Source of the DNA: Armatimonadota bacterium
GTDB taxonomy: Bacteria > Armatimonadota > UBA5829
Length of the DNA stretch: 64,000 nt
Direction: 5' to 3'
Assembly: GCA_012522575.1 (NCBI GenBank)
Contig: JAAYKE010000067.1
Span: forward strand, 383-64,382
Program-made: the position numbers and the translations under genes
Shown here: positions 1 through 64,000 of the stretch, piece after piece
Numbering within the stretch: position 1 is the first letter of the stretch
How the letters are laid out: each line of letters opens with the position of its first letter
Notes under the pieces: generated by a model
Told to the model about the DNA's origin: nothing
The model's input: the letters and a program-made list of their open reading frames with translations, nothing else
Databases searched by the model: none

Positions 1-837
1 CCAGACATACTGCCCGCCGTTGGCGACTGCGTTTGACGGAAATTGCGTATCGGTCAGCCAAAGTCCCACGTCGAAATAGTGCGCGCCAAGCACGGCTATC
101 GGGCCGTTGGTGTAGTCGCGATAGAGTTGCCATTCACCATAATGATGAGGATCGAACGGTCGATCAGGCAGGTGCATCAGGAAGCGCTTCCAGTCGACGT
201 CCTCCGCCTTGATGCCGCTCACATTTTGCCGCCAGCGCGGGCCGCAGTCGTTCCAGCCAACCTCTACCCTGCTTATCGCGCCCAGCACGCCGGACTGCAC
301 CAGCTTTGCCGCGGCTTTCCAGTTGCCCTCGCTTCTTCGCTGAGTGCCTACCTGCACGACACACTTGGACGCTTTGAACGCATCCATCGCGGCGTTGGCC
401 TGATCGAGGTCCTTTGCAAGGGGTTTTTCTATAAATACATCCTTGCCGGCCTTGATCGCATCCGCAAGAATCCTCGCGTGTGAGAAGTCCGGGGTGGCAA
501 TCACCACCGCATCGACGTCCTTCAGCGCAAGCAGGTCTTCATAGTTTGAAAAGCCTTTCGGATCGGCCCCGTAGCGTTCTTTGACCTTTGCGGCCATCTG
601 CTCTCGTCTCACGCGCCAGGTGTCGCATATCGCAGTGACCTCGGCATTGAGGGCTTTATCGACGGCTTTGATGTCATTAAATAGTTGGTTGCCGCGAACT
701 CCTACGCCGATCATGCCGATAGATATCCGATCGTTTGCGGCAAACGCGCGGGAGCTTGTCAGCCCTGCGCCCGCAAGCGCGATCCCCGCCGCCGCGCCCG
801 CCAGAAATTCTCTCCTGCTGATTCCGTTTTCAGTCAT
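1..837 (-). CDS. Gfo/Idh/MocA family oxidoreductase with twin-arginine (Tat) signal; the C-terminal part lies beyond the window start
   Basis: Not in the ORF track because it runs off the edge. Reverse-strand translation from the ATG at 835-837 gives MTENGISRREFLAGAAAGIALAGAGLTSS...IGMIGVGVRGNQLF...DAVVIATPDFSHA (RR Tat motif plus Rossmann GxGxxG). It is a paralog of the next gene. Confidence 0.7.
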   Translation of the reverse strand, partial: MTENGISRREFLAGAAAGIALAGAGLTSSRAFAANDRISIGMIGVGVRGNQLFNDIKAVDKALNAEVTAICDTWRVRREQMAAKVKERYGADPKGFSNYEDLLALKDVDAVVIATPDFSHARILADAIKAGKDVFIEKPLAKDLDQANAAMDAFKASKCVVQVGTQRRSEGNWKAAAKLVQSGVLGAISRVEVGWNDCGPRWRQNVSGIKAEDVDWKRFLMHLPDRPFDPHHYGEWQLYRDYTNGPIAVLGAHYFDVGLWLTDTQFPSNAVANGGQYVW

Positions 838-849
838 GGCAAAGTCATC

Positions 850-2124
850 CTATATTTTATAAAGTGACGCAGGAATATCGGTCCACGCCCTGTTTTCCAT
901 CGCTTCATTGGCCTTGATCGCCGCTAAACAAGTCTCCAATCCGACCCTGGCCGAACACATAGGCTCATGTCCATCTCTCAAGGTCTGGAAGAAGTCCTCA
1001 AGCTCCAGAGTATATGCATCTTTTTTGAGGTTGGCGATCTCGTCGGCTATGGAGCTGCCTTCCGCTGCTTCTTTTTGCAGACGCGGAGACTTGCTGGCGT
1101 CGAGGGTGATTCCTCCCTTGCCGTCGGTTGCCTCCTTTTTGGCCATGCTCTCCCATATCTCCTCGTCTGTTTTAGGCTCCCTGTAGAATGTGCACGGCCC
1201 TTCGGACAGGATCATCGTGCCCTTGGTTCCCATAATCTGTTCGGTTGCGCCATCGAACTGATTGGTTGTGAGTGACTGGAACGTATATTTGACTCCGTTG
1301 GGATATTCAAAGACCATCTGTACGTTGTCGAATATATCTCTGCCGTCCTTCCAGTAGTCCAGCCCGCCTATGCCGACCACCGCAGACGGAACCTGCCCGA
1401 TCATCCAGTTGACCACGTCGATCTGGTGGCTGCCAAGCTCGGCCATCAAGCCCTGCGAGGACTTTTTATAAAGCCGCCAGTTGGTGAGTTCCTCGGTGGA
1501 GTCCTGCGCTACCGGCCTGCGCCAGCTTGCGTTGCGGTTCCACTGTGAGCGAACGTGGGTAATCTCACCGAGCAGCCCATCCTGAATCATCTTATGCGCG
1601 TGTCGATACCTGGGATTATAGCGCCGCTGGTGGCCGATCTGGAGCTTTCTGCCGGTCTGACGTGCAACGCGCGCCATGTGTATTGCGCCTTCGGTGGAAT
1701 AGGCCATCATTTTCTCGCACAGCACATGTTTGCCGGCGCGCAATGAGTCCACCGTCATCGACTCATGAAGCCCGATGGGAGTGGCGATTATCACGGCCTG
1801 TATGCTTTTGTCGTCCAGCATCTCGCGGTAGTCCGCATATCCCCTGGCCCCTTTTGCGATGTCAAGGCCGCGCTGAAGATGCTTTGGCTGAATGTCACAA
1901 CACGCAACTACCTTGACGTTTGGTATTTTGATGGTCTTGGACAACAGCATTCCGCCCTCGCTGCCGACTCCGATGAGCGCGGCGTTAATGGTATCGTTTG
2001 GCCCGATCATATCGGCCTGCGCATGGGTAAACACGCCAATGCTGCCCATCCCGATCGTCGCCGCAGTAGCAACGGCGCCCTTCAAAAAATCTCTTCTGCT
2101 CAATCCATCTGTCTGTTGGGTCAT
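850..2124 (-). CDS. Gfo/Idh/MocA family oxidoreductase, Tat-secreted (periplasmic sugar dehydrogenase-like)
   Basis: 424 aa with the SRRDFLKGAVATAA Tat motif, IGVGSEGG Rossmann motif, and a C-terminal oxidoreductase domain. Confidence 0.8.
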   Translation of the reverse strand: MTQQTDGLSRRDFLKGAVATAATIGMGSIGVFTHAQADMIGPNDTINAALIGVGSEGGMLLSKTIKIPNVKVVACCDIQPKHLQRGLDIAKGARGYADYREMLDDKSIQAVIIATPIGLHESMTVDSLRAGKHVLCEKMMAYSTEGAIHMARVARQTGRKLQIGHQRRYNPRYRHAHKMIQDGLLGEITHVRSQWNRNASWRRPVAQDSTEELTNWRLYKKSSQGLMAELGSHQIDVVNWMIGQVPSAVVGIGGLDYWKDGRDIFDNVQMVFEYPNGVKYTFQSLTTNQFDGATEQIMGTKGTMILSEGPCTFYREPKTDEEIWESMAKKEATDGKGGITLDASKSPRLQKEAAEGSSIADEIANLKKDAYTLELEDFFQTLRDGHEPMCSARVGLETCLAAIKANEAMENRAWTDIPASLYKI

Positions 2125-2172
2125 AGTTATCTCCGTTGATTTGCACAGGGTGGCTCGCCACCTGTCGATCTT

Positions 2173-3051
2173 TTAGTTTTTTATATCATTGACGCGCCCT
2201 TCGGCGTTGACAAACACCGCTCGCACGCCCGGATAATCATCAATCAATCTGGCTCCCCGCAGATAAAACGCGGTCGAAAGCGCATCCGAAATCATAGCAT
2301 CGCGCGTAATCACACTCACCGAAGCCGCCGCGCTTTGCGCCATTGCGCCGGTTTTCGGATCGATTATATGTTCAAAACACTCGGCCACATCAGGATCTCG
2401 CTGGTCAGGTCCTCCTGAGGTCGACATTGCCTGATCGTTTAATTCGATCTCGAAAACGCGCTCATCAAACCTGGAAGGATGCCTTATGCCGACGGTCCAA
2501 CTGCCAATCGACTTAATTGTGCTCCGTCCGCCGCTGACAAGAGCCGACGTCACGCCGTATTCGCGCAAAATCGCCGATGCCTGTCTGACCGCATAGCCCT
2601 TGCCTATCGCGCCCAGATTTATTTTTATCCCCGGCCTGTCAAACCGAACTTCATGGGTTTGTTCATCGAGGAGAACATAGCCCATCCCGACGTTTTCCAG
2701 CGCATCCTCCACAGCCTGTTTATCCGGCGCGACTCCGGTGTTTTCGGCGTTTCTCCACAGGTCAATCAGCGGCCCTGCCGTGACATCAAACCCCTGATCC
2801 GAGCCGCGCCATATATCCTTTGCGACGCTCAATATATCGAACAACTCAGGAGTCACCATAACCGCCCTGTGTGCGGCCTCATCGTTGAGATGAGAGACCT
2901 CTGATGCCGCCCTGAAACAACTCAGTTCCCTGTCCAGCCGCTGTATCTCATCGAAAGCCAGATTCGCGATGTCCCGCAGAGCCTGCCTTTCCGTCTCCTC
3001 AAATATTATCTCAAACACACACGCCATAGCGGGTCGGGAGACTCTCATCAT
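2173..3051 (-). CDS. apbE: FAD:protein FMN transferase (ApbE family)
   Basis: 292 aa with ApbE-like core motifs (NLGAIGKGYAV, conserved C-terminal region). No obvious signal peptide. Confidence 0.7.
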   Translation of the reverse strand: MMRVSRPAMACVFEIIFEETERQALRDIANLAFDEIQRLDRELSCFRAASEVSHLNDEAAHRAVMVTPELFDILSVAKDIWRGSDQGFDVTAGPLIDLWRNAENTGVAPDKQAVEDALENVGMGYVLLDEQTHEVRFDRPGIKINLGAIGKGYAVRQASAILREYGVTSALVSGGRSTIKSIGSWTVGIRHPSRFDERVFEIELNDQAMSTSGGPDQRDPDVAECFEHIIDPKTGAMAQSAAASVSVITRDAMISDALSTAFYLRGARLIDDYPGVRAVFVNAEGRVNDIKN

Positions 3052-3066
3052 ATCCGCCTCTCGACT

Positions 3067-3759
3067 CTACGGATTGAGCCTGTATGTCGCCCATTTCGAC
3101 CCATTGATCACAAGCTGCTGAAAGCCGGGATTTTCGAACGCTTCCCTGCCGTGGCCGAGGGTATTTATAAACACTCTGCCCTTGCCGTAGTACTGCACCC
3201 ACGCCACCGGCTCGCTGTCTTTATCCCGCCGCGCCAGCGTTATCAGTTTGGACTCAGGGTGGAAATCGTCGCAGTAGGTCTCGTCTTTGACCTCAAATGC
3301 GGACATCGTGCGCACAATCGAGTGGCTTTTGCCGGTTATATTGACCTTAAACAGCTCATTTCCGTGTCTGGTGAATCGGCCGCCCACCATTTTCCAGTAG
3401 GCGTCGGATTCCAAAAACGTATCAGTGGCGCAATGAATGCCCACAAATCCCTTTCCTCCGGCGACAAAATCCAACAGTCCCTTTTCCTGATCCGGAGTCG
3501 GGGTAAGACGAGTGGTATACATAATAATCAAATCGTAATTTTTGATGTTATCCGCTTTGAACTGATCGAGGTCTCTGGATATGGTGACGGTGAAGTCGCC
3601 GGTGGCTTCCATAAAGTTTTTCAGAATCGGATACAGATCGGGGTTATCGTGGTGCGGCCCGCCGACCATCATCAGCGCTTTGGAAGGGGCCTGCCTGACC
3701 TCGCTTCCCCAAGCCGGAATTGATAGCAACAATAAAACAACTAAAAGCTTGATTCTCAT
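3067..3759 (-). CDS. ThuA-like (trehalose-utilisation family) protein, secreted
   Basis: 230 aa with an N-terminal signal peptide (MRIKLLVVLLLLSIPAWG) and ThuA-family pattern. It is adjacent to Gfo/Idh/MocA dehydrogenases, as is typical. Confidence 0.65.
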   Translation of the reverse strand: MRIKLLVVLLLLSIPAWGSEVRQAPSKALMMVGGPHHDNPDLYPILKNFMEATGDFTVTISRDLDQFKADNIKNYDLIIMYTTRLTPTPDQEKGLLDFVAGGKGFVGIHCATDTFLESDAYWKMVGGRFTRHGNELFKVNITGKSHSIVRTMSAFEVKDETYCDDFHPESKLITLARRDKDSEPVAWVQYYGKGRVFINTLGHGREAFENPGFQQLVINGSKWATYRLNP

Positions 3760-3861
3760 TGGCGACCTCCCGCATTAGCGCAATTCAAGTGGGACTGCAC
3801 AGCTATGGCAAGTCTACCATAGCATCCCAACATTCTCAAGCACGACCCGGCTGCGTAAAAG

Positions 3862-4150
3862 CTCACGAGTGATGATATCTAGAGGTTGGAGGTTGGAAGT
3901 TAGAGGTTAGACAAGACGGTATCTCAATTCGTTCGAAATGACACAGCTTGCCTGGCTGGGACAGAGACCAGCCACTACGGTTTAGAGGTTGGAAGTTAGA
4001 GGTTAGAGGTTGGGAATGGGGTGGCGATACCGGCTCGAACTTCGGACATCTGACCTCGGACATCGAAAAAAGCAGATTTCTCGCTGCGCTCGAAATGACA
4101 TAGTATATGTGGCTGGGACAGAGGCCAGCCACGACCACTCACGAAGAGTG
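3862..4150. repeat. Composite MITE-like intergenic repeat, copy A. Contains two heptamer arrays (TAGAGGTTGGAGGTTGGAAGTTAGAGGTTAGA...) and a conserved core GGCGATACCGGCTCGAACTTCGGACATCTGACCTCGGACATCGAAAAAAGCAGATTTCTC..CGAAATGACA, bounded by GCTCACGAGTGAT / CACTCACGAAGAGTGAG termini
   Basis: Near-identical sequence blocks recur at 18807-19078 (inverted), 47968-48088 (inverted, partial) and 63003-63365 (two tandem units). ORF-track entries 3863..4138-, 3996..4187- and 4010..4381+ are artefacts of this repeat. Confidence 0.8.
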
Positions 4151-4161
4151 AGTTATTACGT

Positions 4162-5127
4162 TCAGGGTTTTTTCTTGTTGCTCTCACGAGGAGTGCTGTA
4201 TAGAGGAACGCTCGCGCTTGATCGAACCAGCGCCCAGGTGGTGATGCCGTCTTTATCCTGCACGATATCCTTGCCGATAGCCGTAATTATCAGCATCACG
4301 CTCGATGATCCCTTGAAAACTCCTGCAGGTATGGTGTTCGTAACTATATGCGGCGGGATGAGCACGCCATATTTTATATAATCCGCCAGATCCGAAGAGC
4401 TTACCGGCCTGTTTTCTATATTATGCGCAAGATCGGGTTTTGCGCTCGATGTCCACGTGATGGTTCTTTTTTGATTGCCTCCGTATGCTCTGAGAATATA
4501 GCCCACCGCACCCGGTACTGGCATCCATTTCAGCGAAATCGGCTTTTCCAGATCGTGCTGCGCGGCGGTGGTGATATTGATCGGAGGAAGAAAGTTTTGG
4601 TCACTGGTCAACTCCACCGAGGTAGCTCCGCAGTAGGTTGTATTCAATTTATATGCGCCCTCAAGTTTAGCGGTATCCTCGTATGCTTTCGGATCGATTG
4701 CCGGCCAGAATGCGAACGATTTATCGGGAATAATTTGCTGGGCTTCGCTTTCCACATTTTTGTCGGAACCGGTTATTTTTGGCTGATCGGCTGCTATGCT
4801 TCGCCCGCTTCCCCAATATTCTCTAAGCTCAAATTTGGCTGTTTCGGGCTTGGCTGCGGAGCTGTTTGCGGAATCTATAGTCAGCTTGACTTCATTGCCG
4901 ACCCCGAGCGCAGCCGGGACGACCACGCTGGCTTTGGCTGCGCGATCGGCGGGCATATCGGAGGCAAGTTCTATATGCAGCGACCTGAAGGCCAATGGCT
5001 TGCCGGCTTCTCCTGTTTCGGGGACCGACGGAAAGAAAAGCCTCGATGTGGTTATGGTTATTACAAACAGAGTTTTGAGTAAAGTCAATTGAAATGCTCC
5101 TTTAGTGCGCACAACGCTTGCAGTCAC
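4162..5127 (-). CDS. Hypothetical secreted protein
   Basis: 321-aa ORF with a hydrophobic N-terminus. No recognisable family. Confidence 0.45.
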   Translation of the reverse strand: MTASVVRTKGAFQLTLLKTLFVITITTSRLFFPSVPETGEAGKPLAFRSLHIELASDMPADRAAKASVVVPAALGVGNEVKLTIDSANSSAAKPETAKFELREYWGSGRSIAADQPKITGSDKNVESEAQQIIPDKSFAFWPAIDPKAYEDTAKLEGAYKLNTTYCGATSVELTSDQNFLPPINITTAAQHDLEKPISLKWMPVPGAVGYILRAYGGNQKRTITWTSSAKPDLAHNIENRPVSSSDLADYIKYGVLIPPHIVTNTIPAGVFKGSSSVMLIITAIGKDIVQDKDGITTWALVRSSASVPLYSTPRESNKKKP

Positions 5128-5382
5128 ACTAATTCTGACGTCGATAAACCCGCGCCGGGTTCCCTGTCCGCACTCGTCACATTATACTACTTTGGTAGTA
5201 TTAAAATTAGGTACAAGAGATAATCGACAGCTTGTATGTATGCGGGTAATATACGTATGGTTGGATAGGCAGTTCCGACGAAGCCTTGTGAAGTGCGATA
5301 GTAGTCATTATCATTTTTTGGGCTTCCGGAGAAGATGTTTACAACCCATCGTCAAAATTGGAAAAGTGAATAGCACGAAGAA

Positions 5383-5410
5383 GTTGAAAAGCTCGGTGAA
5401 AGCCGGGCTT
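5383..5410 (-). terminator. Rho-independent terminator candidate downstream of the hydrolase gene (hairpin AGCCCGGCTTTCACCGAGCT followed by a U-run on the minus strand)
   Basis: Imperfect 7-bp stem plus T-tract, read on the reverse strand, immediately 3' of the stop at 5418. Confidence 0.4.
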
Positions 5411-5417
5411 TTCGCAT

Positions 5418-7673
5418 TTATGGATTGGGCGATCCCTGATAATATATCACGCCGGTCGGATCGCTCATCCGTATCCCATAATCCGACCCGCTCGGCAATT
5501 CCGAACATATTCCGGAAACAGATACATAAGAGCCGATTTCCGCATCTGCGGCGCAATCGCCGAATACGGTGACACGCAGGCCGGCATCCAATTCAAATCC
5601 GCCGGGCAATATATCGCGCACGACTCCCCACACTTTCGTAAGCAATCCAAGTTCAAGTGGTTTGCCGACTCCGAAGAAAGGACGTGTAAGCCCGAACGGT
5701 CGCAGAGCACAGTTGCCGTGCACCGAGATGCTTCCCGCAGATATGTCAACCGCTGCCACGCCGCAATGAGTTTTCTTGACACCACGCAGACGAATAACAT
5801 TCCCCGGCGCAAGATCACTGGCTCCCAGGATGGCAATTGCAGGTATGCGATTCGACGCGCAACCGTAACAGACATCCTCAAAGGTCGCAGTAACAATCAC
5901 CTCATCTACATCGACTTCGCTGCCTTCAGGCAGGGCGATCACATCCGCGATGCTTTGCCCGGAAACCTTGCGTATGGTCAGTGTGCGATAGTTGTTGTCG
6001 AATGGAAGATCGGCCACCGTGAAGAATCTATTGCGCTCAGCCGTAACATAGCCCGACGTTATGGCTTGGCCGGTGGCAGTATCGGTCAGCGAATATGCAA
6101 GACGCTGGCCGGCTGCAAAGCTGAAATTCTGAAGCCTGCGCGCCGAGACATCGGCAGTAGGGGATCTTCCGGCGACGGTGTATTTGATATCCGCCGCCCA
6201 TTTGTCCTCAGTGTCGGAGATTATGCGCCAGTCGTACCCGGCATTCATCTGCCCGATGCTGTCGCCGTTTATCGGATCCCCGTTGCCGGGATCGTCATTG
6301 ACCGAGGAATTGCTTATGGCGGGGTAGCTCTGGTTTCTCCTGTGCTTGTTATATATGTCCCAGTTGACGAATTCGGACGGCAGTCCTGTCGAGCTGCTTA
6401 CGTGGCCACCCTGGCCCCAGGCAGCCATAAACCCGTGCCTGTTGGCGTTGAGATTTTTGTAGAATTGGGGAACCTGGAACCACGGCAGCGTCTCGTCATT
6501 TTTGGAATTCTGCACTTTTATAAACGGCAGGTCACAGCAATTGTCGGCCACGTAGGCGGTTGTATTTTGTCGATCCCATACGCCTGCGCCGTCATTTGTC
6601 GGCAAGTTGTCCTGCACCGATCCCCAAATATGCGTAAGTTGACTCTGTGACCACCCGATGCCCTCAAGACCCGGATTGACCTGCGGAACAGTTGCGCTGA
6701 TGGCGGCGAAAAGGTCGGGATGTCTGAGGCCAAAGGAAAGCGCGCCCGTTGCGCCCATAGAACCACCTGCCACGCTGACCCTGTCCGGGTCGATCGGAAA
6801 CGCCGACTTTGCCCACTGCAGCATATTGAGCAACATGTTCTCGGTGTAGTTGAATACGATCCCTGAACCAGCATTTGGGTAGCCGTTGGCATACCCATAC
6901 CACCACGTATTGCCGCCATAAGGAAGCTTTGGGGAGCAGTCCATAGGGGAGACTATAATAATATTCCACCAGGTCGCAATCCTGTTGCAGCCGTTTATTG
7001 CGTGCAGATTCAGCACTGTGGAATACAGCCCGGACAGGTTTGGCTTGGGAAGGGTGACGGTCACTTTGGTAGCTTCGCCGTCAAAAGCGGTCTCATCGGC
7101 TCGTTTGAACCACGTATAGGTCTTCCAGGGATAGTCATATCCCGAAATCGTTTGCACCCCTTGTTCATCGAGCGCCGGAACCGCAGGGCCGGACTCCTCG
7201 CTGATCGGCGCGGCAAGGCTGTTTTGCCCAATCGTGATTTCGCAATCTTCGTATCCGTCGGGATTGACGCCCGTGACGGCGTAATAGCGGGATGCCGATT
7301 GAGTGACTGTCATAACTTTCAAACAGTCAGCCGGGTTCAAAGGCTCGGCAAGGTCGAAGATTCTATATCCCCTGTTTGGGTCTTGCTTATTTTGCCTTGT
7401 TGCGGCCGAGGTTGCCGCCGCATCCTTTGCGCTGTGCAATGGAGAGTTGGATTCCACTAATTCGGCAAATGCCAGGGAAGAGCTGTCGATCGGGCTGCTG
7501 CTGCGATAGATATTGTAGCCGACATACTGCGTATCCGGATCGGACCAATGCAAAAACACCTGCCCGCCGCGGCAGAAAGCGTTTTCTATAACGATATCAG
7601 CGCAACACCCTGCCGACATGCCCAATAATATCGATAGCGTTGCTATGATCAGAACAATGTGCTTAAACGTCAT
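5418..7673 (-). CDS. Secreted alpha/beta-hydrolase-fold protein (esterase/peptidase-like) with a C-terminal beta-rich domain
   Basis: GGSMGATGALSFGLRHPDLFAA matches a GxSxG nucleophile elbow. The likely start is the internal Met (MTFKHIVLIIATLSILLGMSAGC signal peptide) rather than the track start at 7748. Confidence 0.6.
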   Translation of the reverse strand: MTFKHIVLIIATLSILLGMSAGCCADIVIENAFCRGGQVFLHWSDPDTQYVGYNIYRSSSPIDSSSLAFAELVESNSPLHSAKDAAATSAATRQNKQDPNRGYRIFDLAEPLNPADCLKVMTVTQSASRYYAVTGVNPDGYEDCEITIGQNSLAAPISEESGPAVPALDEQGVQTISGYDYPWKTYTWFKRADETAFDGEATKVTVTLPKPNLSGLYSTVLNLHAINGCNRIATWWNIIIVSPMDCSPKLPYGGNTWWYGYANGYPNAGSGIVFNYTENMLLNMLQWAKSAFPIDPDRVSVAGGSMGATGALSFGLRHPDLFAAISATVPQVNPGLEGIGWSQSQLTHIWGSVQDNLPTNDGAGVWDRQNTTAYVADNCCDLPFIKVQNSKNDETLPWFQVPQFYKNLNANRHGFMAAWGQGGHVSSSTGLPSEFVNWDIYNKHRRNQSYPAISNSSVNDDPGNGDPINGDSIGQMNAGYDWRIISDTEDKWAADIKYTVAGRSPTADVSARRLQNFSFAAGQRLAYSLTDTATGQAITSGYVTAERNRFFTVADLPFDNNYRTLTIRKVSGQSIADVIALPEGSEVDVDEVIVTATFEDVCYGCASNRIPAIAILGASDLAPGNVIRLRGVKKTHCGVAAVDISAGSISVHGNCALRPFGLTRPFFGVGKPLELGLLTKVWGVVRDILPGGFELDAGLRVTVFGDCAADAEIGSYVSVSGICSELPSGSDYGIRMSDPTGVIYYQGSPNP

Positions 7674-7842
7674 GCAGACCCACCCTAGTACAATTACTGT
7701 TGCAAATATTGTACCAATTTGCCGATCCGAGCAGGCCATGCGACGCATTAAAATGCAGCTTCAGACTAGATTGACAACTCCTGCCATCCCCTACTCAAAC
7801 AAAAAGGCCCGCCGGATGACGGGCCTGTGCAATAAAATATTA

Positions 7843-9075
7843 TCAAGCTTTCTCCAGCTCGAACGCCCTGTGCAGCGCTCTTACAGCGTTTTTGACCTGA
7901 TCTCTGGTGATAAGACAGGTGATTCGGATCTCACTCGTCGTTATGGACAAAATGTTAATCTCTGCTTTGGCAAACGCCGTAAACATTTTTTCTGCATAGC
8001 CGGGATTGCTGCGTATTCCGCTGCCGACAATAGACACCTTGGCCACGTTTTGGTCAACCACGACATCTCGCGCTTTGATTTCTTTTGTGACAGGCTCGAT
8101 CGCTTTCTTCGCTTTTTCGAGGTCAGCGTCCTGCACCGTAAACGAGACGTCAGCCAGGCCTTCAGCGCCCACGTTCTGCACGATTACGTCAACGTTGATG
8201 TTCGACGCCGCCAGCGTGCTGAATATCTTCGATGCGATTCCGGGCTGATCCGGCACTCCGCTCACGCTGATTCGCGTCACATCGGTATCATGAGCAATCC
8301 CTCTTACCGGGTTGCGGACTTCCATTTCGTGGTCCTCCTTTTTAATCAGGGTTCCGGGAACGTCCTTTGTGCTGTTGGCAACAAGGATATCGACATCGTA
8401 TAGTTCTCCGAGTTCGACCGCCCTCGAGTGCATCACGCGCGCGCCCTGACCGGCCATCTCCAGCATCTCTTCATAGCTGATCGAATCGAGCTTCCTGGCC
8501 TCGGTCTCCACTCGAGGATCGGCAGTGTAAACCCCGTCAACATCTGTAAATATCTCACATTTATCCGCTTTGAGAGCTGCAGCAAGGGCTACCGCAGTTG
8601 TGTCCGAACCGCCGCGGCCAAGCGTGGTAATATCCGCCCAGCTTGCATTTTCTGTGATCCCCTGGAATCCTGCGACAACTACCACGTTCTTTTTGTTGAG
8701 TTCCTCGCGGAGTCGCTTTACATCTATCTTAAGAATCCTGGCTCTGCCTGCAGTGCGCTCGGTGATAATCCCCGCCTGACCGCCCGTCAACGAGACCGCT
8801 CCCAGACCCAGTTTGTGTATTGCCATCGCCAGCAGCGCGCTTGATGCCTGCTCACCGGTAGCCAGCAGCTTGTCCATTTCACGTTCGTCGGGAATAAAGC
8901 AAAGCTGCCTGGCCATGCTGATAAGCTCGTCGGTAGTATCACCCATAGCCGAAACGACCACCACCACGCTGGCTTCTTTGGCCCGCTCGGCTACCCGCTT
9001 CGCTACTGCAGCGATCTTTTCGGTTGTTGCGACTGAACTGCCGCCGTATTTTTGGACAACTATCACCTGGTCCAA
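7843..9075 (-). CDS. lysC: Aspartate kinase (two C-terminal ACT domains)
   Basis: VVQKYGGSSV N-terminal kinase motif and full aspartokinase architecture. The true start is probably the GTG giving MIVVQKYGG a few codons inside the track start. Confidence 0.9.
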   Translation of the reverse strand: MDQVIVVQKYGGSSVATTEKIAAVAKRVAERAKEASVVVVVSAMGDTTDELISMARQLCFIPDEREMDKLLATGEQASSALLAMAIHKLGLGAVSLTGGQAGIITERTAGRARILKIDVKRLREELNKKNVVVVAGFQGITENASWADITTLGRGGSDTTAVALAAALKADKCEIFTDVDGVYTADPRVETEARKLDSISYEEMLEMAGQGARVMHSRAVELGELYDVDILVANSTKDVPGTLIKKEDHEMEVRNPVRGIAHDTDVTRISVSGVPDQPGIASKIFSTLAASNINVDVIVQNVGAEGLADVSFTVQDADLEKAKKAIEPVTKEIKARDVVVDQNVAKVSIVGSGIRSNPGYAEKMFTAFAKAEINILSITTSEIRITCLITRDQVKNAVRALHRAFELEKA

Positions 9076-9212
9076 CCCCCTGAGCTTAATCCATTAGAGC
9101 ATAACATATTCGGCGTAACGCTGTAAATAGAAGTCAGATAATCCGCCTCATTGCGCGCCAAAAAAACGTCATATCGAGGCCAGCGCCGCGCCCAATCGCC
9201 GCTCCCTAAAAC

Positions 9213-9983
9213 CTACCAACTGTAAATATGCAGCCCCGAACCCAGCAAATTGACGCCAATGAATGTGATAAGAACACACAGAAAACCGATGATCAGCAGC
9301 CTGTTGGCCCATTTGTCCCGTCTGCGGCTGACAATTCGGACGTGCAGATAGGCGGCATATATCAGCCAGGTGATCAGCGACCACGTTTCCTTTGGGTCCC
9401 AGTTCCAATATGAATTCCATGCCGTCTGCGCCCACAGCGACCCGGTGATTATACCCAAAGTCAGCATAGGAAACCCTATCGAAACCATTTTGTAGGCGAA
9501 TCGATCTGCCACATCAAGTGACGGCAGACGCCGCTGAATAACGTTTATGCGCTTTGTTTTGAGCATACGCGCCTGGATCGCATACACCACCGCCGAGCCG
9601 AAAGCAAGCGTGAAGCCGCTGTATCCGAGCAGGCATGTGATAGTGGGGACGGCATTCCAATGACTCTGCAAAGCAGGCAGCAGAGCCGCGTTGATGCTGC
9701 CCGGCAGAGACGACGCCACAACTATCAAACAAGCCGACACAAGCGTGGCAAACGCTCCAAGCGCGGGCATCCTGAACCGTCGCTCCATCAGCAAATATAA
9801 CCCTGTCAGCGTCCAGGAAATAAACATCAGCGACTCGGCAAGGTTGATAATTGCCACCCTGTGTGCATGCGCGCAGTCGAGCGCAATGGCGACGCCCTGA
9901 GCCACCAGGCCAAGCGCAGCCAGCAGACTCGCCCAGCGAGAGACGCGGTCGGCTCCGCCTGCGATACTCCATAGATACAACAC
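9213..9983 (-). CDS. HemX-like cytochrome c assembly family membrane protein (CcsA paralog directly downstream of hemA)
   Basis: 256 aa, multi-TM, with a WNWDPKETW (WWD-like) motif. Its position after hemA mirrors Bacillus hemA-hemX. Confidence 0.65.
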   Translation of the reverse strand: MLYLWSIAGGADRVSRWASLLAALGLVAQGVAIALDCAHAHRVAIINLAESLMFISWTLTGLYLLMERRFRMPALGAFATLVSACLIVVASSLPGSINAALLPALQSHWNAVPTITCLLGYSGFTLAFGSAVVYAIQARMLKTKRINVIQRRLPSLDVADRFAYKMVSIGFPMLTLGIITGSLWAQTAWNSYWNWDPKETWSLITWLIYAAYLHVRIVSRRRDKWANRLLIIGFLCVLITFIGVNLLGSGLHIYSW

Positions 9984-10018
9984 CGCCGCGCACGTATATG
10001 ATATTAGAGCAATGTCGA

Positions 10019-11350
10019 CTATGATGGCTTTTTGTCCCCTTGATTGCTTGCCTGAACCGAATCAGGCGGATTTTCCTCCGGAGTCTCCACGCGACATATT
10101 CCGAACAGATCGCAGACCATATCGAGCTTTTCGGAGGAGTCATCGTGCCCGGCGTAGTCTTTGATCTGTATCATCGGAGTGTGACATATCCTGTTTACTA
10201 TCGAGCGGGTGGTCAGGTTGATCAACTCAAGGTCTTCTCGTGAAAGATGTCTGAGCCTGTCGCGAAGCCTGTCGGTTTCCCGCTGCCGGATGTCCTCGAA
10301 TTTTTCACGCAGCGCACTAATAACGGGCACCGCGTCGAGTGTCCTGAATTTAATCATAAATTCAGCAACCTCCAGGCGCACGATCTCCTCGACCTTTTGC
10401 ACCTCCGCGCGACGCTCTTTGGCGTGCGCCTCGACGGCGGCCTGCAGATCGTCGATATTATAGACAAATACGCCATCGAGCAAATCGACATCGGCCTCGA
10501 TATCACGCGGAACCGCGATATCCACAAAAAACAGCGGCCTGCCTCGACGCGCCTTCATCGCCGACAACACCATTTCACGATCGATAATCGGCTCGGCTGC
10601 GCCGGTCGAGGTGATTACGATATCAGCCGATATCATAGCCGACTGCAGTTGGCTGAATTCCACCGCCTGGCCGTTGAATCTCTCAGCAAGATCAATCGCC
10701 TTCTGGTGAGTTCGATTTGCCACCAGCACCGCCGATGCTCCCGATGCCGTGAGGTGGGTAGCAGTAAGCTCTCCCATTTTCCCCGCGCCCACAAGAAGCA
10801 CGCTGCGGCCCTTCAATTCATCAAATATGGATCTGGCAACTCCAACCGCCACCGAGCCAATGGAGAACGCGCCTCGTCCGATTTCCGTTTCGGTTCGCGC
10901 TCTTTTGCCCACGGAAATCCCCTGTTGAAACAGGCCGCCGAGCAGGGTATGAGCCGACGATGCAGCGGTCGCCGCCGCGTATGCGCTTTTCACCTGTCCC
11001 AATATCTGAGCTTCTCCAAGCACCATCGAATCGATCCCTGAGGCGACCCTGAACAGGTGCTCTATTGCCTTGTGTCCGGCACGGGAGTATAAAAAAGGTT
11101 GGAAGTCCCCGGCGGGAACCGAGAAAAAGGAGCTCATCCACTCGATGATAACCTCATCATCTGCCCTCGAAGGAGTATATGCGTAGACTTCCGTGCGGTT
11201 GCATGTGGAGAGGATGACGCACTCCAACACCGCATCGCGCGATGCCAGGTCACGGTGCGCATCGGGAAGCTGACCGTCGGATATGCTCAGTTTTTCCCGA
11301 AGCTCGACCGGAGCGGTAGTATGATTGAGGCCGATGACTACAAGATGCAC
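10019..11350 (-). CDS. hemA: Glutamyl-tRNA reductase
   Basis: 443 aa with MHLVVIGLNHTTAPVELREKL and the catalytic CNRTEVY motif, plus an NADPH-binding GAGKMG. Confidence 0.92.
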   Translation of the reverse strand: MHLVVIGLNHTTAPVELREKLSISDGQLPDAHRDLASRDAVLECVILSTCNRTEVYAYTPSRADDEVIIEWMSSFFSVPAGDFQPFLYSRAGHKAIEHLFRVASGIDSMVLGEAQILGQVKSAYAAATAASSAHTLLGGLFQQGISVGKRARTETEIGRGAFSIGSVAVGVARSIFDELKGRSVLLVGAGKMGELTATHLTASGASAVLVANRTHQKAIDLAERFNGQAVEFSQLQSAMISADIVITSTGAAEPIIDREMVLSAMKARRGRPLFFVDIAVPRDIEADVDLLDGVFVYNIDDLQAAVEAHAKERRAEVQKVEEIVRLEVAEFMIKFRTLDAVPVISALREKFEDIRQRETDRLRDRLRHLSREDLELINLTTRSIVNRICHTPMIQIKDYAGHDDSSEKLDMVCDLFGICRVETPEENPPDSVQASNQGDKKPS

Positions 11351-11964
11351 TCTCGCGCCCTCTCTAAAGCTTCTTCTACGCGCCCATCCGCCAGCAGGTC
11401 AATGACATTTGAATCCAATATACGCCTGTAAGCAAGGTTGCGGTCGGCTATATTCGGATAAAATTCTTTGATTTCCGCCCTCAATTCGCCGAGCAGCGCG
11501 GCAAGGGCTGCATATTCCGACCCAAACTCGGACTCCAGACGCTCTCGAATGCGACGCGCCATCGCCGGGCTTTTACCCGATGTGGAGACGCTTATAACAA
11601 GATCACCTCTGCGCACAATAGCAGGCACGTAAAAATTGCACAATTCAGGCACGTCGACTACGTTGACCAGCAGGCGGCGGCTGTGACACTGCGCCGAAAT
11701 CGACTTGTTGATCTCAATGTCGTCAGTAGCCGCCACAACCAGAAATGCGCCGTCCAGATGCGACGGGTTATACTCCTGCGCGATATGTTCAATAAGCCCT
11801 TTTTGCGCCATATCACAAAGATCGGAGGTCAATTTTGGGGAGACGACCACAACCGATGCCCCAAAGTCGAAAAAAGTCTCAACTTTGCGCTCGGCAACGT
11901 TGCCTCCGCCCACAACCACGCATTTTTTGCCGGCAAGATTTATACTAATCGAATAGTGTGCCAT
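11338..11964 (-). CDS. Precorrin-2 dehydrogenase / sirohydrochlorin ferrochelatase (siroheme synthase N-terminal domain, SirC/Met8-like)
   Basis: The start was reassigned to the internal Met (MAHYSISINLAGKKCVVVGGGNVAERK Rossmann motif). The track ORF 11338..12129 extends into ccsA in another frame. Confidence 0.7.
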   Translation of the reverse strand: MAHYSISINLAGKKCVVVGGGNVAERKVETFFDFGASVVVVSPKLTSDLCDMAQKGLIEHIAQEYNPSHLDGAFLVVAATDDIEINKSISAQCHSRRLLVNVVDVPELCNFYVPAIVRRGDLVISVSTSGKSPAMARRIRERLESEFGSEYAALAALLGELRAEIKEFYPNIADRNLAYRRILDSNVIDLLADGRVEEALERARECIL

Positions 11965-11969
11965 AGGCT

Positions 11970-12929
11970 CTATCCCGTAGCGTAGCTGTGCAGACCCTGG
12001 AAGAAATATGTTACTCCAAGGAACGTGAAAATCGTCGCGCCAAAGCCGATTATCGCAAGCCAGGCCGATTTGCGCCCCCGCCAGCCCATAGTAGTGTGAG
12101 TATGCAGATAGGTAGCGTAGATAAGCCACGTGATGAGCGACCAGGTCTCTTTAGGATCCCATCCCCAATATCGGCCCCATGCGATCTGCGCCCATACAGC
12201 CCCTATCACGACCAGCAGCGTCTGCATCAGAAATCCAAACGCCACGGTGCGATATATCGATCTATCCAGCAATTTGGCCGCCGGCAGCCTGCTTATCCAG
12301 AACGATGTTTTAGCGGCCTTTTCATCGGCGGCGGTGCGTAAATCGGCCCTCTCGCGCAGCAGATACATTATCGCCAGCACAAAAGCGACCATCGACGCGC
12401 CATAGGCCAGAATCCCGCTGACAATGTGCGGAGTCCGCCAGGCGCTTTGCAAAGCGGGCATTACGCTGCTGTCTATCTTTGCGTTCGGCAGCCTCATCGC
12501 AAACAGCACAAATGCCGACATCAGAGGCACACAAAAGCCTCCCAGCGACCAGTTTTTCGTCAGCAACTCCACCGCAAGATAGACCAGCGTCGCAGCCCAC
12601 GTAAAGGACAGCATATACTCATACAAATTGAGCAGAGGCAGCCTGCCTATCACAATCGAAATCACCACAATGGAGGCGGTGTGCAAAGCAAAAGCCGCAT
12701 ACAAAAACACTCGACCCAGACGAGCGTCGCTCGCCCGGTTTTGTATCAATGCCTTGAGATAACAGGCCGCTGAGACCAGGTATATCCAAAACGAAAACTT
12801 GAAGAGGCTCAGCCCCAGTTGTTCGGTCATAATCAGATTGATCCTCCGTGCTGCACTAAGATATTGATTCGCGCAGACGCTTGAAGTCCTTTTCAAATAT
12901 AGACGGCTCCGCTCTTGAAGTGGCTCCAA
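11970..12929 (-). CDS. ccsA: Cytochrome c-type biogenesis protein CcsA/ResC (System II)
   Basis: 319 aa, polytopic, with WGWDPKETW haem-handling WWD motif and conserved His residues. Confidence 0.8.
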   Translation of the reverse strand: MEPLQERSRLYLKRTSSVCANQYLSAARRINLIMTEQLGLSLFKFSFWIYLVSAACYLKALIQNRASDARLGRVFLYAAFALHTASIVVISIVIGRLPLLNLYEYMLSFTWAATLVYLAVELLTKNWSLGGFCVPLMSAFVLFAMRLPNAKIDSSVMPALQSAWRTPHIVSGILAYGASMVAFVLAIMYLLRERADLRTAADEKAAKTSFWISRLPAAKLLDRSIYRTVAFGFLMQTLLVVIGAVWAQIAWGRYWGWDPKETWSLITWLIYATYLHTHTTMGWRGRKSAWLAIIGFGATIFTFLGVTYFFQGLHSYATG

Positions 12930-14307
12930 TGGCGACTTTGGATCCGTCAGCGGCTCCCGATATGCTGATTCTTATGGTTTTGCGTGTCACATAAAACGAC
13001 ATAAACAAGCCCAGCACCATCAAAATAAACCCGGCATAGATAGCCGGCAGCCCCGGATTGCGGGCGACTTGCAGGCCGGTATAGCTGACCACATTATCGA
13101 GCGTTATGGTCAGGTCCTGGTGTTTGACGGACTGCGACACCGGAACCCATCCAATCTTCCGCCATGCGTCCAGCCCTTTATATTCTGGGAATCGGTCGTT
13201 GAGCATCACGTTTACTGCGACGTTAACGGGCAGCAGGCTCCTGTTAAGCTCCGATCCGCCGACGTAATCCGGGACCAGATCGTGGACAAACAGGGTCCAT
13301 TTCTTGCCGTCAAGGGTGAAAGTCTTGAACGGCTCCTCGGCGATCTGATAGATTTTTGCGCCGCCGCGATCCTCAACGCCGATCTCAAACGGAATACGGG
13401 CAACGCCGCCATCTGCCGTCGTCACCTTGATCGTAAGCCCCGCAAGGCCGTAATCGCTTTGGTAGAATGTCATGCCTTTATATGACAGCGGATGATTGAC
13501 GTCGATGATTTTTTGCGCGACTGGTTTGCCTTCGTCATATATCTGCAAATCGCTGCGATAGGCCGTGGGATTGCCCTTGCCGTCGTGTTTAATTTCGAAT
13601 TTTCGGAGAGCCACCTCGAAGCCGAGCGGTTTTGAGGTATTGCTTTTACTCGGAAAATAGCCGTTTACGCGCTCGCCTTCCACGATGATGACGCCTCCGT
13701 CGGTTCCGACGATTCCTCCGAATATCGCGCCAATGAATATGACAAGAATGCTGAGGTGCGTAAGATACGGTCCCCAGATCGCAGCCCAGCCCTTTGATGC
13801 GTAGATCGACACTGTGTCTTCGTCGGATTGGCTCAACGGCTTATATGAACACTGTCTAAGCGCCGAGACAAGCTTTTGCGCGGCCAGGTCAGCCGAACAG
13901 GCAGACTCCACTTCCTCGGATACGGACATCCGGGCAACGGCCTTTGCGTCAGTCTCAACATTTGGGCTAAAAGTGCGTTTCCACGCCAGTCCAAACCTGT
14001 TGATGCTGCATACCGCGAGGTTGACCCCAACCATAGCAAGCATAGCCGAAAACCACGGCGTGTGATAGATTATGGCTCCCCGTTTGTCCTCGAGGACCGT
14101 GCCCAGCACCGAGACCAAAGCAAGCAACAGCAACAGCCCAATGGCCGTTTTCATCGAACTGAAAAAACTCCAGAACGCTTTTAACAACAGCCCAATGGCC
14201 ATTTTTGTAGAACTGAAAAAACTCCGGAACGCTTCCAAGGCTCCTGTTTCTTTGCGCTCTTCAGCGGTCGGCTGATCTCCATCATCGCGCAGGTCGATGT
14301 CACTCAC
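12856..14307 (-). CDS. resB: Cytochrome c biogenesis protein ResB/Ccs1 (System II), with an in-frame N-terminal tandem duplication
   Basis: 483 aa with ResB-type N-terminal TM (LLLLALVSVLGTVL) and a large periplasmic domain. Nucleotides ~14130-14240 are a 2x ~54-bp tandem repeat giving FRSFFSSTKMAIGLLLKAFWSFFSSMKTAIGLLLL. Confidence 0.75.
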   Translation of the reverse strand: MSDIDLRDDGDQPTAEERKETGALEAFRSFFSSTKMAIGLLLKAFWSFFSSMKTAIGLLLLLALVSVLGTVLEDKRGAIIYHTPWFSAMLAMVGVNLAVCSINRFGLAWKRTFSPNVETDAKAVARMSVSEEVESACSADLAAQKLVSALRQCSYKPLSQSDEDTVSIYASKGWAAIWGPYLTHLSILVIFIGAIFGGIVGTDGGVIIVEGERVNGYFPSKSNTSKPLGFEVALRKFEIKHDGKGNPTAYRSDLQIYDEGKPVAQKIIDVNHPLSYKGMTFYQSDYGLAGLTIKVTTADGGVARIPFEIGVEDRGGAKIYQIAEEPFKTFTLDGKKWTLFVHDLVPDYVGGSELNRSLLPVNVAVNVMLNDRFPEYKGLDAWRKIGWVPVSQSVKHQDLTITLDNVVSYTGLQVARNPGLPAIYAGFILMVLGLFMSFYVTRKTIRISISGAADGSKVAIGATSRAEPSIFEKDFKRLRESIS

Positions 14308-14557
14308 AAACAGACCTCCTGTAAACAGACAGCGCAGACCATTATCGCCGGATTCGGCTGCAATCCGAACTGTCCTGAAGTAATTGTCCTATGCCAGGCA
14401 GATTGTGTCAACTTCCACGGAGCCGTAAATGCATCCGACAATGCGGCATACGAGCAGCATTTGGCATACTGTAACCCTAAACTGGCAATTCACACAGCCT
14501 CACTCGGCACACTTCTTGAAGATATTATGATCAGAAGCCCAGCAGAAAGGAAGATGA

Positions 14558-14863
14558 ATGAAGTATAGAGTCAGCGGAGAAAGCATAGTCCTCATCCTGA
14601 TTTGTTTGGCGGATATGCTATCAACCCTTTTCTTTGTTTTGAGAGGATCCGCAGTCGAACAAAACCCGATAATGGCAGCTTGCCTGAGACAAGGCCCGTG
14701 GGTGTTTGTGCTCGTAAAACTCGCCAGTTTTGTGCCATTTGTTGTTGCTGTCGAAATCTACCGGAAGCACAACGCTGCTTTCGCAAGACGTATCTGTCGC
14801 ACTGCTATAGTGCTGTATGTTACTACTTTTACAGTGCTTACTGTTGCCTTAAACATGTTCTAA
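14558..14863 (+). CDS. Small integral membrane protein (DUF5658-like)
   Basis: 101 aa with three predicted TM segments. Family assignment is from memory. Confidence 0.35.
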   Translation: MKYRVSGESIVLILICLADMLSTLFFVLRGSAVEQNPIMAACLRQGPWVFVLVKLASFVPFVVAVEIYRKHNAAFARRICRTAIVLYVTTFTVLTVALNMF

Positions 14864-14975
14864 TACACAATTTTATCAAAACTCATCGCATCTCTTCTCT
14901 CTCTACCGCTGCCAGATTGACCGGCCGACCGACACCGGCCGGTCAATCTCATGTACGGATCACGTGCTTATAAAA

Positions 14976-15488
14976 TTAATATCTCTGCGCTCGACGGGTC
15001 AGTCGATTCACCTCGCTCAAATATACCTCATACCATCCGGCATACGGCCCCTGCAGATAGGCCGCCCGTATTCTGCGTTTAACAATCCTCAGCCGCTGTT
15101 TGACCACCCTGCGCCTGATCCCCAACACCTGCGCAATTCTTCTGCCGGTAAAGCCCGCCACATAGAGCCTGCAGACGATTTCCTCAATCGCATTGAGACC
15201 GGCCGCGTCGATCAAATCGTTGAGCTGGCTGTCGATGACGCTTTCTATCATCGGAGCCGACGCACAGTCCTCAGTGACTCTTTCAATCCTTTTTCGCTCG
15301 TTGCGCACCTTTCGGTCGAGTTGAGCTTGAGTGTAAATCCCGCTGGCCTTTCCGAGACGAACACATCCGGCAAGCAACTCATCTGACAGGAGTTCCATTT
15401 CTTCATAGCTGAGCTTCGACTGATCTAATGCGCATTGCGATGGGGAGGACACAGGAGAATGCAGCAAAGCGTTGTTCATAATGCTCAC
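14976..15488 (-). CDS. Sigma-70 region-4 (HTH) domain protein; region-4-only, no sigma region 2
   Basis: The C-terminal sequence EEIVCRLYVAGFTGRRIAQVLGIRRRVVKQRLRIVKRRIR matches ECF/sigma-70 r4 HTH. Confidence 0.55.
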   Translation of the reverse strand: MSIMNNALLHSPVSSPSQCALDQSKLSYEEMELLSDELLAGCVRLGKASGIYTQAQLDRKVRNERKRIERVTEDCASAPMIESVIDSQLNDLIDAAGLNAIEEIVCRLYVAGFTGRRIAQVLGIRRRVVKQRLRIVKRRIRAAYLQGPYAGWYEVYLSEVNRLTRRAQRY

Positions 15489-15651
15489 CTCGGTGGGGTA
15501 TTCCGGTCGGCCCGGTATATAATAACAGACGTTAGTCTACTATGTTCACTACCTGTTGTCAACAAATATTGGTGGATTTTTGCCGAAAAAATAGACCGCG
15601 CTCATTTTGCGAACGCGGTCGAAGAATTCGAGGATATAAGGAGATGTGGAA

Positions 15652-16725
15652 TTATATTATCTCGAGATAGTCCTTGTCCGGCAGCGCGGGGAACGGGGCC
15701 GTCGGAAGCGTCTGATACCAGAACGCGCACGATGCGATGTCGTCCTGAAGCGGCAGGTATCGCCCTCCAGACCTCCAGCCCAGCGCCTGCATGGTAACTT
15801 TCAGGTCGGCTTCAAAGCGCACGGGATCGAGAATATGCCATCGATAGAGTCCGAATCGCTCCTGAGCCTGAAGATTGCCGTCCGGCCTTATGACCTGCGG
15901 CATGCCTGCATAAGGCGTGGTGAACTCCGCATATTTGCCGTCTGCCAGGAAGCAGTATGACCCGCAGAAGTAGTCCTCGGTTCCGGTTCCGCAGATGGTT
16001 GGATAGTCGGTGTCGCCGTCCATAAAGAACTTGATTTCGCCCTCTCCCCACCAGCCGTTATTATTGATTCCCCAGCACATATATACGCCCACAAACTGCC
16101 CTTGTCCCTTGACTCCGTCAATAATAGTGAAGTCATGTTTATATGGCAGCGGGTTTTCGCGCCTGAATTGCGCGTGGAAATATGCGCAGTCGTCCGGCAC
16201 ATCGGTGAGGGTGTAGTTGATTTGATAGAACAGCACCATATCTTCATCGGATATATTGGTCAGCGTCATCGTGCAGTGTTTGCGAAACGGCATTTCCCAA
16301 TAGCAGTTCAGCCCGCTGCCGGGATTTACGCAGATCGCCAACGAGGACACCTGCGCGAATTTCTGCCATCCGCAGGCAAAAAAGTCCCCTATCGGGCATT
16401 CGACCGAGGGCTGCTCCTGATTATCCCAATATATTCTCAGGATCTGATGCCTCCAGTGGCCGCCGGGAGTCATCCATATCTGCTGAATCGCTCCCGGACC
16501 GTCGATATCGGCGATCTCCCGACACTCCCCCGCTTTAATGACAATAGCCGGAGAAACTTTCCAGCCCTGTCCAAGCTCTCTTGCAGCGGCGGTGCTCAGA
16601 CCCTCGGCGGCCATCCCGCCTTTGCCTTTTTCTCCGTTGAAGTTTTCCGCGCTGATCGATCGGCTCTTAGCCGACGACAGCCGGGAAAGGTTCCCCATAT
16701 TCATTCCTAGACCGTTGAAAGCCAT
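15652..16725 (-). CDS. DUF2961 family protein (putative glycoside hydrolase-like)
   Basis: WGEGEIKFFMDGD...GTGTEDYF is a hallmark of DUF2961. The start was moved to the ATG with a GGAGG RBS (MAFNGLGMN). Confidence 0.65.
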   Translation of the reverse strand: MAFNGLGMNMGNLSRLSSAKSRSISAENFNGEKGKGGMAAEGLSTAAARELGQGWKVSPAIVIKAGECREIADIDGPGAIQQIWMTPGGHWRHQILRIYWDNQEQPSVECPIGDFFACGWQKFAQVSSLAICVNPGSGLNCYWEMPFRKHCTMTLTNISDEDMVLFYQINYTLTDVPDDCAYFHAQFRRENPLPYKHDFTIIDGVKGQGQFVGVYMCWGINNNGWWGEGEIKFFMDGDTDYPTICGTGTEDYFCGSYCFLADGKYAEFTTPYAGMPQVIRPDGNLQAQERFGLYRWHILDPVRFEADLKVTMQALGWRSGGRYLPLQDDIASCAFWYQTLPTAPFPALPDKDYLEII

Positions 16726-16894
16726 TTTTTGCCTCCGATAGTTAACTGGAGTGAGTTTAGCATATAGATAGTCGGCTCGCAAGGTTTTTTGGGCGTTATA
16801 ATGCGAAGGATGATACTATGGATGCGGCTAACTTATGTATGGTCGGAAGCGCAAAGAGACTTCTGTGTGCGGTCCGAATTGTCAGGAGGCTGAA

Positions 16895-18772
16895 ATGGTC
16901 AAACGCAACTATGCCGCGGTTCCATTTACCGATGTGAAGCTCAGCGATCGGTTTTGGGCACCACGAATGGACGTCAACCGCATAATAACGCTGGAACATG
17001 AGTATGGCGAGTGTAAGAAAACCGGGCAGGTCGATGCGTGGGATTCCGCCTCCAAGCTCAACCGGCATATATTCTATGACTCCGATCTTGCGAAATGGAT
17101 CGAGGCGGCCGCATACAGTCTGGCCACCCATCCCAACCCTGAAGTGGAAAAACGCATAGATGACATAGTCGATATGATGCAAAAGCTGCAGATGCCGGAC
17201 GGATATCTGAACAGCTATTTTATCAACGTCGCGCCCGAAAAAAGATGGAAAAACCTGCGCGATGAGCACGAATTATACTGCGCAGGCCATCTTATGGAAG
17301 CCGCAGTCGCCTATCACCAATCCACAGGCAAGCGCAAATTTCTCGATGTCATGTGTCGCTATGCCGACCATATCGACGCCACATTCGGAGTCGAACCCGG
17401 CAAAAAGCGCGGCTATTGCGGCCACGAGGAGATCGAACTTGCCCTCGTCAAGCTCTACCATGAGACCAAAAACGAGAAGTATCTGAAGCTGGCGAGGTAT
17501 TTTGTGGATGAGCGCGGCAAAGAGCCGCACTATTTCAATATAGAAGCGCAGGAACGCGGCGAAGATCCCAAAAACTTCCATTTCCGCACCTATGACTACT
17601 GCCAGGCTCAGGTTCCGGTGCGCGAACTTGCAAGAGTAGCCGGCCATGCGGTGCGGGCGATGTATATCTACGCGGCTATGGCAGATCTGGCCGGAGAAAC
17701 CGACGACCAGTCTCTGCTGGATGCGTGCGACCGATTGTGGGAGAACCTTAGCGAAAAGAATATGTATATCACCGGCGGCATAGGCCAGACGGCGAGCAAT
17801 GAGGGCTTCACGTTCGACTACGACCTGCCAAATGAGACAGCCTACGCCGAAACCTGCGCCAGCATCGGCCTGGTTTTCTGGAGTCATCGCCTGTTGCAGT
17901 TGGATTGCGACGGAAAGTATGCCGATGTGATGGAGCGAGCGCTGTATAATGGCGTTGTCAGCGGGGTATCGCTGGACGGCAAAACGTTTTTCTATGGCAA
18001 CCCATTGGAAACGCGGGGAGGCTATGGTCGGTCGGAATGGTTTGGGTGCGCGTGCTGTCCCCCTAATGTTGCAAGGCTGATCGCTTCGGTGGGACAATAT
18101 GTCTACTCCGTGGGCGGCAGCGAAGCAATGGTTCATCTATATGGCCAGGGCGAAGCTCAGATGAAGGTCAACGGCGGGACGTTGACGCTCAAGCAGAAAA
18201 CCGAATACCCGTGGGATGGACGAGTGCAGATCACAGTCGAACCTCCAAAGGACGCAAGCGAGTTTACCCTCAAACTGCGCATCCCCGGATGGTGCCGAAA
18301 GGCGACCCTGAAGGTCAATGGCAGCACACTCGACCTCGATGGCATAGTCCGCAAGGGATATGCGGCCATAGGGCGCACGTGGAACTCCGGAGACGTGGTC
18401 GAGCTGAACCTTACAATGCCGGTGGAGCGGGTATATGCGCATCCCGCGGTGAGACAAAATTTCGGATATGTGGCGTTGCAGCGCGGCCCGATCGTGTACT
18501 GTCTGGAGCAGACGGATCATTCCGAAGACATCTGGCGCATCGCCATGCCTGAGGACGGCGAACTGACGGCGCGATATGCTAAAGATGTGCTGGGAGGAGT
18601 GACGCTGATAGAAGGGGACGCCCTGGCGGCATCGACGGAGGGCTGGGAGCGCAAACTATACGGGGACTCCCCAAAGATGACTCCGTGCAAAATCAAGGCT
18701 GTTCCGTATTGCACGTGGGCAAACAGAGGGGCCGGCGCTATGAAGGTGTGGCTCAGGGAGGAGTCAGTTTAG
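16895..18772 (+). CDS. Glycoside hydrolase family 127 (beta-L-arabinofuranosidase, HypBA1-like / DUF1680)
   Basis: GH127-type architecture with the Cys-rich Zn site WFGCACCPPN. The start was chosen at the ATG after an AGGAGG RBS (MVKRNYAAVPF). Confidence 0.75.
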   Translation: MVKRNYAAVPFTDVKLSDRFWAPRMDVNRIITLEHEYGECKKTGQVDAWDSASKLNRHIFYDSDLAKWIEAAAYSLATHPNPEVEKRIDDIVDMMQKLQMPDGYLNSYFINVAPEKRWKNLRDEHELYCAGHLMEAAVAYHQSTGKRKFLDVMCRYADHIDATFGVEPGKKRGYCGHEEIELALVKLYHETKNEKYLKLARYFVDERGKEPHYFNIEAQERGEDPKNFHFRTYDYCQAQVPVRELARVAGHAVRAMYIYAAMADLAGETDDQSLLDACDRLWENLSEKNMYITGGIGQTASNEGFTFDYDLPNETAYAETCASIGLVFWSHRLLQLDCDGKYADVMERALYNGVVSGVSLDGKTFFYGNPLETRGGYGRSEWFGCACCPPNVARLIASVGQYVYSVGGSEAMVHLYGQGEAQMKVNGGTLTLKQKTEYPWDGRVQITVEPPKDASEFTLKLRIPGWCRKATLKVNGSTLDLDGIVRKGYAAIGRTWNSGDVVELNLTMPVERVYAHPAVRQNFGYVALQRGPIVYCLEQTDHSEDIWRIAMPEDGELTARYAKDVLGGVTLIEGDALAASTEGWERKLYGDSPKMTPCKIKAVPYCTWANRGAGAMKVWLREESV

Positions 18773-18806
18773 CGCAGCGGTCGGACCCATCCGCCGTAAC
18801 AACCGA

Positions 18807-19078
18807 CTCTTCGTGAGTGATAGCAGTGACAGGTCTCTGTCCCAGTCACACAAACTATGTCATTTCGAACGAAGTGAGAAATCTGCTTTCCGTAAATCGC
18901 GAAAGCTCGAAGGAAGCGAAACCCAGAAAAGAGAAGGGAAAAGCAGATTCCTCAGCACTTGCCTCGGAATGACAATTTACTTGGCGCATTTAAGTGTTGT
19001 AGGTAGCTGGCATCTGTCCTAGCCCAGTCCGAGACGGAGATCGGACACTACGGACAGGATTACTGATCATTCGTGAGC
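18807..19078. repeat. Composite MITE-like repeat, copy B (inverted relative to copy A; lacks heptamer arrays but carries two TGTCATTTCG / GAAATCTGCTTTT core units and the GTCCGAGACGGAGATCGGACAC block)
   Basis: The termini CTCTTCGTGAGTG and GATCATTCGTGAGC match the termini of copies A and D. Track ORF 18813..19022+ is an artefact. Confidence 0.75.
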
Positions 19079-19153
19079 TGTTACTATCCGCCTGTTCCCT
19101 TGACACTATTTTTAGCGCGGAGTTTAATATTGATGACAGTCGTGAGTCGAACA

Positions 19154-19909
19154 ATGTCTGACGTGCCTTATATTACGCTGCTTGGGGTCAAGATTCATAG
19201 GGTTGATATGAGCGCCACGCTCGCGCTCATTCGCGAGTATATCGCCAGCGGCAAGCCCCATATAATCGTCACCGCGGACGCATCAAGCGTGGTGCGCGCG
19301 CAAAACGACGCCGAGTTTCAATATCTGATCAACGCGGCGAACCTTGTGACGCCCGATGGGTTTGGAGTGATAAAGGCGGCGGATATGCTCGGAACTCCGC
19401 TGATTGAGCGGGTAAGCGGGGTGGAGATAGCCAAAGAACTGTGCAGGATGTCCGCCGAGGAAGGGTTTTCGGTATATTTCCTCGGAGCAGCCCCCGGCGT
19501 GGCCGAGCTTGCCGCACAAAACCTGAAGAAGAGATTCCCGGCGCTTCAGGTGGCGGGAGTGCACGACGGTTATTTTGACGCATCCAAAGACTCCGAGATC
19601 GTAGCGCAGGTGAAGGCCTCCGGCGCACATGCGCTGCTGGTGGCGATGGGAATTCCACGGCAGGAAAAGTTTATTTATGAAAATATGCAAAAGCTGGGAG
19701 TATGCGTGGCGATGGGCGTCGGAGGGTCGTTCGATGTATTTTCCGGCAAAGTGAAACGTGCGCCTGAGTGGTATCAGAAACATGGGCTTGAGTGGTTCTA
19801 CCGTCTCGTAAAAGACCCTACCAAGATAAAAAAAGCCGCCACCCTGCCGAAATTCGCGGCGATGGTGATTTGTCGTCGGATAATGAAAGCTTCGTTTCGG
19901 GCTAAATAA
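19154..19909 (+). CDS. WecB/TagA/CpsF family glycosyltransferase (N-acetylmannosaminyltransferase-like)
   Basis: Family-typical HIIVTADASS...TPDGFGV...VYFLGAAPGVAE..AMGIPRQEKF core. The start was moved to Met 28 of the track ORF, since the upstream part lies in the repeat. Confidence 0.8.
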   Translation: MSDVPYITLLGVKIHRVDMSATLALIREYIASGKPHIIVTADASSVVRAQNDAEFQYLINAANLVTPDGFGVIKAADMLGTPLIERVSGVEIAKELCRMSAEEGFSVYFLGAAPGVAELAAQNLKKRFPALQVAGVHDGYFDASKDSEIVAQVKASGAHALLVAMGIPRQEKFIYENMQKLGVCVAMGVGGSFDVFSGKVKRAPEWYQKHGLEWFYRLVKDPTKIKKAATLPKFAAMVICRRIMKASFRAK

Positions 19910-19945
19910 TAAAAACTTTTGTGATTGCAGAATCTGGAGAAGTAT

Positions 19946-20863
19946 ATGTCATCAAACCCTGTATTGATAGTCGGCAGCGTCGCGCTGGACTCGGTTCGGA
20001 CTCCCTCCGGAACCACCGAGCGCGCACTCGGAGGAGCCGCAGTATATTCGTCGGTAGCAGCGAGTTTTTTTGCTCCGGTGCGGATTGTAGGAGTAGTCGG
20101 GGAGGATTTCCCCAAAAAGCACATAGACTTCCTCCGCTCGCGAGATATAGACCTGCAGGGGCTGCAGATAATATCGGGAGGCCAGACGTTTCATTGGGCC
20201 GGCTCCTATGAAGGGGATTTGAACCAGGCGGACACGCTGGCGACGGAGCTTAATGTGTTTCAGGACTTCAGACCGGAACTGCCCGATGCATATAAGTCCT
20301 CGCAATATGTATTTCTGGCCAATATCGACCCGGAACTACAGCTTAAAGTGCTCGACCAGGTGCCAGACGCGAAGCTCAAGGCGATGGATACGATGGACTT
20401 CTGGATCACCGGCAAATCCGAAGCGCTGCTGGAGGTGATTCGTCGCGTTGACATAGTATTTATAAATGATGCCGAGATAAGGCTGCTCACCGGCATAATC
20501 AACCTCACAAAAGCCGCCGCGCATCTTCGCTCCCTGGGTCCCAAGTATGTCATCGTAAAAAAAGGGGAGCACGGCGCGATGATGTATTGCGACGAAAAGA
20601 TGCATTTCGCGGCTGCGTCATACCCGCTTGAGGAAGTAGCCGACCCCACCGGAGCCGGGGACAGCTTCGCGGGCGGATTTATGGGCTATCTCGCCGGTTC
20701 GGGCCGACTGGTCAAGGAAAACCTGCGCAGGGCGGTGATTTACGGCAGCACGCTGGCAAGCTATACTGTCCAGGAGTTCAGCCTCAATCGCTTCAGAAAC
20801 CTCACCAGAACCGAAATAGCCAACCGCTATGAGGAGTTCAGGCAAATGGTGTGGGTCGATTAG
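19946..20863 (+). CDS. PfkB-family carbohydrate kinase
   Basis: N-terminal VGSVALD and C-terminal DPTGAGDSFAGGF anion-hole / ATP motifs. GGAGAAG RBS before MSSNPVLIVG. Confidence 0.8.
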   Translation: MSSNPVLIVGSVALDSVRTPSGTTERALGGAAVYSSVAASFFAPVRIVGVVGEDFPKKHIDFLRSRDIDLQGLQIISGGQTFHWAGSYEGDLNQADTLATELNVFQDFRPELPDAYKSSQYVFLANIDPELQLKVLDQVPDAKLKAMDTMDFWITGKSEALLEVIRRVDIVFINDAEIRLLTGIINLTKAAAHLRSLGPKYVIVKKGEHGAMMYCDEKMHFAAASYPLEEVADPTGAGDSFAGGFMGYLAGSGRLVKENLRRAVIYGSTLASYTVQEFSLNRFRNLTRTEIANRYEEFRQMVWVD

Positions 20864-20883
20864 TGAGCAGGCCGACCTGATCC

Positions 20884-21594
20884 ATGCCAATCCGAATTCT
20901 GAGGAATATCTGCCTCGGCGCGGCTGATTTAACGTATCCGATTCACTGCGTGGTGTGCCGCCGGTCGTGGCACAGCGTCGTATGCGCCCAATGCCTGGAT
21001 AAGATAACGCACATCGTCCCTCCGGTCTGCGCAAGATGCGGGTTGCCAACCGATCGCCACATTTGCGGGACCTGCCGCACTCGAAAGTTCCATTTTGAGA
21101 AAGCTCGCAGCTCCGCTGTGTTTGAAGGCGCGCTCAGGGAGGCGATCCACGCACTGAAATACCGCAACCTCAAGGCCGTCGCCGATCCGCTGATCGAGGT
21201 TATGAATAAGGCCTATCCATTTTACAATTACCGCAACTCAATAGATATGATCATACCGATTCCCGTTCACTGGTCGCGGATAGTCGAACGGGGATTCAAT
21301 CAATCTGAGCTGCTTGCGCGCGGGATTGCCCGGCATTTGTCTATTCGCCTTGAAACCGCAATGCTTTATAAGGCTTTCAAAACTCCGCATCAGGCGGACT
21401 TGCCGTTTGAGCAGAGATTGACCAATGTGGCAGGCTCATTTGCCGTTCGAAATGCACATAAGCTGCAGGGCAAAAGAGCGCTGCTGATAGATGACGTGAT
21501 GACCACAGGGGCGACCCTTGATGAGGCGGCGCGTGCGCTGCTTGAAGCAGGAGCTTCATCGGTGGTCGCCTATACCCTGTCAAGAAGCCTGTGA
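20884..21594 (+). CDS. comFC: ComF family protein (double zinc-ribbon plus phosphoribosyltransferase domain)
   Basis: CxxC...CxxC pairs at the N-terminus and the PRTase motif LLIDDVMTTGATL. Confidence 0.75.
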   Translation: MPIRILRNICLGAADLTYPIHCVVCRRSWHSVVCAQCLDKITHIVPPVCARCGLPTDRHICGTCRTRKFHFEKARSSAVFEGALREAIHALKYRNLKAVADPLIEVMNKAYPFYNYRNSIDMIIPIPVHWSRIVERGFNQSELLARGIARHLSIRLETAMLYKAFKTPHQADLPFEQRLTNVAGSFAVRNAHKLQGKRALLIDDVMTTGATLDEAARALLEAGASSVVAYTLSRSL

Positions 21595-21602
21595 TGAACA
21601 CA

Positions 21603-21636
21603 CACAAAAAAGCCCCACGCAAAAAAAGCATGGGGC
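21603..21636 (-). terminator. Rho-independent terminator for csp (stem GCCCCA/TGGGGC, then T-run on the minus strand); also closes comFC from the other side
   Basis: Perfect 6-bp GC stem with a 13-nt loop, followed on the reverse strand by TTTTTTGTGTG. Confidence 0.6.
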
Positions 21637-21662
21637 AATAGAGATTGACAGCGTCTTTACAG

Positions 21663-21875
21663 CTATCCTGCAGACTGAACGTTCGCGGCCTGCGGCCCCT
21701 TAGGCCCGTCAGCAACCTCGAACTCTACCTGCTGGCCTTCGTACAAAGTCTTGCGACCATCCATGTTAATCGCAGAGTAATGCACAAAAATATCCTTGCC
21801 TTCATCTGTAGCGATGAAGCCATAGCCTTTGGCATCGTTGAACCATTTTACAACACCGCTTTGCAAGAACTTCAC
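21663..21875 (-). CDS. csp: Cold-shock protein (CspA family)
   Basis: 70 aa with [18 protein letters not shown]1 and VHYSAI RNP2 motifs. Confidence 0.92.
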
Positions 21876-22048
21876 CCTCCTTTGCCTATTGCGCGTAAAT
21901 CCGAGCTCATCCTTCCGAGCATCAGCCTATCGGCAAAGGGACTGCTCTAAACTTACACGATCTTGTCGTATGTTTTTGCACGCCAAATTGAACCAGCGAC
22001 TCTCTGCGTAGTTTAGCCCGTTCAACCCGGTTGACCCACACGCAACAA

Positions 22049-22411
22049 TTACTTCTCCAATCGTTGAAGTAATTCCTCCATTTGGCGTTGAATTCGTTCC
22101 ATTTCTGTATCCATTTCGTCCTGCATAGTTTGCATTCGTTCCAGCAGCCCCAAAATGACCTCAACTCCAGCAAGGTTTACACCCATATCCTGGGTCAATC
22201 GTTGTATCTGGCGATGTCTGTCTAAATCCCTTTCGGAATACATACGATTCTTGGAACCGATCCTTGCAGGTTGTACTAATCCCAGTCGCTCATACATTCG
22301 CAGCGTCTGAGGATGCAATCGGCACAGCCGTGCTGCGACGCCTATCATATAGACAGGTTCGTCTTTATTAATCTGTCTCATAGCATCGGCCTCGCTTTCA
22401 GTGTGTGTCAC
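22049..22411 (-). CDS. hspR: MerR-family heat-shock repressor HspR
   Basis: MerR HTH ([25 protein letters not shown]) immediately downstream of dnaJ in the dnaK operon. Confidence 0.8.
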
Positions 22412-23334
22412 GCCGCCTCAGGTTGCCTGAGTCTCCTCAATTGTTCGAGAATCTCGCGTTCCTTATCACTTATATTTTCCGGAATTGTTATGCGGACTTT
22501 GGCGAACAGATTGCCTCGTCCTTCGTTTTTAAGCTTTGGCATGCCCTGCCCCGGCAGTCGAAAAACTCGCCCCCCGGAGGTCGACTCCGGCACTTTCATC
22601 GTCACCCTGCCGCCCAGAGTGGGAACCTGCACTTCTCCGCCCAGAGCCGCCAGCAAATAGTCTACCGACACCTCAACATAAAGGTCGTCGTCGCGACGCT
22701 CATAGACCGGGTGATTGCGCACGTTTATCTTTATCAGCAAATCACCCCTGCCCGCCTGCCCATCCTGTCCCTGACCGGCAAGGCGTATTTTTTGTGCGTT
22801 TTTGACTCCTTTTGGAATGGTGATATCCAGTTTGCGCCCGTTGAGTGTGATCGGTTTTTTTGTCCCGTGAAATGCGTCCTCCAGCGAGACTTCCATCTCA
22901 GCTTCGATATTTGCGCCCTTTTGCGGCGCCTGTCTTTTGCCTGCCGCCGGGCCGCCGCGCGCTCCGTGTCCAAACAACATCTCAAAAAAGTCGCTGAACC
23001 CCTGACCGCCGTAGTCAGAGCCGACCGACTCGCCAACTCCTCCATAGTCGAAGGTAAACGAGTCCCACATCGATCCCGGCCCGCCCGCTCCCGGCTGGCC
23101 TGCCTGCTCCCAATACTGGCCATACTGATCGTATTTGGCGCGCTTTTTCTCGTCAGAAAGCACCTCGTAGGCTTCGCTGATCTCCTTGAACTTCTCCTCA
23201 GCGGCCTTGTCGCCGGGGTTCACGTCCGGATGATGCTTGCGCGCGAGCTTACGATAGGCGGACTTTATCTCTTTTTCGGTCGCGCCTCTTTCGACTCCCA
23301 GTATTGCATAATAGTCTTTATAATTTCGGGCCAT
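22408..23334 (-). CDS. dnaJ: J-domain co-chaperone (DnaJ/CbpA type, lacks the Cys-rich zinc-finger region)
   Basis: J-domain with HPD ([13 protein letters not shown]), G/F-rich linker and C-terminal substrate-binding domains. Confidence 0.85.
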
Positions 23335-23407
23335 AATAAACCGGTGGTATCTTTTACGGAACGGATGCCGGGAGGGCTGCTCCCGACATCCTTATACTGA
23401 CAGTATT

Positions 23408-23845
23408 TTATTGCTGATTGATCTCGATCTTCTTTGGTTTGACCTCTTCGGCCTTGGGCACGGTGATCTCCAGCACGCCATCTCTGAATGCCGCTTTGAT
23501 CTTATCCGGCTGCACCGGAACGCCAATGCTGAACGATCGTCTGAACGGGCCATACGCCCGCTCTACGCGCAGATATTTCTCATCCGAGCTATCGCAGAAC
23601 TTTCGCTCTCCGGATATCGTAAGTGACTCCGAGGTCACCTCAACGTCCATATCCTCACGAGAAACTCCCGGAAGTTCGGCGCGAACAATCAAGTCGTTTT
23701 CACCTTCGATGATATCGACTACCGGCGCCCAGGTCTTTTCGGCTCCCTCGGCCTCGCCGCGACTGATTTGCTCGTTGAACACACGGTTGATCCTATCCTG
23801 CAGTGCGCTCATTTCACGAAATGGATCCCATCTACTGATCATCAT
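23408..23845 (-). CDS. Hsp20/alpha-crystallin family small heat-shock protein
   Basis: 145 aa with the alpha-crystallin domain (AFRDGVLEITVPK). Confidence 0.88.
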   Translation of the reverse strand: MMISRWDPFREMSALQDRINRVFNEQISRGEAEGAEKTWAPVVDIIEGENDLIVRAELPGVSREDMDVEVTSESLTISGERKFCDSSDEKYLRVERAYGPFRRSFSIGVPVQPDKIKAAFRDGVLEITVPKAEEVKPKKIEINQQ

Positions 23846-23911
23846 CTTACTGTTCGCTCCTTTCTATTGTCAGTAAGTTTATGCAACAGCTTGAGGGTTC
23901 GAGGCCATCGC

Positions 23912-25747
23912 TTACTCGGCCTCGAACTCCGCATCTATCACGCCGTCGTCTTCATCATAAGCTGTCGGCTCTTCGGCAGCGGCTCCGGCGGTCTCGTCGG
24001 TTTGCTGCTGCGCGGACTGCTCATAGAGCATCTGCGATAGCTTATAACTCGCCTGCTGCAGATTTTCTGCCGAAGCGTTAATCTTTTCCGGATCGTTTGA
24101 TTCCAGAGCCGTCCGCAGCTCGGTCATAGAGTTTTCTATGGCCAGCTTGTCAGCCGAAGGAACCTTATCCCCAAGGTCTTTGAGCATCTTATCGGTCGAA
24201 TAGAGCATCTGCTCGGCTTTGTTCTTTGCCTCGGCAGCCTCCCTGAGTTGCTTGTCCTCATCGGAATGCAGCTCGGCCTCCTTCATCATTTTGTCGATCT
24301 CTTCTTTTGAGAGCCTTGTCGAGCCGCTGATAGTTATGCTCTGCTGTTTATTGGTGGCAAGATCCTTTGCCGACACGTTGACTATGCCGTTGGCGTCGAT
24401 GTCGAACGTAACCTCAACCTGAGGAACGCCCCTTGGAGCCGGCGGGATTCCGGTAAGATGGAATCGTCCGAGGCTGTGGTTATATTGAGTCCTCTCGCGC
24501 TCACCCTGCAGGACGTGTATCTCCACCTCGGTCTGCCCATCCGCCGCAGTCGTGTAGGTCTTGGATTTGCGGGTAGGGATGGTTGTATTTCGCTCGATCA
24601 TCTTGTCCGTTATTCCGCCCAGAGTTTCCACTCCTAGGGTCAGCGGGGTGACGTCAAGCAATACAACGTCTTTTACCTCTCCTCCAAGCACTCCGGCCTG
24701 GATTGCAGCCCCGATTGAGACCACTTCGTCGGGGTTAACGCTTCTGTTAGGCTCCTTGCCGCCGGCCAGATTTTTGACGAGTTCCAGAATCTGCGGCATT
24801 CGAGTAGCTCCGCCGACCAATACGATCTCATTGATATCCGTATCGGCGATCTTGGCGTCCTCCATAGCTCTTTTGAACGGCCCCACGCAGCGATCGAGCA
24901 GATCACGGGTGAGTTCCTCAAATTTAGCCCGCGTTATGGTCATGTCCAGGTGCTTAGGGCCGGATGCGTCCGCCGTCACGTATGGCAGATTGACGCTGGT
25001 CTGCACCATACTGGAAAGCTCGACTTTGGCCTTTTCGGCCGCTTCGCGCACTCTCTGCAGAGCCTGTCGGTCGTTGCGCAGATCGATCCCCTGTGAAGCC
25101 TTGAAGTCGTCACAGATATAATCGACCAGCCTCTGATCCCAGTCGTCTCCGCCAAGGCGCGTGTCCCCGGATGTGGACTTGACCTCAAATACGCCATCGC
25201 CGACCTCGAGCACGGATACGTCGAACGTGCCTCCGCCAAGGTCCCAAACCAAAACGATCTCGTTGCCTTTTTTGTCCAGACCATAGGCCAGCGCCGCCGC
25301 CGTAGGTTCGTTGATAATACGCAGCACATTCAGTCCTGCGACCTCTCCTGCGTGCTTGGTGGCCGTGCGCTGCATATCGTTGAAGTAAGCGGGTACCGTG
25401 ACAACTGCCTGGGTGACTTCTTCGCCGAGATACGCCTCCGCATCAGCCTTCAGCTTCTGCAGGACCATAGCCGATATCTCCTCAGGAGAATAAATTTTGC
25501 CGTCGATATCGGTCTTATGAGCAGTGCCCATCTCTCTCTTAATTGATGAGATGGTGTGATCCGGGTTAAGAATCGCCTGTCGCTTTGCCGTAACGCCGAC
25601 AAGCCGTTCCCCGTTCTTAGTGAACGCGACGACCGAAGGGGTCGTCCGGGAGCCCTCAGAGTTCGGTATGACTACCGGCTCCCCGCCTTCCATAACCGCC
25701 ACCACGCTGTTGGTGGTTCCTAAGTCTATGCCTACAGTCTTAGCCAA
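23912..25747 (-). CDS. dnaK: Molecular chaperone DnaK (Hsp70)
   Basis: 611 aa with [16 protein letters not shown] and the full Hsp70 signature set. TTG start preceded by GGAGGTG. Confidence 0.97.
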
Positions 25748-25844
25748 TTGAGTTCACCTCCGCAAACACTCGATACCCGATATTGTTGTTCGATTAAACA
25801 GGGTAATGAGCACTTTTAGTGTCACCTTACCTTACCTCGGTATT

Positions 25845-25876
25845 AATATATCACTTGCGTGTTATGCTGTCAAGTG
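25845..25876 (-). promoter_or_regulatory. Candidate dnaK promoter (reverse strand TTGACA-17 nt-TATATT) overlapped by the inverted repeat CACTTG-N13-CAAGTG, a putative HspR operator
   Basis: -35 at ~25868-25873 and -10 at ~25845-25850 on the reverse strand. Inverted-repeat arms at ~25852-25857 and 25871-25876. It resembles HAIR but is not identical to it. Confidence 0.45.
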
Positions 25877-25976
25877 GTTTGTCTGTTTTTTCTGATTTTT
25901 ACTTATTATATCTTTTAGCTGATGCGATAAGCGTCCCTGCTTTCGCTCTTGTGTGGGGTACGTTATAATCTAAAAG

Positions 25977-26621
25977 ATGCACTGCTTATGGGCCATTATA
26001 GATATTCAATCAATCCGCGATGCCATTGCCGCATGTGACGAATCCATTTTCAGATCTATAAACCTTGGTCTCGGCACAACCTGGCTTGACCCGATTATGA
26101 TTGTTTTTACGATCCTGGGAATCGGGGCTACTCAGGTGGGGATTGGGTTTATTGTGTTGACGGCAGGGTACGTCAAACGAAATCCGGCTCTTCGCAAAGC
26201 GGGATGTGCGGTATTGGCGACCTGCTTCGGGGCGCTATTGTTTTCGTCTTTTGCGAAGGTTTTTTGCGAAAGACCGCGCCCGTTGCTGTTGTTGTTCGAC
26301 GTTCGTCTGCCGGACAACGTCCTGTTTATTCGCAGTTTTCCCTCCGGACACACGGCCATCGCGTTTGCGGCAGGGACGATGTGGGCGGCTATTATCCCAA
26401 AAATGCGTTGGGTATTTTTTGCCGTTGCCGGGCTGGTGGGCTTTTCCAGAGTATATTTGGGGGTGCATTTCCCATTTGATGTATTATATGGGGCTGTGCT
26501 GGGCACGGTCGTGAGTGTTTATGTGGCGCGAATGTTTGGCTACTCGACAAAACAACGCCGCGAATCCGAGCCGGTCGGAAATTATGAAGAGCCGCCCTGC
26601 CTTGCCTCGAAATCCGGATAA
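25977..26621 (+). CDS. PAP2-superfamily phosphatase (membrane)
   Basis: KxxxxxxRP, PSGH and SRxxxxxHxxxD motifs (ERPRP, PSGHT, SRVYLGVHFPFD) with multiple TM segments. Confidence 0.8.
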   Translation: MHCLWAIIDIQSIRDAIAACDESIFRSINLGLGTTWLDPIMIVFTILGIGATQVGIGFIVLTAGYVKRNPALRKAGCAVLATCFGALLFSSFAKVFCERPRPLLLLFDVRLPDNVLFIRSFPSGHTAIAFAAGTMWAAIIPKMRWVFFAVAGLVGFSRVYLGVHFPFDVLYGAVLGTVVSVYVARMFGYSTKQRRESEPVGNYEEPPCLASKSG

Positions 26622-26790
26622 AGTCGCGGTGGTCTCCGCATTCTCAGATTAAATACTTTTGTAATCAGTATAATTACCTGATTTATTGCGCAGCAAGGCA
26701 CTTTAATACCTCATCATGCTACACTACCTATGGAATCACCAATCAGTATGTGTTGTTGATTTTCGCTAGTGGGTATGCAGCAGGAAGGAT

Positions 26791-29700
26791 ATGAACAGGA
26801 TGCAACTCAGCCGAATATGGATTATTTCGTGCTTGATAGCAGTATTTCTGATTTTCTCGGCAGGCTTGACCTGCGCGCAGAATATTACGATCTCAGGCAC
26901 GGTTCGCACTGTGACGGGGACAGGCGTCGGCAGTATAACGATAAGGGCAAGCAACGGCCAGACGACAAGCACAACCGTCGACGGCACGTATAGCCTCAGT
27001 TTGCCCGGCGGCTGGAGCGGGTCCATCGCTCCGGAGGGACAATACCTGATGCAGCCTCAAAGACATGAATACAACAACGTCACTACCAATATAACCGACC
27101 AGGATTTTGTAGCATCTCCCAAGCTGTATATGCTTTACAGCAACTCTTTAACCGCCGTTAAGCAAGGCGATATAGCAAGCGGAGACTTCAATGGCGACGG
27201 CAAAATGGACATCGTCGTTGCCGGCCTCGAACACGACAAAAAAACCGGCAATCTCGTGCCATCTGCGAATATATGGCGCAACGAGGGAGCGTCCGGTTTT
27301 ACTCAACTTGTGGCGGGCTTGACCGGGGTTAAGAATCCCGCGCTGGCCTGGGGGGACTATGACAACGATGGCAAGCTCGACGTGATCATCACGGGCGACA
27401 CCGGATCTGCCCTGGTAACCAGGCTCTATCGCAACGATGACAATTCGTGGCCGGTTGTAACTGAGGCTGTTCTGCCCGGGGTTAAACACGGGGATATTGC
27501 CTGGGCGGACTTCGATAACGACGGCAAACCGGATCTGTTGATAGCAGGGGAGGCTGCGTCAGGACGAATAACTAAGCTATTTCGCAACAATGGAGACGGC
27601 TCATTTACTGAACTGGGCGTCTCTGGGCTGCCCGGCGTATCGCAATGCTCTGTTGCGTGGGCGGACTTCGATAATGACGGTCGAATGGATTTCGCCATAG
27701 CAGGCAACTCGGACAGCGGCCCTGTCACAAAGATATTTCGCAACGACGGCGCAGGACAGTTTTCTGATATAAACGCCGGGCTAACGGGAGTCGGCTCGGC
27801 TTCGATAAGCTGGGGGGATTATGACCACGACGGCCTGCTTGACCTGGCAATCGCCGGTGAGCGCGCCGACTCTGTGAAGATCACCCGCATTTGCCGGAAT
27901 ACCGGATCGGGATTTGATGAACTGGACCTCGGCTTGCCCGGCGTCACAGGGACGATAATGTGGGGGGATTATAACAACGACGGACATTTGGACCTGGCCC
28001 TGGCGGGTCCGCAGGGTCCTGCCGAAACCGCCCCTAAAATATGTCATAACAATGGGGACGGCACATTTATCGTCTACCCTATAACCAACAGCGAAATCGG
28101 GCTGTCCGGCCTCAAGATGGTTTGGACCGACTTCAACAAAGATAACAAGCTCGATTTGATATTATGCGCGGAGACCAACGGCTCCTACGCCGGAACACTC
28201 ACATATAATAATGTGACCGCAACCGCAAACACAGCCCCAGGCGCGCCGAGCGGCTTGTCGGCTACATTTGACAACAATACTCTTACCATGTCCTGGAGCG
28301 CCGCCATCGATCCGAACACACCGGCGGACGGGTTGTCTTATAATATCCGAGTCGGAACTTCGCCCGGCGCAGACGATGTATTTTCCGGCATGGCAGACCT
28401 GTCGACCGGGCGCAGGAATGTTCTGGCGCCTGGCAATGCCGGATTTAACCTGACCTGGAAACTATGCAACCTGGTCACGCGCAACTACTATTGGAGCGTT
28501 CAGGCCGTAGACTCCGGGTATATGGCGTCCGCATGGGCTGCCGAGGCTATGGTCAATCCGGACTCCTCTCCGCCTGTCATTGGAATCAGCGCCCCGTCGG
28601 CGTCACTTACCAATGTCGGGCCGGTGAGCTACACAATCACCTACCAGGGTGCGGATTTCGTCACCCTTTCCAACACCGATGTCAGTTTGAATGTCACCGG
28701 CACGGCTAATGGAACCGTCTCGGTAAGCGGGACCGGAACCTCTGCCCGAACCGTGACCATATCCAATATAACCGGCGACGGAACGATAGGCATATCAATA
28801 GCCGCAGGCTCCGCCCGCAATTTCGCTGATGATTATGCGCCGGGAGCAGGGCCAAGCGCGACATTTACCGTAGACAACCTGTCACCTGTTATTAATATCA
28901 GCGCGCCCTCCGCTTCGATTACCCGTCAGGGACCTGTGAGCTACACAATAACATACGACGGATGCGACTCAATCACCCTTGCACAAGGGGATGTGACGCT
29001 CAACAAAACCGGCACTGCCAACGGCACGGTATCGGTCAGCGGAACCGGGCTTGCCGAGCGCACAGTGACCATAGACAATATAACCGGCAACGGCTCTCTG
29101 AGCATCTCAATCGCCGCCGAAACAGGACACAGCACGGCAGGCAACCATACCCCTGCAGTCGGCCCCGGCGATGCATTCGAGGTGGATAATACCCCGCCGG
29201 TAATCGAGATCGGGGAGCCGTCAGCGACAATTACATCCGCCGGCCCGGTGACATTTGAGGTCACCTATTCCGATGCGACCCTGATAACCCTCTCAGAGCA
29301 GGACGTCGTTCTAAACAAGACCGGCACTGCGGACGGCACGGTGTCAGTGACTGGCAGCGACCCCGGCAGCCGAACCGTGACCATATCTGATATCACCGGG
29401 GACGGCGCGCTCGGCATATCCATAAACGCGGGCACCGCTGCCGAAGATCTGGGCAACACGGCCCCTGCCGCCGGTCCAAGCGATACATTTGACGTTGACA
29501 ACACCGCTCCGAGTTTGACGATAGGTGAGCCTTCGGAGGAAATCACCCGCGCAGGGCCGGTAACCTTCGAAATCACTTATAACAACGCGGACTCCGTGAG
29601 CCTTTCCGATGAGGACATAACCCTGAATTTGACCGGCACGGCACAGGGCACGGCATCGGTCTCAGGCACGGGTTTGACCGATCGCACGGTTACCATAACT

Positions 29701-30606
29701 GATATAACCGGAGACGGGACCATCTGCATCTCAATAGCGGCAGGGACTGCTGCAGACGATCTGCAAAACCCTGCGGCAGCAGTCGGCCCGAGCGCCACCT
29801 TTGTCGTGGATAACACCGCACCGACGGCCGTAAACCTGTCAGTCGATAAGACTATTACCAATGGCCCGGATGTTATTGCAACATTCGACGGATCGACCGA
29901 TGCCAACGGAGTCAGCTATGAACTTAAGGTCAATGACGGTGACTACGAGGCCGCGACCAGCCCAAGCCGGGTAGTGCCGCTCAAGTTCGACGATGGCGTT
30001 CATACCATATATGTGAGAGCGCTGGACCCTGCAGGCAACGTCGGCCCTGCAGCCAGCGCACAGTTCACCTACGACAAGACTCCGCCTCAAATCTTGTCGT
30101 TCAGCTACAGCCCGTCACTGGTATCGGCGGGAGATATGATGGCGGCCAGAGTCGAGGCGACCGACAACTTCGAGGTTGTCAACGTAATCGCCGATGGAGT
30201 CTACCTGACTAAGGGCGATGACGGCGTATGGACGGGCAATGTGGTGACCGCGGAGGCTCTGGGAAGCCATACGGTCTATGTGCTTGCCTACGACGAAGCC
30301 GGCAACTCCGGATCCGTTGGCTGGACCTATAAAACCGCACGCGCAGTAGGATTAACCAACCGCGCACTGACCGACCCGATTATATCTGCGGCTTCGGATA
30401 AGTTCGTCTTCACGGTATGGGGAAGAGTCACCGTGACCGGAGATCCGAACAACTTCCTCGTCGACGACGGGTCAGGCAAGTTCATTAAGGTTCACTACAA
30501 AAACCACAACCTCAGCAACACCGACTACGTTTCAGCTAGAGGCGCGGTCGATGTCAGCTCAAATCCGCCGACGCTGAACGCTTATGTCGTGAAACGGCAT
30601 AACTGA
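26791..30606 (+). CDS. Large secreted surface protein: signal peptide, seven FG-GAP/VCBS-like repeats (integrin-type beta-propeller), a fibronectin-III domain, four tandem ~105-aa repeats, and C-terminal Ig-like domains
   Basis: Repeated GDFNGDGKMDIVVAG / GDYDNDGKLDVIITG / ADFDNDGKPDLLIAG motifs. Near-identical 315-nt repeats span ~28570-29825. Confidence 0.75.
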   Translation: MNRMQLSRIWIISCLIAVFLIFSAGLTCAQNITISGTVRTVTGTGVGSITIRASNGQTTSTTVDGTYSLSLPGGWSGSIAPEGQYLMQPQRHEYNNVTTNITDQDFVASPKLYMLYSNSLTAVKQGDIASGDFNGDGKMDIVVAGLEHDKKTGNLVPSANIWRNEGASGFTQLVAGLTGVKNPALAWGDYDNDGKLDVIITGDTGSALVTRLYRNDDNSWPVVTEAVLPGVKHGDIAWADFDNDGKPDLLIAGEAASGRITKLFRNNGDGSFTELGVSGLPGVSQCSVAWADFDNDGRMDFAIAGNSDSGPVTKIFRNDGAGQFSDINAGLTGVGSASISWGDYDHDGLLDLAIAGERADSVKITRICRNTGSGFDELDLGLPGVTGTIMWGDYNNDGHLDLALAGPQGPAETAPKICHNNGDGTFIVYPITNSEIGLSGLKMVWTDFNKDNKLDLILCAETNGSYAGTLTYNNVTATANTAPGAPSGLSATFDNNTLTMSWSAAIDPNTPADGLSYNIRVGTSPGADDVFSGMADLSTGRRNVLAPGNAGFNLTWKLCNLVTRNYYWSVQAVDSGYMASAWAAEAMVNPDSSPPVIGISAPSASLTNVGPVSYTITYQGADFVTLSNTDVSLNVTGTANGTVSVSGTGTSARTVTISNITGDGTIGISIAAGSARNFADDYAPGAGPSATFTVDNLSPVINISAPSASITRQGPVSYTITYDGCDSITLAQGDVTLNKTGTANGTVSVSGTGLAERTVTIDNITGNGSLSISIAAETGHSTAGNHTPAVGPGDAFEVDNTPPVIEIGEPSATITSAGPVTFEVTYSDATLITLSEQDVVLNKTGTADGTVSVTGSDPGSRTVTISDITGDGALGISINAGTAAEDLGNTAPAAGPSDTFDVDNTAPSLTIGEPSEEITRAGPVTFEITYNNADSVSLSDEDITLNLTGTAQGTASVSGTGLTDRTVTITDITGDGTICISIAAGTAADDLQNPAAAVGPSATFVVDNTAPTAVNLSVDKTITNGPDVIATFDGSTDANGVSYELKVNDGDYEAATSPSRVVPLKFDDGVHTIYVRALDPAGNVGPAASAQFTYDKTPPQILSFSYSPSLVSAGDMMAARVEATDNFEVVNVIADGVYLTKGDDGVWTGNVVTAEALGSHTVYVLAYDEAGNSGSVGWTYKTARAVGLTNRALTDPIISAASDKFVFTVWGRVTVTGDPNNFLVDDGSGKFIKVHYKNHNLSNTDYVSARGAVDVSSNPPTLNAYVVKRHN

Positions 30607-30626
30607 TTATTAAACAGCTTAACCTG

Positions 30627-30651
30627 CAGGCCGGGTGACGTCCCCGGCCTG
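30627..30651. terminator. Bidirectional hairpin between the convergent giant-protein and STAS genes (CAGGCCGGG-N7-CCCGGCCTG)
   Basis: Perfect 9-bp GC-rich stem. Flanking U-tracts are weak, so its terminator role is tentative. Confidence 0.35.
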
Positions 30652-30652
30652 T

Positions 30653-31024
30653 CTACCATCCCGGATTTCCGACTTCCGCTATCGCCTCGTCTGCGGTCTC
30701 ATAGCGTTTGAACACACCTTCTGCGCCGGAAAGAACGAGGATTCTTTCCAGCAACCCGTGCGCACCCACAATGCAGGCTCCTCGTCCGGTATCCTTGAGG
30801 GCCTTTTGCACGGAAGAGAGAGCGCTCAGGCCGGTAGCATCGATATAAGACAGCAAATGAGCGTCAAAAAGAATGCTGCGGTTTCCGTTTATTACTTCCT
30901 TGAGGTCGGCAAGCAGCAGCGTGACGCCCGCGGTATCCAGTTCGCCGCATAGGTAGACGATTGCCACCGGCGCATCGTCGAGGGTTGATATCCAGGTTGT
31001 AAAAGCGTCATCGTTGGGCATCAT
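30653..31024 (-). CDS. STAS-domain protein (anti-sigma factor antagonist, SpoIIAA-like)
   Basis: 123 aa with a STAS fold pattern (DLSGVTYIDSSG-like: LSYIDATGLSAL). Confidence 0.65.
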   Translation of the reverse strand: MMPNDDAFTTWISTLDDAPVAIVYLCGELDTAGVTLLLADLKEVINGNRSILFDAHLLSYIDATGLSALSSVQKALKDTGRGACIVGAHGLLERILVLSGAEGVFKRYETADEAIAEVGNPGW

Positions 31025-31108
31025 TGCGACACCGTTGAGTCCCGGTTCAAGAAAAGGCAGGGTTCTGATTAGGGCTATACCTCAACTGAACCACGGTCTA
31101 AACAAATG

Positions 31109-31702
31109 TCAAAGATGCCAGGGGATTTTGGTGATGCGAAAATACAGGCCAATCAGCGCCAGCAGCACCACAATGAGATTGATGTTTTCGTGATTCACGC
31201 ATATCTGTTCCCAGGTCGCGTTTTTGGATTCCGAGCGGGAGTATGGCTTAAGCCTGGGCAGCCAGCGGCGTATTTCGGTGCAGTAATGCTCGTATTGCTC
31301 TCCGAACAGGTCTCTGAGGCGAGCCTCCTCGCGCCCTACCCTCAGGCGGCCATATCCGAAGAACGCGATGAGAAACCCGACAATTAAATAGACGTTGGCG
31401 GTCATTATCATGATGCCCAGCCCAATGCAAAACCGGCCGATATACATCGGGTTTCGCACGTGAGAATACGGCCCTGACACGGTGAGATGAAGGTTTTTGT
31501 GAACCTGCGAACTGGCCCACATTTGTATCAACTCGCCGATTATTACCAGCGGCGCGCCATACCAGAACGCCCTCAGGTTGTGGATAAAACCGGCGAGAGC
31601 AACCACCGCAATCATCATCAGAACCACACGAAACTGCGTGGAGAACTGTATGACTCTTTCTCTCAGATCATACTCGACATCAGCCTTAACAGACATATTC
31701 AC
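31109..31702 (-). CDS. Isoprenylcysteine carboxyl methyltransferase (ICMT/PEMT) family membrane protein
   Basis: RNPMYIG motif and a C-terminal EE..L...FG..Y..Y pattern, with multiple TM segments. Confidence 0.6.
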   Translation of the reverse strand: MNMSVKADVEYDLRERVIQFSTQFRVVLMMIAVVALAGFIHNLRAFWYGAPLVIIGELIQMWASSQVHKNLHLTVSGPYSHVRNPMYIGRFCIGLGIMIMTANVYLIVGFLIAFFGYGRLRVGREEARLRDLFGEQYEHYCTEIRRWLPRLKPYSRSESKNATWEQICVNHENINLIVVLLALIGLYFRITKIPWHL

Positions 31703-31909
31703 CTCTGCGCCGCAAAACTCTGTTTTCGTTTACCGATGGAAGTCTATCACAGCGTTAAAGCTGCGGTCAAGAAAACATAACGGCTCGATTCACTGCGCTC
31801 TCAAACGGCTCCGAGCCTGGGAGCAATAACGAGAAAACTCCTGCCCGTAAAACCCGTAATATGATCAGTTGGGCGCAGGCGCAGGCGTGGCATAACCTAT
31901 ATGGAAGCA

Positions 31910-32035
31910 ACTACTGATAAAGGCAAACCTCGGGAAACCGGGGGGCGCAAAGCTATCGGGACTAAGCCGGGCAGCAAGGGTGGTCCATAAAATACCCGTT
32001 CTGAATGCCGCCACGGTATGTTGGCCGAGCCGCCG
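31910..32035 (+). promoter_or_regulatory. Candidate c-di-GMP-I (GEMM) riboswitch aptamer in the 5' leader of the small ORF / URO-D-family gene
   Basis: AAGGCAAACC-UCGG-GAAA-CCGG-GGGGCGCAAAGCUAUCGGGACUAAGCCGGGC is near-colinear with the Vibrio Vc2 core GGGCAAACC-AUUC-GAAA-GAGU-GGGACGCAAAGCC. It contains a GNRA-capped P1 hairpin and a CUAAG tetraloop-receptor-like element. It lies ~160 nt upstream of the ATG at 32194. Confidence 0.5.
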
Positions 32036-32193
32036 AAGTAGGAGTTGCCCGTGACCAGAGACTGTCGGATTCAGACTATCCGGCGAAAGGCCCAGATACT
32101 ATGGGCTGGCCAAATGCGGCGGTCTTTGATCTCAGGCGATTCGCCTTAGGTGGCTCGGCTTCTTTGCATTACCGTTATTTGGAGGCGAAGAAA

Positions 32194-32388
32194 ATGTTTA
32201 TTCCCGAAGCAAAGAACTACCTTGGCAAAGACTGCGCAGTCACTTTCAGTGACAGACACGGAAAGGTGCATACCCAAACCCTGCACATCCACGACGTGAG
32301 CTTCGTGCCGATGTATGGCGCGTGTTTAGTCGGCGATATCGACGACATCTGGCTTGATCGGGTGACCAAAATCACCGCTGTAGTGTAG
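32194..32388 (+). CDS. Small hypothetical protein (64 aa) with a strong RBS
   Basis: GGAGG 8 nt upstream of ATG gives MFIPEAKNYLGKDCAVTF.... The longer track ORF 32005..32388 would start inside the putative riboswitch. Confidence 0.4.
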   Translation: MFIPEAKNYLGKDCAVTFSDRHGKVHTQTLHIHDVSFVPMYGACLVGDIDDIWLDRVTKITAVV

Positions 32389-32568
32389 CAAAGGCTATCA
32401 AGGAGGTGGTCGCAGACAGGAACTGACCCACAGTTTAATAGAGCGCATAACTTACAATCTCTCTGTGGCCCGGCCATAGCCGAAAATCAACTCGGCAGGC
32501 CGGGCTTATTTTTGTAATATCTGGAGGAAGCCGCATTTTGGCGGGGAAGAATATAGCAGAGGCGAGAT

Positions 32569-33660
32569 ATGACACCACGAGAAAATCTGCTGGCTTGTTT
32601 GAATCACAAAACACCGCAATGGGTCCCCAGAAGCGGCTCATTTACTCCCTATCAGATTCGACAGTTCAAAGAGAGAACGGGAGAGAGCGATATTGCGGCA
32701 TATTTTGGGATGGATAATCTGGGAGGCATTGGCCTCGGCCCGACCAGGCGCAGAGTCGATTTCTCCAGTTATCACAAATATTATGTTCTGCCGGATCATA
32801 TATCGGAGTATCGCATAGATGAATGGGGGGTGGGATGGGTTCCGGGATCGCTGCTTCATTTTGAGGATATGATCCACCCGATGCATTCCCTTGACAGCCT
32901 TGCGGAGTTTGAGGCGTATCCATATCCCGACCTTGACGCAGCGTATCGACTGGACGGAGTGCGTGAGCGCGTGAGGGAACTGCACGACCTGCAACTGCCT
33001 GTGATAGCATATCCGCTTCAGCTCGGAGGGACGATCTTTGAGAGTGCGTGGTATATGCGCGGGCTGGAAAACTTGCTGACCGATATGCTTTGCAACACTC
33101 AAATCGCTGCATATCATCTGGATCGGCTGACGCAAATGGCCATATCCAACGCGGCTTTTCTGGCCGAATGCGGGTCGGATGTGTTTATTTCAGGGGATGA
33201 TATCGCCACGCAGCGCGGCATGATGATAAGCCCTGAAATGTGGAGAGAATGGCTCAAGCCGCGTTTGGCAAGCATATATGAGGCGGCCAGATCAAAAAAG
33301 CCGGATATACAGATATGGTACCATTCCGACGGCGATTGTCGGGAGGTTATACCGGACCTCATTGAGATCGGAGTCACCATACTAAACCCGGTGCAGCCGG
33401 AGTGTATGGACCCGGCGTGGGTTAAGCGCGAATATGGCCGTGACCTGGCCTTGTGAGGAACTATCGGCACACAGACAACCATGCCGTTCGGCACGCCATC
33501 TGATGTGCGAGAGACGGTTAAGAGGATGATTGATCAGTGTGGGATCGACGGCGGCTTGTTCATCGCGCCGACCCACGTGATCGAGCCGGATGTACCGTGG
33601 GAGAATATCGTGGCTTTATATGATGCCTGCCGCGAATTCGGTGGTGATCCGAAAAGATAA
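32569..33660 (+). pseudogene. URO-D-family (MtaA/CmuA-like methyltransferase / uroporphyrinogen-decarboxylase-family) gene interrupted by an in-frame TGA at 33454-33456. The same frame continues for 68 more codons to a TAA at 33658-33660
   Basis: Track ORF ends ...YGRDLAL*. Downstream in-frame translation GTIGTQTTMPFGTPSDVRETVKRMIDQCGIDGGLFIAPTHVIEPDVPWENIVALYDACREFGGDPKR is the conserved C-terminus of this family. The TGA sits where homologs have Trp (L-x-F-W-G-G-x-D-T-Q). Confidence 0.6.
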
Positions 33661-33673
33661 AAAGTTTGCTCTG

Positions 33674-33919
33674 CTATGCCGCCTGGTGTCGTTTTTTTCG
33701 CGGTCGATGGCGCTGAAACAGCTTGAGCTGGGGACATTCCAGCACGGCGCATAACTCCTGAGGCTGCAAACCCTTGACAAGCAGCGCACACTGGTCGCTG
33801 TTGGTATATGGACAATAAAGCGTATTTTCCGCATCTTCGCTTATTGGGTCGTCCTCGATGTAGTCAAACCATTCTGTACTCACTACACAAACCTCCTTAT
33901 TGCACACCGGCCCAATCAA
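33674..33919 (-). CDS. Small Cys-rich hypothetical protein (81 aa, 7 Cys)
   Basis: ORF only. CPYTNSDQC...CAVLECPQ suggests metal binding. No family recognised. Confidence 0.25.
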   Translation of the reverse strand: MIGPVCNKEVCVVSTEWFDYIEDDPISEDAENTLYCPYTNSDQCALLVKGLQPQELCAVLECPQLKLFQRHRPRKKRHQAA

Positions 33920-33984
33920 CGGCGAATCGCGCGCTGGGATTGTGTGGCTACAGCAAGCATTGTCGGCAGATTTGGCCGAAAGCT

Positions 33985-34875
33985 TCAGGGGGATTTTGCT
34001 GTGAATGTCTCGATTAATCGTACGGGATGGTATGATTGCTTGGCTTTGCGCAGGCCGGGGATTCCGAGGTCCTGCTCCCGGTTGACGTATTTATATGACT
34101 GCGCCTCTGCCTTGCAGAATTCATTGTTGATAAGTTGATACAGGCCGTCGATTTGCGTGTGGGCTTTCTCCGCGTGAATGACCAGAGTATCGTCGTTCAG
34201 TTTTTCTCCCAGCGAGAAAGCGACGATCGCTCCACCGGCGCGAATTGCTCCGCCCACTATGCCGAGTGAGTCGAAATTGGTGAGCATCTGGTTCACCGCG
34301 CACCGCTCTTTGCGCAGACCCTCGATTGTCTCGCACATCTTATGCTCGCACCACAAATCAGCGAAAGCCTCGCACTCGACAGCCACCGACTCATCCATTT
34401 TCACATATTCATACTCTATCTGAGACCTGGCTCGCGCAATGAAGTTTCGCTTGCCGTCGAATCTGCGCCCGGCAAGCTCGATCAGGTCCTGCGCGGCGTA
34501 GACGTAGTCCGAATTGTCGGGATCATACTCGACTATAAGCCCTATATCTTTCATCTCACCGCCCGCTTCGCCGGATATGCGCTCGAATATCACGGGACGG
34601 TCGCTGCGGCGGATCATCTCCTCGACAACCGGCTTAATCGAGCCGACGCCCAGCGGCTCAAGGCTGGAAATGTGCTCATTTTGGTTGTTGATCAGCAAAA
34701 TGTGGTCGTATATGCGGGATAGCTCCGTTTGCTGAGACTCGCGCCAGGCGAATATATTGGTGAAGCTGTACGCGGAGATCTCCGTCGGCCTTTGTGCAAA
34801 GACCGCATCGAAGAAGGGCTTATCTCGCAGAGTTATTTGTCTTGATTGTGGATATTCAGGAATCATATTCATCAA
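33985..34875 (-). CDS. DUF2156 domain protein (homolog of the C-terminal lysyl-transferase domain of MprF/LysX)
   Basis: 296 aa. Family assignment is from overall pattern recall, so it is moderately confident only. Confidence 0.45.
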   Translation of the reverse strand: MMNMIPEYPQSRQITLRDKPFFDAVFAQRPTEISAYSFTNIFAWRESQQTELSRIYDHILLINNQNEHISSLEPLGVGSIKPVVEEMIRRSDRPVIFERISGEAGGEMKDIGLIVEYDPDNSDYVYAAQDLIELAGRRFDGKRNFIARARSQIEYEYVKMDESVAVECEAFADLWCEHKMCETIEGLRKERCAVNQMLTNFDSLGIVGGAIRAGGAIVAFSLGEKLNDDTLVIHAEKAHTQIDGLYQLINNEFCKAEAQSYKYVNREQDLGIPGLRKAKQSYHPVRLIETFTAKSP

Positions 34876-35647
34876 AAATGCGCCAGCGCATAATCTTCAC
34901 CGGCACATTGAACCATTTTCTTTTTGAGCCTGCCGGGGCCTTTCTCACTACAACTTTTCCATCTACCGGACTGGCCTCTATCCAACGCTCGTCTCCATAA
35001 TATATCATAACGTGTTTATCGTCGGCGACGGCCATATCTCCGACCTTGATCGTATTTGTATCGAATCCCGCCAGTTTTTCGGCGCTGCCTATCAGCCTTG
35101 TATACCCGTATTTATCCTGAGCTATATCTTTTGCGTCGATATCGCGCCACCAAAACGACCACAACTTTCTGCCCAACAACTGAGGATTGACTTCCTTTGC
35201 TCCCTGCCGCACCATAGCGTGCCATAGCGCGGCCCTCGCAAGCCCGGCGGAGTCAATTCCGATATCTGTCTCGCCGTTGACCTGATATGGAGTTCCGACA
35301 AACGCCCGCAATCGTTTATAGTAGACCTGCCGAAGCGCATCGGTGTCAGGTGGCTTGCTGCCAAGCACTGCCCAAACCACAAAGAGCGCGCTGAAAAATA
35401 CCGTCGGCCACACAGCCGCGTTTCTTTTGCCTATGCCGGAAAACAGGTAAACAAAACCGGTGAATATGCAGCTAAGCAGCGTCAAGACAAGCAGCAATCT
35501 TATCTGAGCGGTCATAGGAAAAATGCGTACGCCAATGCCGCACATCAGCAGCAATACGCCCGTTACTATCGCGCACAATACCTTGACGCTGATCTGTCGC
35601 GTAGTCTGTGTTTCGCCAGTTTCGGATTCAATTATATCGACCATCAA
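34856..35647 (-). CDS. Membrane-anchored NlpC/P60-like (C40 peptidase fold) protein with Ser in place of the catalytic Cys
   Basis: Two N-terminal TM helices, then GIDSAGLARAALWH (canonical DCSGLV) and GDMAVADDKHVMIYYG (canonical His box). Confidence 0.5.
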   Translation of the reverse strand: MMVDIIESETGETQTTRQISVKVLCAIVTGVLLLMCGIGVRIFPMTAQIRLLLVLTLLSCIFTGFVYLFSGIGKRNAAVWPTVFFSALFVVWAVLGSKPPDTDALRQVYYKRLRAFVGTPYQVNGETDIGIDSAGLARAALWHAMVRQGAKEVNPQLLGRKLWSFWWRDIDAKDIAQDKYGYTRLIGSAEKLAGFDTNTIKVGDMAVADDKHVMIYYGDERWIEASPVDGKVVVRKAPAGSKRKWFNVPVKIMRWRIFDEYDS

Positions 35648-35683
35648 AATATCTACGATCCGCCCGCGCCCATTGTTCCAATA

Positions 35684-36265
35684 TCACTTCGCCAGAGACG
35701 CGATAATACCTTCGGCTGTGTCGATGGAAACCCTTTGTCTCCAATACTTATCCTTGAGCAGCGCAGCATCATGGGAATTGGTCAAAAACCCGATCTCCAG
35801 CAGCACGGAGGGCATATAACGATATGTATCGCGCAGGACTCTGAGGCGGGAATACTGGCTCTGCGAGTCCCATTTTGCTCCCCGGTTGCGCAAATCGTGT
35901 TTTGCCAGTCGATTGACGAGTTGTTGAGCGATTGCATAGCTTCGCCTGTCCCCTTCCGCCACAAAAGCCTCCACTCCGTTTGCGGTCGCCGGCCCTGCGT
36001 TTATGTGGATGGAAACAAACAAATCGCAGTCGGCCTCTACTGCTTTCTTTCCACGTGATTCCAGGGTCACGAGCCTGCTATCCGGCCTGGTCACAATCGT
36101 TTTGATTCCGGCCAGGCGAATATTATGACCGATTCTGATGACAAAATCCAGGGCAAGCTCGTCCTCCACAAGGCCATTTGCCGCGCATCCGGTGTGGTGC
36201 AGACCACGATTTGCACCGTGGCCTGCATCGAGCGCGATTATGCGATTGTTGTCCTTCGCATTCAC
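35684..36265 (-). CDS. N-acetylmuramoyl-L-alanine amidase (Amidase_3 catalytic domain, no signal peptide; endolysin-type)
   Basis: IIALDAGHG, TRPDS, VSIHINAG and LLEIGFLTNSHD motifs. The start was reassigned to a GTG after a GGAGGT RBS (MNAKDNNRIIALDAGHG). The track ORF to 36688 over-extends. Confidence 0.75.
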   Translation of the reverse strand: MNAKDNNRIIALDAGHGANRGLHHTGCAANGLVEDELALDFVIRIGHNIRLAGIKTIVTRPDSRLVTLESRGKKAVEADCDLFVSIHINAGPATANGVEAFVAEGDRRSYAIAQQLVNRLAKHDLRNRGAKWDSQSQYSRLRVLRDTYRYMPSVLLEIGFLTNSHDAALLKDKYWRQRVSIDTAEGIIASLAK

Positions 36266-36270
36266 GCTGA

Positions 36271-36597
36271 TTACCTCCGAACCCTCTTCCACTGCTGATA
36301 TACGTGCTCGACCAGCAGGTTTGCGATGCTCTGCGGCACTGGAAAACCAAGCTCGGCTATGCATATCTTCTGAAGATAGATGACCGCCTGCTGGCGACGT
36401 TCGTCTGAGGACAATTCCGCTATCGCCCCCGCCCGTTCGATGGCGTCGGTGATTCTCTTTGCGCCGATCCTCTTTAGCCATTTGCGCGCCCAGCTCGGCA
36501 GCCTGTCCTTCTGGCTCAAATATGTGGTCAGCGCGCCCGTCACGCCGAGAGCAAGCGTAACCCAATCCCGGGTAGAAACAGTATCGAGTGTGATCAT
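36271..36597 (-). CDS. Putative holin-like small membrane protein (single N-terminal TM)
   Basis: 108 aa with WVTLALGVTGALTTYL hydrophobic segment. Its stop abuts the amidase start. The call rests on position only. Confidence 0.3.
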   Translation of the reverse strand: MITLDTVSTRDWVTLALGVTGALTTYLSQKDRLPSWARKWLKRIGAKRITDAIERAGAIAELSSDERRQQAVIYLQKICIAELGFPVPQSIANLLVEHVYQQWKRVRR

Positions 36598-36692
36598 ATA
36601 GGCTCCTTATATTATAGTTGATTGTGGGTTCTTGATTCTGAGGAGAGTGACGGCCCGCGAACCGCCGCCGATAAGTCCGGTTATCCAAATGC

Positions 36693-36992
36693 TTAATTGA
36701 GAATGGCGATTCTCACGACCGGTTCGCCGGCTATGCGGTGGACGGCGGTTTTGAGGACGGCATAGGTGCGGCCGTCGCGTGTCAGGGTATCTCCCACGCC
36801 TATGACTACATCCGGCGTTGTGGCCAGCATAAGAGCAGGATGAGTTATGCCCATTCGTTCGATATCATCCAAATACAGGCTCATATTGCCCGTATCGAGG
36901 AGCTTGAACATCCCGGCTCCGGTATTGCCGTTAATTACATATTCCTCCCCGAAACGCCGGAGCTTTTCGGCGAACCGCTCGGCAAATCGCAT
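36693..36992 (-). CDS. Phage head-closure / head-tail joining-like protein
   Basis: 99 aa. Its size and sequence pattern resemble the HK97 gp7-like head-tail joining family. Translationally coupled to the connector gene (GAGGTG-TAG-CAG-ATG). Confidence 0.4.
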   Translation of the reverse strand: MRFAERFAEKLRRFGEEYVINGNTGAGMFKLLDTGNMSLYLDDIERMGITHPALMLATTPDVVIGVGDTLTRDGRTYAVLKTAVHRIAGEPVVRIAILN

Positions 36993-36995
36993 CTG

Positions 36996-37427
36996 CTACA
37001 CCTCCTCTTTGATGCTGAATATAGGCTCTGCATCAGCGGTTGTGCTGGAGCAATGCGTCTCGGAGTCCATCGGCATGGCGCTTTTAAGATACGGAGCCAG
37101 CCGCGCGTGGCCTTGCCGAGTCAGGTCGACTCCGGATACTCCTGATGGCCCGATGGTGACTCCCGCCACGCCGAACTGCTCGGTTGCGCCGGTCTCTCTG
37201 CGCATCTGCTCGATGAATTCACCGGTTATGATTTCGAGAATCCCCAACTTGAGCGTGCCCTGCAACCCTGCGTTGAGCGTGTCGTTAAGATACATATCCG
37301 CGATGGAGTATTCGATCGGAGCCTGCATCTCGGAAATGAGCGCGGCTATAGCCGTATCGTAGTCAGTTACTGCGGAGTCAATGCCTGCTTTGCGCTTGAT
37401 ATCTGCGACAGTCAGGGTAATCGCCAT
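36996..37427 (-). CDS. Phage gp6-like head-tail connector protein
   Basis: The N-terminus MAITLTVADIKRKAGIDSAVTDYDTAIAALISEMQAPIEY matches the Phage_connect_1 pattern. Confidence 0.5.
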   Translation of the reverse strand: MAITLTVADIKRKAGIDSAVTDYDTAIAALISEMQAPIEYSIADMYLNDTLNAGLQGTLKLGILEIITGEFIEQMRRETGATEQFGVAGVTIGPSGVSGVDLTRQGHARLAPYLKSAMPMDSETHCSSTTADAEPIFSIKEEV

Positions 37428-37436
37428 TTGCGCCTC

Positions 37437-37802
37437 CTATCCGTAAAATGAGATATGAATCGTATCGTCTTGCCCTCCCTGCACGGGAGTGAAATCATCG
37501 ACGTCCAGGATCGCATAATACACCGTAGTCCCCTCCGGCACATCGTCGTCAATTGAATGCAAATCCGACAGAATATAGGCTGCATTGGATATGCTGATCG
37601 GGTCTTTGTAACCAATAATCAGCAACACATTAGAGATCGTTCTTGCGCTGAAGAACAAGCGAAAACGGGTTCCTCCGGTCACCTGGAAGCTGCCGTCGCT
37701 TTCTCCATCGAGGGAGTGCACCAGACCGCCGGTTCGCGTCCTGGCATCTCCGCCGGATGCGATATGCACCGCCACCGGCATTATATTTTTCAGATTGTTC
37801 AT
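37437..37802 (-). CDS. Hypothetical phage structural protein
   Basis: 121-aa ORF located between the capsid and connector genes. Confidence 0.3.
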   Translation of the reverse strand: MNNLKNIMPVAVHIASGGDARTRTGGLVHSLDGESDGSFQVTGGTRFRLFFSARTISNVLLIIGYKDPISISNAAYILSDLHSIDDDVPEGTTVYYAILDVDDFTPVQGGQDDTIHISFYG

Positions 37803-37909
37803 CGTATGGCTCTCCGCTTTGGGTCTTTGTTATATGGAGTCAGAAGTCTGGGTGACGATTCGCAAACCGCCACCCGTGGTGTTATTTTTCAGCTTCATTG
37901 CTGTGGCTG

Positions 37910-38817
37910 TCAGCTCACCTGGCTGCCGTAGGCCATCTGCCAGAGGCCATAGCCGGTGTTATACCGGGCGCGCACGCCATAGACAAACTCATCCCGCATA
38001 AACCCGCTCTCCGAATCCGCTTCGAGGGCCGCAAACTCAACCGGGGTTCGGCTCTGGAGGATGATCGGCTTGACGACACCTTTAGTCGAAAGCACAAACC
38101 AGTCGTTGACATCGGTCAGATATGGCGAGACAAGCAAATCGAGTTTGCCTTTGAGCACGTTTGAAGCGGCTCTTGATGTCGTGGAACCCTCCTCCGGCCA
38201 ATATGAACTCTCCAGAAGTTCCATAGCAACCCACTGCATATCCGGCGGCACTACCAGCAAATCCGGAGTTACTCCCATCAATTTGCCGCGGTCATCTCGA
38301 TATTTCATCATCGCGGTAATCGCGCTCTGCAACGCGGAAGCGGATAATGCTGCGGTTCCCTTGTTCGATTGAGACCCGGAATCCCCCTCGGAGTGATCTG
38401 TAGCAAAGAACGCCTAGCCGTCGTAGCACTTGCCGGTGAATCCGTTTTTGAGCAGGCCGAACGCTAGTTCGTCCATGTGCCTTTTCGCCTCGCGGGCCAG
38501 CGACACCACCCGCAGCTTGATCTGGCCATATTTATCGTCCTCTATGGCCGCCCTCTCGATGGCTATCGAGGACTCCCAGGTCTTGTTGCGTATCGAATAA
38601 TCGTGTTCGAGCAAGCCCAGCGGCATGCGCTCGTCGACGAACTCCCGAATTGCAGGAACCGCACCCAGCCAGGAATAAGTTTCCTGATCTGACCCGGAGC
38701 TTATCACTGTTGCGATGCGGGAATGTTCGCCGGCGGTGGCATCAAGGGCCTCGAAGAATACGGTTTTAAGCCCATCCTCAAGCAGTTTGGGCATATCTGA
38801 TCTTGTAAGCGGCATAT
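37910..38817 (-). pseudogene. Mu gpT-like major head (capsid) protein gene containing an in-frame TAG at 38414-38416. The N- and C-terminal halves are called as separate ORFs in the track
   Basis: Track ORFs 38414..38890- and 37910..38332- are in the same frame (84-nt gap, no other stop): ...GFTGKCYDG*AFFATDHSEGDSGS...LQSAITAMMKY.... Mu-gpT hallmarks are YSWLGAVPAIREF, CYDG-x-FFATDH, VVKPIILQS, FMRDEFVYGVRAR and GYGLWQMA. The likely real start is MPLTRSDMPKLL after an AGGAG RBS. Confidence 0.6.
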
Positions 38818-38967
38818 TTTTCTCCTGTTTGGATGTGATTGGTTGATGGTTGGCTGCGCATGCGGACGGACGATGATCTGCCCGTCGCATTCCAAAGCAG
38901 CCTCAAAGCAGAAAGCCCGGCGCTGAGAACACCGGGCCGATAGATGATATTGCACTGGCAGGCGAAC

Positions 38968-39576
38968 CTACTCCAGCGATAACTCTCCGATTTGGCTTAT
39001 GCCTTCGTTGTCGACATATTTGACCGCTATTTCGAAGGCCTGCTGTGGTGAAATGGGTTCAAATGAATGCACCATGATGTTCATTTGCACCGTGCGCGTG
39101 TGGTCGCCGATTTTCTGCAGCATGCGAATGCCTCTCAGCAGTTTTGCGCCTCGTCTGCGGTAGAATTCTATGCGCCGACGTGCGATATCTGCATCCGGCG
39201 AGTCCTCCGGCACTTCCACCTCGAAGACCACGAATTTCGCACCGCTTTCCTTTGCTCGTCTTACCACCTCGTCGTAGCACACTGCCCCAACTCCGCTGCC
39301 CCGCAGCGCCGGCAAAGTGGCGAGATACCAAAGCGCAAAGGCATTTATTTCGGGCTTGGTGCGATAAAACATAAGCCCGGCAAACTCCCCGCGCTCGTCC
39401 AATGCGGCGATCAGCCGACTTTCCACCCCGTCTTCCTTGATATCCGGGTTGAGGAACCGAAAAAAACCGGAAACCAGTATCTTCTCTTCGGGAGGAAACG
39501 CGGTCTCATACAAATCGAGCCAGGGCATAAAAAGAGCGTCGTTGATATCGGTTATTTCATAAAAAGTAATCTTCAT
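38968..39576 (-). CDS. GNAT-family N-acetyltransferase embedded in the capsid module
   Basis: 202 aa with an acetyl-CoA binding region (LATLPALRGSGVGAVCYDEVVRRAKESGAKFVVFEV). Confidence 0.65.
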   Translation of the reverse strand: MKITFYEITDINDALFMPWLDLYETAFPPEEKILVSGFFRFLNPDIKEDGVESRLIAALDERGEFAGLMFYRTKPEINAFALWYLATLPALRGSGVGAVCYDEVVRRAKESGAKFVVFEVEVPEDSPDADIARRRIEFYRRRGAKLLRGIRMLQKIGDHTRTVQMNIMVHSFEPISPQQAFEIAVKYVDNEGISQIGELSLE

Positions 39577-39611
39577 ACCGATTTTTTCGGCATCAATTGC
39601 TCTATTACCTG

Positions 39612-40028
39612 CTAGGCGGCATACCTGTCGATTCTGATCCTCACCGCAGTGGCGGATATGGACTCGACTGCGAACCCGGCGGTAATATTGGCCGTGGTTG
39701 CGGCATCGGTGACGGTCTGATTGTCCACGATATGGAACCCCACGCCCACATCGGTCTGAGCGCCGTTCGCGCCGCCGTCTACAAATACAAACGTGCCGGT
39801 GGTCTGGACGCGAATGCCGATATCCCCTGCGCTGCCGCCGGAGTTGTCTACGGTCTCATAGGCGACTCCGGCGAATGTTTCGGATGCGGTGTCGCTCGCG
39901 TTGGTCGCATAGCCGCTGGCGTTGATATTCACCAGCGCGCCTTTGGGAATTTTCACATTTGCCATAGGATAGCAGATGATCGCCCCATCCTTTCTTTTGG
40001 ACTCCCTGGCTGTGGTGGTTGCTGTCAT
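39612..40028 (-). CDS. Hypothetical Gly/Thr-rich phage structural protein (possible decoration/scaffold-associated)
   Basis: 138-aa ORF with beta-rich composition, located between the protease and capsid genes. Confidence 0.3.
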   Translation of the reverse strand: MTATTTARESKRKDGAIICYPMANVKIPKGALVNINASGYATNASDTASETFAGVAYETVDNSGGSAGDIGIRVQTTGTFVFVDGGANGAQTDVGVGFHIVDNQTVTDAATTANITAGFAVESISATAVRIRIDRYAA

Positions 40029-40044
40029 AAGATTCTCCTTTCCG

Positions 40045-40758
40045 TTATCTGCTCCTGTATTTTTCTACCAGCCCGCTGGTCACGCCGAGCTTTGCATACA
40101 ACTCCGGCTCTTCGACTTCCCCGGCTGCAGGCGCGACCTCCGAAAACTCAATCACCTTTGGCTGAGATTCCAAAAACCATCTGAAAACCTGAGAGATCGG
40201 AGTCGGTCGGTCGGCAAATGCGATTGTGTCGGAATCCTGCGAGCATAAAATAGCCCTTGCAAAGACCTCCGCTGCGGGCGCAATTTTGCCGCTTCTTTTT
40301 AGCTGATCTATGGCAATTTGCGCATCTTTTTCGGCTACTTCGCGGCGCAGAGCTTCATCGGAACTGCCAAATACCGAGCTGAGTTCTCCGTCGAGCCGAA
40401 CGCAATCCGCCTCCCCGAACACGGCAGCATCGGCTATCCTCGGCTCACGAACAAGGGATACCTCAGATATCCGGCTCTTGTCCTTGACAATGGCCACCGA
40501 AAGCCGTCTTGCGTTGGCAGATTTGACCAGTTCCCAGGCTGCTTTGGTAAAACACAGCCTCCCGAAAAGCTCCTTGCCTTTACGATAAACGTTTTTCAGC
40601 ACCCCAAGCGCGCCATCAAAAGGCGTCGAGGAGTGCTCAATGCGCAGCGGCGCATCGGATGTGTTGGCAATGATTCGATCGAGGTCCTCCTCGGTGATCT
40701 CAATGCCTCGATCCGGATAGCTGCCCGCCTCAAACAATTTAGCCTCACGTTCGATCAC
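40045..40758 (-). CDS. Mu gpI-like prohead protease / scaffold protein
   Basis: 237 aa. The N-terminus LFEAGSYPDRGIEITEEDLDRII resembles Mu-like prophage protein I, and its position after the portal gene fits. Confidence 0.4.
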   Translation of the reverse strand: MIEREAKLFEAGSYPDRGIEITEEDLDRIIANTSDAPLRIEHSSTPFDGALGVLKNVYRKGKELFGRLCFTKAAWELVKSANARRLSVAIVKDKSRISEVSLVREPRIADAAVFGEADCVRLDGELSSVFGSSDEALRREVAEKDAQIAIDQLKRSGKIAPAAEVFARAILCSQDSDTIAFADRPTPISQVFRWFLESQPKVIEFSEVAPAAGEVEEPELYAKLGVTSGLVEKYRSR

Positions 40759-40830
40759 AATTACCTCCTGAATTTGTTTGCATGTGAGAAATATATGGCA
40801 GTCCCATACGCTTTTATGTTCCGTGTAAAA

Positions 40831-42015
40831 CTAGCTCGGCAGACCCAGATATCCCCTGATCCACTCCTCGTCAGGCTTGATAATCTGCCCGCTCACCAGT
40901 TTTCCGATGACCTCCGCAAGCCCGGCGACATCCGCATCCTCCAGCGGCCCAAGGCTGAAGGTTGGATAGGATTTTGTCGAGAAATTGAAGTCAACCAGAC
41001 GCTTTATGACCTGCTCACGCATGACGGCTTCCTCAAGGTCGCGTTTGAGCTTATGCAGGCACATCTTGAGCACGTCGAGATGCACCTTTGCGAGCGCGTA
41101 GCTGCCCACTCGAATGCCCTCGTCGGTCATCAGCGTCTGGCAGAGAATTGCGCGGGATATCTGCTTGTCGTGCCATTCGATGGCCTGCAAATACCCCGAT
41201 TCCCCGCCACGTCCGGCCTCCAGCAGTTCCACCTGCACGTCATCCGGGATGACGATGGCGGTCTGCTGCTGAATCTTGTCCAGCACTCGCAGCAGTTCTT
41301 CCTGCGCCTGCTTCGGAGTTCCGCGCTTGTAGGAGCCTTTAGCGGTCGGGGAGCCGTGCTTCTCCAGATACAGATTCATAAACCGGGTGAGCACGTCTTT
41401 GCTCCAATAGTGCTTATATGCGGCGCGCAGATCCGATGTGCCGTAGGGGGATTCATACCTGGGCATGTGCGAATATATCACGAACTTATCCGATGGAAGC
41501 GTCCGCTCGACCGAGGCTGTCCCCGTCCGCTTCAACGCCCGCACGTTCATAAACTCATCGACCTCAAAGGAAAAAGTCGACGGGTCCTTTGCCTTTATGG
41601 AAGCGATTCCCACGCGACCTTTATGGGGGCCGTCCTCGAAAATGCTATAGTTGATTTCCAGTATGGAAAAGCCCTTTGCCAGCGCATCGAGCACATTGTA
41701 TAGCACGGTCAGTATCGAGCCGCGCATATCCGCCAGCGCAAAACGCACGAAGTCCGCGACCTCCACATCCTGCGGATCGCGCGTCGCCGGGTGCACCTCC
41801 CATCCGTGCGATAAAACCGCAAGTTTTTTGATAGTCAAACACGCCTGCACCTGAGCGTCGCGCTGCATTTGTTCATATATTGCATAACCTCTTCTGCCGA
41901 TCAGGTCATCGGGGTTGTATGAGTCGATATCGTTAATCAAAGACCCGGCAGCGGCCGTCTCATTCAGCCCGGGAGAACGCCGCTTGCTGAACCGGGAAAG
42001 CAGTGGAATCTTCAT
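40831..42015 (-). CDS. Phage portal protein (DUF935 / Mu gp29-like)
   Basis: 394 aa with a DUF935-like pattern, located immediately downstream of terL. GAGGTG RBS. Confidence 0.55.
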   Translation of the reverse strand: MKIPLLSRFSKRRSPGLNETAAAGSLINDIDSYNPDDLIGRRGYAIYEQMQRDAQVQACLTIKKLAVLSHGWEVHPATRDPQDVEVADFVRFALADMRGSILTVLYNVLDALAKGFSILEINYSIFEDGPHKGRVGIASIKAKDPSTFSFEVDEFMNVRALKRTGTASVERTLPSDKFVIYSHMPRYESPYGTSDLRAAYKHYWSKDVLTRFMNLYLEKHGSPTAKGSYKRGTPKQAQEELLRVLDKIQQQTAIVIPDDVQVELLEAGRGGESGYLQAIEWHDKQISRAILCQTLMTDEGIRVGSYALAKVHLDVLKMCLHKLKRDLEEAVMREQVIKRLVDFNFSTKSYPTFSLGPLEDADVAGLAEVIGKLVSGQIIKPDEEWIRGYLGLPS

Positions 42016-42066
42016 AAAACACCTCGGGTTTGGACGTTGGAAATTGGTTGTTGGAAGTTGGGCGGT

Positions 42067-43386
42067 CTACCAGCTTTGCCTTGCCATTCTGCCGGCCTGA
42101 CTCAAATATGCGGAATTGTGCGCAAACCCTTCGGTCTGTTTGCAGGCCAGCGCGAGGGCGATCACCAGGTCGTCGTTGATACCGACCCTGCCGTTCATAC
42201 GCACATTGCCGGAGGCGGTCAGCTCGTATTCATAATATTGAAGCTCCCGCAGAAGCTGCTCGTCGGGTAGAATGGTGATCGAACGGTGCGCGAACTTGAG
42301 GGACAAATGCTCTATCAGATCTCGTTTGGATCGGTTTGAGAATGTATAGCCCTCCACCGCCACATCGATGCCGAAGTCCCATAACCTGGCGCGAAGCTGT
42401 TCGAGCAGGGGATCCCCTATCGAAGTAGAATCGGCGAGCGCGCAACTCACTCGATGGGTTTTGAGGAACTGCGCAACCCTTGTGATCTGGCTGTCCCAGC
42501 CCATTTTATTGAACCTGTCGATGCCGATTATGTGGCAGCCGCGTTCATCCGATACCATCGCGACCACGGCGGTATAGTCCGAATATCTCGCCCAGTCTAT
42601 TCCCGCCACCACCACGCCGTCCGCGTCCGCTGCGTGCGAATCGGAGACCGCCGCCTCGATGTCCTCCCATGCAAAAACGCAGTTGGAATCGTCGATAAAC
42701 TGCGCCTCATATTCCACCGCAAACTGCCTCGGACTGATCTCCTGCCGCTGAGTTTCGATATATTGACGACTTATATGCGGGTTTGCCCACGATGGAAAGT
42801 TGAATGACCGGCACGCCGCGCCGTCATCAGACCCTGCGCCCCTCATAAATGCGCGATAGAAATGATTCCTGCCAAATGGAGTGCTGATCATAACCAGCCG
42901 ACCGTTGCGATCGGCAAGCATAGGGGAAATGACCTCGCTTATAACGGAGTCCCGAACAAACGCGGCCTCATCGACTATCACCCTGTCTGCGGAATGTCCG
43001 CGCAGATTGCGCCCATCCTCATCGGCGGTGCGCGCCATTATCAGGCTGCTGCCGAGAGCAAGCCTCGGATAGGGAGTGCGCGTGATTTTGGTGATGCCGC
43101 GAGTGAGCCGCGAGCCTGTCATCAGTCGTTCGATATGATCGAAGATGAGCCTGGATTGATCGTAAGTCGGGGAGACTATGATCTGCTTTGAGCCGGGATG
43201 CAAAATGGCGAGGGTGGCGGCGTCCACCGCGGCGGCCTCGGTTTTACCCCATCGACGCCCGCAGGATGCCACCTTAACTCCCGCATCGGTCAGCAGCCAT
43301 TTCTTCTGTGTTTCGTGCGGTTTCCATCCCCAGATATGATCGGCCAGCGTCAGGCGAACCGATGAATCAGTCCCCGCGGGCATTGT
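42067..43386 (-). CDS. terL: Phage terminase large subunit
   Basis: Walker A CGRRWGKTEAAA plus a C-terminal RNaseH-like nuclease region. The start was set to the internal Met (MPAGTD), and the gene overlaps terS. Confidence 0.75.
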   Translation of the reverse strand, partial: TMPAGTDSSVRLTLADHIWGWKPHETQKKWLLTDAGVKVASCGRRWGKTEAAAVDAATLAILHPGSKQIIVSPTYDQSRLIFDHIERLMTGSRLTRGITKITRTPYPRLALGSSLIMARTADEDGRNLRGHSADRVIVDEAAFVRDSVISEVISPMLADRNGRLVMISTPFGRNHFYRAFMRGAGSDDGAACRSFNFPSWANPHISRQYIETQRQEISPRQFAVEYEAQFIDDSNCVFAWEDIEAAVSDSHAADADGVVVAGIDWARYSDYTAVVAMVSDERGCHIIGIDRFNKMGWDSQITRVAQFLKTHRVSCALADSTSIGDPLLEQLRARLWDFGIDVAVEGYTFSNRSKRDLIEHLSLKFAHRSITILPDEQLLRELQYYEYELTASGNVRMNGRVGINDDLVIALALACKQTEGFAHNSAYLSQAGRMARQSW

Positions 43387-43744
43387 CGCCCTCCGTTTTG
43401 TCGTGAATGGCTTTGACCATATCGACCAGAGCCGCCCCGGGATCCTCACTTTCGGCATCGAAAACCCCGCTCACTTTAAGCACATCGACGAGAACCTTGG
43501 TGTCCGGTTTGTCCGGATTGGACGCCAACTGACACAGCCGAGCGGCCGAGTTCACCACTGCCTGCCGCGCTATCCTTTTGGCCCCGAGTTCCTGCTCACG
43601 CTCACGAACCCTCAAAGCGCGCGCAAAACGATCCGATTCCATCCAACCTCTTAAAGTAGAAAGACGCACCCCGATCATTTCAGCCACAACCGTATCGGGA
43701 TGACAAAGAAGCAACTCGATTGCATCACGATGTTTAGCCCTCAT
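43367..43744 (-). CDS. Putative terminase small subunit / HTH DNA-binding protein
   Basis: 125 aa with an HTH (VAEMIGVRLSTLRGWM), directly upstream of and overlapping terL. AGGAGG RBS. Confidence 0.45.
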   Translation of the reverse strand: MRAKHRDAIELLLCHPDTVVAEMIGVRLSTLRGWMESDRFARALRVREREQELGAKRIARQAVVNSAARLCQLASNPDKPDTKVLVDVLKVSGVFDAESEDPGAALVDMVKAIHDKTEGDNARGD

Positions 43745-43938
43745 TAACCCTCCTTTCGATGGAGACTATCGCTCCCATAATTACAAGGCGTCAAATGAGG
43801 CCCTTTGCGGCTAACAATAGGCGATGTTTTGGTGAATGTTGATTCATTATTTGCGCAGCGGAGCGGATCGCAAATCTCCATCATCGCCAGCCGCCGACTA
43901 TGGTATACTGAATCAACTTTCCCTCGAGAGGACACGCA

Positions 43939-44727
43939 ATGACACAGGCACGCATAATGTATGATATGACCGTAAAAGAAGTGCTCGATGGCCTGGAGCA
44001 GACTCGCACGGTGATTTTGCCGGTGGGCATAGTCGAGCAGCACGGCTACCACCTGCCTTTGAGCGTAGACATCCACAATGCGCAGCAGATCGCGATAAGA
44101 ACTTCGCAGGCCACGGGCTGTTTCGTGGCTCCGACTGTGCATTACAATTTCTCCGGCGGCACTCTGCCCGGCACAATTAACATCAGCCCGGCCGTCTTTT
44201 CGCTGCTGTTGTGCGAGATTATGCAGAGCCTTCAGATGCAGGGTTTTCGAACAATAATAATCCTGCTTGGACACGGCGGCACGGAAAGCATCGCTGCGGC
44301 GCGCGATGCGGCGGATTATTTCCAGCGCCTGCGGCCGGAAGCGGACGGCCTTACCGTTCATCTTGTGCCGTTCTGGGAACTGTCGGAAACGTATATGAAA
44401 TCCTTTGAGGAACACGACTACCACGCCGGCAAATATGAAACCTCGATGATGCTCTACTGGAAGCCGGAGTTAGTAAAGATGGATCAGGCTAAGCTGGATG
44501 ACCCCGATGAACTGGAAAAAGCGCGGGCGGATCAGGATGCGTATGCCAAGAAATCTGAGCGCACCCAAAGCAGGTATGAGGTTGCCAGAATAACCCAGAA
44601 TCCGGCGCTTAAAGTGGGAGTATTCGGCGACTATCACGGATCAAGCGCGCAATTCGGCAAGCAGATATGCGACGAATGCGTGGCGAGCCTGTCCGCGCTT
44701 GTTGAAGAATTGAAACCGGATCAATGA
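43939..44727 (+). CDS. Creatininase-family amidohydrolase
   Basis: LPVGIVEQHGYHLPLSVD and GHGG motifs of the creatinine amidohydrolase family. An extended -10 TGGTATACT lies upstream. Confidence 0.75.
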   Translation: MTQARIMYDMTVKEVLDGLEQTRTVILPVGIVEQHGYHLPLSVDIHNAQQIAIRTSQATGCFVAPTVHYNFSGGTLPGTINISPAVFSLLLCEIMQSLQMQGFRTIIILLGHGGTESIAAARDAADYFQRLRPEADGLTVHLVPFWELSETYMKSFEEHDYHAGKYETSMMLYWKPELVKMDQAKLDDPDELEKARADQDAYAKKSERTQSRYEVARITQNPALKVGVFGDYHGSSAQFGKQICDECVASLSALVEELKPDQ

Positions 44728-46208
44728 GGGTGTGCTTTTGACGAGAGAGTCCGCCGCACTGCGTCCTGCCAGCCTCTATACAACCTGTCGGCCTGATCAG
44801 GCGGCATTTGAGGTGAAAACACCCGATCGCCGCTTCGACGTCGGGCTATATCGTCAGGGTTCCAAAAGCCGATTGCAAGACCTGCCAGACAGGCCGCGCC
44901 AAGGGAGGTAGTCTCGATTATGCTCGGACGCAGCACGTCTATGCCGAGAATATCGGCCTGGAACCGGCATACGAACTCATTTGCCGAAGCCCCGCCGTCT
45001 ATCCTCAGCTCATTGACTTCAAGCCCGGAGTCTTTGGCCATAGCGTCCAGCACGTCTTTTGTCTGATAGCACATCGCTTCAAGGGCGGCTCGCACGATGT
45101 GCCGGGAGTCGGTTGATCGGGTCAGCCCGTAAATCGACCCTCGCGCCTCCTGATCCCAATATGGCGCGCCCAACCCGGTCAGGGCGGGCACAAAATAGAC
45201 CCCTCCGGTATCGGGAACGGAAAGGGCCATGTCCTCCGATTCTGCGGCGGATGACAATATTTTTAATCCATCCCGAAGCCATTGAATGGCTGCTCCGGCC
45301 ACAAATACCGAACCTTCCAGCGCATATACAGGTCGGCCATCCTCCCCGCACGCGATGGTGACAATCAAACCGTGATCTGAATGCGGTCGGGTATCGCCGA
45401 CGTTGAGAAGAAGAAAGCTGCCGGTCCCGTAGGTGCACTTCATCGCGCCCGCAGCGCAGCATGCCTGGCCAAACAGCGCGGCCTGCTGATCCCCGGCTAT
45501 CCCGCAGATGGGAACCCCGGACGGCAGGCTGCCGATCGAATCAGTGGAGCCGAACACCCCTGATGACCGCATAACATCGGGCAGCATTTTCGCGGGGATA
45601 TTGAAAATCTCCAGCAACTCGGAGGCCCATTCGCGCCTGTCGATATCGAACAGCATTGTGCGCGAGGCATTGGTAGGGTCGGTGGCGTGAACCCGCCCGC
45701 CGGTCAGTTTCCAAAGCAGCCAGCTATCGATCGTTACGAACGCAAGCTCTCCACGCTCGGCAGAATCCATAGCCGATGGCACATTTCTCAGAATCCATTC
45801 TATATTGGTGGCCGAAAAATATGCGTCGACGGGCAAACCGGTCAGGCTCCGAATGCGGTCGCGTTTATCTTGCGGGATTTCATCGCATCTGCGCGCGGTT
45901 CTGCGGCACTGCCAGACTATAGCATTATGGATCGGCCTGCCGGTATTTTTATCCCACACCACTGTGGTTTCACGCTGGTTTGTGATGCCGATTCCCGCAA
46001 TTGAGCAATCCGGCAGTTGTCGCAGCACGCTCTCAAGCGGCGCGATCACGCTTTGCCATATTTCCTCCGGGTCGTGCTCCACGTAGCCCGGCTGCGGAAA
46101 ATGCTGCGTGAATTCGCGGTATGCGCTTGCGGCTGCGTTGCCCTCAGCGTCGTAAGCGCACACTTTTGTGCCCGTAGTGCCCTGATCTATTGCGATAATA
46201 TAGCTCAC
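44721..46208 (-). CDS. glpK: Glycerol kinase
   Basis: 495 aa with IIAIDQGTTGTK and FGGY-family sugar kinase signatures. Confidence 0.92.
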   Translation of the reverse strand: MSYIIAIDQGTTGTKVCAYDAEGNAAASAYREFTQHFPQPGYVEHDPEEIWQSVIAPLESVLRQLPDCSIAGIGITNQRETTVVWDKNTGRPIHNAIVWQCRRTARRCDEIPQDKRDRIRSLTGLPVDAYFSATNIEWILRNVPSAMDSAERGELAFVTIDSWLLWKLTGGRVHATDPTNASRTMLFDIDRREWASELLEIFNIPAKMLPDVMRSSGVFGSTDSIGSLPSGVPICGIAGDQQAALFGQACCAAGAMKCTYGTGSFLLLNVGDTRPHSDHGLIVTIACGEDGRPVYALEGSVFVAGAAIQWLRDGLKILSSAAESEDMALSVPDTGGVYFVPALTGLGAPYWDQEARGSIYGLTRSTDSRHIVRAALEAMCYQTKDVLDAMAKDSGLEVNELRIDGGASANEFVCRFQADILGIDVLRPSIIETTSLGAACLAGLAIGFWNPDDIARRRSGDRVFSPQMPPDQADRLYRGWQDAVRRTLSSKAHPH

Positions 46209-46227
46209 TGCCGATCACCTGGATATT

Positions 46228-47001
46228 TTACGGAATCGACTCTATCGGGTCGTCGGTGACCTTGCGCAGGGTTCGAGCATCTATGCGCTCCACCCCGTCT
46301 TTGAGCCTGGCCTCGCAGAAATCCGAGCGATAGAGTTGCAATATGATCTCCATCGGCATTGTAACCTTATAGGGCTTGACTTTGCCGACCAGAGCCATCG
46401 ATTTGCGGGCTGCTTCTCTGATCAGGTTGCGGGCTTCGTCGATGTCGATGCAATCAGCGCGATTTCTTCCAACGCCTTTTTTCACGGTCGCGGTTTCGAT
46501 ATTGCCGAAAAACTGCCTCGCCTCCACGCACGCCGCCTCATCTCCGCTCACCATAATCACCGGCACATCGTAGCTGCCCGTGACCAGGCCCCATCGACCA
46601 ATCTCCCCTGTATTTCGACCATTTATGGAGTAGTTGTACCACTCCCTCGAATTTTGCGTATGATCCAGAAACCCGTTGATAGTGCCCGCCATCGCGTGCG
46701 CGCCTACGAAGAACGTGCCGCTGTAGCTGCCGTCTATTTTCCGCTGTCTTTTTTTATTTGTCCTGGGATCGTGCTCCGCTCTGCTATCAAGCAGTTCCTC
46801 GATGAAGTTGCTGCCGCCGCCGTGTCCGTCACGCACCGTCACATGCGTAGCTCCGCCCTCGAAAGCCCCTTCTACAGCCGCGTTCAAATCTCCCATCAGC
46901 AGTTCGCAGCACTCGCGGAAACGATCGCCGTCCCGCTGAATCATCTCAAAAGAATCGATTCCCGTTATTCCTTCGAGGTCGGTCATAATATAGATTTTCA
47001 T
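46228..47001 (-). CDS. M55 family metallopeptidase (D-aminopeptidase DppA-like), cytoplasmic paralog
   Basis: MKIYIMTDLEGITGI N-terminus is typical of DppA/M55. Confidence 0.7.
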   Translation of the reverse strand: MKIYIMTDLEGITGIDSFEMIQRDGDRFRECCELLMGDLNAAVEGAFEGGATHVTVRDGHGGGSNFIEELLDSRAEHDPRTNKKRQRKIDGSYSGTFFVGAHAMAGTINGFLDHTQNSREWYNYSINGRNTGEIGRWGLVTGSYDVPVIMVSGDEAACVEARQFFGNIETATVKKGVGRNRADCIDIDEARNLIREAARKSMALVGKVKPYKVTMPMEIILQLYRSDFCEARLKDGVERIDARTLRKVTDDPIESIP

Positions 47002-47016
47002 TGTATCACCTGCAAT

Positions 47017-47877
47017 TTACGGAAACAGTTCCAGCGGGTCGCTTGTTATTTTCCGAACAGTGCGCGCATCTATGCGCTCGATTCCGTCTTTGAGCCTTCC
47101 TTCGCAGAAATCCGCCCGGTTAAGCTCCAATACGACCTCCATAGGCATGGTAACTTTATACGGCTTAACTTTGCCAACCAGAGCCATCGACTTTCGTGCG
47201 GCTTCACGGATTCGCTTGCGCGCTTCGTCGCTGTCGATGCAATCCGCGCGATTTCTCCCAATGCCTCTTTTGACAATGGCGGTTTCCACGTGGTTAAAAA
47301 ACTGCCTCGCCTCGACACAAGCCGCCTCGTCTCCGCTCACCATAAGCATAGGCACATCGAAGTTGCCTGCTACCAGCGCCCACATGCCAAGCTCCCCGGT
47401 CTTGCGGCCATTGATGTAGTAGTTATACCAATGCAGGGACGACTGAGTATGATCGAGAAAACCATTGATAGTGCCCGCCATCGCGTGCGCGCCGATAAAA
47501 AACGTGCCGCAGTAGCTGTCGTCGAGCTTGCCCCACCATTTTTTATTGGTTTTGAGATCGTTATCCGCCCTTTTATCGAGCAGATCGAGCACAAAATTGC
47601 CGCCGCCGCCGTGGCTGTCCAGCACTGTTACGTGCGTAGCTCCGCCCTCAAAGGCGCCTTCTATGGCCGCATTGAGATCGCCCATCAGAAGCTCGCAGCA
47701 CTCGCGATACTGCTTGCTGTCTCGTTGGATCATTTCGAAGGAATCGATGCCGGTGATCCCTTCGAGATCGGTGTGAATGTAGATTTTCATGTCCTTTGGC
47801 TGCTCTTTCTGAGTAGTTGCGCAAAAGCCGCACATGGGAATGGCAAGGATGCAGAGTAAAGCAAATAATGATTTCAT
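47017..47877 (-). CDS. M55 family metallopeptidase (DppA-like) with an N-terminal signal peptide; tandem paralog of the previous gene
   Basis: ~75% identical core to 46228..47001 plus MKSLFALLCILAIPMCGFCATT signal peptide. Confidence 0.7.
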   Translation of the reverse strand: MKSLFALLCILAIPMCGFCATTQKEQPKDMKIYIHTDLEGITGIDSFEMIQRDSKQYRECCELLMGDLNAAIEGAFEGGATHVTVLDSHGGGGNFVLDLLDKRADNDLKTNKKWWGKLDDSYCGTFFIGAHAMAGTINGFLDHTQSSLHWYNYYINGRKTGELGMWALVAGNFDVPMLMVSGDEAACVEARQFFNHVETAIVKRGIGRNRADCIDSDEARKRIREAARKSMALVGKVKPYKVTMPMEVVLELNRADFCEGRLKDGIERIDARTVRKITSDPLELFP

Positions 47878-47967
47878 AGCGCAAACCCCGCTGCGATTAA
47901 TTGTTGCCGCTGCACATGGATGCGGTTATAGAAATGTTCGGATTTATCCTTCTGCAGTCGCATTACG

Positions 47968-48088
47968 TCGCCTTGACTCGATGTCCGAGGTCAGATGTCC
48001 GAAGTTCGATCCAGTATCACAACCCCATTCCCAACCTCCCAACCTCCAACTTCCAACCTCCAACCTCTAACCTAGATCGCCTTGACTC
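47968..48088. repeat. MITE-like repeat, copy C (inverted, truncated: heptamer array plus GGGAATGGGGTTGTGATACTGGATCGAACTTCGGACATCTGACCTCGGACATCG) flanked by the 12-bp direct repeats TCGCCTTGACTC
   Basis: Direct repeats at ~47968-47979 and ~48077-48088 bracket a ~97-bp insert, resembling a target-site duplication. Track ORFs 47834..48070+ and 47901..48104+ are artefacts. Confidence 0.7.
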
Positions 48089-48181
48089 TGGTAAACAAGC
48101 ATAATATACTGTTCTAAGAGCGTTCGAGCCTGGGTATACTTCCCCGTATGTCTCTTCCTTACAACCTTTCGGAGAAGGGGG

Positions 48182-51100
48182 TTGTACTACATGATAAGAA
48201 TCGGTTTTGATATAGGATCGGATTCGGTCAAGTCAATTGTCATATCCGAGAACGGTTCAATTGAACTCCTTGGCATCACTCCGATCAAAGGCCAGCCAAT
48301 CCTGCGCGTCAAGGAGATGCTGGAAAAGATTACCCCGCAGTATGGCGACAAGAGCGTCATTTGCGGAGCGACAGGAGCCGGAGCGTCCACCCTCAGAGAC
48401 CTGATCGGCACGGACTCCGTTCACGAGCCTAACGCACTGGCGACTTCCATTGACAAGCTCTATGGCGAAGTGCGCACCGTTATCGAGATGGGGCGCGAGT
48501 CTCAGAAATACCTCCTCTTCGAGCGCGATGCCGTGAGCGGCAGGCTGCTTGTGGAGGATTCTAACCTCGGTAATAAATGCGCCTCCGGGAGCGGTTCTTT
48601 TCTGGATCACATGGCGGTGCGATTGAACTACTCCGGCATTGAGGAGTTCGCGCAGGTTGCTCTCAACGTTCAGAACCCGGCAAGCCTTTCAGGCAGATGC
48701 GCCGTGTTTACCGAGTCGGATATAACCCATCTCTATCAAAAAGGAACCCCGCGCGACAGAATTGCGGCCGGAATCCACCAGGCCATCAGTCGCAACTACC
48801 GCTCGGCTATTGCTCGCGGCAAGGAGTTTCGGGACAAGATTATTTTCATCGGCGGCGTCTCTGAGAACCCGGCGGCTGTGCGTTTTTTGAGCGAGGAACT
48901 GGAGCTCGGCGCAAGGCTGTCTGTGCCGGAACACAATCGCACCCTCGGCGCAATCGGAGCCGCTATGCGGGCAGAGGTCCAAATCGACCTCCGCGACGCA
49001 ATAGACACCCTTGAAACACACCTCAAACAACCGCTGCAATATCCGGGATGCGATCCGATTGAGATTCATAACAGCATAACCAGCGAACACGACAGCGGGG
49101 ATACGCTATCCGATATTGATGTCCCGCTTGCCATTGACCGCGCCGCCCTTGGAGTCGATATCGGATCAGTGAGCACGAAAGCGGCTTTGGTTACTGAGAT
49201 CGACGGGGAGTTTGTCGTGCTGGCAAGCTACTACCGACGCACCGATGGCGACCCGCTGTCGGCTGTGCGCGATACGCTGGCGCACATCAAAGCCCGGATA
49301 GATGAACGCGGGCTGATTATAGGCAAAATTGCTGCTGCGACCACGGGAAGCGGACGATATCTGACGGCGGATTATATCGGAGCGGAGCTTGTCCGCAACG
49401 AAATCTCGGCACAGGCCAGCGGAGCGCAGGCATACTCGAAGGACGTGGACACGATCTTCGAGATAGGCGGACAGGACAGCAAATATATACGCCTCGACGG
49501 CGATGTAATTATAGACTTTGAGATGAACAAGGCCTGCGCCGCGGGAACCGGAGCATTTTTGGAAAAACAGGCGGACAGGCTGGGGATTGCTCTGGAGGAT
49601 TTCGGGGATGTGGCGCTGCAAAATACGCGCCCGCCGGATTTGGACTGGACCTGCACGGTCTTCAGCGAATCGGCGATGGTCTACTACCAGCAAAATAATG
49701 TCCCCATCGAGGACCTCGCTGCGGGCATCTGTCTGGCCAGCGTAAAAAACTACCTCAACAAAAATGTCGGCAGCCGTGAGATAGGCAAAAAGATCGCATT
49801 TCAGGGAGCGGTGGCATTCAACAAGGGCATGGTCGCCGCGTATGAGACGGTGCTCGGGCGCGAGGTCGCGGTCGCTCCGTATCCGCACATCACAGGAGCG
49901 GTTGGAGCAGCCCGTCTGGCCTACCTGGCAAACCCGGAGATCAGCACATTCAGAGGATTTGACGCCATCGCAGATGCCAAATATGAAATAAGCTCCTTTG
50001 AATGCAAGAGCTGCGCGAACCGCTGCGATGTGAACACATTCCAGATGGAAAACGGGCCTAAGTACTTCTACAATGATCGATGCGAGAAGTTCAGCGCGGT
50101 GCATAAGAAGAACCTTGGCGCGCACCTGCCGGACCTGTTTGCGGAACGCGAAGAGATGATGATGAACGCCTATCAGCCCAAAGACAATCGACCCGCAAAC
50201 GGCATAAGAATAGGCATACCGCGCGGGTTGATGTTCTCGGAGCTTTATCCCCTCTACCATGCGTTTTTTGGTGAACTCGGCTTCGAGGTCGTGCCCAGCG
50301 ACCCGACTAATAAACGAATAATAGGGATGGGTTTGGATGTCGCGATAGGGGAGCCGTGCTTCCCGTTCAAGGTTGCGCATGGGCACTATATGGATTTGAT
50401 CGATAAGGGCGTCGATGTCATCTTCGCGCCGCGCGTGATCTCCACCGAGCAGCCGAACTCTAATATGAGACAGGCGCAAACCTGCCCGTATCTGCAGGCT
50501 GCGCCGGATGTGATCGCATCGTGTGTTGGGGTCACCGAGAGGGGAATACGATATCTGTCCCCGACGCTGCACCTCAAGCGCGCCAGAAGACACCTGGAGA
50601 ACCTTTTTGTAGGCGTTGGCAGACAGTTTGGCATCAAAGCTCGGCGCTCGAAGGCCGCATTAGATGTCGGCCTGAGGACCTTAAGCGAGTTCCGCCGCAA
50701 AATTGATGAGCGCGGAGCTGAGGCTCTGCGTAATATGTCGCCGGATCAGATGGCCTTTGTGGTGATCGGCAGGCCATACACGCTGTGGGATCCCGCAGTT
50801 AATATGGACATAGGCAAAAAAATACAGGACCTCGGGATACTCGCAATCCCGCAGGACTTTCTGCCGCTGGAAAGCGTCGATATCACCGACTCCTGGCCGA
50901 ACGCATATTCCAGACAGATTCAGAAGAAGTTGATGGCGGCGAGGCTGATTCGGCAGGATTCTCGTCTGCGTGCGGTTGTGGTGACATATTTCGCGTGCGG
51001 GCCGGACTCGTTCGGCAATCCGTTCTTCAAAGATGAGATCGGCGAGCCGTGCTATGTGATGCAGATAGACGAACACACCGCCGATGCAGGAGTTATAACG

Positions 51101-52492
51101 CGCATAGAGGCGTTCGCGGATACTGCGGCAAAGGTGAGGGTCAAGGAGTCCGACCCCATCCGCACCAACGATGCCTCAATCACAAAACTTGGCGGCAGAC
51201 GGTTGTGGATACCGTATGCAAGCGAGGCTGCCAGAATGCTTGCGGCCTGTATTAGAGCTTATGGGATAGATGCCCAGGCGCTGCCGCGCTCCACTGATGC
51301 CGGACTCAACCTGGCAAGGCAGGCGATATCTGAGGACGTGTGCCTGCCGGCGTTGATGACGACCGAGGATATGCTAAAACGGGTGAATCACCCGGATTTC
51401 GACCCATCCAAAGAGGCGTTTTTCCAGGGCAATGCGGAAGGCCCGTGTCGATTTGGCATGTATAGCATGCTGCAGCGCAGGATTCTCGATAAACTCGACC
51501 ACAAAGACGTCGACATCGTTACGCTTGGCTCGAAAAGTGAGCACGGCGGGCTTGGGACGATGTTCGCACTGGTGGCGTGGGATGCGATCACGTGCCACGA
51601 CTTGCTTTTTAAGATGATGCTGCGCACACGGCCCTATGAGATCGAAAAGGGTATCAGCGAAGCGCTGTTCGAAAGCTATCTGCGCAAAGTCATCGATCTT
51701 ATCCCGGAACATAACCGCAAGGTGGAATCCAATAAACTGGCGGCCTTGATGAACACGAGACACCTCGACGAATACCGGGAGCTTCTGAGGAGAGCTGCGG
51801 AGGATTTCTCTACGATTCCTATGCGCAAGGAAACCAGACCGCTGGTGGGTGTTGTCGGGGAGTTTTATGTGAGGCTGCATGACGGCGCGAATCAGGACAT
51901 ACTGCGCAAACTGGAATCCGAAGGCGCGGAGACCTGGCTGGCCCCGATGACCGAGTTTTTCAGCTATTCGAACTATATAGGCAAGGTTCTTTCGAGTGAC
52001 AGGCTTCGCGATGAGGGATTTAGCGTAAAAGAACTCGGTGAATTTGCAGGCCACGCGATAAACGCCAGGCTGATCAACAAAGAAGAGCACGCACTGATTT
52101 CTGCGACTCTGCCCTTTATGGACGGCTATGACGATATTGGGTCCGAAGAGGTCGTTGACGAAGGCTCGAAGTATCTGAACTACAATTTCGGAGGCGAAGC
52201 CATCTGCAGTATGGGTAAAAGCGAGGATTTCGCCAAACGCGGGCTGGCCGGAATCGTGAGCGTGATTCCATTTAATTGCATGCCCGGCAACACGGTGAGC
52301 GCGCTCAGTCAGGTGCTGCGCCGACGCCACGGCAATATTCCATTTTTGAACCTGGACTACGACGGCTTCATCGACGCCAGCCGCGAAGCAAAAATAGTCA
52401 GCTTTATGTGGCAGGTGAAGGAACGACACGCGGGACGACAAATAGCGCAGGCCGAACGCAAAAAAGAGGATGCCGAAACCGGAGTAAGATGA
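48182..52492 (+). CDS. Giant fusion protein: two BadF/BadG/BcrA/BcrD-type (HgdC-like) activase ATPase domains plus a 2-hydroxyacyl-CoA-dehydratase-like (DUF2229) C-terminal region
   Basis: 1436 aa. Two actin-fold ATPase units (IGFDIGSDSVKSIV... and LGVDIGSVSTKAALV...) are followed by the Cys cluster CKSCANRCDVNTF...CEKF and a long dehydratase-like domain. Confidence 0.7.
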   Translation: MYYMIRIGFDIGSDSVKSIVISENGSIELLGITPIKGQPILRVKEMLEKITPQYGDKSVICGATGAGASTLRDLIGTDSVHEPNALATSIDKLYGEVRTVIEMGRESQKYLLFERDAVSGRLLVEDSNLGNKCASGSGSFLDHMAVRLNYSGIEEFAQVALNVQNPASLSGRCAVFTESDITHLYQKGTPRDRIAAGIHQAISRNYRSAIARGKEFRDKIIFIGGVSENPAAVRFLSEELELGARLSVPEHNRTLGAIGAAMRAEVQIDLRDAIDTLETHLKQPLQYPGCDPIEIHNSITSEHDSGDTLSDIDVPLAIDRAALGVDIGSVSTKAALVTEIDGEFVVLASYYRRTDGDPLSAVRDTLAHIKARIDERGLIIGKIAAATTGSGRYLTADYIGAELVRNEISAQASGAQAYSKDVDTIFEIGGQDSKYIRLDGDVIIDFEMNKACAAGTGAFLEKQADRLGIALEDFGDVALQNTRPPDLDWTCTVFSESAMVYYQQNNVPIEDLAAGICLASVKNYLNKNVGSREIGKKIAFQGAVAFNKGMVAAYETVLGREVAVAPYPHITGAVGAARLAYLANPEISTFRGFDAIADAKYEISSFECKSCANRCDVNTFQMENGPKYFYNDRCEKFSAVHKKNLGAHLPDLFAEREEMMMNAYQPKDNRPANGIRIGIPRGLMFSELYPLYHAFFGELGFEVVPSDPTNKRIIGMGLDVAIGEPCFPFKVAHGHYMDLIDKGVDVIFAPRVISTEQPNSNMRQAQTCPYLQAAPDVIASCVGVTERGIRYLSPTLHLKRARRHLENLFVGVGRQFGIKARRSKAALDVGLRTLSEFRRKIDERGAEALRNMSPDQMAFVVIGRPYTLWDPAVNMDIGKKIQDLGILAIPQDFLPLESVDITDSWPNAYSRQIQKKLMAARLIRQDSRLRAVVVTYFACGPDSFGNPFFKDEIGEPCYVMQIDEHTADAGVITRIEAFADTAAKVRVKESDPIRTNDASITKLGGRRLWIPYASEAARMLAACIRAYGIDAQALPRSTDAGLNLARQAISEDVCLPALMTTEDMLKRVNHPDFDPSKEAFFQGNAEGPCRFGMYSMLQRRILDKLDHKDVDIVTLGSKSEHGGLGTMFALVAWDAITCHDLLFKMMLRTRPYEIEKGISEALFESYLRKVIDLIPEHNRKVESNKLAALMNTRHLDEYRELLRRAAEDFSTIPMRKETRPLVGVVGEFYVRLHDGANQDILRKLESEGAETWLAPMTEFFSYSNYIGKVLSSDRLRDEGFSVKELGEFAGHAINARLINKEEHALISATLPFMDGYDDIGSEEVVDEGSKYLNYNFGGEAICSMGKSEDFAKRGLAGIVSVIPFNCMPGNTVSALSQVLRRRHGNIPFLNLDYDGFIDASREAKIVSFMWQVKERHAGRQIAQAERKKEDAETGVR

Positions 52493-52518
52493 GGGGTAAA
52501 CAGGCGAAACATCTCGGA

Positions 52519-53664
52519 TCAAACGACGTCTTCTTCATCCGGTTGAACATCTTCTGCTGCACGACGCAAAGCCAGAAAGGCGAGCTTCAGCGAATGACCG
52601 ACTCCGCTGTCTGTTTCTGACAGGACCAATTTCTGATACTCATCAAGAAATGTTGTGCGTAAACGGTGGAACAAGTGCAGAAAATGGCGGAGAAAACCAA
52701 GGCAGTCTATAATAGAAAATTCGATGCCGCCCGTACGCTGATATAAACCAGCGGCATATTCATGCACCTTGTCTTCGGTTTTGTCGGTTGTGATAAATAC
52801 GTAGTTGTCTATGCGATATGGCCAGCGGAGCGTCTTGTTCAAAGCTGTGTCAACGTCTTCTTGCGTCACAGACTTCTGTTTCATTTCATAAGAGGTTACT
52901 ACTTTGCCGCTGTCATCGCGAAGAGTAATGCTGACATCTCCAAGGCTTAGAGTTTGTTTATCGGCGGCATTATGAGCAGTCATAGGCAATATTTGTTGCT
53001 CAAGATTATCAACTGCGGCGTTATAACAAGCAGCTATGATTAGAACAGGCAGGCGGCTGGACCACTGGCATTTCAAATGTTGTTCAATCAGTTGGACTAT
53101 TGCTCCAGCCGACAACGGCAACGCATCGCCATCCGGCTTAAATAAGTTAAGCGCCGCATTCAATTCTTCTTCGCGCTCGTTCTTATATACAATCAAACAC
53201 CTTATGGCTTCAGAGAGCAAGTCATCTGCCGCAATGGTTCCATTTTGCACGTGGTCGAGCAGTTGAATTACAGCTTCATACAACTCCATTGGTTTGCCCA
53301 GCAATGCTGTGCCAGAAAGCAACGGGATATTAATATTACGCAGACAAGGGGTCAAAAAAGCAGTTGAAGGATTGCATGGAAGCTTCTTTTCGTGTATGAA
53401 CGGGCCGATATATGTCTCATCGTACATCCGCCCCGAATAACAATCCGGGCTGCCGATTTCGGTATAAGGTTTACGTATATCAGTGTCAGGACGATCAATT
53501 TTAGCCAGCAGACAAGCAATTAATAACCGAATACCTGCACGCGTACGACACCGACTTACATATAATACGGACGATGTGATCGATTTGTCGCTAATTATGG
53601 AAGCAGAACCGGATGCTCTGGCTCTTTCGAATGCGATCTCAAGGATTTGTCTTGGTTCTGGCAT
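52519..53664 (-). CDS. Putative type II restriction endonuclease (PD-(D/E)xK-like) partnered with the adjacent Dam-type methylase
   Basis: 381 aa with candidate LGDVS...SYEMKQK catalytic D...ExK. It overlaps the 3' end of the methylase gene, and the local GC is lower. Confidence 0.5.
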   Translation of the reverse strand: MPEPRQILEIAFERARASGSASIISDKSITSSVLYVSRCRTRAGIRLLIACLLAKIDRPDTDIRKPYTEIGSPDCYSGRMYDETYIGPFIHEKKLPCNPSTAFLTPCLRNINIPLLSGTALLGKPMELYEAVIQLLDHVQNGTIAADDLLSEAIRCLIVYKNEREEELNAALNLFKPDGDALPLSAGAIVQLIEQHLKCQWSSRLPVLIIAACYNAAVDNLEQQILPMTAHNAADKQTLSLGDVSITLRDDSGKVVTSYEMKQKSVTQEDVDTALNKTLRWPYRIDNYVFITTDKTEDKVHEYAAGLYQRTGGIEFSIIDCLGFLRHFLHLFHRLRTTFLDEYQKLVLSETDSGVGHSLKLAFLALRRAAEDVQPDEEDVV

Positions 53665-54491
53665 TTCACCGTTCCGTTGTTAAGTGATTGAAAGTCATAA
53701 TTGACCCAAAGAACTTCCTGGCGAGGCGTTTTGACGGAATGGCAAAGCTTAAGCGGACCATCAATATGAGACCAACTTGAATACAATTCATCCATTAATT
53801 CGCAATGATAGCCGGACAAAGCTACTTTCCCCTGAGCGCTATGCAAGACCTCCGCAAGCGTACGATGCTCTTCGTCGGTCATTTCATATCCGTAAGCATT
53901 GCAGTCTCCACGCGCACTGTGCGGATACGGAGGATCGCAATAAAACAGAGTGTCTTTTGTATCGTAACGACCTATCACTTCAATAGCCGGCGCGTTCTCT
54001 ATCTGCACGCGCTGTATTCGTTGCACTATATAGGGTAAATCCTCTATTGAGCCCAGCCATCTGGACACAGCCCCGGCCATACCGGCTCGGCTTGTCAGTG
54101 TACAGTGCGCCCATCTCCCGCTAGTGGCCTTTTGAGCCAATCCCGTACGCACTTGGCGAGCTTTAACGTAGAAGCGACGCGCTCTCTCTAATGAAGACAA
54201 GTCATTTTGAGGCTCGGAAATCGCGCGTTGAAACTCTTCTCGTGAAAAAGGAGTCAAAGCAATAGCCTCAATCAAGGCATCCTTTTCATCTCTTAAGACA
54301 CGAAAAAAGTTGACGACATCGCCATCCAAATCGTTGTATGTTTCCACTTCGGACGGTGGTTTATTGATGAGAAGCGCAGCGGAGCCACCGAAGGGTTCAC
54401 AGTAGTGCTTCGTTCTGGGCAACAACGGAAGAAGCCATTCAGCGTGGCTAAACTTGCCGCCATACCATCCGAAAGCAATCAACTTTCCCAC
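53595..54491 (-). CDS. DNA adenine methyltransferase (D12 class / Dam family, N6-Mtase)
   Basis: FGGSAALL AdoMet motif I and DPPY motif IV (YCDPPYPHS). Confidence 0.85.
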   Translation of the reverse strand: MGKLIAFGWYGGKFSHAEWLLPLLPRTKHYCEPFGGSAALLINKPPSEVETYNDLDGDVVNFFRVLRDEKDALIEAIALTPFSREEFQRAISEPQNDLSSLERARRFYVKARQVRTGLAQKATSGRWAHCTLTSRAGMAGAVSRWLGSIEDLPYIVQRIQRVQIENAPAIEVIGRYDTKDTLFYCDPPYPHSARGDCNAYGYEMTDEEHRTLAEVLHSAQGKVALSGYHCELMDELYSSWSHIDGPLKLCHSVKTPRQEVLWVNYDFQSLNNGTVKCQNQDKSLRSHSKEPEHPVLLP

Positions 54492-54594
54492 AAATTACCT
54501 CCACCGGACAAATAATACCATTGATAGCTTGCCTAGTAAAGCGGAGGGCGTCTCATTTTCGTAAACGCCCTCCTATCGGCGAAGGTTACGCCTA

Positions 54595-54780
54595 CTACTC
54601 AATCACAATCGACTCTGTCGGACAGGATTCGCAGGCCTCTTTGACTTTATCTTCCAGCCATGCCGGCACAACTTCGACCTTCACAATCGCAATACCCTCG
54701 TCGGGCATTTCAAACACTTCCGGACAAATCTCAGCACACAAACCGCATGAAATGCAGTCGTCGTTAATTGTAACTTTCAT
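54595..54780 (-). CDS. 4Fe-4S single-cluster ferredoxin
   Basis: 61 aa with CISCGLCAEICP...ESCP cysteine pattern. Confidence 0.85.
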   Translation of the reverse strand: MKVTINDDCISCGLCAEICPEVFEMPDEGIAIVKVEVVPAWLEDKVKEACESCPTESIVIE

Positions 54781-54979
54781 CGTCGTTGCTCCTTATGCAA
54801 ATATGAAAGCGCCTGCTGTAGCAAGGCTCTGAATTTATCATATCACGCTTCGGATGCAGAAGAAAGCAGGCGCTCCAAGATCGGCTTCCGCAGGTCTCAG
54901 TTCATCCTCTGTTTGACCAACCCTGCTCGAAAACGTTATGATATTGTCGGCATTATAAGCAGATGGGAGGTGAGGTCGG

Positions 54980-56035
54980 ATGGCGAGCGATGATTTCAAG
55001 TTGACATCGTTGTCGCATGGAGCCGGTTGAGCCTGCAAGTTGAGCCCACAAGCTCTTGCGCAGGTTCTGCGTCAAATGCCCTTAATAACTGATCCTAACG
55101 TACTCGTCGGCCTGTCGACATCGGACGACGCCGCCGTATATCGCATATCTGACGATGTCGCGGTGGCTCTCACTGTGGACTTTTTTACTCCGGTAGTGGA
55201 CGACGCCTATGAGTTCGGCAGGATAGCGGTCACAAACGCCCTCTCTGACATCTACGCGATGGGCGCAAGGCCCGTGCTCGCCTTGAATCTGGTCGCCTAT
55301 CCATCACGCACCCGCCCTCTCGATACCCTTGCGGAAATACTGCGAGGCGGAGCGGATCAGGCCACGGCGGCGGGTGTGAGCATAGTCGGAGGCCATTCCA
55401 TAGACGACCCTGAGCCAAAATATGGGTTGTGCGTTTTGGGAATAGCGAACCCGGCATCTATTGTCACAAATTCAGGAGCAAGTATCGGGGATCGGCTGAT
55501 TCTGACCAAACCCATAGGAACGGGCATCATAACCACAGCCATAAAACACGATACCGCACCTGCCCGGGTCGCTCAATCAGCGATTCGAGTTATGACCACG
55601 CTCAACGGCCCTGCCTCGGAAGCTGCTCTCAAGACAGGGATAAATGCCTGCACGGATGTCACCGGATTTGGCCTGTTGGGACACTTGCACGAGATGACAT
55701 CGGCCAGCGGAGTCGGCGCAATTATACGTATGCGCGATGTGCCGTTGATCGACGGAGTCAGACAACTGCTGGACCTCGACGAAGCTCCCGGCGGAACCTA
55801 CACTAACCGCGACCATCTGAACGAGGAAGATGCGGTGACGTGGAGTGAAGGCGTATCCGAGGAAGATCAACTCGCGTTGTGCGACGCTCAGACCTCGGGC
55901 GGACTGCTGATCAGCGTATCCGCAGACAAATCCGAGCCTCTGCGACGCGCGTTGATTGACGCGGGAGCGCTTTGCGCATCGGAAATCGGCGAAATAATCG
56001 ACGACAAGTCCGGCAAAATCCAAGTCACGCCCTAA
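54980..56035 (+). CDS. selD: Selenide, water dikinase (selenophosphate synthetase) with in-frame TGA selenocysteine at 55028-55030
   Basis: The track ORF starts at 55040 (TTG) but the frame is open upstream: ATG(54980) MASDDFKLTSLSHGAG-TGA-ACKLSPQAL..., matching E. coli SelD LTQYSHGAGCGCKISPKVL with Sec at the Cys17 position. A hairpin CCUGCAAG...CUUGCGCAGG starts 2 nt after the TGA (SECIS-like). GGGAGGTGAGG RBS. Confidence 0.85.
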
Positions 56036-56128
56036 CCCGCATACATATAACACCGCAGGACTATCCGACCGCAGTTCACAGCAATTTCTTGCCTGTCGAC
56101 AAGCTCCATTATGGTATAATCTAGCATC

Positions 56129-56596
56129 GTGAGCAATGAACAAAAACACAAAAATATCTCGATTACCAACCGCAAAGCGCGGCATGAGTATCATATTGGG
56201 GAAACTTTCGAGGCAGGGCTTGTGCTGGTCGGAACCGAGGTCAAATCGATCAGAGCGGGACAGGCCAGCATAACGGAGGCTTACTGCAAGATGGAGAACG
56301 GGGAGATATTCATCTACGGCATGCACGTGGCTCCATTTGAGCAGGGCAATCGGTTCAATGTCGATCCGCTGCGCCCTCGCAAACTGCTGCTGCGCAGAGG
56401 TGAAATCAACCGCATCAGCCGCCAACTCGCAGAAAAAGGCCTGACACTCATCCCTCTGAAGGTATTCTTCAGCCGCGGTTATGCCAAAATGAATATAGGA
56501 TTGGCGCGCGGCAAGAAGCTATGGGATAAGAGGGAGTCCATCACTCAGAGGGATACCGAGCGCGAACGGCTGCGGCAGGAATCCGAACGATACTAA
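56129..56596 (+). CDS. smpB: SsrA-binding protein SmpB
   Basis: 155 aa with typical SmpB N-terminal KNRKARHEY..ETFEAG and a C-terminal basic tail. Extended -10 (TGGTATAAT) ~15 nt upstream. No ssrA is visible nearby. Manual coordinates here may be off by ~10 nt relative to the track. Confidence 0.9.
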   Translation: MSNEQKHKNISITNRKARHEYHIGETFEAGLVLVGTEVKSIRAGQASITEAYCKMENGEIFIYGMHVAPFEQGNRFNVDPLRPRKLLLRRGEINRISRQLAEKGLTLIPLKVFFSRGYAKMNIGLARGKKLWDKRESITQRDTERERLRQESERY

Positions 56597-56678
56597 CGTC
56601 ATTTTCGATGTGCGGGAAATCTGCTTATAATCGCAATAAGAACAGGCCGAAGCGGGTCTGCAATGGAGAGATCAATTT

Positions 56679-57611
56679 ATGGAGCATATTTTAGTAACCG
56701 GAGGCGCCGGGTTTCTGGGATCGCATTTGTGTGATCTGCTGCTGAAATATGGCCACAAAGTCACGGCGATGGACAATCTGCTCACCGGCAGCATAGACAA
56801 CATCGCGCATAATGTCGACAATCCCCTGTTTAGGTTCGTAAAATACGACGTAACCAACTATCTCTACCTCGATGAACACGTTGACGCGATTTTTCACTTC
56901 GCATCGCCGGCAAGTCCTATCGATTATGCACAGTTCCCTATCCCCACGCTCAAGGTTGGTTCGCTGGGCACGCACAAGACCCTGGGGTTGGCCGTGGCGC
57001 ACAAAGCGGTATATCTGCTGGCATCGACATCGGAAGTCTACGGTGACCCGCAGGTGCATCCGCAAAACGAAAACTACTGGGGCAATGTGAACCCGATAGG
57101 GCCGCGCGGAGTATATGACGAGGCCAAGCGGTTCGCCGAAGCCCTGACTATGGCATATCATAACGCTCATGGAGTCGACACCCGCATTGTGCGCATATTC
57201 AACACCTATGGCCCGCGAATGAGGCTGCATGATGGTCGAGTGGTCCCAACTATGATATACCAGGCGTTGAAAGGTGAGCCGCTGACGGTCTTTGGAGACG
57301 GCAAACAGACGCGCAGTTTCTGCTATGTCGATGATGAAGTAGAGGGCATATATCGACTCTTCAAGTCCGGCTGCGTCGAGCCTGTCAATATAGGCAATCC
57401 CGATGAGATGACGGTGCTGGAGTTCACGCACCTTGTGAAAAGACTGACGAATTCAACCAGCGAGATAGTCTTTCGTCCGCTGCCGATAGATTACCCAACC
57501 AAGAGACAGCCGGACATTTCCAAGGCGAAAAAACTACTCGACTGGCAGCCGATAGTCAGCATCGAAGAAGGCTTGAAAGAGACCATCAAATATATAAAAA
57601 CGCTGATTTAG
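56679..57611 (+). CDS. uxs: UDP-glucuronate decarboxylase (UDP-xylose synthase), SDR family
   Basis: [17 protein letters not shown]-binding motif, catalytic YDEAKR, 310 aa. Confidence 0.85.
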
Positions 57612-57719
57612 ATCGGTGTTGAGTCGGCGATGTGCATCTGTCTGGTCGATGAGTTGTTTGGGTATTTTCGCGTTTCCCTGCATTCGGCTTTTGAGTCTGC
57701 TATAATATGTTCATTGTAG

Positions 57720-59054
57720 ATGAGCTGGAGCCGAAACCACTTGAAAACACGCTGCATAATCGCGATTATATTAGGGCTGACGCTGGCCGCATTTTTGGCG
57801 GGTTGCGGGGAAAAGCCAACAGGCAGCAGTAATGGCGTCGTATCGATTTCCGTATGGCATCCGTGGGGAGGCTCTCAAAAGGAGCGTCTGGCGGAGGTAG
57901 TAGAGGAGTTCAACCGCACTCATCCCAACATTAAAGTGCGGGCGGTGTTTACTCCCAACGATCTCGACTCCAACCAGAAGTTCTTTACCTCAGTGGCAGC
58001 CAACAAGCCCCCTGACGCGATCTTCGTGGACGGGCCGCAGGTGGCGGCATGGGCGGAACAGGGAGCGATTCAGCCACTCGACGATTATATTGCGCAATCC
58101 GCGATCAAGCCGACGGATTATTTTGCGCCGTGCTGGGAACAGACCTCTTATCGCGGCAAGATATGGGCGATGACCTACTGCGCCGACCCCAACTTCGCGT
58201 TTGCGTGGAACAAAAAAGTCTTTCGAGACTGCGGCCTTGATCCTGAGAAACCACCGACCACCATCGAAGAACTCGATAAATTCAACGATCGTATCACCAA
58301 AATAGAAAGCGGCCGAATCATTCGCATAGGCATCATCCCCTGGGCGCAATTCGGCAACGCCAACGCGACTTTCACATGGGGATGGGCATTCGGAGGAGGT
58401 TTCTACGACCCTGTCGCACATAAAATCACTGCCAACGACCCCAAAGTCGTAAAAGCGATGGAGTGGATGACCAGCTACGCCAGAAAATATGACCCTAATA
58501 AGATCAACGCATTCACCCAGGGCTTCGGCAGTCGAGATCAAAACCCGTTCTATATAGGCCGTATTGCGATGCAGTGCCTGCATATTTCGCAGATCGACGA
58601 CATCAACACCTACGCGCCCGACCTCAACTACGGCCTCACATTCATTCCGGCCCCTTCAACAGGGGAGATGCATTCGTCGTGGGTGGGCGGATGGTGTCTG
58701 GGGATTCCCAAAGGCTCCAAACACCCGAAAGAGGCATGGGAGTTTATTCGATGGTGCTGTCGAGACCCCAAAGGAACCGAGGCGGTCGGCAGGTTGCAGT
58801 CCCTGCTGCCGGGATATCGAAAATCGCCGTTTCTCGATGAAGTGCGCAAGCGGCGCGGTTATTCGCAGTTTCTGGATATATTGGAAGCGTGCAGACATCA
58901 GCGGCCGGTTATGCCTGCGCAGTCTTTTTATATGGGATCGCTGGAGAGGGCTGTGGATTACTGCATCTACGGCAAAATGACTCCAAAGCAGGCCCTGGAT
59001 GCGTCTGCGCTCGAAACTCAGACTGAGCTTGATCTGCGGCTGGCGGGGAGGTAA
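57720..59054 (+). CDS. Sugar ABC transporter substrate-binding lipoprotein (family 1 SBP)
   Basis: Signal peptide with lipobox LAGC, and extracellular solute-binding family 1 pattern. Confidence 0.8.
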   Translation: MSWSRNHLKTRCIIAIILGLTLAAFLAGCGEKPTGSSNGVVSISVWHPWGGSQKERLAEVVEEFNRTHPNIKVRAVFTPNDLDSNQKFFTSVAANKPPDAIFVDGPQVAAWAEQGAIQPLDDYIAQSAIKPTDYFAPCWEQTSYRGKIWAMTYCADPNFAFAWNKKVFRDCGLDPEKPPTTIEELDKFNDRITKIESGRIIRIGIIPWAQFGNANATFTWGWAFGGGFYDPVAHKITANDPKVVKAMEWMTSYARKYDPNKINAFTQGFGSRDQNPFYIGRIAMQCLHISQIDDINTYAPDLNYGLTFIPAPSTGEMHSSWVGGWCLGIPKGSKHPKEAWEFIRWCCRDPKGTEAVGRLQSLLPGYRKSPFLDEVRKRRGYSQFLDILEACRHQRPVMPAQSFYMGSLERAVDYCIYGKMTPKQALDASALETQTELDLRLAGR

Positions 59055-59056
59055 AT

Positions 59057-59971
59057 ATGCAAAAATCTAAAGCCAATGCCACGGACAGGCGAAATCTGCG
59101 AAACGGGCTGCTTTTTTGTTCCCCGCTGCTGGTCGGCCTTGTGGGATTGACCCTGTATCCGGTGCTGGCGTCCCTCTATTACAGCTTTTGCAACTATCCG
59201 ATGCTCAAACCGCCTGTGTGGGTAGGGCTGGCTAACTATAAGACTTTATTCGCCGATCCGGTCTTTTATAAATCGCTTGCAAACACGGCGTATTATGCGG
59301 CTCTTGCGACTCCGCTGGGTATCATCACCGCCTTTCTGCTCGCCTTGCTGCTCAACCAGAAGGTGAAGGGCATGGCGGTCTTCAGGACGATGTTCTTTGT
59401 GCCGTCGATTGTGCCGATGGTGGCGGGTTCGGTGCTGTGGCTGTGGCTGTTAAATGCGGATTATGGTTTGATAAATACCATTCTGCGCGCGATGCATCTG
59501 CCTTCTGCGTTGATACCGGGATGGATGGCCGATCCGAAATGGTCGAAGCCTGCGCTGGTGCTGATGAGCGTGTGGGGAGTCGGCGGATGGATGCTGATTT
59601 ACCTTGCGGGGCTGCAGGACGTGCCGGTTGATCTGCATGAGGCCGCCGAAATTGACGGCGCATCTGCCTGGCAGAGAATGGTGCATATCACGATACCGTT
59701 TATGAGTCCGCACCTGTTTTTTACGCTGGTGATGGGATTTATCGGCGCGGCGCAATACTTCACTCAGGCGTTCGTTATGACCAACGGCAAAGGCGGCCCG
59801 GTGGACTCAACGCGTTTCTTCTCGCTGTATCTGTTTCAGAACGCATTTATGTATTGGAAGATGGGTTACGCCTGCGCGATGGCGTGGATATTATTCGTTG
59901 TGATTCTGCTCTTTACCCTGCTGCTGTTTAAGACATCAGCGCGATATGTATATTATGGGGGAGAAAAATAA
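59057..59971 (+). CDS. Sugar ABC transporter permease (MalF/UgpA-like)
   Basis: Six TM segments and the EAA loop (EAAEIDGASAWQRMVHITIP). Confidence 0.85.
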   Translation: MQKSKANATDRRNLRNGLLFCSPLLVGLVGLTLYPVLASLYYSFCNYPMLKPPVWVGLANYKTLFADPVFYKSLANTAYYAALATPLGIITAFLLALLLNQKVKGMAVFRTMFFVPSIVPMVAGSVLWLWLLNADYGLINTILRAMHLPSALIPGWMADPKWSKPALVLMSVWGVGGWMLIYLAGLQDVPVDLHEAAEIDGASAWQRMVHITIPFMSPHLFFTLVMGFIGAAQYFTQAFVMTNGKGGPVDSTRFFSLYLFQNAFMYWKMGYACAMAWILFVVILLFTLLLFKTSARYVYYGGEK

Positions 59972-60975
59972 TGAAAAATCGAGGCGGATTCCCCCGGGTT
60001 ATAACCTATATTGCGCTTGTTGTTCTCGGCACGGCGTTTACGCTGCCGTTTTTCTGGCTGCTTTCGACCTCCCTCAAACCGGATTCACGAATCCAGCAAT
60101 GGCCGCCGGATATCATCCCGATGCTGCCTGTCAAGGTCAAGCTCGACGGCAGGCAACGCGAGGTGCGCCTGACTCCAGATGGCGCTAAAGTCGCCTTGAT
60201 GGAGCGGCTCGAAGGCGGGAAGGCAAGCATTAAGCCGCTGGATGGCGGCAAGACGAAGATCGTGGACGGAGATCAGCTTAAACCGGTCATACGCCCGGGG
60301 TTTCAGTGGTCGAACTACACGCGGGGACTGGTTTTCATCCCGTTCTTCCAGCAGCTTAGAAACACGCTGATAATCTCGATATTCACCGTCATCGGCACAA
60401 TTTTGAGCTGCAGCCTGGTGGCCTATGGGCTTTCGAAGATCGACTGGAAGGGTCGCAATGTGCTGTTTGTGGTGATGTTGTCTACTATGATGTTGCCTGC
60501 GCAGGTGACTATGATCCCGGTCTTCGCGATTTTCGTTAAACTGGGCTGGGTGGACACGTTTCTGCCGCTCATCGTGCCGAGTTTTTTGGGAACTCCATTC
60601 TTCATCTTCCTGCTCAGACAGTTCTTTTTGGGGATACCGAAGGAACTCTCCGAGGCAGCGAAACTCGACGGGTGTGGAGAGTTTGGCATATATAGAAGGG
60701 TGATAATGCCGCTTTCCAAGCCCGCTTTGGCCACGGTCGGGTTATTCACTTTTATGGCGGCGTGGAACGACTTTATGGGGCCGTTGATTTATCTTCTCGA
60801 CGAGTCGAAATATACGCTGTCGCTGGGTTTGGCTATGTTCACCGGTCAATATGGCAACGAATACGGCATGCTGATGGCGGTGTCCGCAGTCGTCACTATC
60901 CCGATTATCGTGCTATTCTTCTTCACGCAGCGCACGTTTATACAGGGGATGACTATGAGTGGGATAAAAGGATGA
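59971..60975 (+). CDS. Sugar ABC transporter permease (MalG/UgpE-like) with an extended periplasmic loop
   Basis: EAA loop (EAAKLDGCGEFGIYRRVIMPL). ATGA overlap with the downstream gene. Confidence 0.85.
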   Translation: MKNRGGFPRVITYIALVVLGTAFTLPFFWLLSTSLKPDSRIQQWPPDIIPMLPVKVKLDGRQREVRLTPDGAKVALMERLEGGKASIKPLDGGKTKIVDGDQLKPVIRPGFQWSNYTRGLVFIPFFQQLRNTLIISIFTVIGTILSCSLVAYGLSKIDWKGRNVLFVVMLSTMMLPAQVTMIPVFAIFVKLGWVDTFLPLIVPSFLGTPFFIFLLRQFFLGIPKELSEAAKLDGCGEFGIYRRVIMPLSKPALATVGLFTFMAAWNDFMGPLIYLLDESKYTLSLGLAMFTGQYGNEYGMLMAVSAVVTIPIIVLFFFTQRTFIQGMTMSGIKG

Positions 60976-63002
60976 AACACGAAAATAATAAGTTTGGACA
61001 ATCGCAGATTACGCAAGCCGCTGATATGCAGGTGAGCCACGATTTATTCCGACGCTGGTTTGCCGGGCCGGGAGACATTCCAATCTCATTTCTGCTCGAC
61101 GGGGAAGTCATCAATGGCATCCCGTAGGGATGGAACCCAACCGTAAACAGGCGTCTTATCGATGCCAACATCACTGAGACAACGTTCGATGGCACGGACA
61201 TCAAAACCGGCCTGAACCTGCGGATTGAGTTCACGCAGTATCGGGACTATCCGGTCATTGAATGGGTGGCGTGGTTCACCAACACGAGCGAGAAACCCAC
61301 GCCGGTCATAAGCGACATTCTGGCTCTGGATGGATCAGTCGACGACGCGTCACCGGTCGTGCACCACTGGAACGGCGACTTCTACCACGAGGAAGGCTAC
61401 ACGCCATTCCAAAGTCCCCTTCGGCCCGGCGACAAACTCGACTTCGCTCCCGACGGCGGACGATCATGCGACCGGGCATTCCCCTACTACCGCGTCAAAT
61501 TCGACAACTGGGGACTCTCCCTCGCCATCGGATGGCCTGCTCAGTGGGCGGCATCTTTCATCTGCGAAACAGGCGGCCTGCGCCTTGTGGCGGGTCAGGG
61601 CAGGACAAATCTGCGGCTGATGCCGGGAGAGCGCATCCGAACGCCTCGGATTACCATGCTGTGCTGGTTCGGTGATGATTCCAGAGCGGTGAATTTGTGG
61701 CGACGCTGGTATCTGGCTCATATCCTTCCCAGACCAAATGGCCAACCGTTGAGACCTCTTCTTGCGTGTTCTGGAACCGATGACGGCGAGGAGTTCACGG
61801 AGGCGACTGAAGGCAACCAGATTGCCTGTATCAGCAAATTCGGCACACACGACATTCACCCTGATGTCTGGTGGATCGATGCCGGATGGTACCCCTGCCG
61901 TGACGGGGAAGGCAATCGCAGATGGTGGCGCACCGGCGAATGGGAGCCTGACCCTGATCGGTTCCCCAACGGTCTCAAGCCCATATCCGATTGGGCTGCC
62001 GAGAGCGGCGCCGATCTGCTGCTCTGGTTTGAGCCGGAAAGAGTGCAGCCCGGCACTCAAATCGACGTGCAGCGCCCGGAGTGGTTGCTCAAAGCCCAGG
62101 GCGACGACAACGGGCTGTTGAACCTTGGCAACCAGGAGTGCCGCCAATGGCTTACGGATCACTTTTGCAGTCTGATTCAGGACAACGGAGTAAAGATATA
62201 CAGACAGGATCACAACTTTGCGCCGCTGCAGCACTGGCGCGAGAATGAACCCGAGGACCGCCAGGGCATACATGAGAACCTGCACGTGCAGGGTTATCTT
62301 CAGTTCTGGGACGATCTGCTGGCGAGAAATCCGGGCCTGTGGATTGACTCATGCGCGAGCGGAGGGCGACGTAATGACCTTGAAACGATGCGCCGATCCG
62401 TGCCCCTGCACTATACCGACTTCGGCTATGGAAATCATCCGATCAAGCTTGCGTTCCATCGCACGCTGTTCGAGTGGATACCCTACTTCAAGGAATCCAC
62501 TCTTTCCTGGGATAAAGCGGAAACGCCGACCGATTTTTCCGCCGTTGACAGATTTGACCGCGCAGTAGACAGCTATTCGTACCACTGCGGCTTTGCGGCT
62601 ATGCTCTATGCCAGTCTGAACATAAGGCGCGAAGACTATGACTATGCCCTTGCCGGGAAGATGATTGCCGTCTGGCGCAGAGCCGCCGATGTGCTACTCT
62701 ACGGCGACTACTATCCCCATACGCCGTTTCACCGGAGCATTGAGAAGTGGGTCGCGTGGCAGTTCGATCGTCCCGAACGCGGCGAAGGCTTTATTCAAGC
62801 GATTCGGCTCCCGCTTGCGCCGGACGATACTATCACCATCCGCCCAAAGGCGCTCTGTGAAGACGCCCGCTATGTATTCGAGAATGGCGAAACCGGGGAC
62901 GCCATTGAGTTGTCTGGGGAGACGCTGATTCGTGACGGATTTGCGATTACTTGCCCGACCAGAAACGCTGCGATATGGTTCTATAGGTCCAAACACTCAT
63001 AG
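60972..63002 (+). pseudogene. GH36-like alpha-galactosidase gene with an in-frame TAG at 61125-61127; contiguous reading frame from the ATG at 60972 to the stop at 63002
   Basis: Track ORFs 60762..61127+ and 61266..63002+ share a frame, and the 138-nt gap has no stop: ...ISFLLDGEVINGIP*GWNPTVNRRLIDANITETTFDGTDIKTGLNLRIEFTQYRDYPVIEWVAWFTNTSEKP.... Catalytic-domain motifs are WWIDAGWY, LLLWFEP, YRQDHN and IDSCASGGRRND (GH36/GH27 clan). The ATG overlaps the permease stop (ATGA). Confidence 0.55.
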
Positions 63003-63365
63003 CGTAACAACTCACGAATGATAAGCGCCCCTGCCTGTAGTGTCCGATCTCCGTCTCGGACAGCAGGTGTTCGTTGATAGATTGCCCGGCTGGGACAGAG
63101 ACCATTTAGAGGATAGAGGTTGGAAGTTAGAGGTTAGAGGTTGGGAATGGTTTGGCGATACCGGCTCGAACTTCGGACATCTGACCTCGGACATCGAAAA
63201 AAGCAGATTTCTCACTTCGTTCGAAATGACAAGGTTCGTGTGGCTGGGACAGAGGCCAGCCGCTACGGTTTAGAGGTTAGAAGTTGGAGGTTAGAGCTTG
63301 GGAATGGTTTGGCGATACCGGCTCGAACTTCGGACATCTGACCTCGGACATCGAAAAAGGATTAA
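63003..63365. repeat. MITE-like repeat, copy D: terminal block CTCACGAATGATAAGC...GTCCGATCTCCGTCTCGGAC followed by two tandem ~157-bp units (heptamer array + GGCGATACCGGCTCGAACTTCGGACATCTGACCTCGGACATCGAAAAAAGCAGATTTCTC + CGAAATGACA + TGGCTGGGACAGAGGCCAGCC)
   Basis: Direct comparison with copies A, B and C. Track ORFs 63012..63215-, 63040..63273+, 63141..63341+ and 63298..63513+ are artefacts (shared peptide MGMVWRYRLELRTSDLGHRK). Confidence 0.8.
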
Positions 63366-64000
63366 GGGCTGGAGAACTGTCGGCGGGAATTTGAGCAAAC
63401 CCAGCGCAGGCTGGGGATATCTCGCTGCGCCACCGCTATGTCCATCGGCACGTCCGAGCACGCCCACAGCAGATGTTGCGCCGAGGCCAGCGCGATTGCA
63501 GGGCTGTTATTAACCTGGCTCAGGTGCGCAAGCCATACCGATGGATTTTTGCCGGACTCGGCCAGGTCGACTATAAGCGTCGCTGCGGCATCGTTGGATA
63601 GATGTCCCAGTTGACTTCGTATCCGCCATTTCAGAAAGTGCGGATAAGGCCCGTCAGAGAGCATTTCGTCGTCGTAGTTGGATTCCAATATCAGCAGGTC
63701 CGCATCAGCGGCCTCAGCGCAGATTTCATCTGACAGCAGCCCCGTATCGGTGACGCTGGTTATGGATCCGCTGACTGAACTTATGGTGTAACCCACAGGA
63801 CAGGCCGCGTCATGCGAGACCTCAAATGAGCGGACTTCAAGCCCGTCGAAACAGATATGTTTGCCGATATCGAGCACCCGAACAGGGACTTTACAGGCTC
63901 CGTCTATCGCCTCAAGAGTCGCGGCATTTGCCACCAGCGGCACTCCAAAACGCCTGGCCGTGCGCACGGCTCCCTTTATATGATCGGCGTGTTCGTGGGT
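63362..64000 (-). CDS. MBL-fold metallo-hydrolase (beta-lactamase superfamily); the N-terminal end lies beyond the window end
   Basis: Reverse-strand translation of the last 33 nt gives ...THEHADHIKGAVRTARRF, the HxHxDH zinc motif, so the gene starts beyond 64000. The track ORF begins at an internal GTG. Confidence 0.6.
   Translation of the reverse strand, partial: THEHADHIKGAVRTARRFGVPLVANAATLEAIDGACKVPVRVLDIGKHICFDGLEVRSFEVSHDAACPVGYTISSVSGSITSVTDTGLLSDEICAEAADADLLILESNYDDEMLSDGPYPHFLKWRIRSQLGHLSNDAAATLIVDLAESGKNPSVWLAHLSQVNNSPAIALASAQHLLWACSDVPMDIAVAQRDIPSLRWVCSNSRRQFSSP

Follow-up and report, generated by a model that had tools for sequence, protein, structure and literature searches.

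Reassignment of TAG to glutamine by means of suppressor tRNAs, with capsid genes among those concerned, is described for some phage lineages (PMC11210395, PMC10879173, PMC10607447). The capsid gene considered here lies in a 64-kb stretch of a metagenome-assembled genome (MAG) of an Armatimonadota bacterium (the window). The gene resembles recoded phages (PMC11210395, PMC10879173) in having an in-frame TAG in a capsid gene at an alignment column rich in Gln, but differs in that there is one such TAG rather than many, that TAG is a normal terminator in the surrounding cluster and that no suppressor tRNA lies in the window. The stop also differs in not being conserved even in near-identical strains, the ancestral codon being Lys AAG. 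From an ordinary amber mutant, of the type classical for phage capsids, or from a pseudogene call in a draft MAG, the locus shows no difference of substance. Here, too, one base change makes a TAG in an otherwise intact capsid gene.

The gene product is a colinear match to the Mu gpT family (PF10124), and its neighbours encode a Mu-type portal (PF06074) and a Mu I-like protease/scaffold protein. Unlike its namesake, the gene does not reside in a transposable Mu-like prophage; transposase, tail and lysogeny genes are absent and the locus is a fixed chromosomal one in relatives. The cluster can also be likened to the capsid-forming PICIs, but these have an integrase/replication module, whereas the cluster in the window has neither an integrase nor a replication module. 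With gene transfer agents (GTAs; PMC11841831, PMC5721377) the cluster shares phage structural genes unaccompanied by functions for replication or integration, a locus that is constant among sister species, strong purifying selection and a lysis enzyme. GTAs are head-tail clusters, however, while the cluster in the window has no recognisable tail genes.

A Mu gpT-type capsid gene with one in-frame amber codon

On the minus strand the gene reads TGC TAC GAC GGC TAG GCG TTC TTT GCT ACA GAT CAC around the interruption, with the TAG at window positions 38416..38414. In the original prediction, two open reading frames, 38414..38890 (-) and 37910..38332 (-), lie in one frame with just the TAG and 27 sense codons between them. 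Re-reading of the minus strand bears this out and places the sense codons at 38333..38413. The start used by orthologs is not at 38890 but is an ATG at 38815 behind AGGAGA, all orthologs beginning with MPLTRSDMP. From there the frame comprises 301 codons with one internal stop (codon 134) and ends with TGA at 37912..37910. The parts of the gene are as follows:

37910..38815, minus strand: major capsid gene of the Mu gpT type (HK97-fold family) with 301 codons, a TGA terminator and one interruption (translation, PF10124, full-length homologs)
38414..38416, minus strand: in-frame amber TAG at codon 134, arisen from AAG (Lys) through replacement of A by T at window position 38416
38417..38815, minus strand: N-terminal fragment of 133 aa, annotated GX139_06145 in the source MAG, the sole product if the TAG is real
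37910..38332, minus strand: C-terminal remainder of 140 aa with a TTG start, annotated GX139_06140, no independent gene (same-frame continuation, PF10124)

The annotation pipeline thus recorded the capsid gene as a pair of hypothetical proteins (GX139_06145 and GX139_06140). Positions 4-125 of the Pfam profile PF10124 (Mu-like_gpT) are matched by the 133-aa N-terminal part with E = 3.6e-35 and 122.2 bits (cut-off 20.1), and the 167-aa C-terminal part covers the remainder of the profile with E = 2.6e-34 and 119.3 bits, so that the match lies above the curated cut-off across the full length of the profile. As both halves match one profile colinearly, the two frames form a single gene cut by one codon rather than neighbours by chance, and the expected homology of the downstream frame to capsid C-termini is confirmed as well. 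Residue 134 is embedded in GFTGKCYDG-X-AFFATDHSEGDSGSQSNK. Against the sister species, each half of the capsid gene has a dN/dS of about 0.04, so that the downstream half lacks the drift expected of a pseudogene.

The surroundings are those of a phage head module, with TerS, TerL, Portal_Mu (E = 1.7e-73) and a head maturation protease/Mu I-like protein nearby. The genes of this island, all on the minus strand, are:

34856..43744, minus strand: island, comprising a head module of phage origin and, after it, cell-wall hydrolases (PHROGs, Pfam, synteny in other Armatimonadota)
43367-43744, minus strand: small terminase
42067-43383, minus strand: large terminase
40831-42015, minus strand: Mu-type portal (PF06074)
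40045-40758, minus strand: protease/scaffold-like protein
39612-40028, minus strand: structural protein (phrog_1731)
38968-39576, minus strand: GNAT acetyltransferase
37910..38815, minus strand: major capsid protein (MCP)
36271-37802, minus strand: four small open reading frames
35684-36265, minus strand: Amidase_3
34856-35647, minus strand: NlpC/P60-like protein

That every other gene of the island is intact, as the original prediction held, agrees with the lengths of the cluster genes, which equal those in near-identical contigs (L010/L014).

The codon in homologs, near-identical strains and public records

A protein search of a 5.8-billion-protein collection gave 851 matches at E <= 1e-20. 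Among the best 120 of these 851, nearly all are full-length at about 300 aa and mostly derive from Armatimonadota MAGs, with up to 91% identity (301-aa versions), and the column of the TAG is occupied by Q in 101, K in 6, H in 4, R in 4 and other residues in a few, with no stop. The two nearest homologs (90-91% identity) read CYDG-K-AFFATDH, and the DNA of the sister species (about 82% nucleotide identity) has GGC-AAG-GCG where the window has GGC-TAG-GCG. In a scan of one genome per GTDB species, an ortholog was found in 40 Armatimonadota species, and all 57 orthologous loci from these (about 40) species carry a sense codon at the TAG column (AAG 17, CAG 24, CAA 5, the rest other sense codons). 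Only one ortholog, L046 10001-10894 (MAG MFD02416.bin.3.344), shows stops in the alignment. Its frame shifts from 0 to +1 to +2 and back to 0 through three 1-nt insertions, and every frame segment is conserved; parallel pseudogenisation was therefore rejected for L046, and the insertions are probably long-read consensus errors rather than decay, judging by their pattern in the alignment.

Contigs of the same clone were found by looking up the exact neighbouring proteins of the window. They come from ENA ERZ941572, an anaerobic-digester metagenome (48.6-kb contig; loci L010, L014, L018 and L065), from JGI 3300038805 (loci L011, L066, L069 and others) and from Logan SRR3166067 (L012). The last stems from the same run as ERZ941572, and the three assemblies thus represent two independent metagenome samples. 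The capsid gene in L010 and L011 is identical to that of the window at 905 of 906 nucleotides, the sole difference being nucleotide 400, which is A (AAG, Lys134) instead of the window's T. The third contig, L012, covers codons 91-301 and equals the window over its span except at the same base, where it also has A. The interruption is hence, as anticipated, a single-codon event at the YDG-[K/Q]-x-FF position of an otherwise intact gene, and the residue replaced, put down as Lys for Mu gpT in the original prediction, is Lys in the nearest homologs and the near-identical contigs, with Q the commonest in the family.

In NCBI the truncated products match the window exactly (GX139_06145 with 133 aa, GX139_06140 with 140 aa, and GX139_06090/06095, all on one 99,468-bp contig), from which it follows that the stops are present in the deposited assembly. 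An artificial or planted mutation was rejected, the truncated products in NCBI being identical to those of the window. Only one other record has the same TAG at the same base, ENA ERZ2847836 NODE_34266 (L073), in a comparison that, as regards the window's private alleles, covers the TAG site only. This contig has a k-mer coverage of 1.49 and is noisy, with 21 mismatches in 2.2 kb (about 1%, scattered), 17 of them transversions. A random error coinciding at the same base with the same change has a chance of roughly 0.3%. As such a coincidence is unlikely, either L073 has reads or a sample in common with the MAG or its population truly carries the T allele, which speaks against pure error but not against a non-programmed origin. 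The private missense alleles of the window, as far as three proteins are concerned, are on record from the NCBI MAG only and occur in none of the Logan, ENA and JGI assemblies. The 133-aa fragment had no exact match in the contig index, and a protein-cluster look-up located it in the NCBI MAG. Patterns with exact flanks and a free codon, or degenerate but specific for TAG, had no match in metagenome_contigs, where the AAG allele is likewise absent and the strain is missing; the TAG-specific degenerate pattern had no match in viral_contigs either.

The amber codon is not the only private change of this MAG. Counted over the 59 kb of the window to which ERZ941572 contigs, JGI contigs or both align, with mismatch clusters at contig ends set aside, 21 isolated private substitutions fall to the window, one to ERZ941572 and none to JGI 3300038805, and there are no indels. 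The private sites of the window are 554, 9646, 22215, 24123, 24554, 27678, 29445, 32197, 32951, 33456, 38416, 40785, 40793, 45804, 54660, 55306, 55482, 57492, 57536, 57816 and 61125, at a density of about 1 per 2.8 kb. Wherever a substitution could be polarised against more distant contigs or the sister species, it is the window that has the derived base. Transitions and transversions stand at 7:14, and the changes are distributed as follows:

missense: 11 observed, 61% of 18 coding changes; random expectation for these genes 72.7%
synonymous: 4 observed, 22% of 18 coding changes; random expectation 23.6%
nonsense: 3 observed, 17% of 18 coding changes; random expectation 3.7% (0.67 expected)
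intergenic: 3 of 21 private changes

The three nonsense changes are:

33454..33456, plus strand: private stop W296*, TGG to TGA, in a URO-D family gene (32569..33660), by direct translation
61125..61127, plus strand: private stop E52*, GAG to TAG, in a melibiase gene (60972..63002), by direct translation
38414..38416, minus strand: private stop K134*, AAG to TAG, in the capsid gene

The URO-D family gene is intact (363 aa) in L010 and elsewhere and is split as GX139_06090/06095 in the NCBI MAG, and the melibiase gene is intact (676 aa) in L069-L072. Reverting the 21 private bases leaves all 55 database-called genes intact. The private branch is without an imprint of selection, unlike the long-term evolution of the same genes. 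The presence of at least three nonsense changes among 18 coding changes lies above random expectation (P = 0.028), and this excess is poorly explained by either error or mutation. The asymmetry of 21 to 1 is unlike the clock-like divergence of two natural lineages, and the scatter of the changes suggests residual consensus errors or, alternatively, a mutator or bottlenecked sub-lineage.

Two of the private sites, 40785 and 40793, are only 8 bp apart. Both fall into the 72 bp that separate the stop codon of the portal gene from the GTG start of the protease/scaffold-like gene, and they precede this GTG by 27 and 35 nt.

Decoding of TAG and explanations for the amber codon

Among 35 database-called genes on the near-identical contigs, TAG terminates 13, TAA 12 and TGA 10. 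Six cluster genes end in TAG at lengths consistent with their orthologs, namely those for TerL, the portal, the 138-aa protein, GNAT and the 121- and 143-aa proteins, making TAG the commonest terminator within the cluster, while it accounts for about a third of the terminators in the flanking host genes. TAG inside a frame occurs once in the cluster. ARAGORN found no tRNA gene in the 64-kb window and hence no suppressor tRNA(CUA) there, and the only hit of an Rfam scan of the window was a c-di-GMP-I riboswitch, nothing relevant to decoding. The cluster thus neither avoids TAG as a terminator nor contains many in-frame TAGs, as would be expected of a recoded element, no suppressor tRNA(CUA) is encoded by it within the 64-kb window, and TAG is not rare as a terminator (13/35 genes), as it would be if it encoded pyrrolysine. 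With TAG used in this way and no tRNA in the window, neither a reassignment of TAG nor an efficient suppressor is tenable.

With high confidence, the TAG is regarded as an ordinary terminating amber codon of non-programmed origin, either a consensus error or a very young nonsense mutation. It is a single A-to-T substitution, private to this MAG, that turns AAG for Lys134 into TAG with, on this reading, no decoding mechanism attached. In the case of a consensus error, the base would stem from low-coverage, error-prone reads, and the organism would make a normal 301-aa capsid protein. In the case of a real mutation, the nonsense allele would be found on one sub-lineage in which only the 133-aa N-terminal fragment would be made, and, going by what is typical of the HK97-fold family, this copy of the head cluster could presumably not assemble capsids. 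The balance tips slightly towards consensus error, as the assemblies are asymmetric, the spectrum is rich in transversions like the noise in L073, no sign of selection is seen and the per-run assemblies lack the private alleles. A real mutation draws support from the presence of the T allele in two separately built assemblies (the MAG and ERZ2847836 NODE_34266). The very recent nonsense mutation put forward in the original prediction is compatible with strain-level contigs that differ at this base alone and read AAG, as is a base error.

A second idea in the original prediction, amber suppression or readthrough, possibly as a programmed limit on capsid production, fares less well. Here the TAG would be decoded part of the time, by a suppressor tRNA of the host or the element or by near-cognate reading, so that full-length capsid protein would be made in a smaller, regulated amount. 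Apart from the TAG the gene has no flaw, the T allele is found in two records, and homologs accept K, Q, H, R, V, T or E at the column, so a suppressor inserting Gln, Lys or Tyr might yield a functional protein. Yet the 57 orthologous loci, the 120 homologous proteins and the near-identical strains all have a sense codon or residue at this position, and a stop that is not conserved leaves no room for programmed readthrough. An efficient suppressor would also extend the six cluster genes and the 13 of 35 genes overall that end in TAG, and the window has no tRNA gene that could provide it. The same private branch has in addition produced a TGA and another TAG in unrelated host genes, and one suppressor cannot rescue both types of stop, while as a device to limit capsid production the TAG would be just one of 21 scattered, unselected-looking changes that include these two host-gene stops. 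Finally, the base following the capsid TAG is G, and UAG followed by G is a comparatively efficient termination context in E. coli. Readthrough, whether programmed or tolerated, is accordingly considered very unlikely. A change of the genetic code, in which TAG would be reassigned to Gln as in recoded phages or would encode pyrrolysine, is the least probable of all and hardly credible. Gln is the commonest residue of the family at this column, as such a change would have it, but the ancestral codon in the clade is AAG for Lys and not CAG, a single in-frame TAG stands in a cluster whose most used terminator is TAG (about a third in the flanking host genes), no suppressor tRNA is present in the window, and the element is chromosomal and vertically inherited rather than a lytic phage genome.

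The capsid gene could also be seen as part of a decaying prophage remnant, with the TAG as the mark of a long-standing loss of function. At first sight the cluster is indeed remnant-like, lacking tail, integrase and replication genes. Against this, a single base separates the gene from the intact allele of the same clone, dN/dS is 0.04 in both halves and 0.04-0.31 across all cluster genes with dS as saturated as in the flanking host genes, no other gene of the cluster is broken, and conservation of the cluster extends over about 40 species. It follows that the lesion is either extremely recent or not real and that the cluster is kept by selection, which makes an old pseudogene highly improbable, even more so than readthrough. 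With an error or a young mutation as the favoured explanation, the amber codon is of no importance as a decoding phenomenon, being a private point lesion of a known kind or a base error. A caution applies to the MAG itself: with three premature stops in 64 kb, its in-frame stops are not to be read as recoding.

The head-plus-lysin cluster and other features of the window

The cluster in which the capsid gene lies has the same neighbours in the window and its sister species, with Peptidase_M55, FGGY and creatininase genes on one side and genes for PEMT, STAS and a 1270-aa FG-GAP protein on the other (window, L001/L023, L024, L006/L007 and L026). All cluster genes have dN/dS values of 0.04-0.31, and their synonymous sites are as saturated as those of the flanking host genes. 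By comparison of these sequences, the cluster is inherited vertically among the closest relatives of the window, where strong purifying selection acts on it. Most of the roughly 40 Armatimonadota species with the head module have its genes in colinear order, with the portal located downstream of the capsid gene in loci of the Capsulimonadaceae type. In L042, a distant complete chromosome, the head module is followed by small open reading frames and an endolysin and then by ordinary host genes. The endolysin is of the VanY/M15 family and so of another family than the lysin in the window.

Searches with PHROGs and Pfam revealed no tail, integrase or replication genes in the island. Tail tube, tape measure, sheath and baseplate had no matches in the cluster of the window or downstream of the head module in L042. 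The 143-aa and 99-aa open reading frames after the capsid gene, whose ortholog profiles had no significant match among PDB sequences, are suspected from their sequence pattern to encode head-tail adaptor and head-closure proteins. As in GTAs, a phage-derived structural cluster thus occupies a fixed locus, is vertically inherited under purifying selection and comes without replication and integration genes, but a complete set of head and tail genes is found neither in the cluster of the window nor in L042. Judged by its gene content and conservation, the cluster may be a domesticated, GTA-like or capsid-donor element. Full-text searches of the literature found no description of a tail-less head-plus-lysin cluster from Armatimonadota. 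It is possible, though rather doubtful, that the T allele is real and represents a natural capsid-null variant of such an undescribed, tail-less head-plus-lysin cluster, perhaps one that is domesticated, GTA-like or a capsid donor. If so, the novelty would lie in the element and not in the amber codon, and the amber strain would offer a ready loss-of-function comparison.

The GNAT gene (38968-39576, minus strand) is situated between the structural-protein gene and the capsid gene only in the near clade (window, L001-L009, L023, L024 and L026). In more distant species this position holds other insertions or nothing, so that the site resembles a cargo slot of the moron type within the head module.

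The c-di-GMP-I riboswitch (RF01051, 64.3 bits) is found at 31912-32037 on the plus strand, just beyond the head cluster and upstream of a conserved gene for a 64-aa protein (32194-32388) and the URO-D family gene. L023, L024 and L026 have it in syntenic position, but no copy lies within 10 kb of the cluster in L027, L039, L042 or L046. No link between riboswitch and cluster is apparent, as the synteny extends only to the nearest species.

An intergenic repeat family with a 157-bp spacing and a purine-rich motif of the TAGAGGTTGGAAGTTAGAGGTTAGAGG type occurs at three places in the window (3879-4135, about 47968-48057 and 63079-63358). The copies are 88-97% alike, and it is at these repeats that assemblies of related strains are prone to end or to conflict.

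Follow-up and report, generated by a model that had tools for sequence, protein, structure and literature searches.

The open reading frame (ORF) listed for selD in the window, the whole 64,000-nt stretch of DNA analysed here, begins at a TTG codon (55040..56035, 331 aa, stop TAA). Upstream of this codon, the same frame runs through a TGA and continues to an ATG. The locus raises the question of whether the TGA ends translation or is decoded as selenocysteine (Sec), and, in the latter case, which RNA structure in the following coding sequence would direct the decoding.

Extent of the gene and identity of its product

Direct reading of the frame from the ATG at 54980-54982 gave 16 sense codons (MASDDFKLTSLSHGAG), the TGA at 55028-55030, and then ACKLSPQAL. 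The sequence downstream of the TGA, ACKLSPQALAQVL..., stayed open up to the TAA at 56033-56035, and the codons right after the TGA (GCC TGC AAG TTG...) were in frame with the listed ORF. The full-length selD gene (selenide, water dikinase) was delimited as 54980..56035 on the + strand, with 351 codons plus TAA and Sec at codon 17. The features around its start are the following.

54913..54942, + strand: candidate sigma-70-like selD promoter, TTGACC-18 nt-TATGAT, from a consensus scan (10/12 matches)
54966..54973, + strand: strong Shine-Dalgarno sequence GGAGGTGA, 6 nt before ATG 54980, read from the sequence
54980, + strand: true selD start ATG, 60 bases before the called one
55028..55030, + strand: in-frame UGA, predicted Sec17, placed by alignment to E. 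coli Cys17
55040..55042, + strand: TTG in the ORF list, a false start of the ORF callers and codon Leu21 of the real SelD

The ORF list begins selD at TTG 55040 because its ORFs open with the earliest start codon that follows a stop. The initial annotation had held that the call was cut off at a Sec UGA, and direct reading confirmed both the frame and the start coordinate 54980. The Shine-Dalgarno sequence GGAGGTGA was invariant in the relatives L081 and L083, and the promoter-like -35 and -10 hexamers aligned with TTGAC / TATAAT / TATCAT in the same two relatives. Judging from this pattern match, TTGACC-18-TATGAT may act as the selD promoter. No motif comparable to the Shine-Dalgarno sequence or to the promoter was seen before TTG 55040 on reading the sequence. 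A 26-nt inverted repeat (54939-54964 / 56619-56644) was also considered as the cause of an inversion. It flanks selD together with smpB, and was rejected because the inverted segment consists of selD alone.

The same truncation was found in public databases. The public protein P0001, which is 99 % identical to the window SelD, starts with MSPQAL, as do P0003 and P0004, the other two of the three sequences read. P0001 and the dozen matches ranked after it measured 319-333 aa. Overall, the public entries for this gene and for close relatives (P0001-P0013 and others) were 309-333 aa long, shortened at the N-terminus and devoid of the catalytic loop. The assembly of a close relative is GCA_964494345.1.

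Membership in the SelD family was judged by a full-length match above the curated cut-off to TIGR00476 or to PF00586 plus PF02769. The read-through product, with the UGA translated as Cys, scored 386 bits against TIGR00476 (cut-off 125) and covered profile positions 1-310 of 311. It also scored 366 bits against NF002098 (cut-off 299). The match of E. coli SelD (PDB 3u0o) to the window SelD had an E value of 6.6e-77 over residues 2-349, and the N-terminal alignment was gap-free from residue 2, with the UGA falling on Cys17 (window shgagCacklspqal, E. coli shgagCgckispkvl). The residue-for-residue likeness claimed earlier, with the UGA at Cys17, was thereby reproduced. The loop reads H13-G-A-G-U17-A-C19-K20 in the window and H-G-A-G-C17-G-C19-K20 in E. 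coli, so that Cys19 and Lys20 are conserved. Cys/Sec17 and Lys20 are essential in E. coli SelD. Selenophosphate synthetase activity is predicted for the window protein.

The nearest full-length homologues were of the Cys type and shared 61-71 % identity with the window SelD, while SelD from the nearest named genomes (Poribacteria, Latescibacterota and Armatimonadota MAGs) was 45-56 % identical. Codon 17 of selD was TGA in 59 of the loci examined, TGC or TGT in 28, and TAA or TAG in none; this count covered the best 80 species-level genomes by SelD similarity, the window, and the relatives L081-L086.

We consider it very probable that the locus is a Sec-type selD which starts at ATG 54980, and in which the UGA at 55028-55030 is decoded as Sec by means of SelB and a hairpin in the downstream coding sequence. 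Sec-tRNA(Sec) would be brought to this UGA by SelB tethered to the mRNA hairpin just downstream. The product would be a 351-residue selenophosphate synthetase with the catalytic loop HGAG-U-ACK instead of HGAG-C-GCK. Since the synthesis of such a protein would need selenophosphate, its own product, SelD expression should depend on selenium.

RNA structures downstream of the UGA

Three structures were considered as the SECIS element. Distances are counted from the U of the UGA.

55029..55067, + strand: outer stem, pairing 55029-55036 with 55060-55067, plus 55037-39 with 55055-57
55042..55055, + strand: hairpin H1, GAGC-CCACAA-GCUC, at +15 to +28 (-4.7 kcal/mol)
55058-55072, + strand: core of hairpin H2, GCGCAG-GUU-CUGCGU, the best-supported SECIS candidate

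The GUU triloop of H2 lies at 55064-55066 (+37 to +39), 33-34 nt after the UGA. If a bulged U at 55072 is allowed, the core grows to 8 bp (55056-55075). The energy of the core was -7.1 kcal/mol, and a value of about -7.7 kcal/mol was derived for the bulged extension. The outer stem and H2 are mutually exclusive.

The initial annotation had placed the SECIS in a stem formed by CCUGCAAG (55032-55039) and CUUGCGCAGG (55055-55064). This stem is present in the sequence, and the minimum-energy fold given by RNAfold was indeed the outer stem enclosing H1, at -18.7 kcal/mol (z = -2.1; 9 of 200 shuffles equalled it). As free RNA, this fold was about 7 kcal/mol more stable than the combination of H1 and H2 (-11.8 kcal/mol). 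The outer stem was also the minimum-energy fold in L094, and L096 gave an outer-stem-like fold with one pair shifted. These results favor an alternative in which Sec is decoded as proposed, but the SECIS is the outer stem capped by H1. The apical loop would then lie at +19 to +24, and both architecture and spacing would be like those of E. coli fdhF. The position of H1 at +15 to +28 corresponds to the minimal E. coli SECIS spacing. Hairpins with 5 bp or more at the H1 position were enriched in the Sec-type genes (35/54, against 3/28 of the Cys type), and H1 was the sole candidate in Clostridium-like UGA-type selD genes, which lack H2.

As a conserved element, however, the proposed stem did not hold. 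Its pairing over the 54 Sec-type selD genes was 62.3 %, against 61.6 % in shuffled alignments, and covariation was absent from the same set (0.102 vs 0.097; 150 of 500 shuffles reached it). In near relatives, 7-10 of the 11 outer-stem pairs could form, and the breaks were never compensated; L081, L083 and L092 had 3-4 such broken pairs. Moreover, the stem makes use of the G and the A of the UGA itself. Because these bases are paired in it, the outer stem could not exist while the UGA is being decoded. We therefore regard the outer stem capped by H1 as an unlikely SECIS, although of the alternatives considered in this work it keeps the most in its favor.

H2 behaved differently in the same comparison. 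Over the 54 distinct UGA-type selD segments, whose covariation was counted with phylogeny ignored, H2 was paired at 81.5 %, and six of the eight pairs tested changed on both sides. The covariation score was 0.376 against 0.180 for shuffled alignments, a value reached by none of 500 shuffles, and it fell to 0.163 or less when the partner was slid by 1-3 columns. One pair occurred in all four Watson-Crick types (GC 23, AU 8, UA 5, CG 4). It connects codon position 3 of Ala27 with codon position 1 of residue 31, and this residue, which is Arg, Cys, Gly or Ser, would consequently follow the RNA pairing. At the H2 position, 39 of the 54 Sec-type genes had a stem of 5 bp or more, as had 2 of the 28 Cys-type genes. 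In the nearest Cys-type relatives (61-71 % identity), both H1 and H2 were absent. The covariation of H1 was weak: its score of 0.151 exceeded the shuffled value of 0.094, yet the score with the partner slid by -1 was still 0.137. Together, the comparisons show a predicted RNA hairpin that covaries and is specific to UGA-type selD. Within its clade, the window H2 was the weakest, and those of L081, L083 and L092 gave -11.2 to -11.5 kcal/mol.

The bacterial SECIS consensus of the bSECISearch model combines an apical loop 3-9 nt long with 4-16 bp of upper stem. One of the first two bases of the loop is a G, as a rule with G or U after it, 16-37 nt separate the apical loop from the UGA, and the free energy is -7.5 kcal/mol or lower (PMC13188914). 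Among 55 UGA-type selD genes, 44 had a hairpin that qualifies under this consensus, against 2 among 31 Cys-type genes (Fisher p = 1.3e-11), with the loop mostly starting at +37. The window H2 lay within the consensus in loop size, in stem length (6 bp, or 8 bp with the bulged U), in the G-U of the loop and in spacing; its 33 nt are near the far end of the range. Its energy was borderline, as the core just missed the limit in the test that allows no bulge and the value derived for the bulged extension was close to the limit as well. The hairpin made up of the outer stem and H1 agreed with the consensus in loop and stem size (6-nt loop, 4-bp H1 stem). Its apical loop, CCACAA, contains no G, and the 15 nt from the UGA to this loop fell just outside the range.

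Covariance models of known SECIS families gave no match. The initial annotation had suggested a search of this kind, and Rfam returned no SECIS family either for 54960-55120 at E values up to 10, where there were four unrelated matches at chance level, or for the whole window at the gathering thresholds. The whole-window scan found only a c-di-GMP-I riboswitch. We also built a custom covariance model on 50 selD regions of the UGA type, all from outside the clade of the window. Its sole strong match in the window was 55028-55081 (42.5 bits, E ~1e-12), and the next best scored 10.7 bits. This score was not counted in favor of a SECIS, since a model of the sequence alone reached 35.7 bits, and the Cys-type gene of L074 scored 41.3 bits with the custom model, which is not discriminating because its score mostly reflects coding homology. 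Whole-segment minimum free energies of UGA-type and Cys-type genes did not differ either (-17.9 vs -18.4 kcal/mol, p = 0.78). Only the position-specific hairpin tests told the two types apart.

While the UGA occupies the ribosomal A site, the ribosome would enclose the ~12 nt that follow it. The outer stem would then be melted, and H1 plus H2 would be the stable fold. When the first 12 nt were removed, RNAfold gave H1 and the extended H2. By acting as a compact spacer, the folded H1 might place H2 at the mRNA entrance. We infer that H2, rather than H1 or the outer stem, is most likely the SelB-binding element. This would move the SECIS assignment about 25 nt downstream of the stem in the initial annotation, a shift that is debatable.

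A broader reading would extend this arrangement to UGA-type selD genes of many phyla. They would share a two-hairpin recoding element, with a small hairpin at the canonical distance and a covarying GUN-triloop hairpin with its loop at +37, whose pairing would dictate residue 31 (R, C, G or S) through the third base of Ala27. We hold this to be doubtful, and less probable than the outer stem as the SECIS. If H2 is the SelB site and H1 a structured spacer, the element would constitute a bacterial SECIS class of its own, specific to SelD and of unusual geometry. The same would apply if SelD synthesis in this lineage is tuned by switching between the outer stem and H2. The two-hairpin architecture may already be known, given that one survey reports bSECIS elements recovered by RNAz in Sec-type selD (PMC4561486).

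Probable decoding of the UGA as selenocysteine

A different explanation is that the TGA is a genuine stop. The gene would then be a pseudogene, or its only product would be the 331 residues translated from TTG 55040, which lack the N-terminal glycine-rich loop. The gene callers do give the 331-aa product here, and make the same choice in all close relatives; in addition, no Sec machinery was seen within the window. However, the TGA itself was well preserved. A contig from an unrelated sequencing run (L091, SRR3166067) was 99.85 % identical over 1996 nt and had the same TGA, which excludes an assembly error, as the contig comes from a separate sample. Six of six relatives from different samples, at 76-80 % protein identity (L081, L083, L092, L094, L095 and L096), kept the TGA, and the 59 loci counted above always had TGA and never TAA or TAG, which a mere stop would not explain.

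The codons upstream of the TGA also argue against a stop. In codons 5-16, the synonymous and non-synonymous differences from the window were 7 and 0 in L081, 7 and 0 in L083, and 6 and 0 in L092, and the encoded peptide, DFKLTSLSHGAG, was identical in the three relatives. Only synonymous differences were thus found against the three relatives scored, which is to be expected of translated codons alone. Purifying selection acts on the 16-codon stretch upstream of the TGA. The Shine-Dalgarno sequence and the promoter-like site precede ATG 54980 and not the TTG, the segment that a stop would remove contains the catalytic Cys/Sec17 and Lys20, and a covarying hairpin specific to the UGA follows the codon. 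A genuine stop is therefore very improbable. The Sec-type reading, by contrast, has an in-frame UGA at the single Sec/Cys position that is kept in relatives, and a frame that is conserved on both sides of it, the features by which we define a Sec-type SelD. With the full-length SelD match and the UGA on Cys17, the proposal in the initial annotation that selD is itself a Sec-type selenoprotein was upheld. Selenium is predicted to be incorporated at residue 17.

Reassignment of UGA (to Trp or Gly, codes 4 or 25) or near-cognate read-through, either of which would put an amino acid different from Sec at position 17, would fit the lack of a tRNA-Sec in the window but is scarcely credible, since 22 of the 60 longest non-overlapping window ORFs terminate in TGA, including ORFs with full-length Pfam matches such as the aspartate kinase at 7843-9075, the position holds Cys or Sec throughout the family, and tRNA-Sec genes lie near UGA-type selD in related loci. 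Because TGA ends so many of the long ORFs, the standard code applies and UGA is not reassigned.

The Sec reading calls for decoding machinery in the organism. In ten related loci, a tRNA-Sec gene lay at most 10 kb from a UGA-type selD; therefore, UGA-type selD is tied to organisms that decode Sec. ARAGORN found no tRNA genes in the 64-kb window, and thus no tRNA-Sec there, and the Pfam families of SelA and SelB had no match among the 50 window ORFs scanned. We infer that selA, selB and selC are elsewhere in the genome, because a translated UGA has long been conserved at a catalytic residue. The suggestion that further TGA-interrupted ORFs may encode selenoproteins found no support in the window. 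The scan yielded 178 mechanical candidates. The 40 listed as least covered by known genes included no convincing one, as motifs of the redox type and plausible protein sequences were absent from them.

Comparison with known Sec-containing SelD proteins

Sec-type SelD is a known and widespread family (Mariotti 2015), and among the selenoprotein families of prokaryotes SelD is described as the second most widespread (PMC13188914). According to one survey (PMC4561486), SelD is in many cases a selenoprotein in its own right, with Sec invariably at one position, such genes are usually misannotated, and the Sec type makes up 19 % of prokaryotic SelD genes in a reference set of 223 genomes. The window selD is a further example of a well-known selenoprotein and of a routine annotation error, without new biology. 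Its value lies in a corrected annotation, in which the gene should span 54980..56035 with codon 17 read as Sec. In addition, an uncultured lineage is marked as a probable Sec user. As this lineage probably uses Sec, other in-frame TGAs in the genome merit selenoprotein-aware gene finding.

The closest known systems are the Sec-containing SelD/SPS2 proteins, among them Aquifex aeolicus SelD (PDB 2zod/2yye, solved as the Sec-to-Cys form) and Haemophilus influenzae SelD. They belong to the same family as the window SelD, and share with it the Sec at a single position of the N-terminal loop and a stem-loop downstream in the coding sequence. Their genes are cut short by gene callers in the same way (PMC4561486). 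The window SelD has no essential difference from them, and comes from an uncultured lineage. E. coli SelD (3u0o) represents the Cys17 type. Residue 17 is encoded by UGC there and by UGA in the window, and the E. coli selD has no SECIS.

With regard to the RNA, the SECIS loop of E. coli fdhF lies at +22 to +25. Like the bacterial SECIS consensus and fdhF, H2 is a simple hairpin within the coding sequence that follows the UGA. In contrast to the fdhF element, its loop is about 14 nt further from the UGA, and H1 fills the gap.

Base pairing in the selD hairpin and SelD residue 31

The hairpin H2 is a candidate SECIS within selD. In the alignment of 54 UGA-type selD segments, columns 36 and 46 correspond to window positions 55060 and 55070 and form a base pair of this hairpin. 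GC pairs were the most frequent at these columns (23 of the 54 genes), followed by AU (8), UA (5) and CG (4). Through this pairing, SelD residue 31, which is Arg, Cys, Gly or Ser, follows the third position of codon 27 (Ala). Thus, the protein sequence of SelD is visibly shaped by the RNA structure of H2.

Gene arrangement around selD

Comparison of window 54595-56596 with the related UGA-type loci L083 (3700-7600), L081, L092 and L094 revealed that selD alone was inverted when its neighbors were taken as the reference. In the relatives, the order was epimerase (-), smpB (-), a 203-aa ORF (+), selD (+) and ferredoxin (+), versus ferredoxin (-), selD (+), smpB (+) and epimerase (+) in the window and the 99.85%-identical contig L091. 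Blastn between the window and the relatives likewise gave a forward alignment for selD and reversed alignments for both flanks. The 203-aa ORF of the relatives had no tblastn match in the window.

We also noted an imperfect inverted repeat of 26 nt (77% complementary), with one arm directly upstream of selD (54939-54964) and the other directly downstream of smpB (56619-56644). A TATAA(G/T)-like box occurs in both arms; instead of recombination sites, the arms may therefore be promoters.

In UGA-type and Cys-type relatives alike, selD has a small gene for a 4Fe-4S ferredoxin (Fer4_13, ~61-71 aa) beside it or nearby, which suggests a conserved functional pairing of the two genes. In the window, the ferredoxin gene is adjoined by two overlapping minus-strand genes (span 52519-54491) that look like a restriction-modification pair, while L083-L086 carry a 2-hydroxyacid dehydrogenase gene at this place.

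52519-53664, -, 381-aa ORF, no Pfam match
53595-54491, -, D12-class N6-adenine DNA methyltransferase
54595-54780, -, ferredoxin (Fer4_13)
Ferredoxin (Fer4_13) in related loci: L083 7259-7447; L087 3998-4213; L088 7076-7267; L095 3260-3448; L096 3295-3483

Other features of the window

The c-di-GMP-I aptamer was the sole Rfam match at gathering thresholds in the whole window. The two Peptidase_M55 genes are paralogous and lie side by side, and the 507-aa ORF that runs opposite to them (46336-47859) is probably not a real gene.

31912-32037, +, c-di-GMP-I riboswitch aptamer (RF01051), 64.3 bits (gathering score, 35)
38414-43458, -, Mu-like prophage remnant, including part of the major head subunit gpT (158 aa that match profile positions 4-125 of 289)
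40831-42015, -, Mu portal protein of the remnant
42067-43458, -, large terminase of the remnant
46228-47001, -, Peptidase_M55 (D-aminopeptidase)
47017-47877, -, Peptidase_M55 (D-aminopeptidase)

Linkage of tRNA-SeC to selD

No tRNA-SeC gene was found near selD in the clade of the window. Such a gene lay ~0.2-8 kb from a UGA-type selD in ten loci, including L050, L052, L055, L066, L068, L071, L073, L078 and L079, and the organisms, where named, were mostly Clostridium-like Firmicutes.

Follow-up and report, generated by a model that had tools for sequence, protein, structure and literature searches.

A private in-frame TAG in a GH36-type alpha-galactosidase gene of an Armatimonadota genome is a single G-to-T change and not a recoded codon

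The window analyzed here is a stretch of 64,000 nt from a metagenome-assembled genome (MAG) of an uncultured biogas-reactor bacterium, which its DnaK assigns to Armatimonadota. Near its end lies a sugar ABC-transporter gene cluster closed by an alpha-galactosidase gene. The genes upstream of the alpha-galactosidase were placed by mapping gene calls and Pfam matches of two near-identical contigs, L082 and L083, onto the window. The features of this locus are as follows.

56679-57611, plus strand: SDR epimerase/dehydratase, upstream of the alpha-galactosidase
57720-59054, plus strand: sugar-binding protein
59057-59971 and 59971-60975, plus strand: two permeases
60972-60975, plus strand: ATGA start/stop overlap, translational coupling to the permease at 59971-60975; read from the sequence and identical in the related loci L001 and L002
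60972-63002, plus strand: GH36-type alpha-galactosidase gene, identified by translation, Pfam, full-length homologues and fold matches; broken at codon 52
61125-61127, plus strand: premature amber codon TAG in place of GAG (Glu52), by G-to-T at 61125; GAG in L001, L002, L082 and L083
61266-63002, plus strand: residual ORF of 578 codons chosen by the ORF caller, with a GTG start and without the 98 N-terminal residues
63000-63002, plus strand: natural terminator of the alpha-galactosidase gene, also TAG; the next in-frame stop is TGA 63075, 24 codons on

The ATG at 60972-60974 overlaps the TGA at 60973-60975 of the upstream permease ORF and opens a frame of 677 codons (676 sense codons and the terminator), in which TAG 61125-61127, at codon 52, is the sole internal stop. 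Both the WWIDAGWY and the DSCASGGRRND motif are found in this frame, downstream of GTG 61266, which is the first in-frame start after the premature TAG. An earlier sequence-only reading had described this arrangement, namely the ATGA overlap, a frame broken by one TAG with the catalytic motifs in ORF 61266-63002, and the position at the end of a sugar ABC transporter operon, and on each of these points it was borne out. The protein of the residual 578-aa ORF had no record under an exact-protein look-up, nor had two large proteins and the private ferredoxin allele.

The conceptual 676-aa product matches the Pfam Melibiase family (PF02065) with 64 bits against a gathering score of 27 (E = 1.5e-17), and all its sequence matches in the PDB are GH36 alpha-galactosidases (2xn0, E = 6e-17). 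In a database search the query had thousands of homologues, about 650-680 aa long, that cover 97-100% of it, including the part upstream of the GTG. The subgroup to which the enzyme belongs is large and uncharacterised, with members in MAGs of Chloroflexota, Latescibacterota, Armatimonadota, Planctomycetota and other phyla. An AlphaFold model built from the homologue alignment was of moderate quality overall (mean pLDDT 62), and its N-terminal domain, residues ~30-130, reached pLDDT 86-95. When this model was compared with the PDB using Foldseek, the top 22 matches were all GH36 enzymes (690-740 columns, E ~1e-25, TM 0.55-0.60), and with the moderate model the three-domain GH36 fold could be recognized: an N-terminal beta-sandwich, a (beta/alpha)8 barrel and a C-terminal beta domain.

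Like the solved GH36 enzymes, AgaA and AgaB of Geobacillus stearothermophilus (4FNR and 4FNQ) and those of Lactobacillus acidophilus (2XN0) and L. brevis (3MI6), the window enzyme is thus a Melibiase family member, and it shares their three-domain architecture over ~710 aligned columns (TM 0.55-0.60). Its 'CASGGRRND' aligns with 'CSGGGGRFD' of 2XN0 and its 'YRQDHN' with the nucleophile segment 'IKWDMN'. In the HMMER alignment D413 (KIYRQDHN), invariant in 21 homologues, falls on the aspartate of that segment, which we take to be the catalytic nucleophile, also from the titles of mutant entries in the PDB (AgaA D478A). A candidate for the acid/base, expected ~70 residues downstream of the nucleophile, is the invariant D483 (HYTDF), located where the HMMER alignments have already ended (at 471-474) and where the model has low confidence (476-553). 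On the other hand, the window enzyme is only ~15% identical to the solved enzymes, is shorter (676 aa against 720-760) and differs in its premature stop.

As the ORF caller chooses 61266-63002, it could be argued that the enzyme starts at GTG 61266 and that 60972-61265 is a non-coding leader left open by chance. The homologues speak against this. For those of 650-680 aa the alignment begins near residue 13, and as full-length homologues align across the TAG, GTG 61266 is not the start of the gene. An alignment of 21 sequences has 14 invariant columns within residues 1-98. The model places a helix at 16-27 and beta-sandwich strands at 39-42, 45-48, 57-64, 67-75, 81-90 and 95-104, those of residues 39-104 being confidently modelled. 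Finally, the relatives share the ATGA coupling and a 676-codon gene with no interruption, and in L001, L082 and L083 the gene calls give the same gene at its intact length of 676 aa. On homology and on the structure model the GTG start was rejected, and we give it hardly any credence at all. The suggestion that the 98 codons upstream of the GTG are genuine N-terminal beta-sandwich sequence, to be checked by aligning the segment to the family across the stop, was therefore upheld. To judge from its sequence, this is a real 676-codon GH36-type alpha-galactosidase gene, translationally coupled to the permease, whose product has predicted alpha-galactosidase activity. The interrupted position itself is variable in the family, with E the commonest residue and Q, K, D, A and T also present in the 21-sequence alignment, and in the model residue 52 is located in a loop.

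We then turned to other assemblies for the state of codon 52. It is GAG (Glu) in four independent assemblies. Two of these, L001 (from Logan; the DNA of P0001) and L002 (a locus of a GTDB genome), are orthologues at 88-91% nucleotide identity; P0001 is the closest database protein (93% identical, 676 aa) and has Glu at position 52. The other two are from biogas reactors and are nearly identical to the window: L082 (JGI 3300038805), 99.937% over 11,194 nt, and L083 (ENA ERZ941572, run SRR3166067), 99.935% over 7,743 nt. Both have G at 61125 and carry an intact gene for the 676-aa enzyme. As G is found in these contigs and in the orthologues, the TAG is a derived G-to-T transversion private to the window sequence. 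A derived stop, a sense codon in the orthologues and a gene of conserved full length are what a nonsense allele presents. The comparison with related genomes proposed along with the sequence-only reading thus went against a conserved TAG. That reading had also allowed for a sense codon surfacing in other data, and GAG in four assemblies comes very near to that outcome; the TAG allele is seen in this deposit alone. Scans of metagenome_contigs for the alpha-galactosidase site and for the capsid site described below, with N at the variable base, gave no match; as four known loci contain the alpha-galactosidase pattern, this shows only that the collection lacks these samples. Comparison data came from biogas-reactor project PRJNA283612 (PMC5985405).

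The divergence of this operon from L002, the nearest other species, is uneven. Over window positions 57720-63002 the alpha-galactosidase gene is 94% identical in nucleotides, its first 330 nt ~98%, and the adjacent transporter genes only 83-86%. Such mosaic divergence hints at a recent recombination or transfer of the alpha-galactosidase gene.

The TAG at codon 52 had been presented as the second of its kind in the window. The other TAG does exist: it lies in frame at 38414-38416 on the minus strand, in a phage-type capsid gene that is otherwise intact. Mapping of the gene calls of near-identical contigs revealed one further internal stop, a TGA. Internal stops were found in only these 3 of the 57 mapped genes. 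The two additional cases are the following.

37910-38815, minus strand: Mu-like gpT major head gene (PF10124, E = 9e-76), 301 codons, with premature TAG 38414-38416 (codon 134) in place of AAG (Lys)
32569-33660, plus strand: URO-D family gene, 363 codons, with premature TGA 33454-33456 (codon 296) in place of TGG (Trp); TGG in L086 and L087

Codon 134 of the capsid gene is AAG in the near-identical contigs L086, L087 and L088. Among 301-aa homologues the site is Lys in the nearest full-length ones and Gln in more distant ones, and a scan of viral_contigs recovered one distant relative only, with AAG. The exact-protein look-up returned no record for the capsid fragment. In the URO-D gene the Pfam domain spans residues 108-356, across the premature TGA, and in the NCBI deposit the gene is split into two products, one of 295 and one of 59 aa. 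All three internal stops are private single-base changes (GAG to TAG, AAG to TAG and TGG to TGA). One TAG stands in place of Glu and the other in place of Lys and, with TGA as the third stop, the internal stops are not specific to amber.

The capsid gene belongs to a Mu-like head-gene cluster at window 34856-43744 on the minus strand, with host genes on both flanks. The cluster is made of a small ORF, Terminase_6N, Portal_Mu, three ORFs, the gpT capsid gene, four small ORFs, Amidase_3 and one more ORF. Genes for tail proteins, an integrase or a transposase were not seen within it. The capsid protein is found at full length and 66-91% identity in hundreds of Armatimonadota contigs. The cluster may be a domesticated, gene-transfer-agent-like element.

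Since the 64 kb contain two otherwise intact genes with an in-frame TAG, and one of the two is a late gene of phage origin, it might be thought that TAG is decoded or tolerated here, by a suppressor tRNA, as pyrrolysine, through a code-15-type reassignment or by context-dependent read-through, so that the full-length enzyme would still be made and in-frame TAGs would characterize the genome. There is precedent for this in phages, where TAG is recoded to Gln with suppressor tRNAs, and where the known recoding combines such tRNAs with avoidance of TAG as a terminator (PMC10879173, PMC11210395). The window does the opposite. Terminators could be seen for 57 mapped genes and are TAG in 22, TAA in 21 and TGA in 14. 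TAG thus is the commonest terminator in the window, ending the alpha-galactosidase gene itself as well as the terminase and portal genes that adjoin the capsid case. This usage is unusual, since most bacteria use TAG less than either other stop. The sites are not conserved either: they go back to two different codons, one for Glu and one for Lys, and both are sense codons in contigs that match the window at 99.94%. To this the third internal stop adds a TGA. No tRNA gene was found in the window or in 8 related loci, and no pyl gene in the Pfam gene map. The RNA downstream of the premature TAG of the alpha-galactosidase gene is not unusually structured (z = -1.73), and a read-through signal was rejected on this ground.

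The likeness to known amber recoding, such as that of code-15 phages or of pyrrolysine in methylamine methyltransferases, is therefore superficial and comes down to an in-frame TAG in a functional-looking gene. On terminator usage, non-conservation and the TGA case the pyrrolysine and suppressor readings were rejected. We consider amber suppression, pyrrolysine or a code change very unlikely, and that the full-length enzyme is still made from this allele highly improbable. More improbable still would be a lineage with nonsense suppression, through a tRNA-CUA or leaky termination encoded outside the window, in which private stops are partly read through and persist in expressed genes. The recurring, possibly decoded amber that the sequence-only reading had implied was accordingly not supported. 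The TAG reflects one G-to-T substitution, which is a very young null allele or else an error in the MAG consensus, and it is neither a recoded codon nor the consequence of a mis-called start.

What such a change would do to the gene can be outlined. The private G-to-T at 61125 would turn codon 52 of an otherwise intact gene from GAG (Glu) into TAG and, as TAG is an ordinary terminator here, ribosomes arriving from the coupled permease gene would halt after 51 residues. A product started at GTG 61266 would be devoid of helix 16-27, of about six strands of the N-terminal beta-sandwich and of 14 invariant residues, from which we infer a loss of function, the truncated enzyme being presumably inactive. 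With a stop after 51 residues and a presumably inactive product from the GTG, the allele would be a young null allele.

The three internal stops are part of a larger set of private differences of the window. Contigs nearly identical to the window (99.94%) cover 58,996 of its 64,000 bases. Over these 59 kb, 23 substitutions and no indels are private to the window assembly, at sites from 554 to 61125; 5 are synonymous, 13 missense, 3 nonsense and 2 intergenic. The coding changes are distributed as 24% synonymous, 62% missense and 14% nonsense, where uniform random substitution of these sequences would give 23.5%, 72.8% and 3.7%. The nonsense share (3 of 21 coding changes) is a borderline excess over chance (p = 0.04), and two TAGs out of three are unremarkable, 46% of nonsense changes being expected to give TAG. 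By comparison, natural divergence of the same operon from L002 comprises 430 synonymous and 116 non-synonymous codons against 5 and 16 for the private set (Fisher p = 2e-7). The private changes are thus unfiltered by selection, being either very young mutations or errors. Overall, they suggest that either the consensus is noisy or the lineage is very young and perhaps a mutator. A diversity-generating retroelement or other targeted mutator was rejected because the changes are spread along 60 kb, hit many genes and include every base class.

Several properties of the set would fit a sequencing or assembly error in the consensus, in which case the cells carry GAG and an intact 676-aa enzyme, and the other 22 changes are largely errors too. 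GAG is found in every other assembly of the population. The set resembles uniform random substitution, with 8 transitions to 15 transversions where 1:2 is expected. Natural mutation spectra typically have a transition fraction of 0.6 or more, and a fraction of at least 0.6 is disfavoured for these changes (p = 0.013). G:C to T:A, a class typical of oxidative library damage, accounts for 7 of the 23. The changes are clustered, with four gaps shorter than 100 nt (p = 0.007), and low-coverage contigs of the same population (L089, L091 and L092) have similar clustered substitutions near their ends. Exact-sequence look-ups recorded six window-private protein alleles only from the NCBI deposit (proteins NLN75853-NLN75892, locus tags GX139_); the alternatives to them are found in ENA, JGI and Logan data and in the LSQX whole-metagenome assembly.

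Against an error stands first the rate. At 4e-4, or ~4 per 10 kb, the error rate would be high for an Illumina de Bruijn assembly that yielded a 99-kb contig. Secondly, JGI and Logan contigs break at 45735|45736 and at 40821-40829, and one of them, L084 (JGI), has its end precisely at 45735, the base preceding a private cluster at 45736, 45762 and 45804. A contig break at this point in an independent sample, as from a graph branching between alleles, points to real polymorphism at that cluster and suggests that the private alleles include at least some genuine polymorphisms of the community. Thirdly, very recent real divergence has dN/dS near 1 and looks unselected as well, so that 5 synonymous against 16 non-synonymous changes also have the look of very young mutations. 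We accordingly see consensus error as a serious contender that falls somewhat short of an even chance.

A real young null allele, that is, a fresh pseudogene in a strain whose cells do carry the T, is in our view marginally better than an even bet. The three stop-bearing genes are all plausibly dispensable. Weighing against the null allele, three premature stops in 59 kb is a high density, which extrapolates to ~50 nonsense codons per Mb, a load that would weigh heavily on a viable lineage, and the transversion-rich, clustered and indel-free private changes fit consensus error equally well.

In either case we see here a private premature stop of an ordinary kind, in a normal gene of the GH36 family. 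As in ordinary nonsense alleles, young pseudogenes and consensus errors of MAGs, there is a single derived stop in a gene that is intact in near and distant relatives, with no other lesion and in the company of further unselected private substitutions; save for the high density of premature stops, the window is not distinctive. The case calls for caution, as an in-frame TAG in a conserved gene, even with a second one nearby, is no evidence of recoding, and both the use of the codon as a terminator and the state of the site in near-identical assemblies need checking before recoding is claimed. It also flags this MAG as carrying ~4 private, unselected substitutions per 10 kb, three of them gene-breaking. 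Metabolic reconstruction from it is affected for alpha-galactoside use and for a URO-D-type enzyme. If the stops are real, the strain has just lost the last enzyme of its sugar-uptake operon.

Other features of the window were observed along the way. A c-di-GMP-I riboswitch (RF01051, 64 bits) is located at 31912-32037 on the plus strand, upstream of a 64-codon ORF at 32194-32388. An intergenic repeat family with a 157-nt period is present at 3879-4135, 63088-63358, 47978-48070 and 18835-18889, with units such as TAGAGGTTGGAAGTTAGAGGTTAGAGG ... GGCTGGGACAGAGACCAGCC and loci that are 88-97% identical. It looks REP- or MITE-like.
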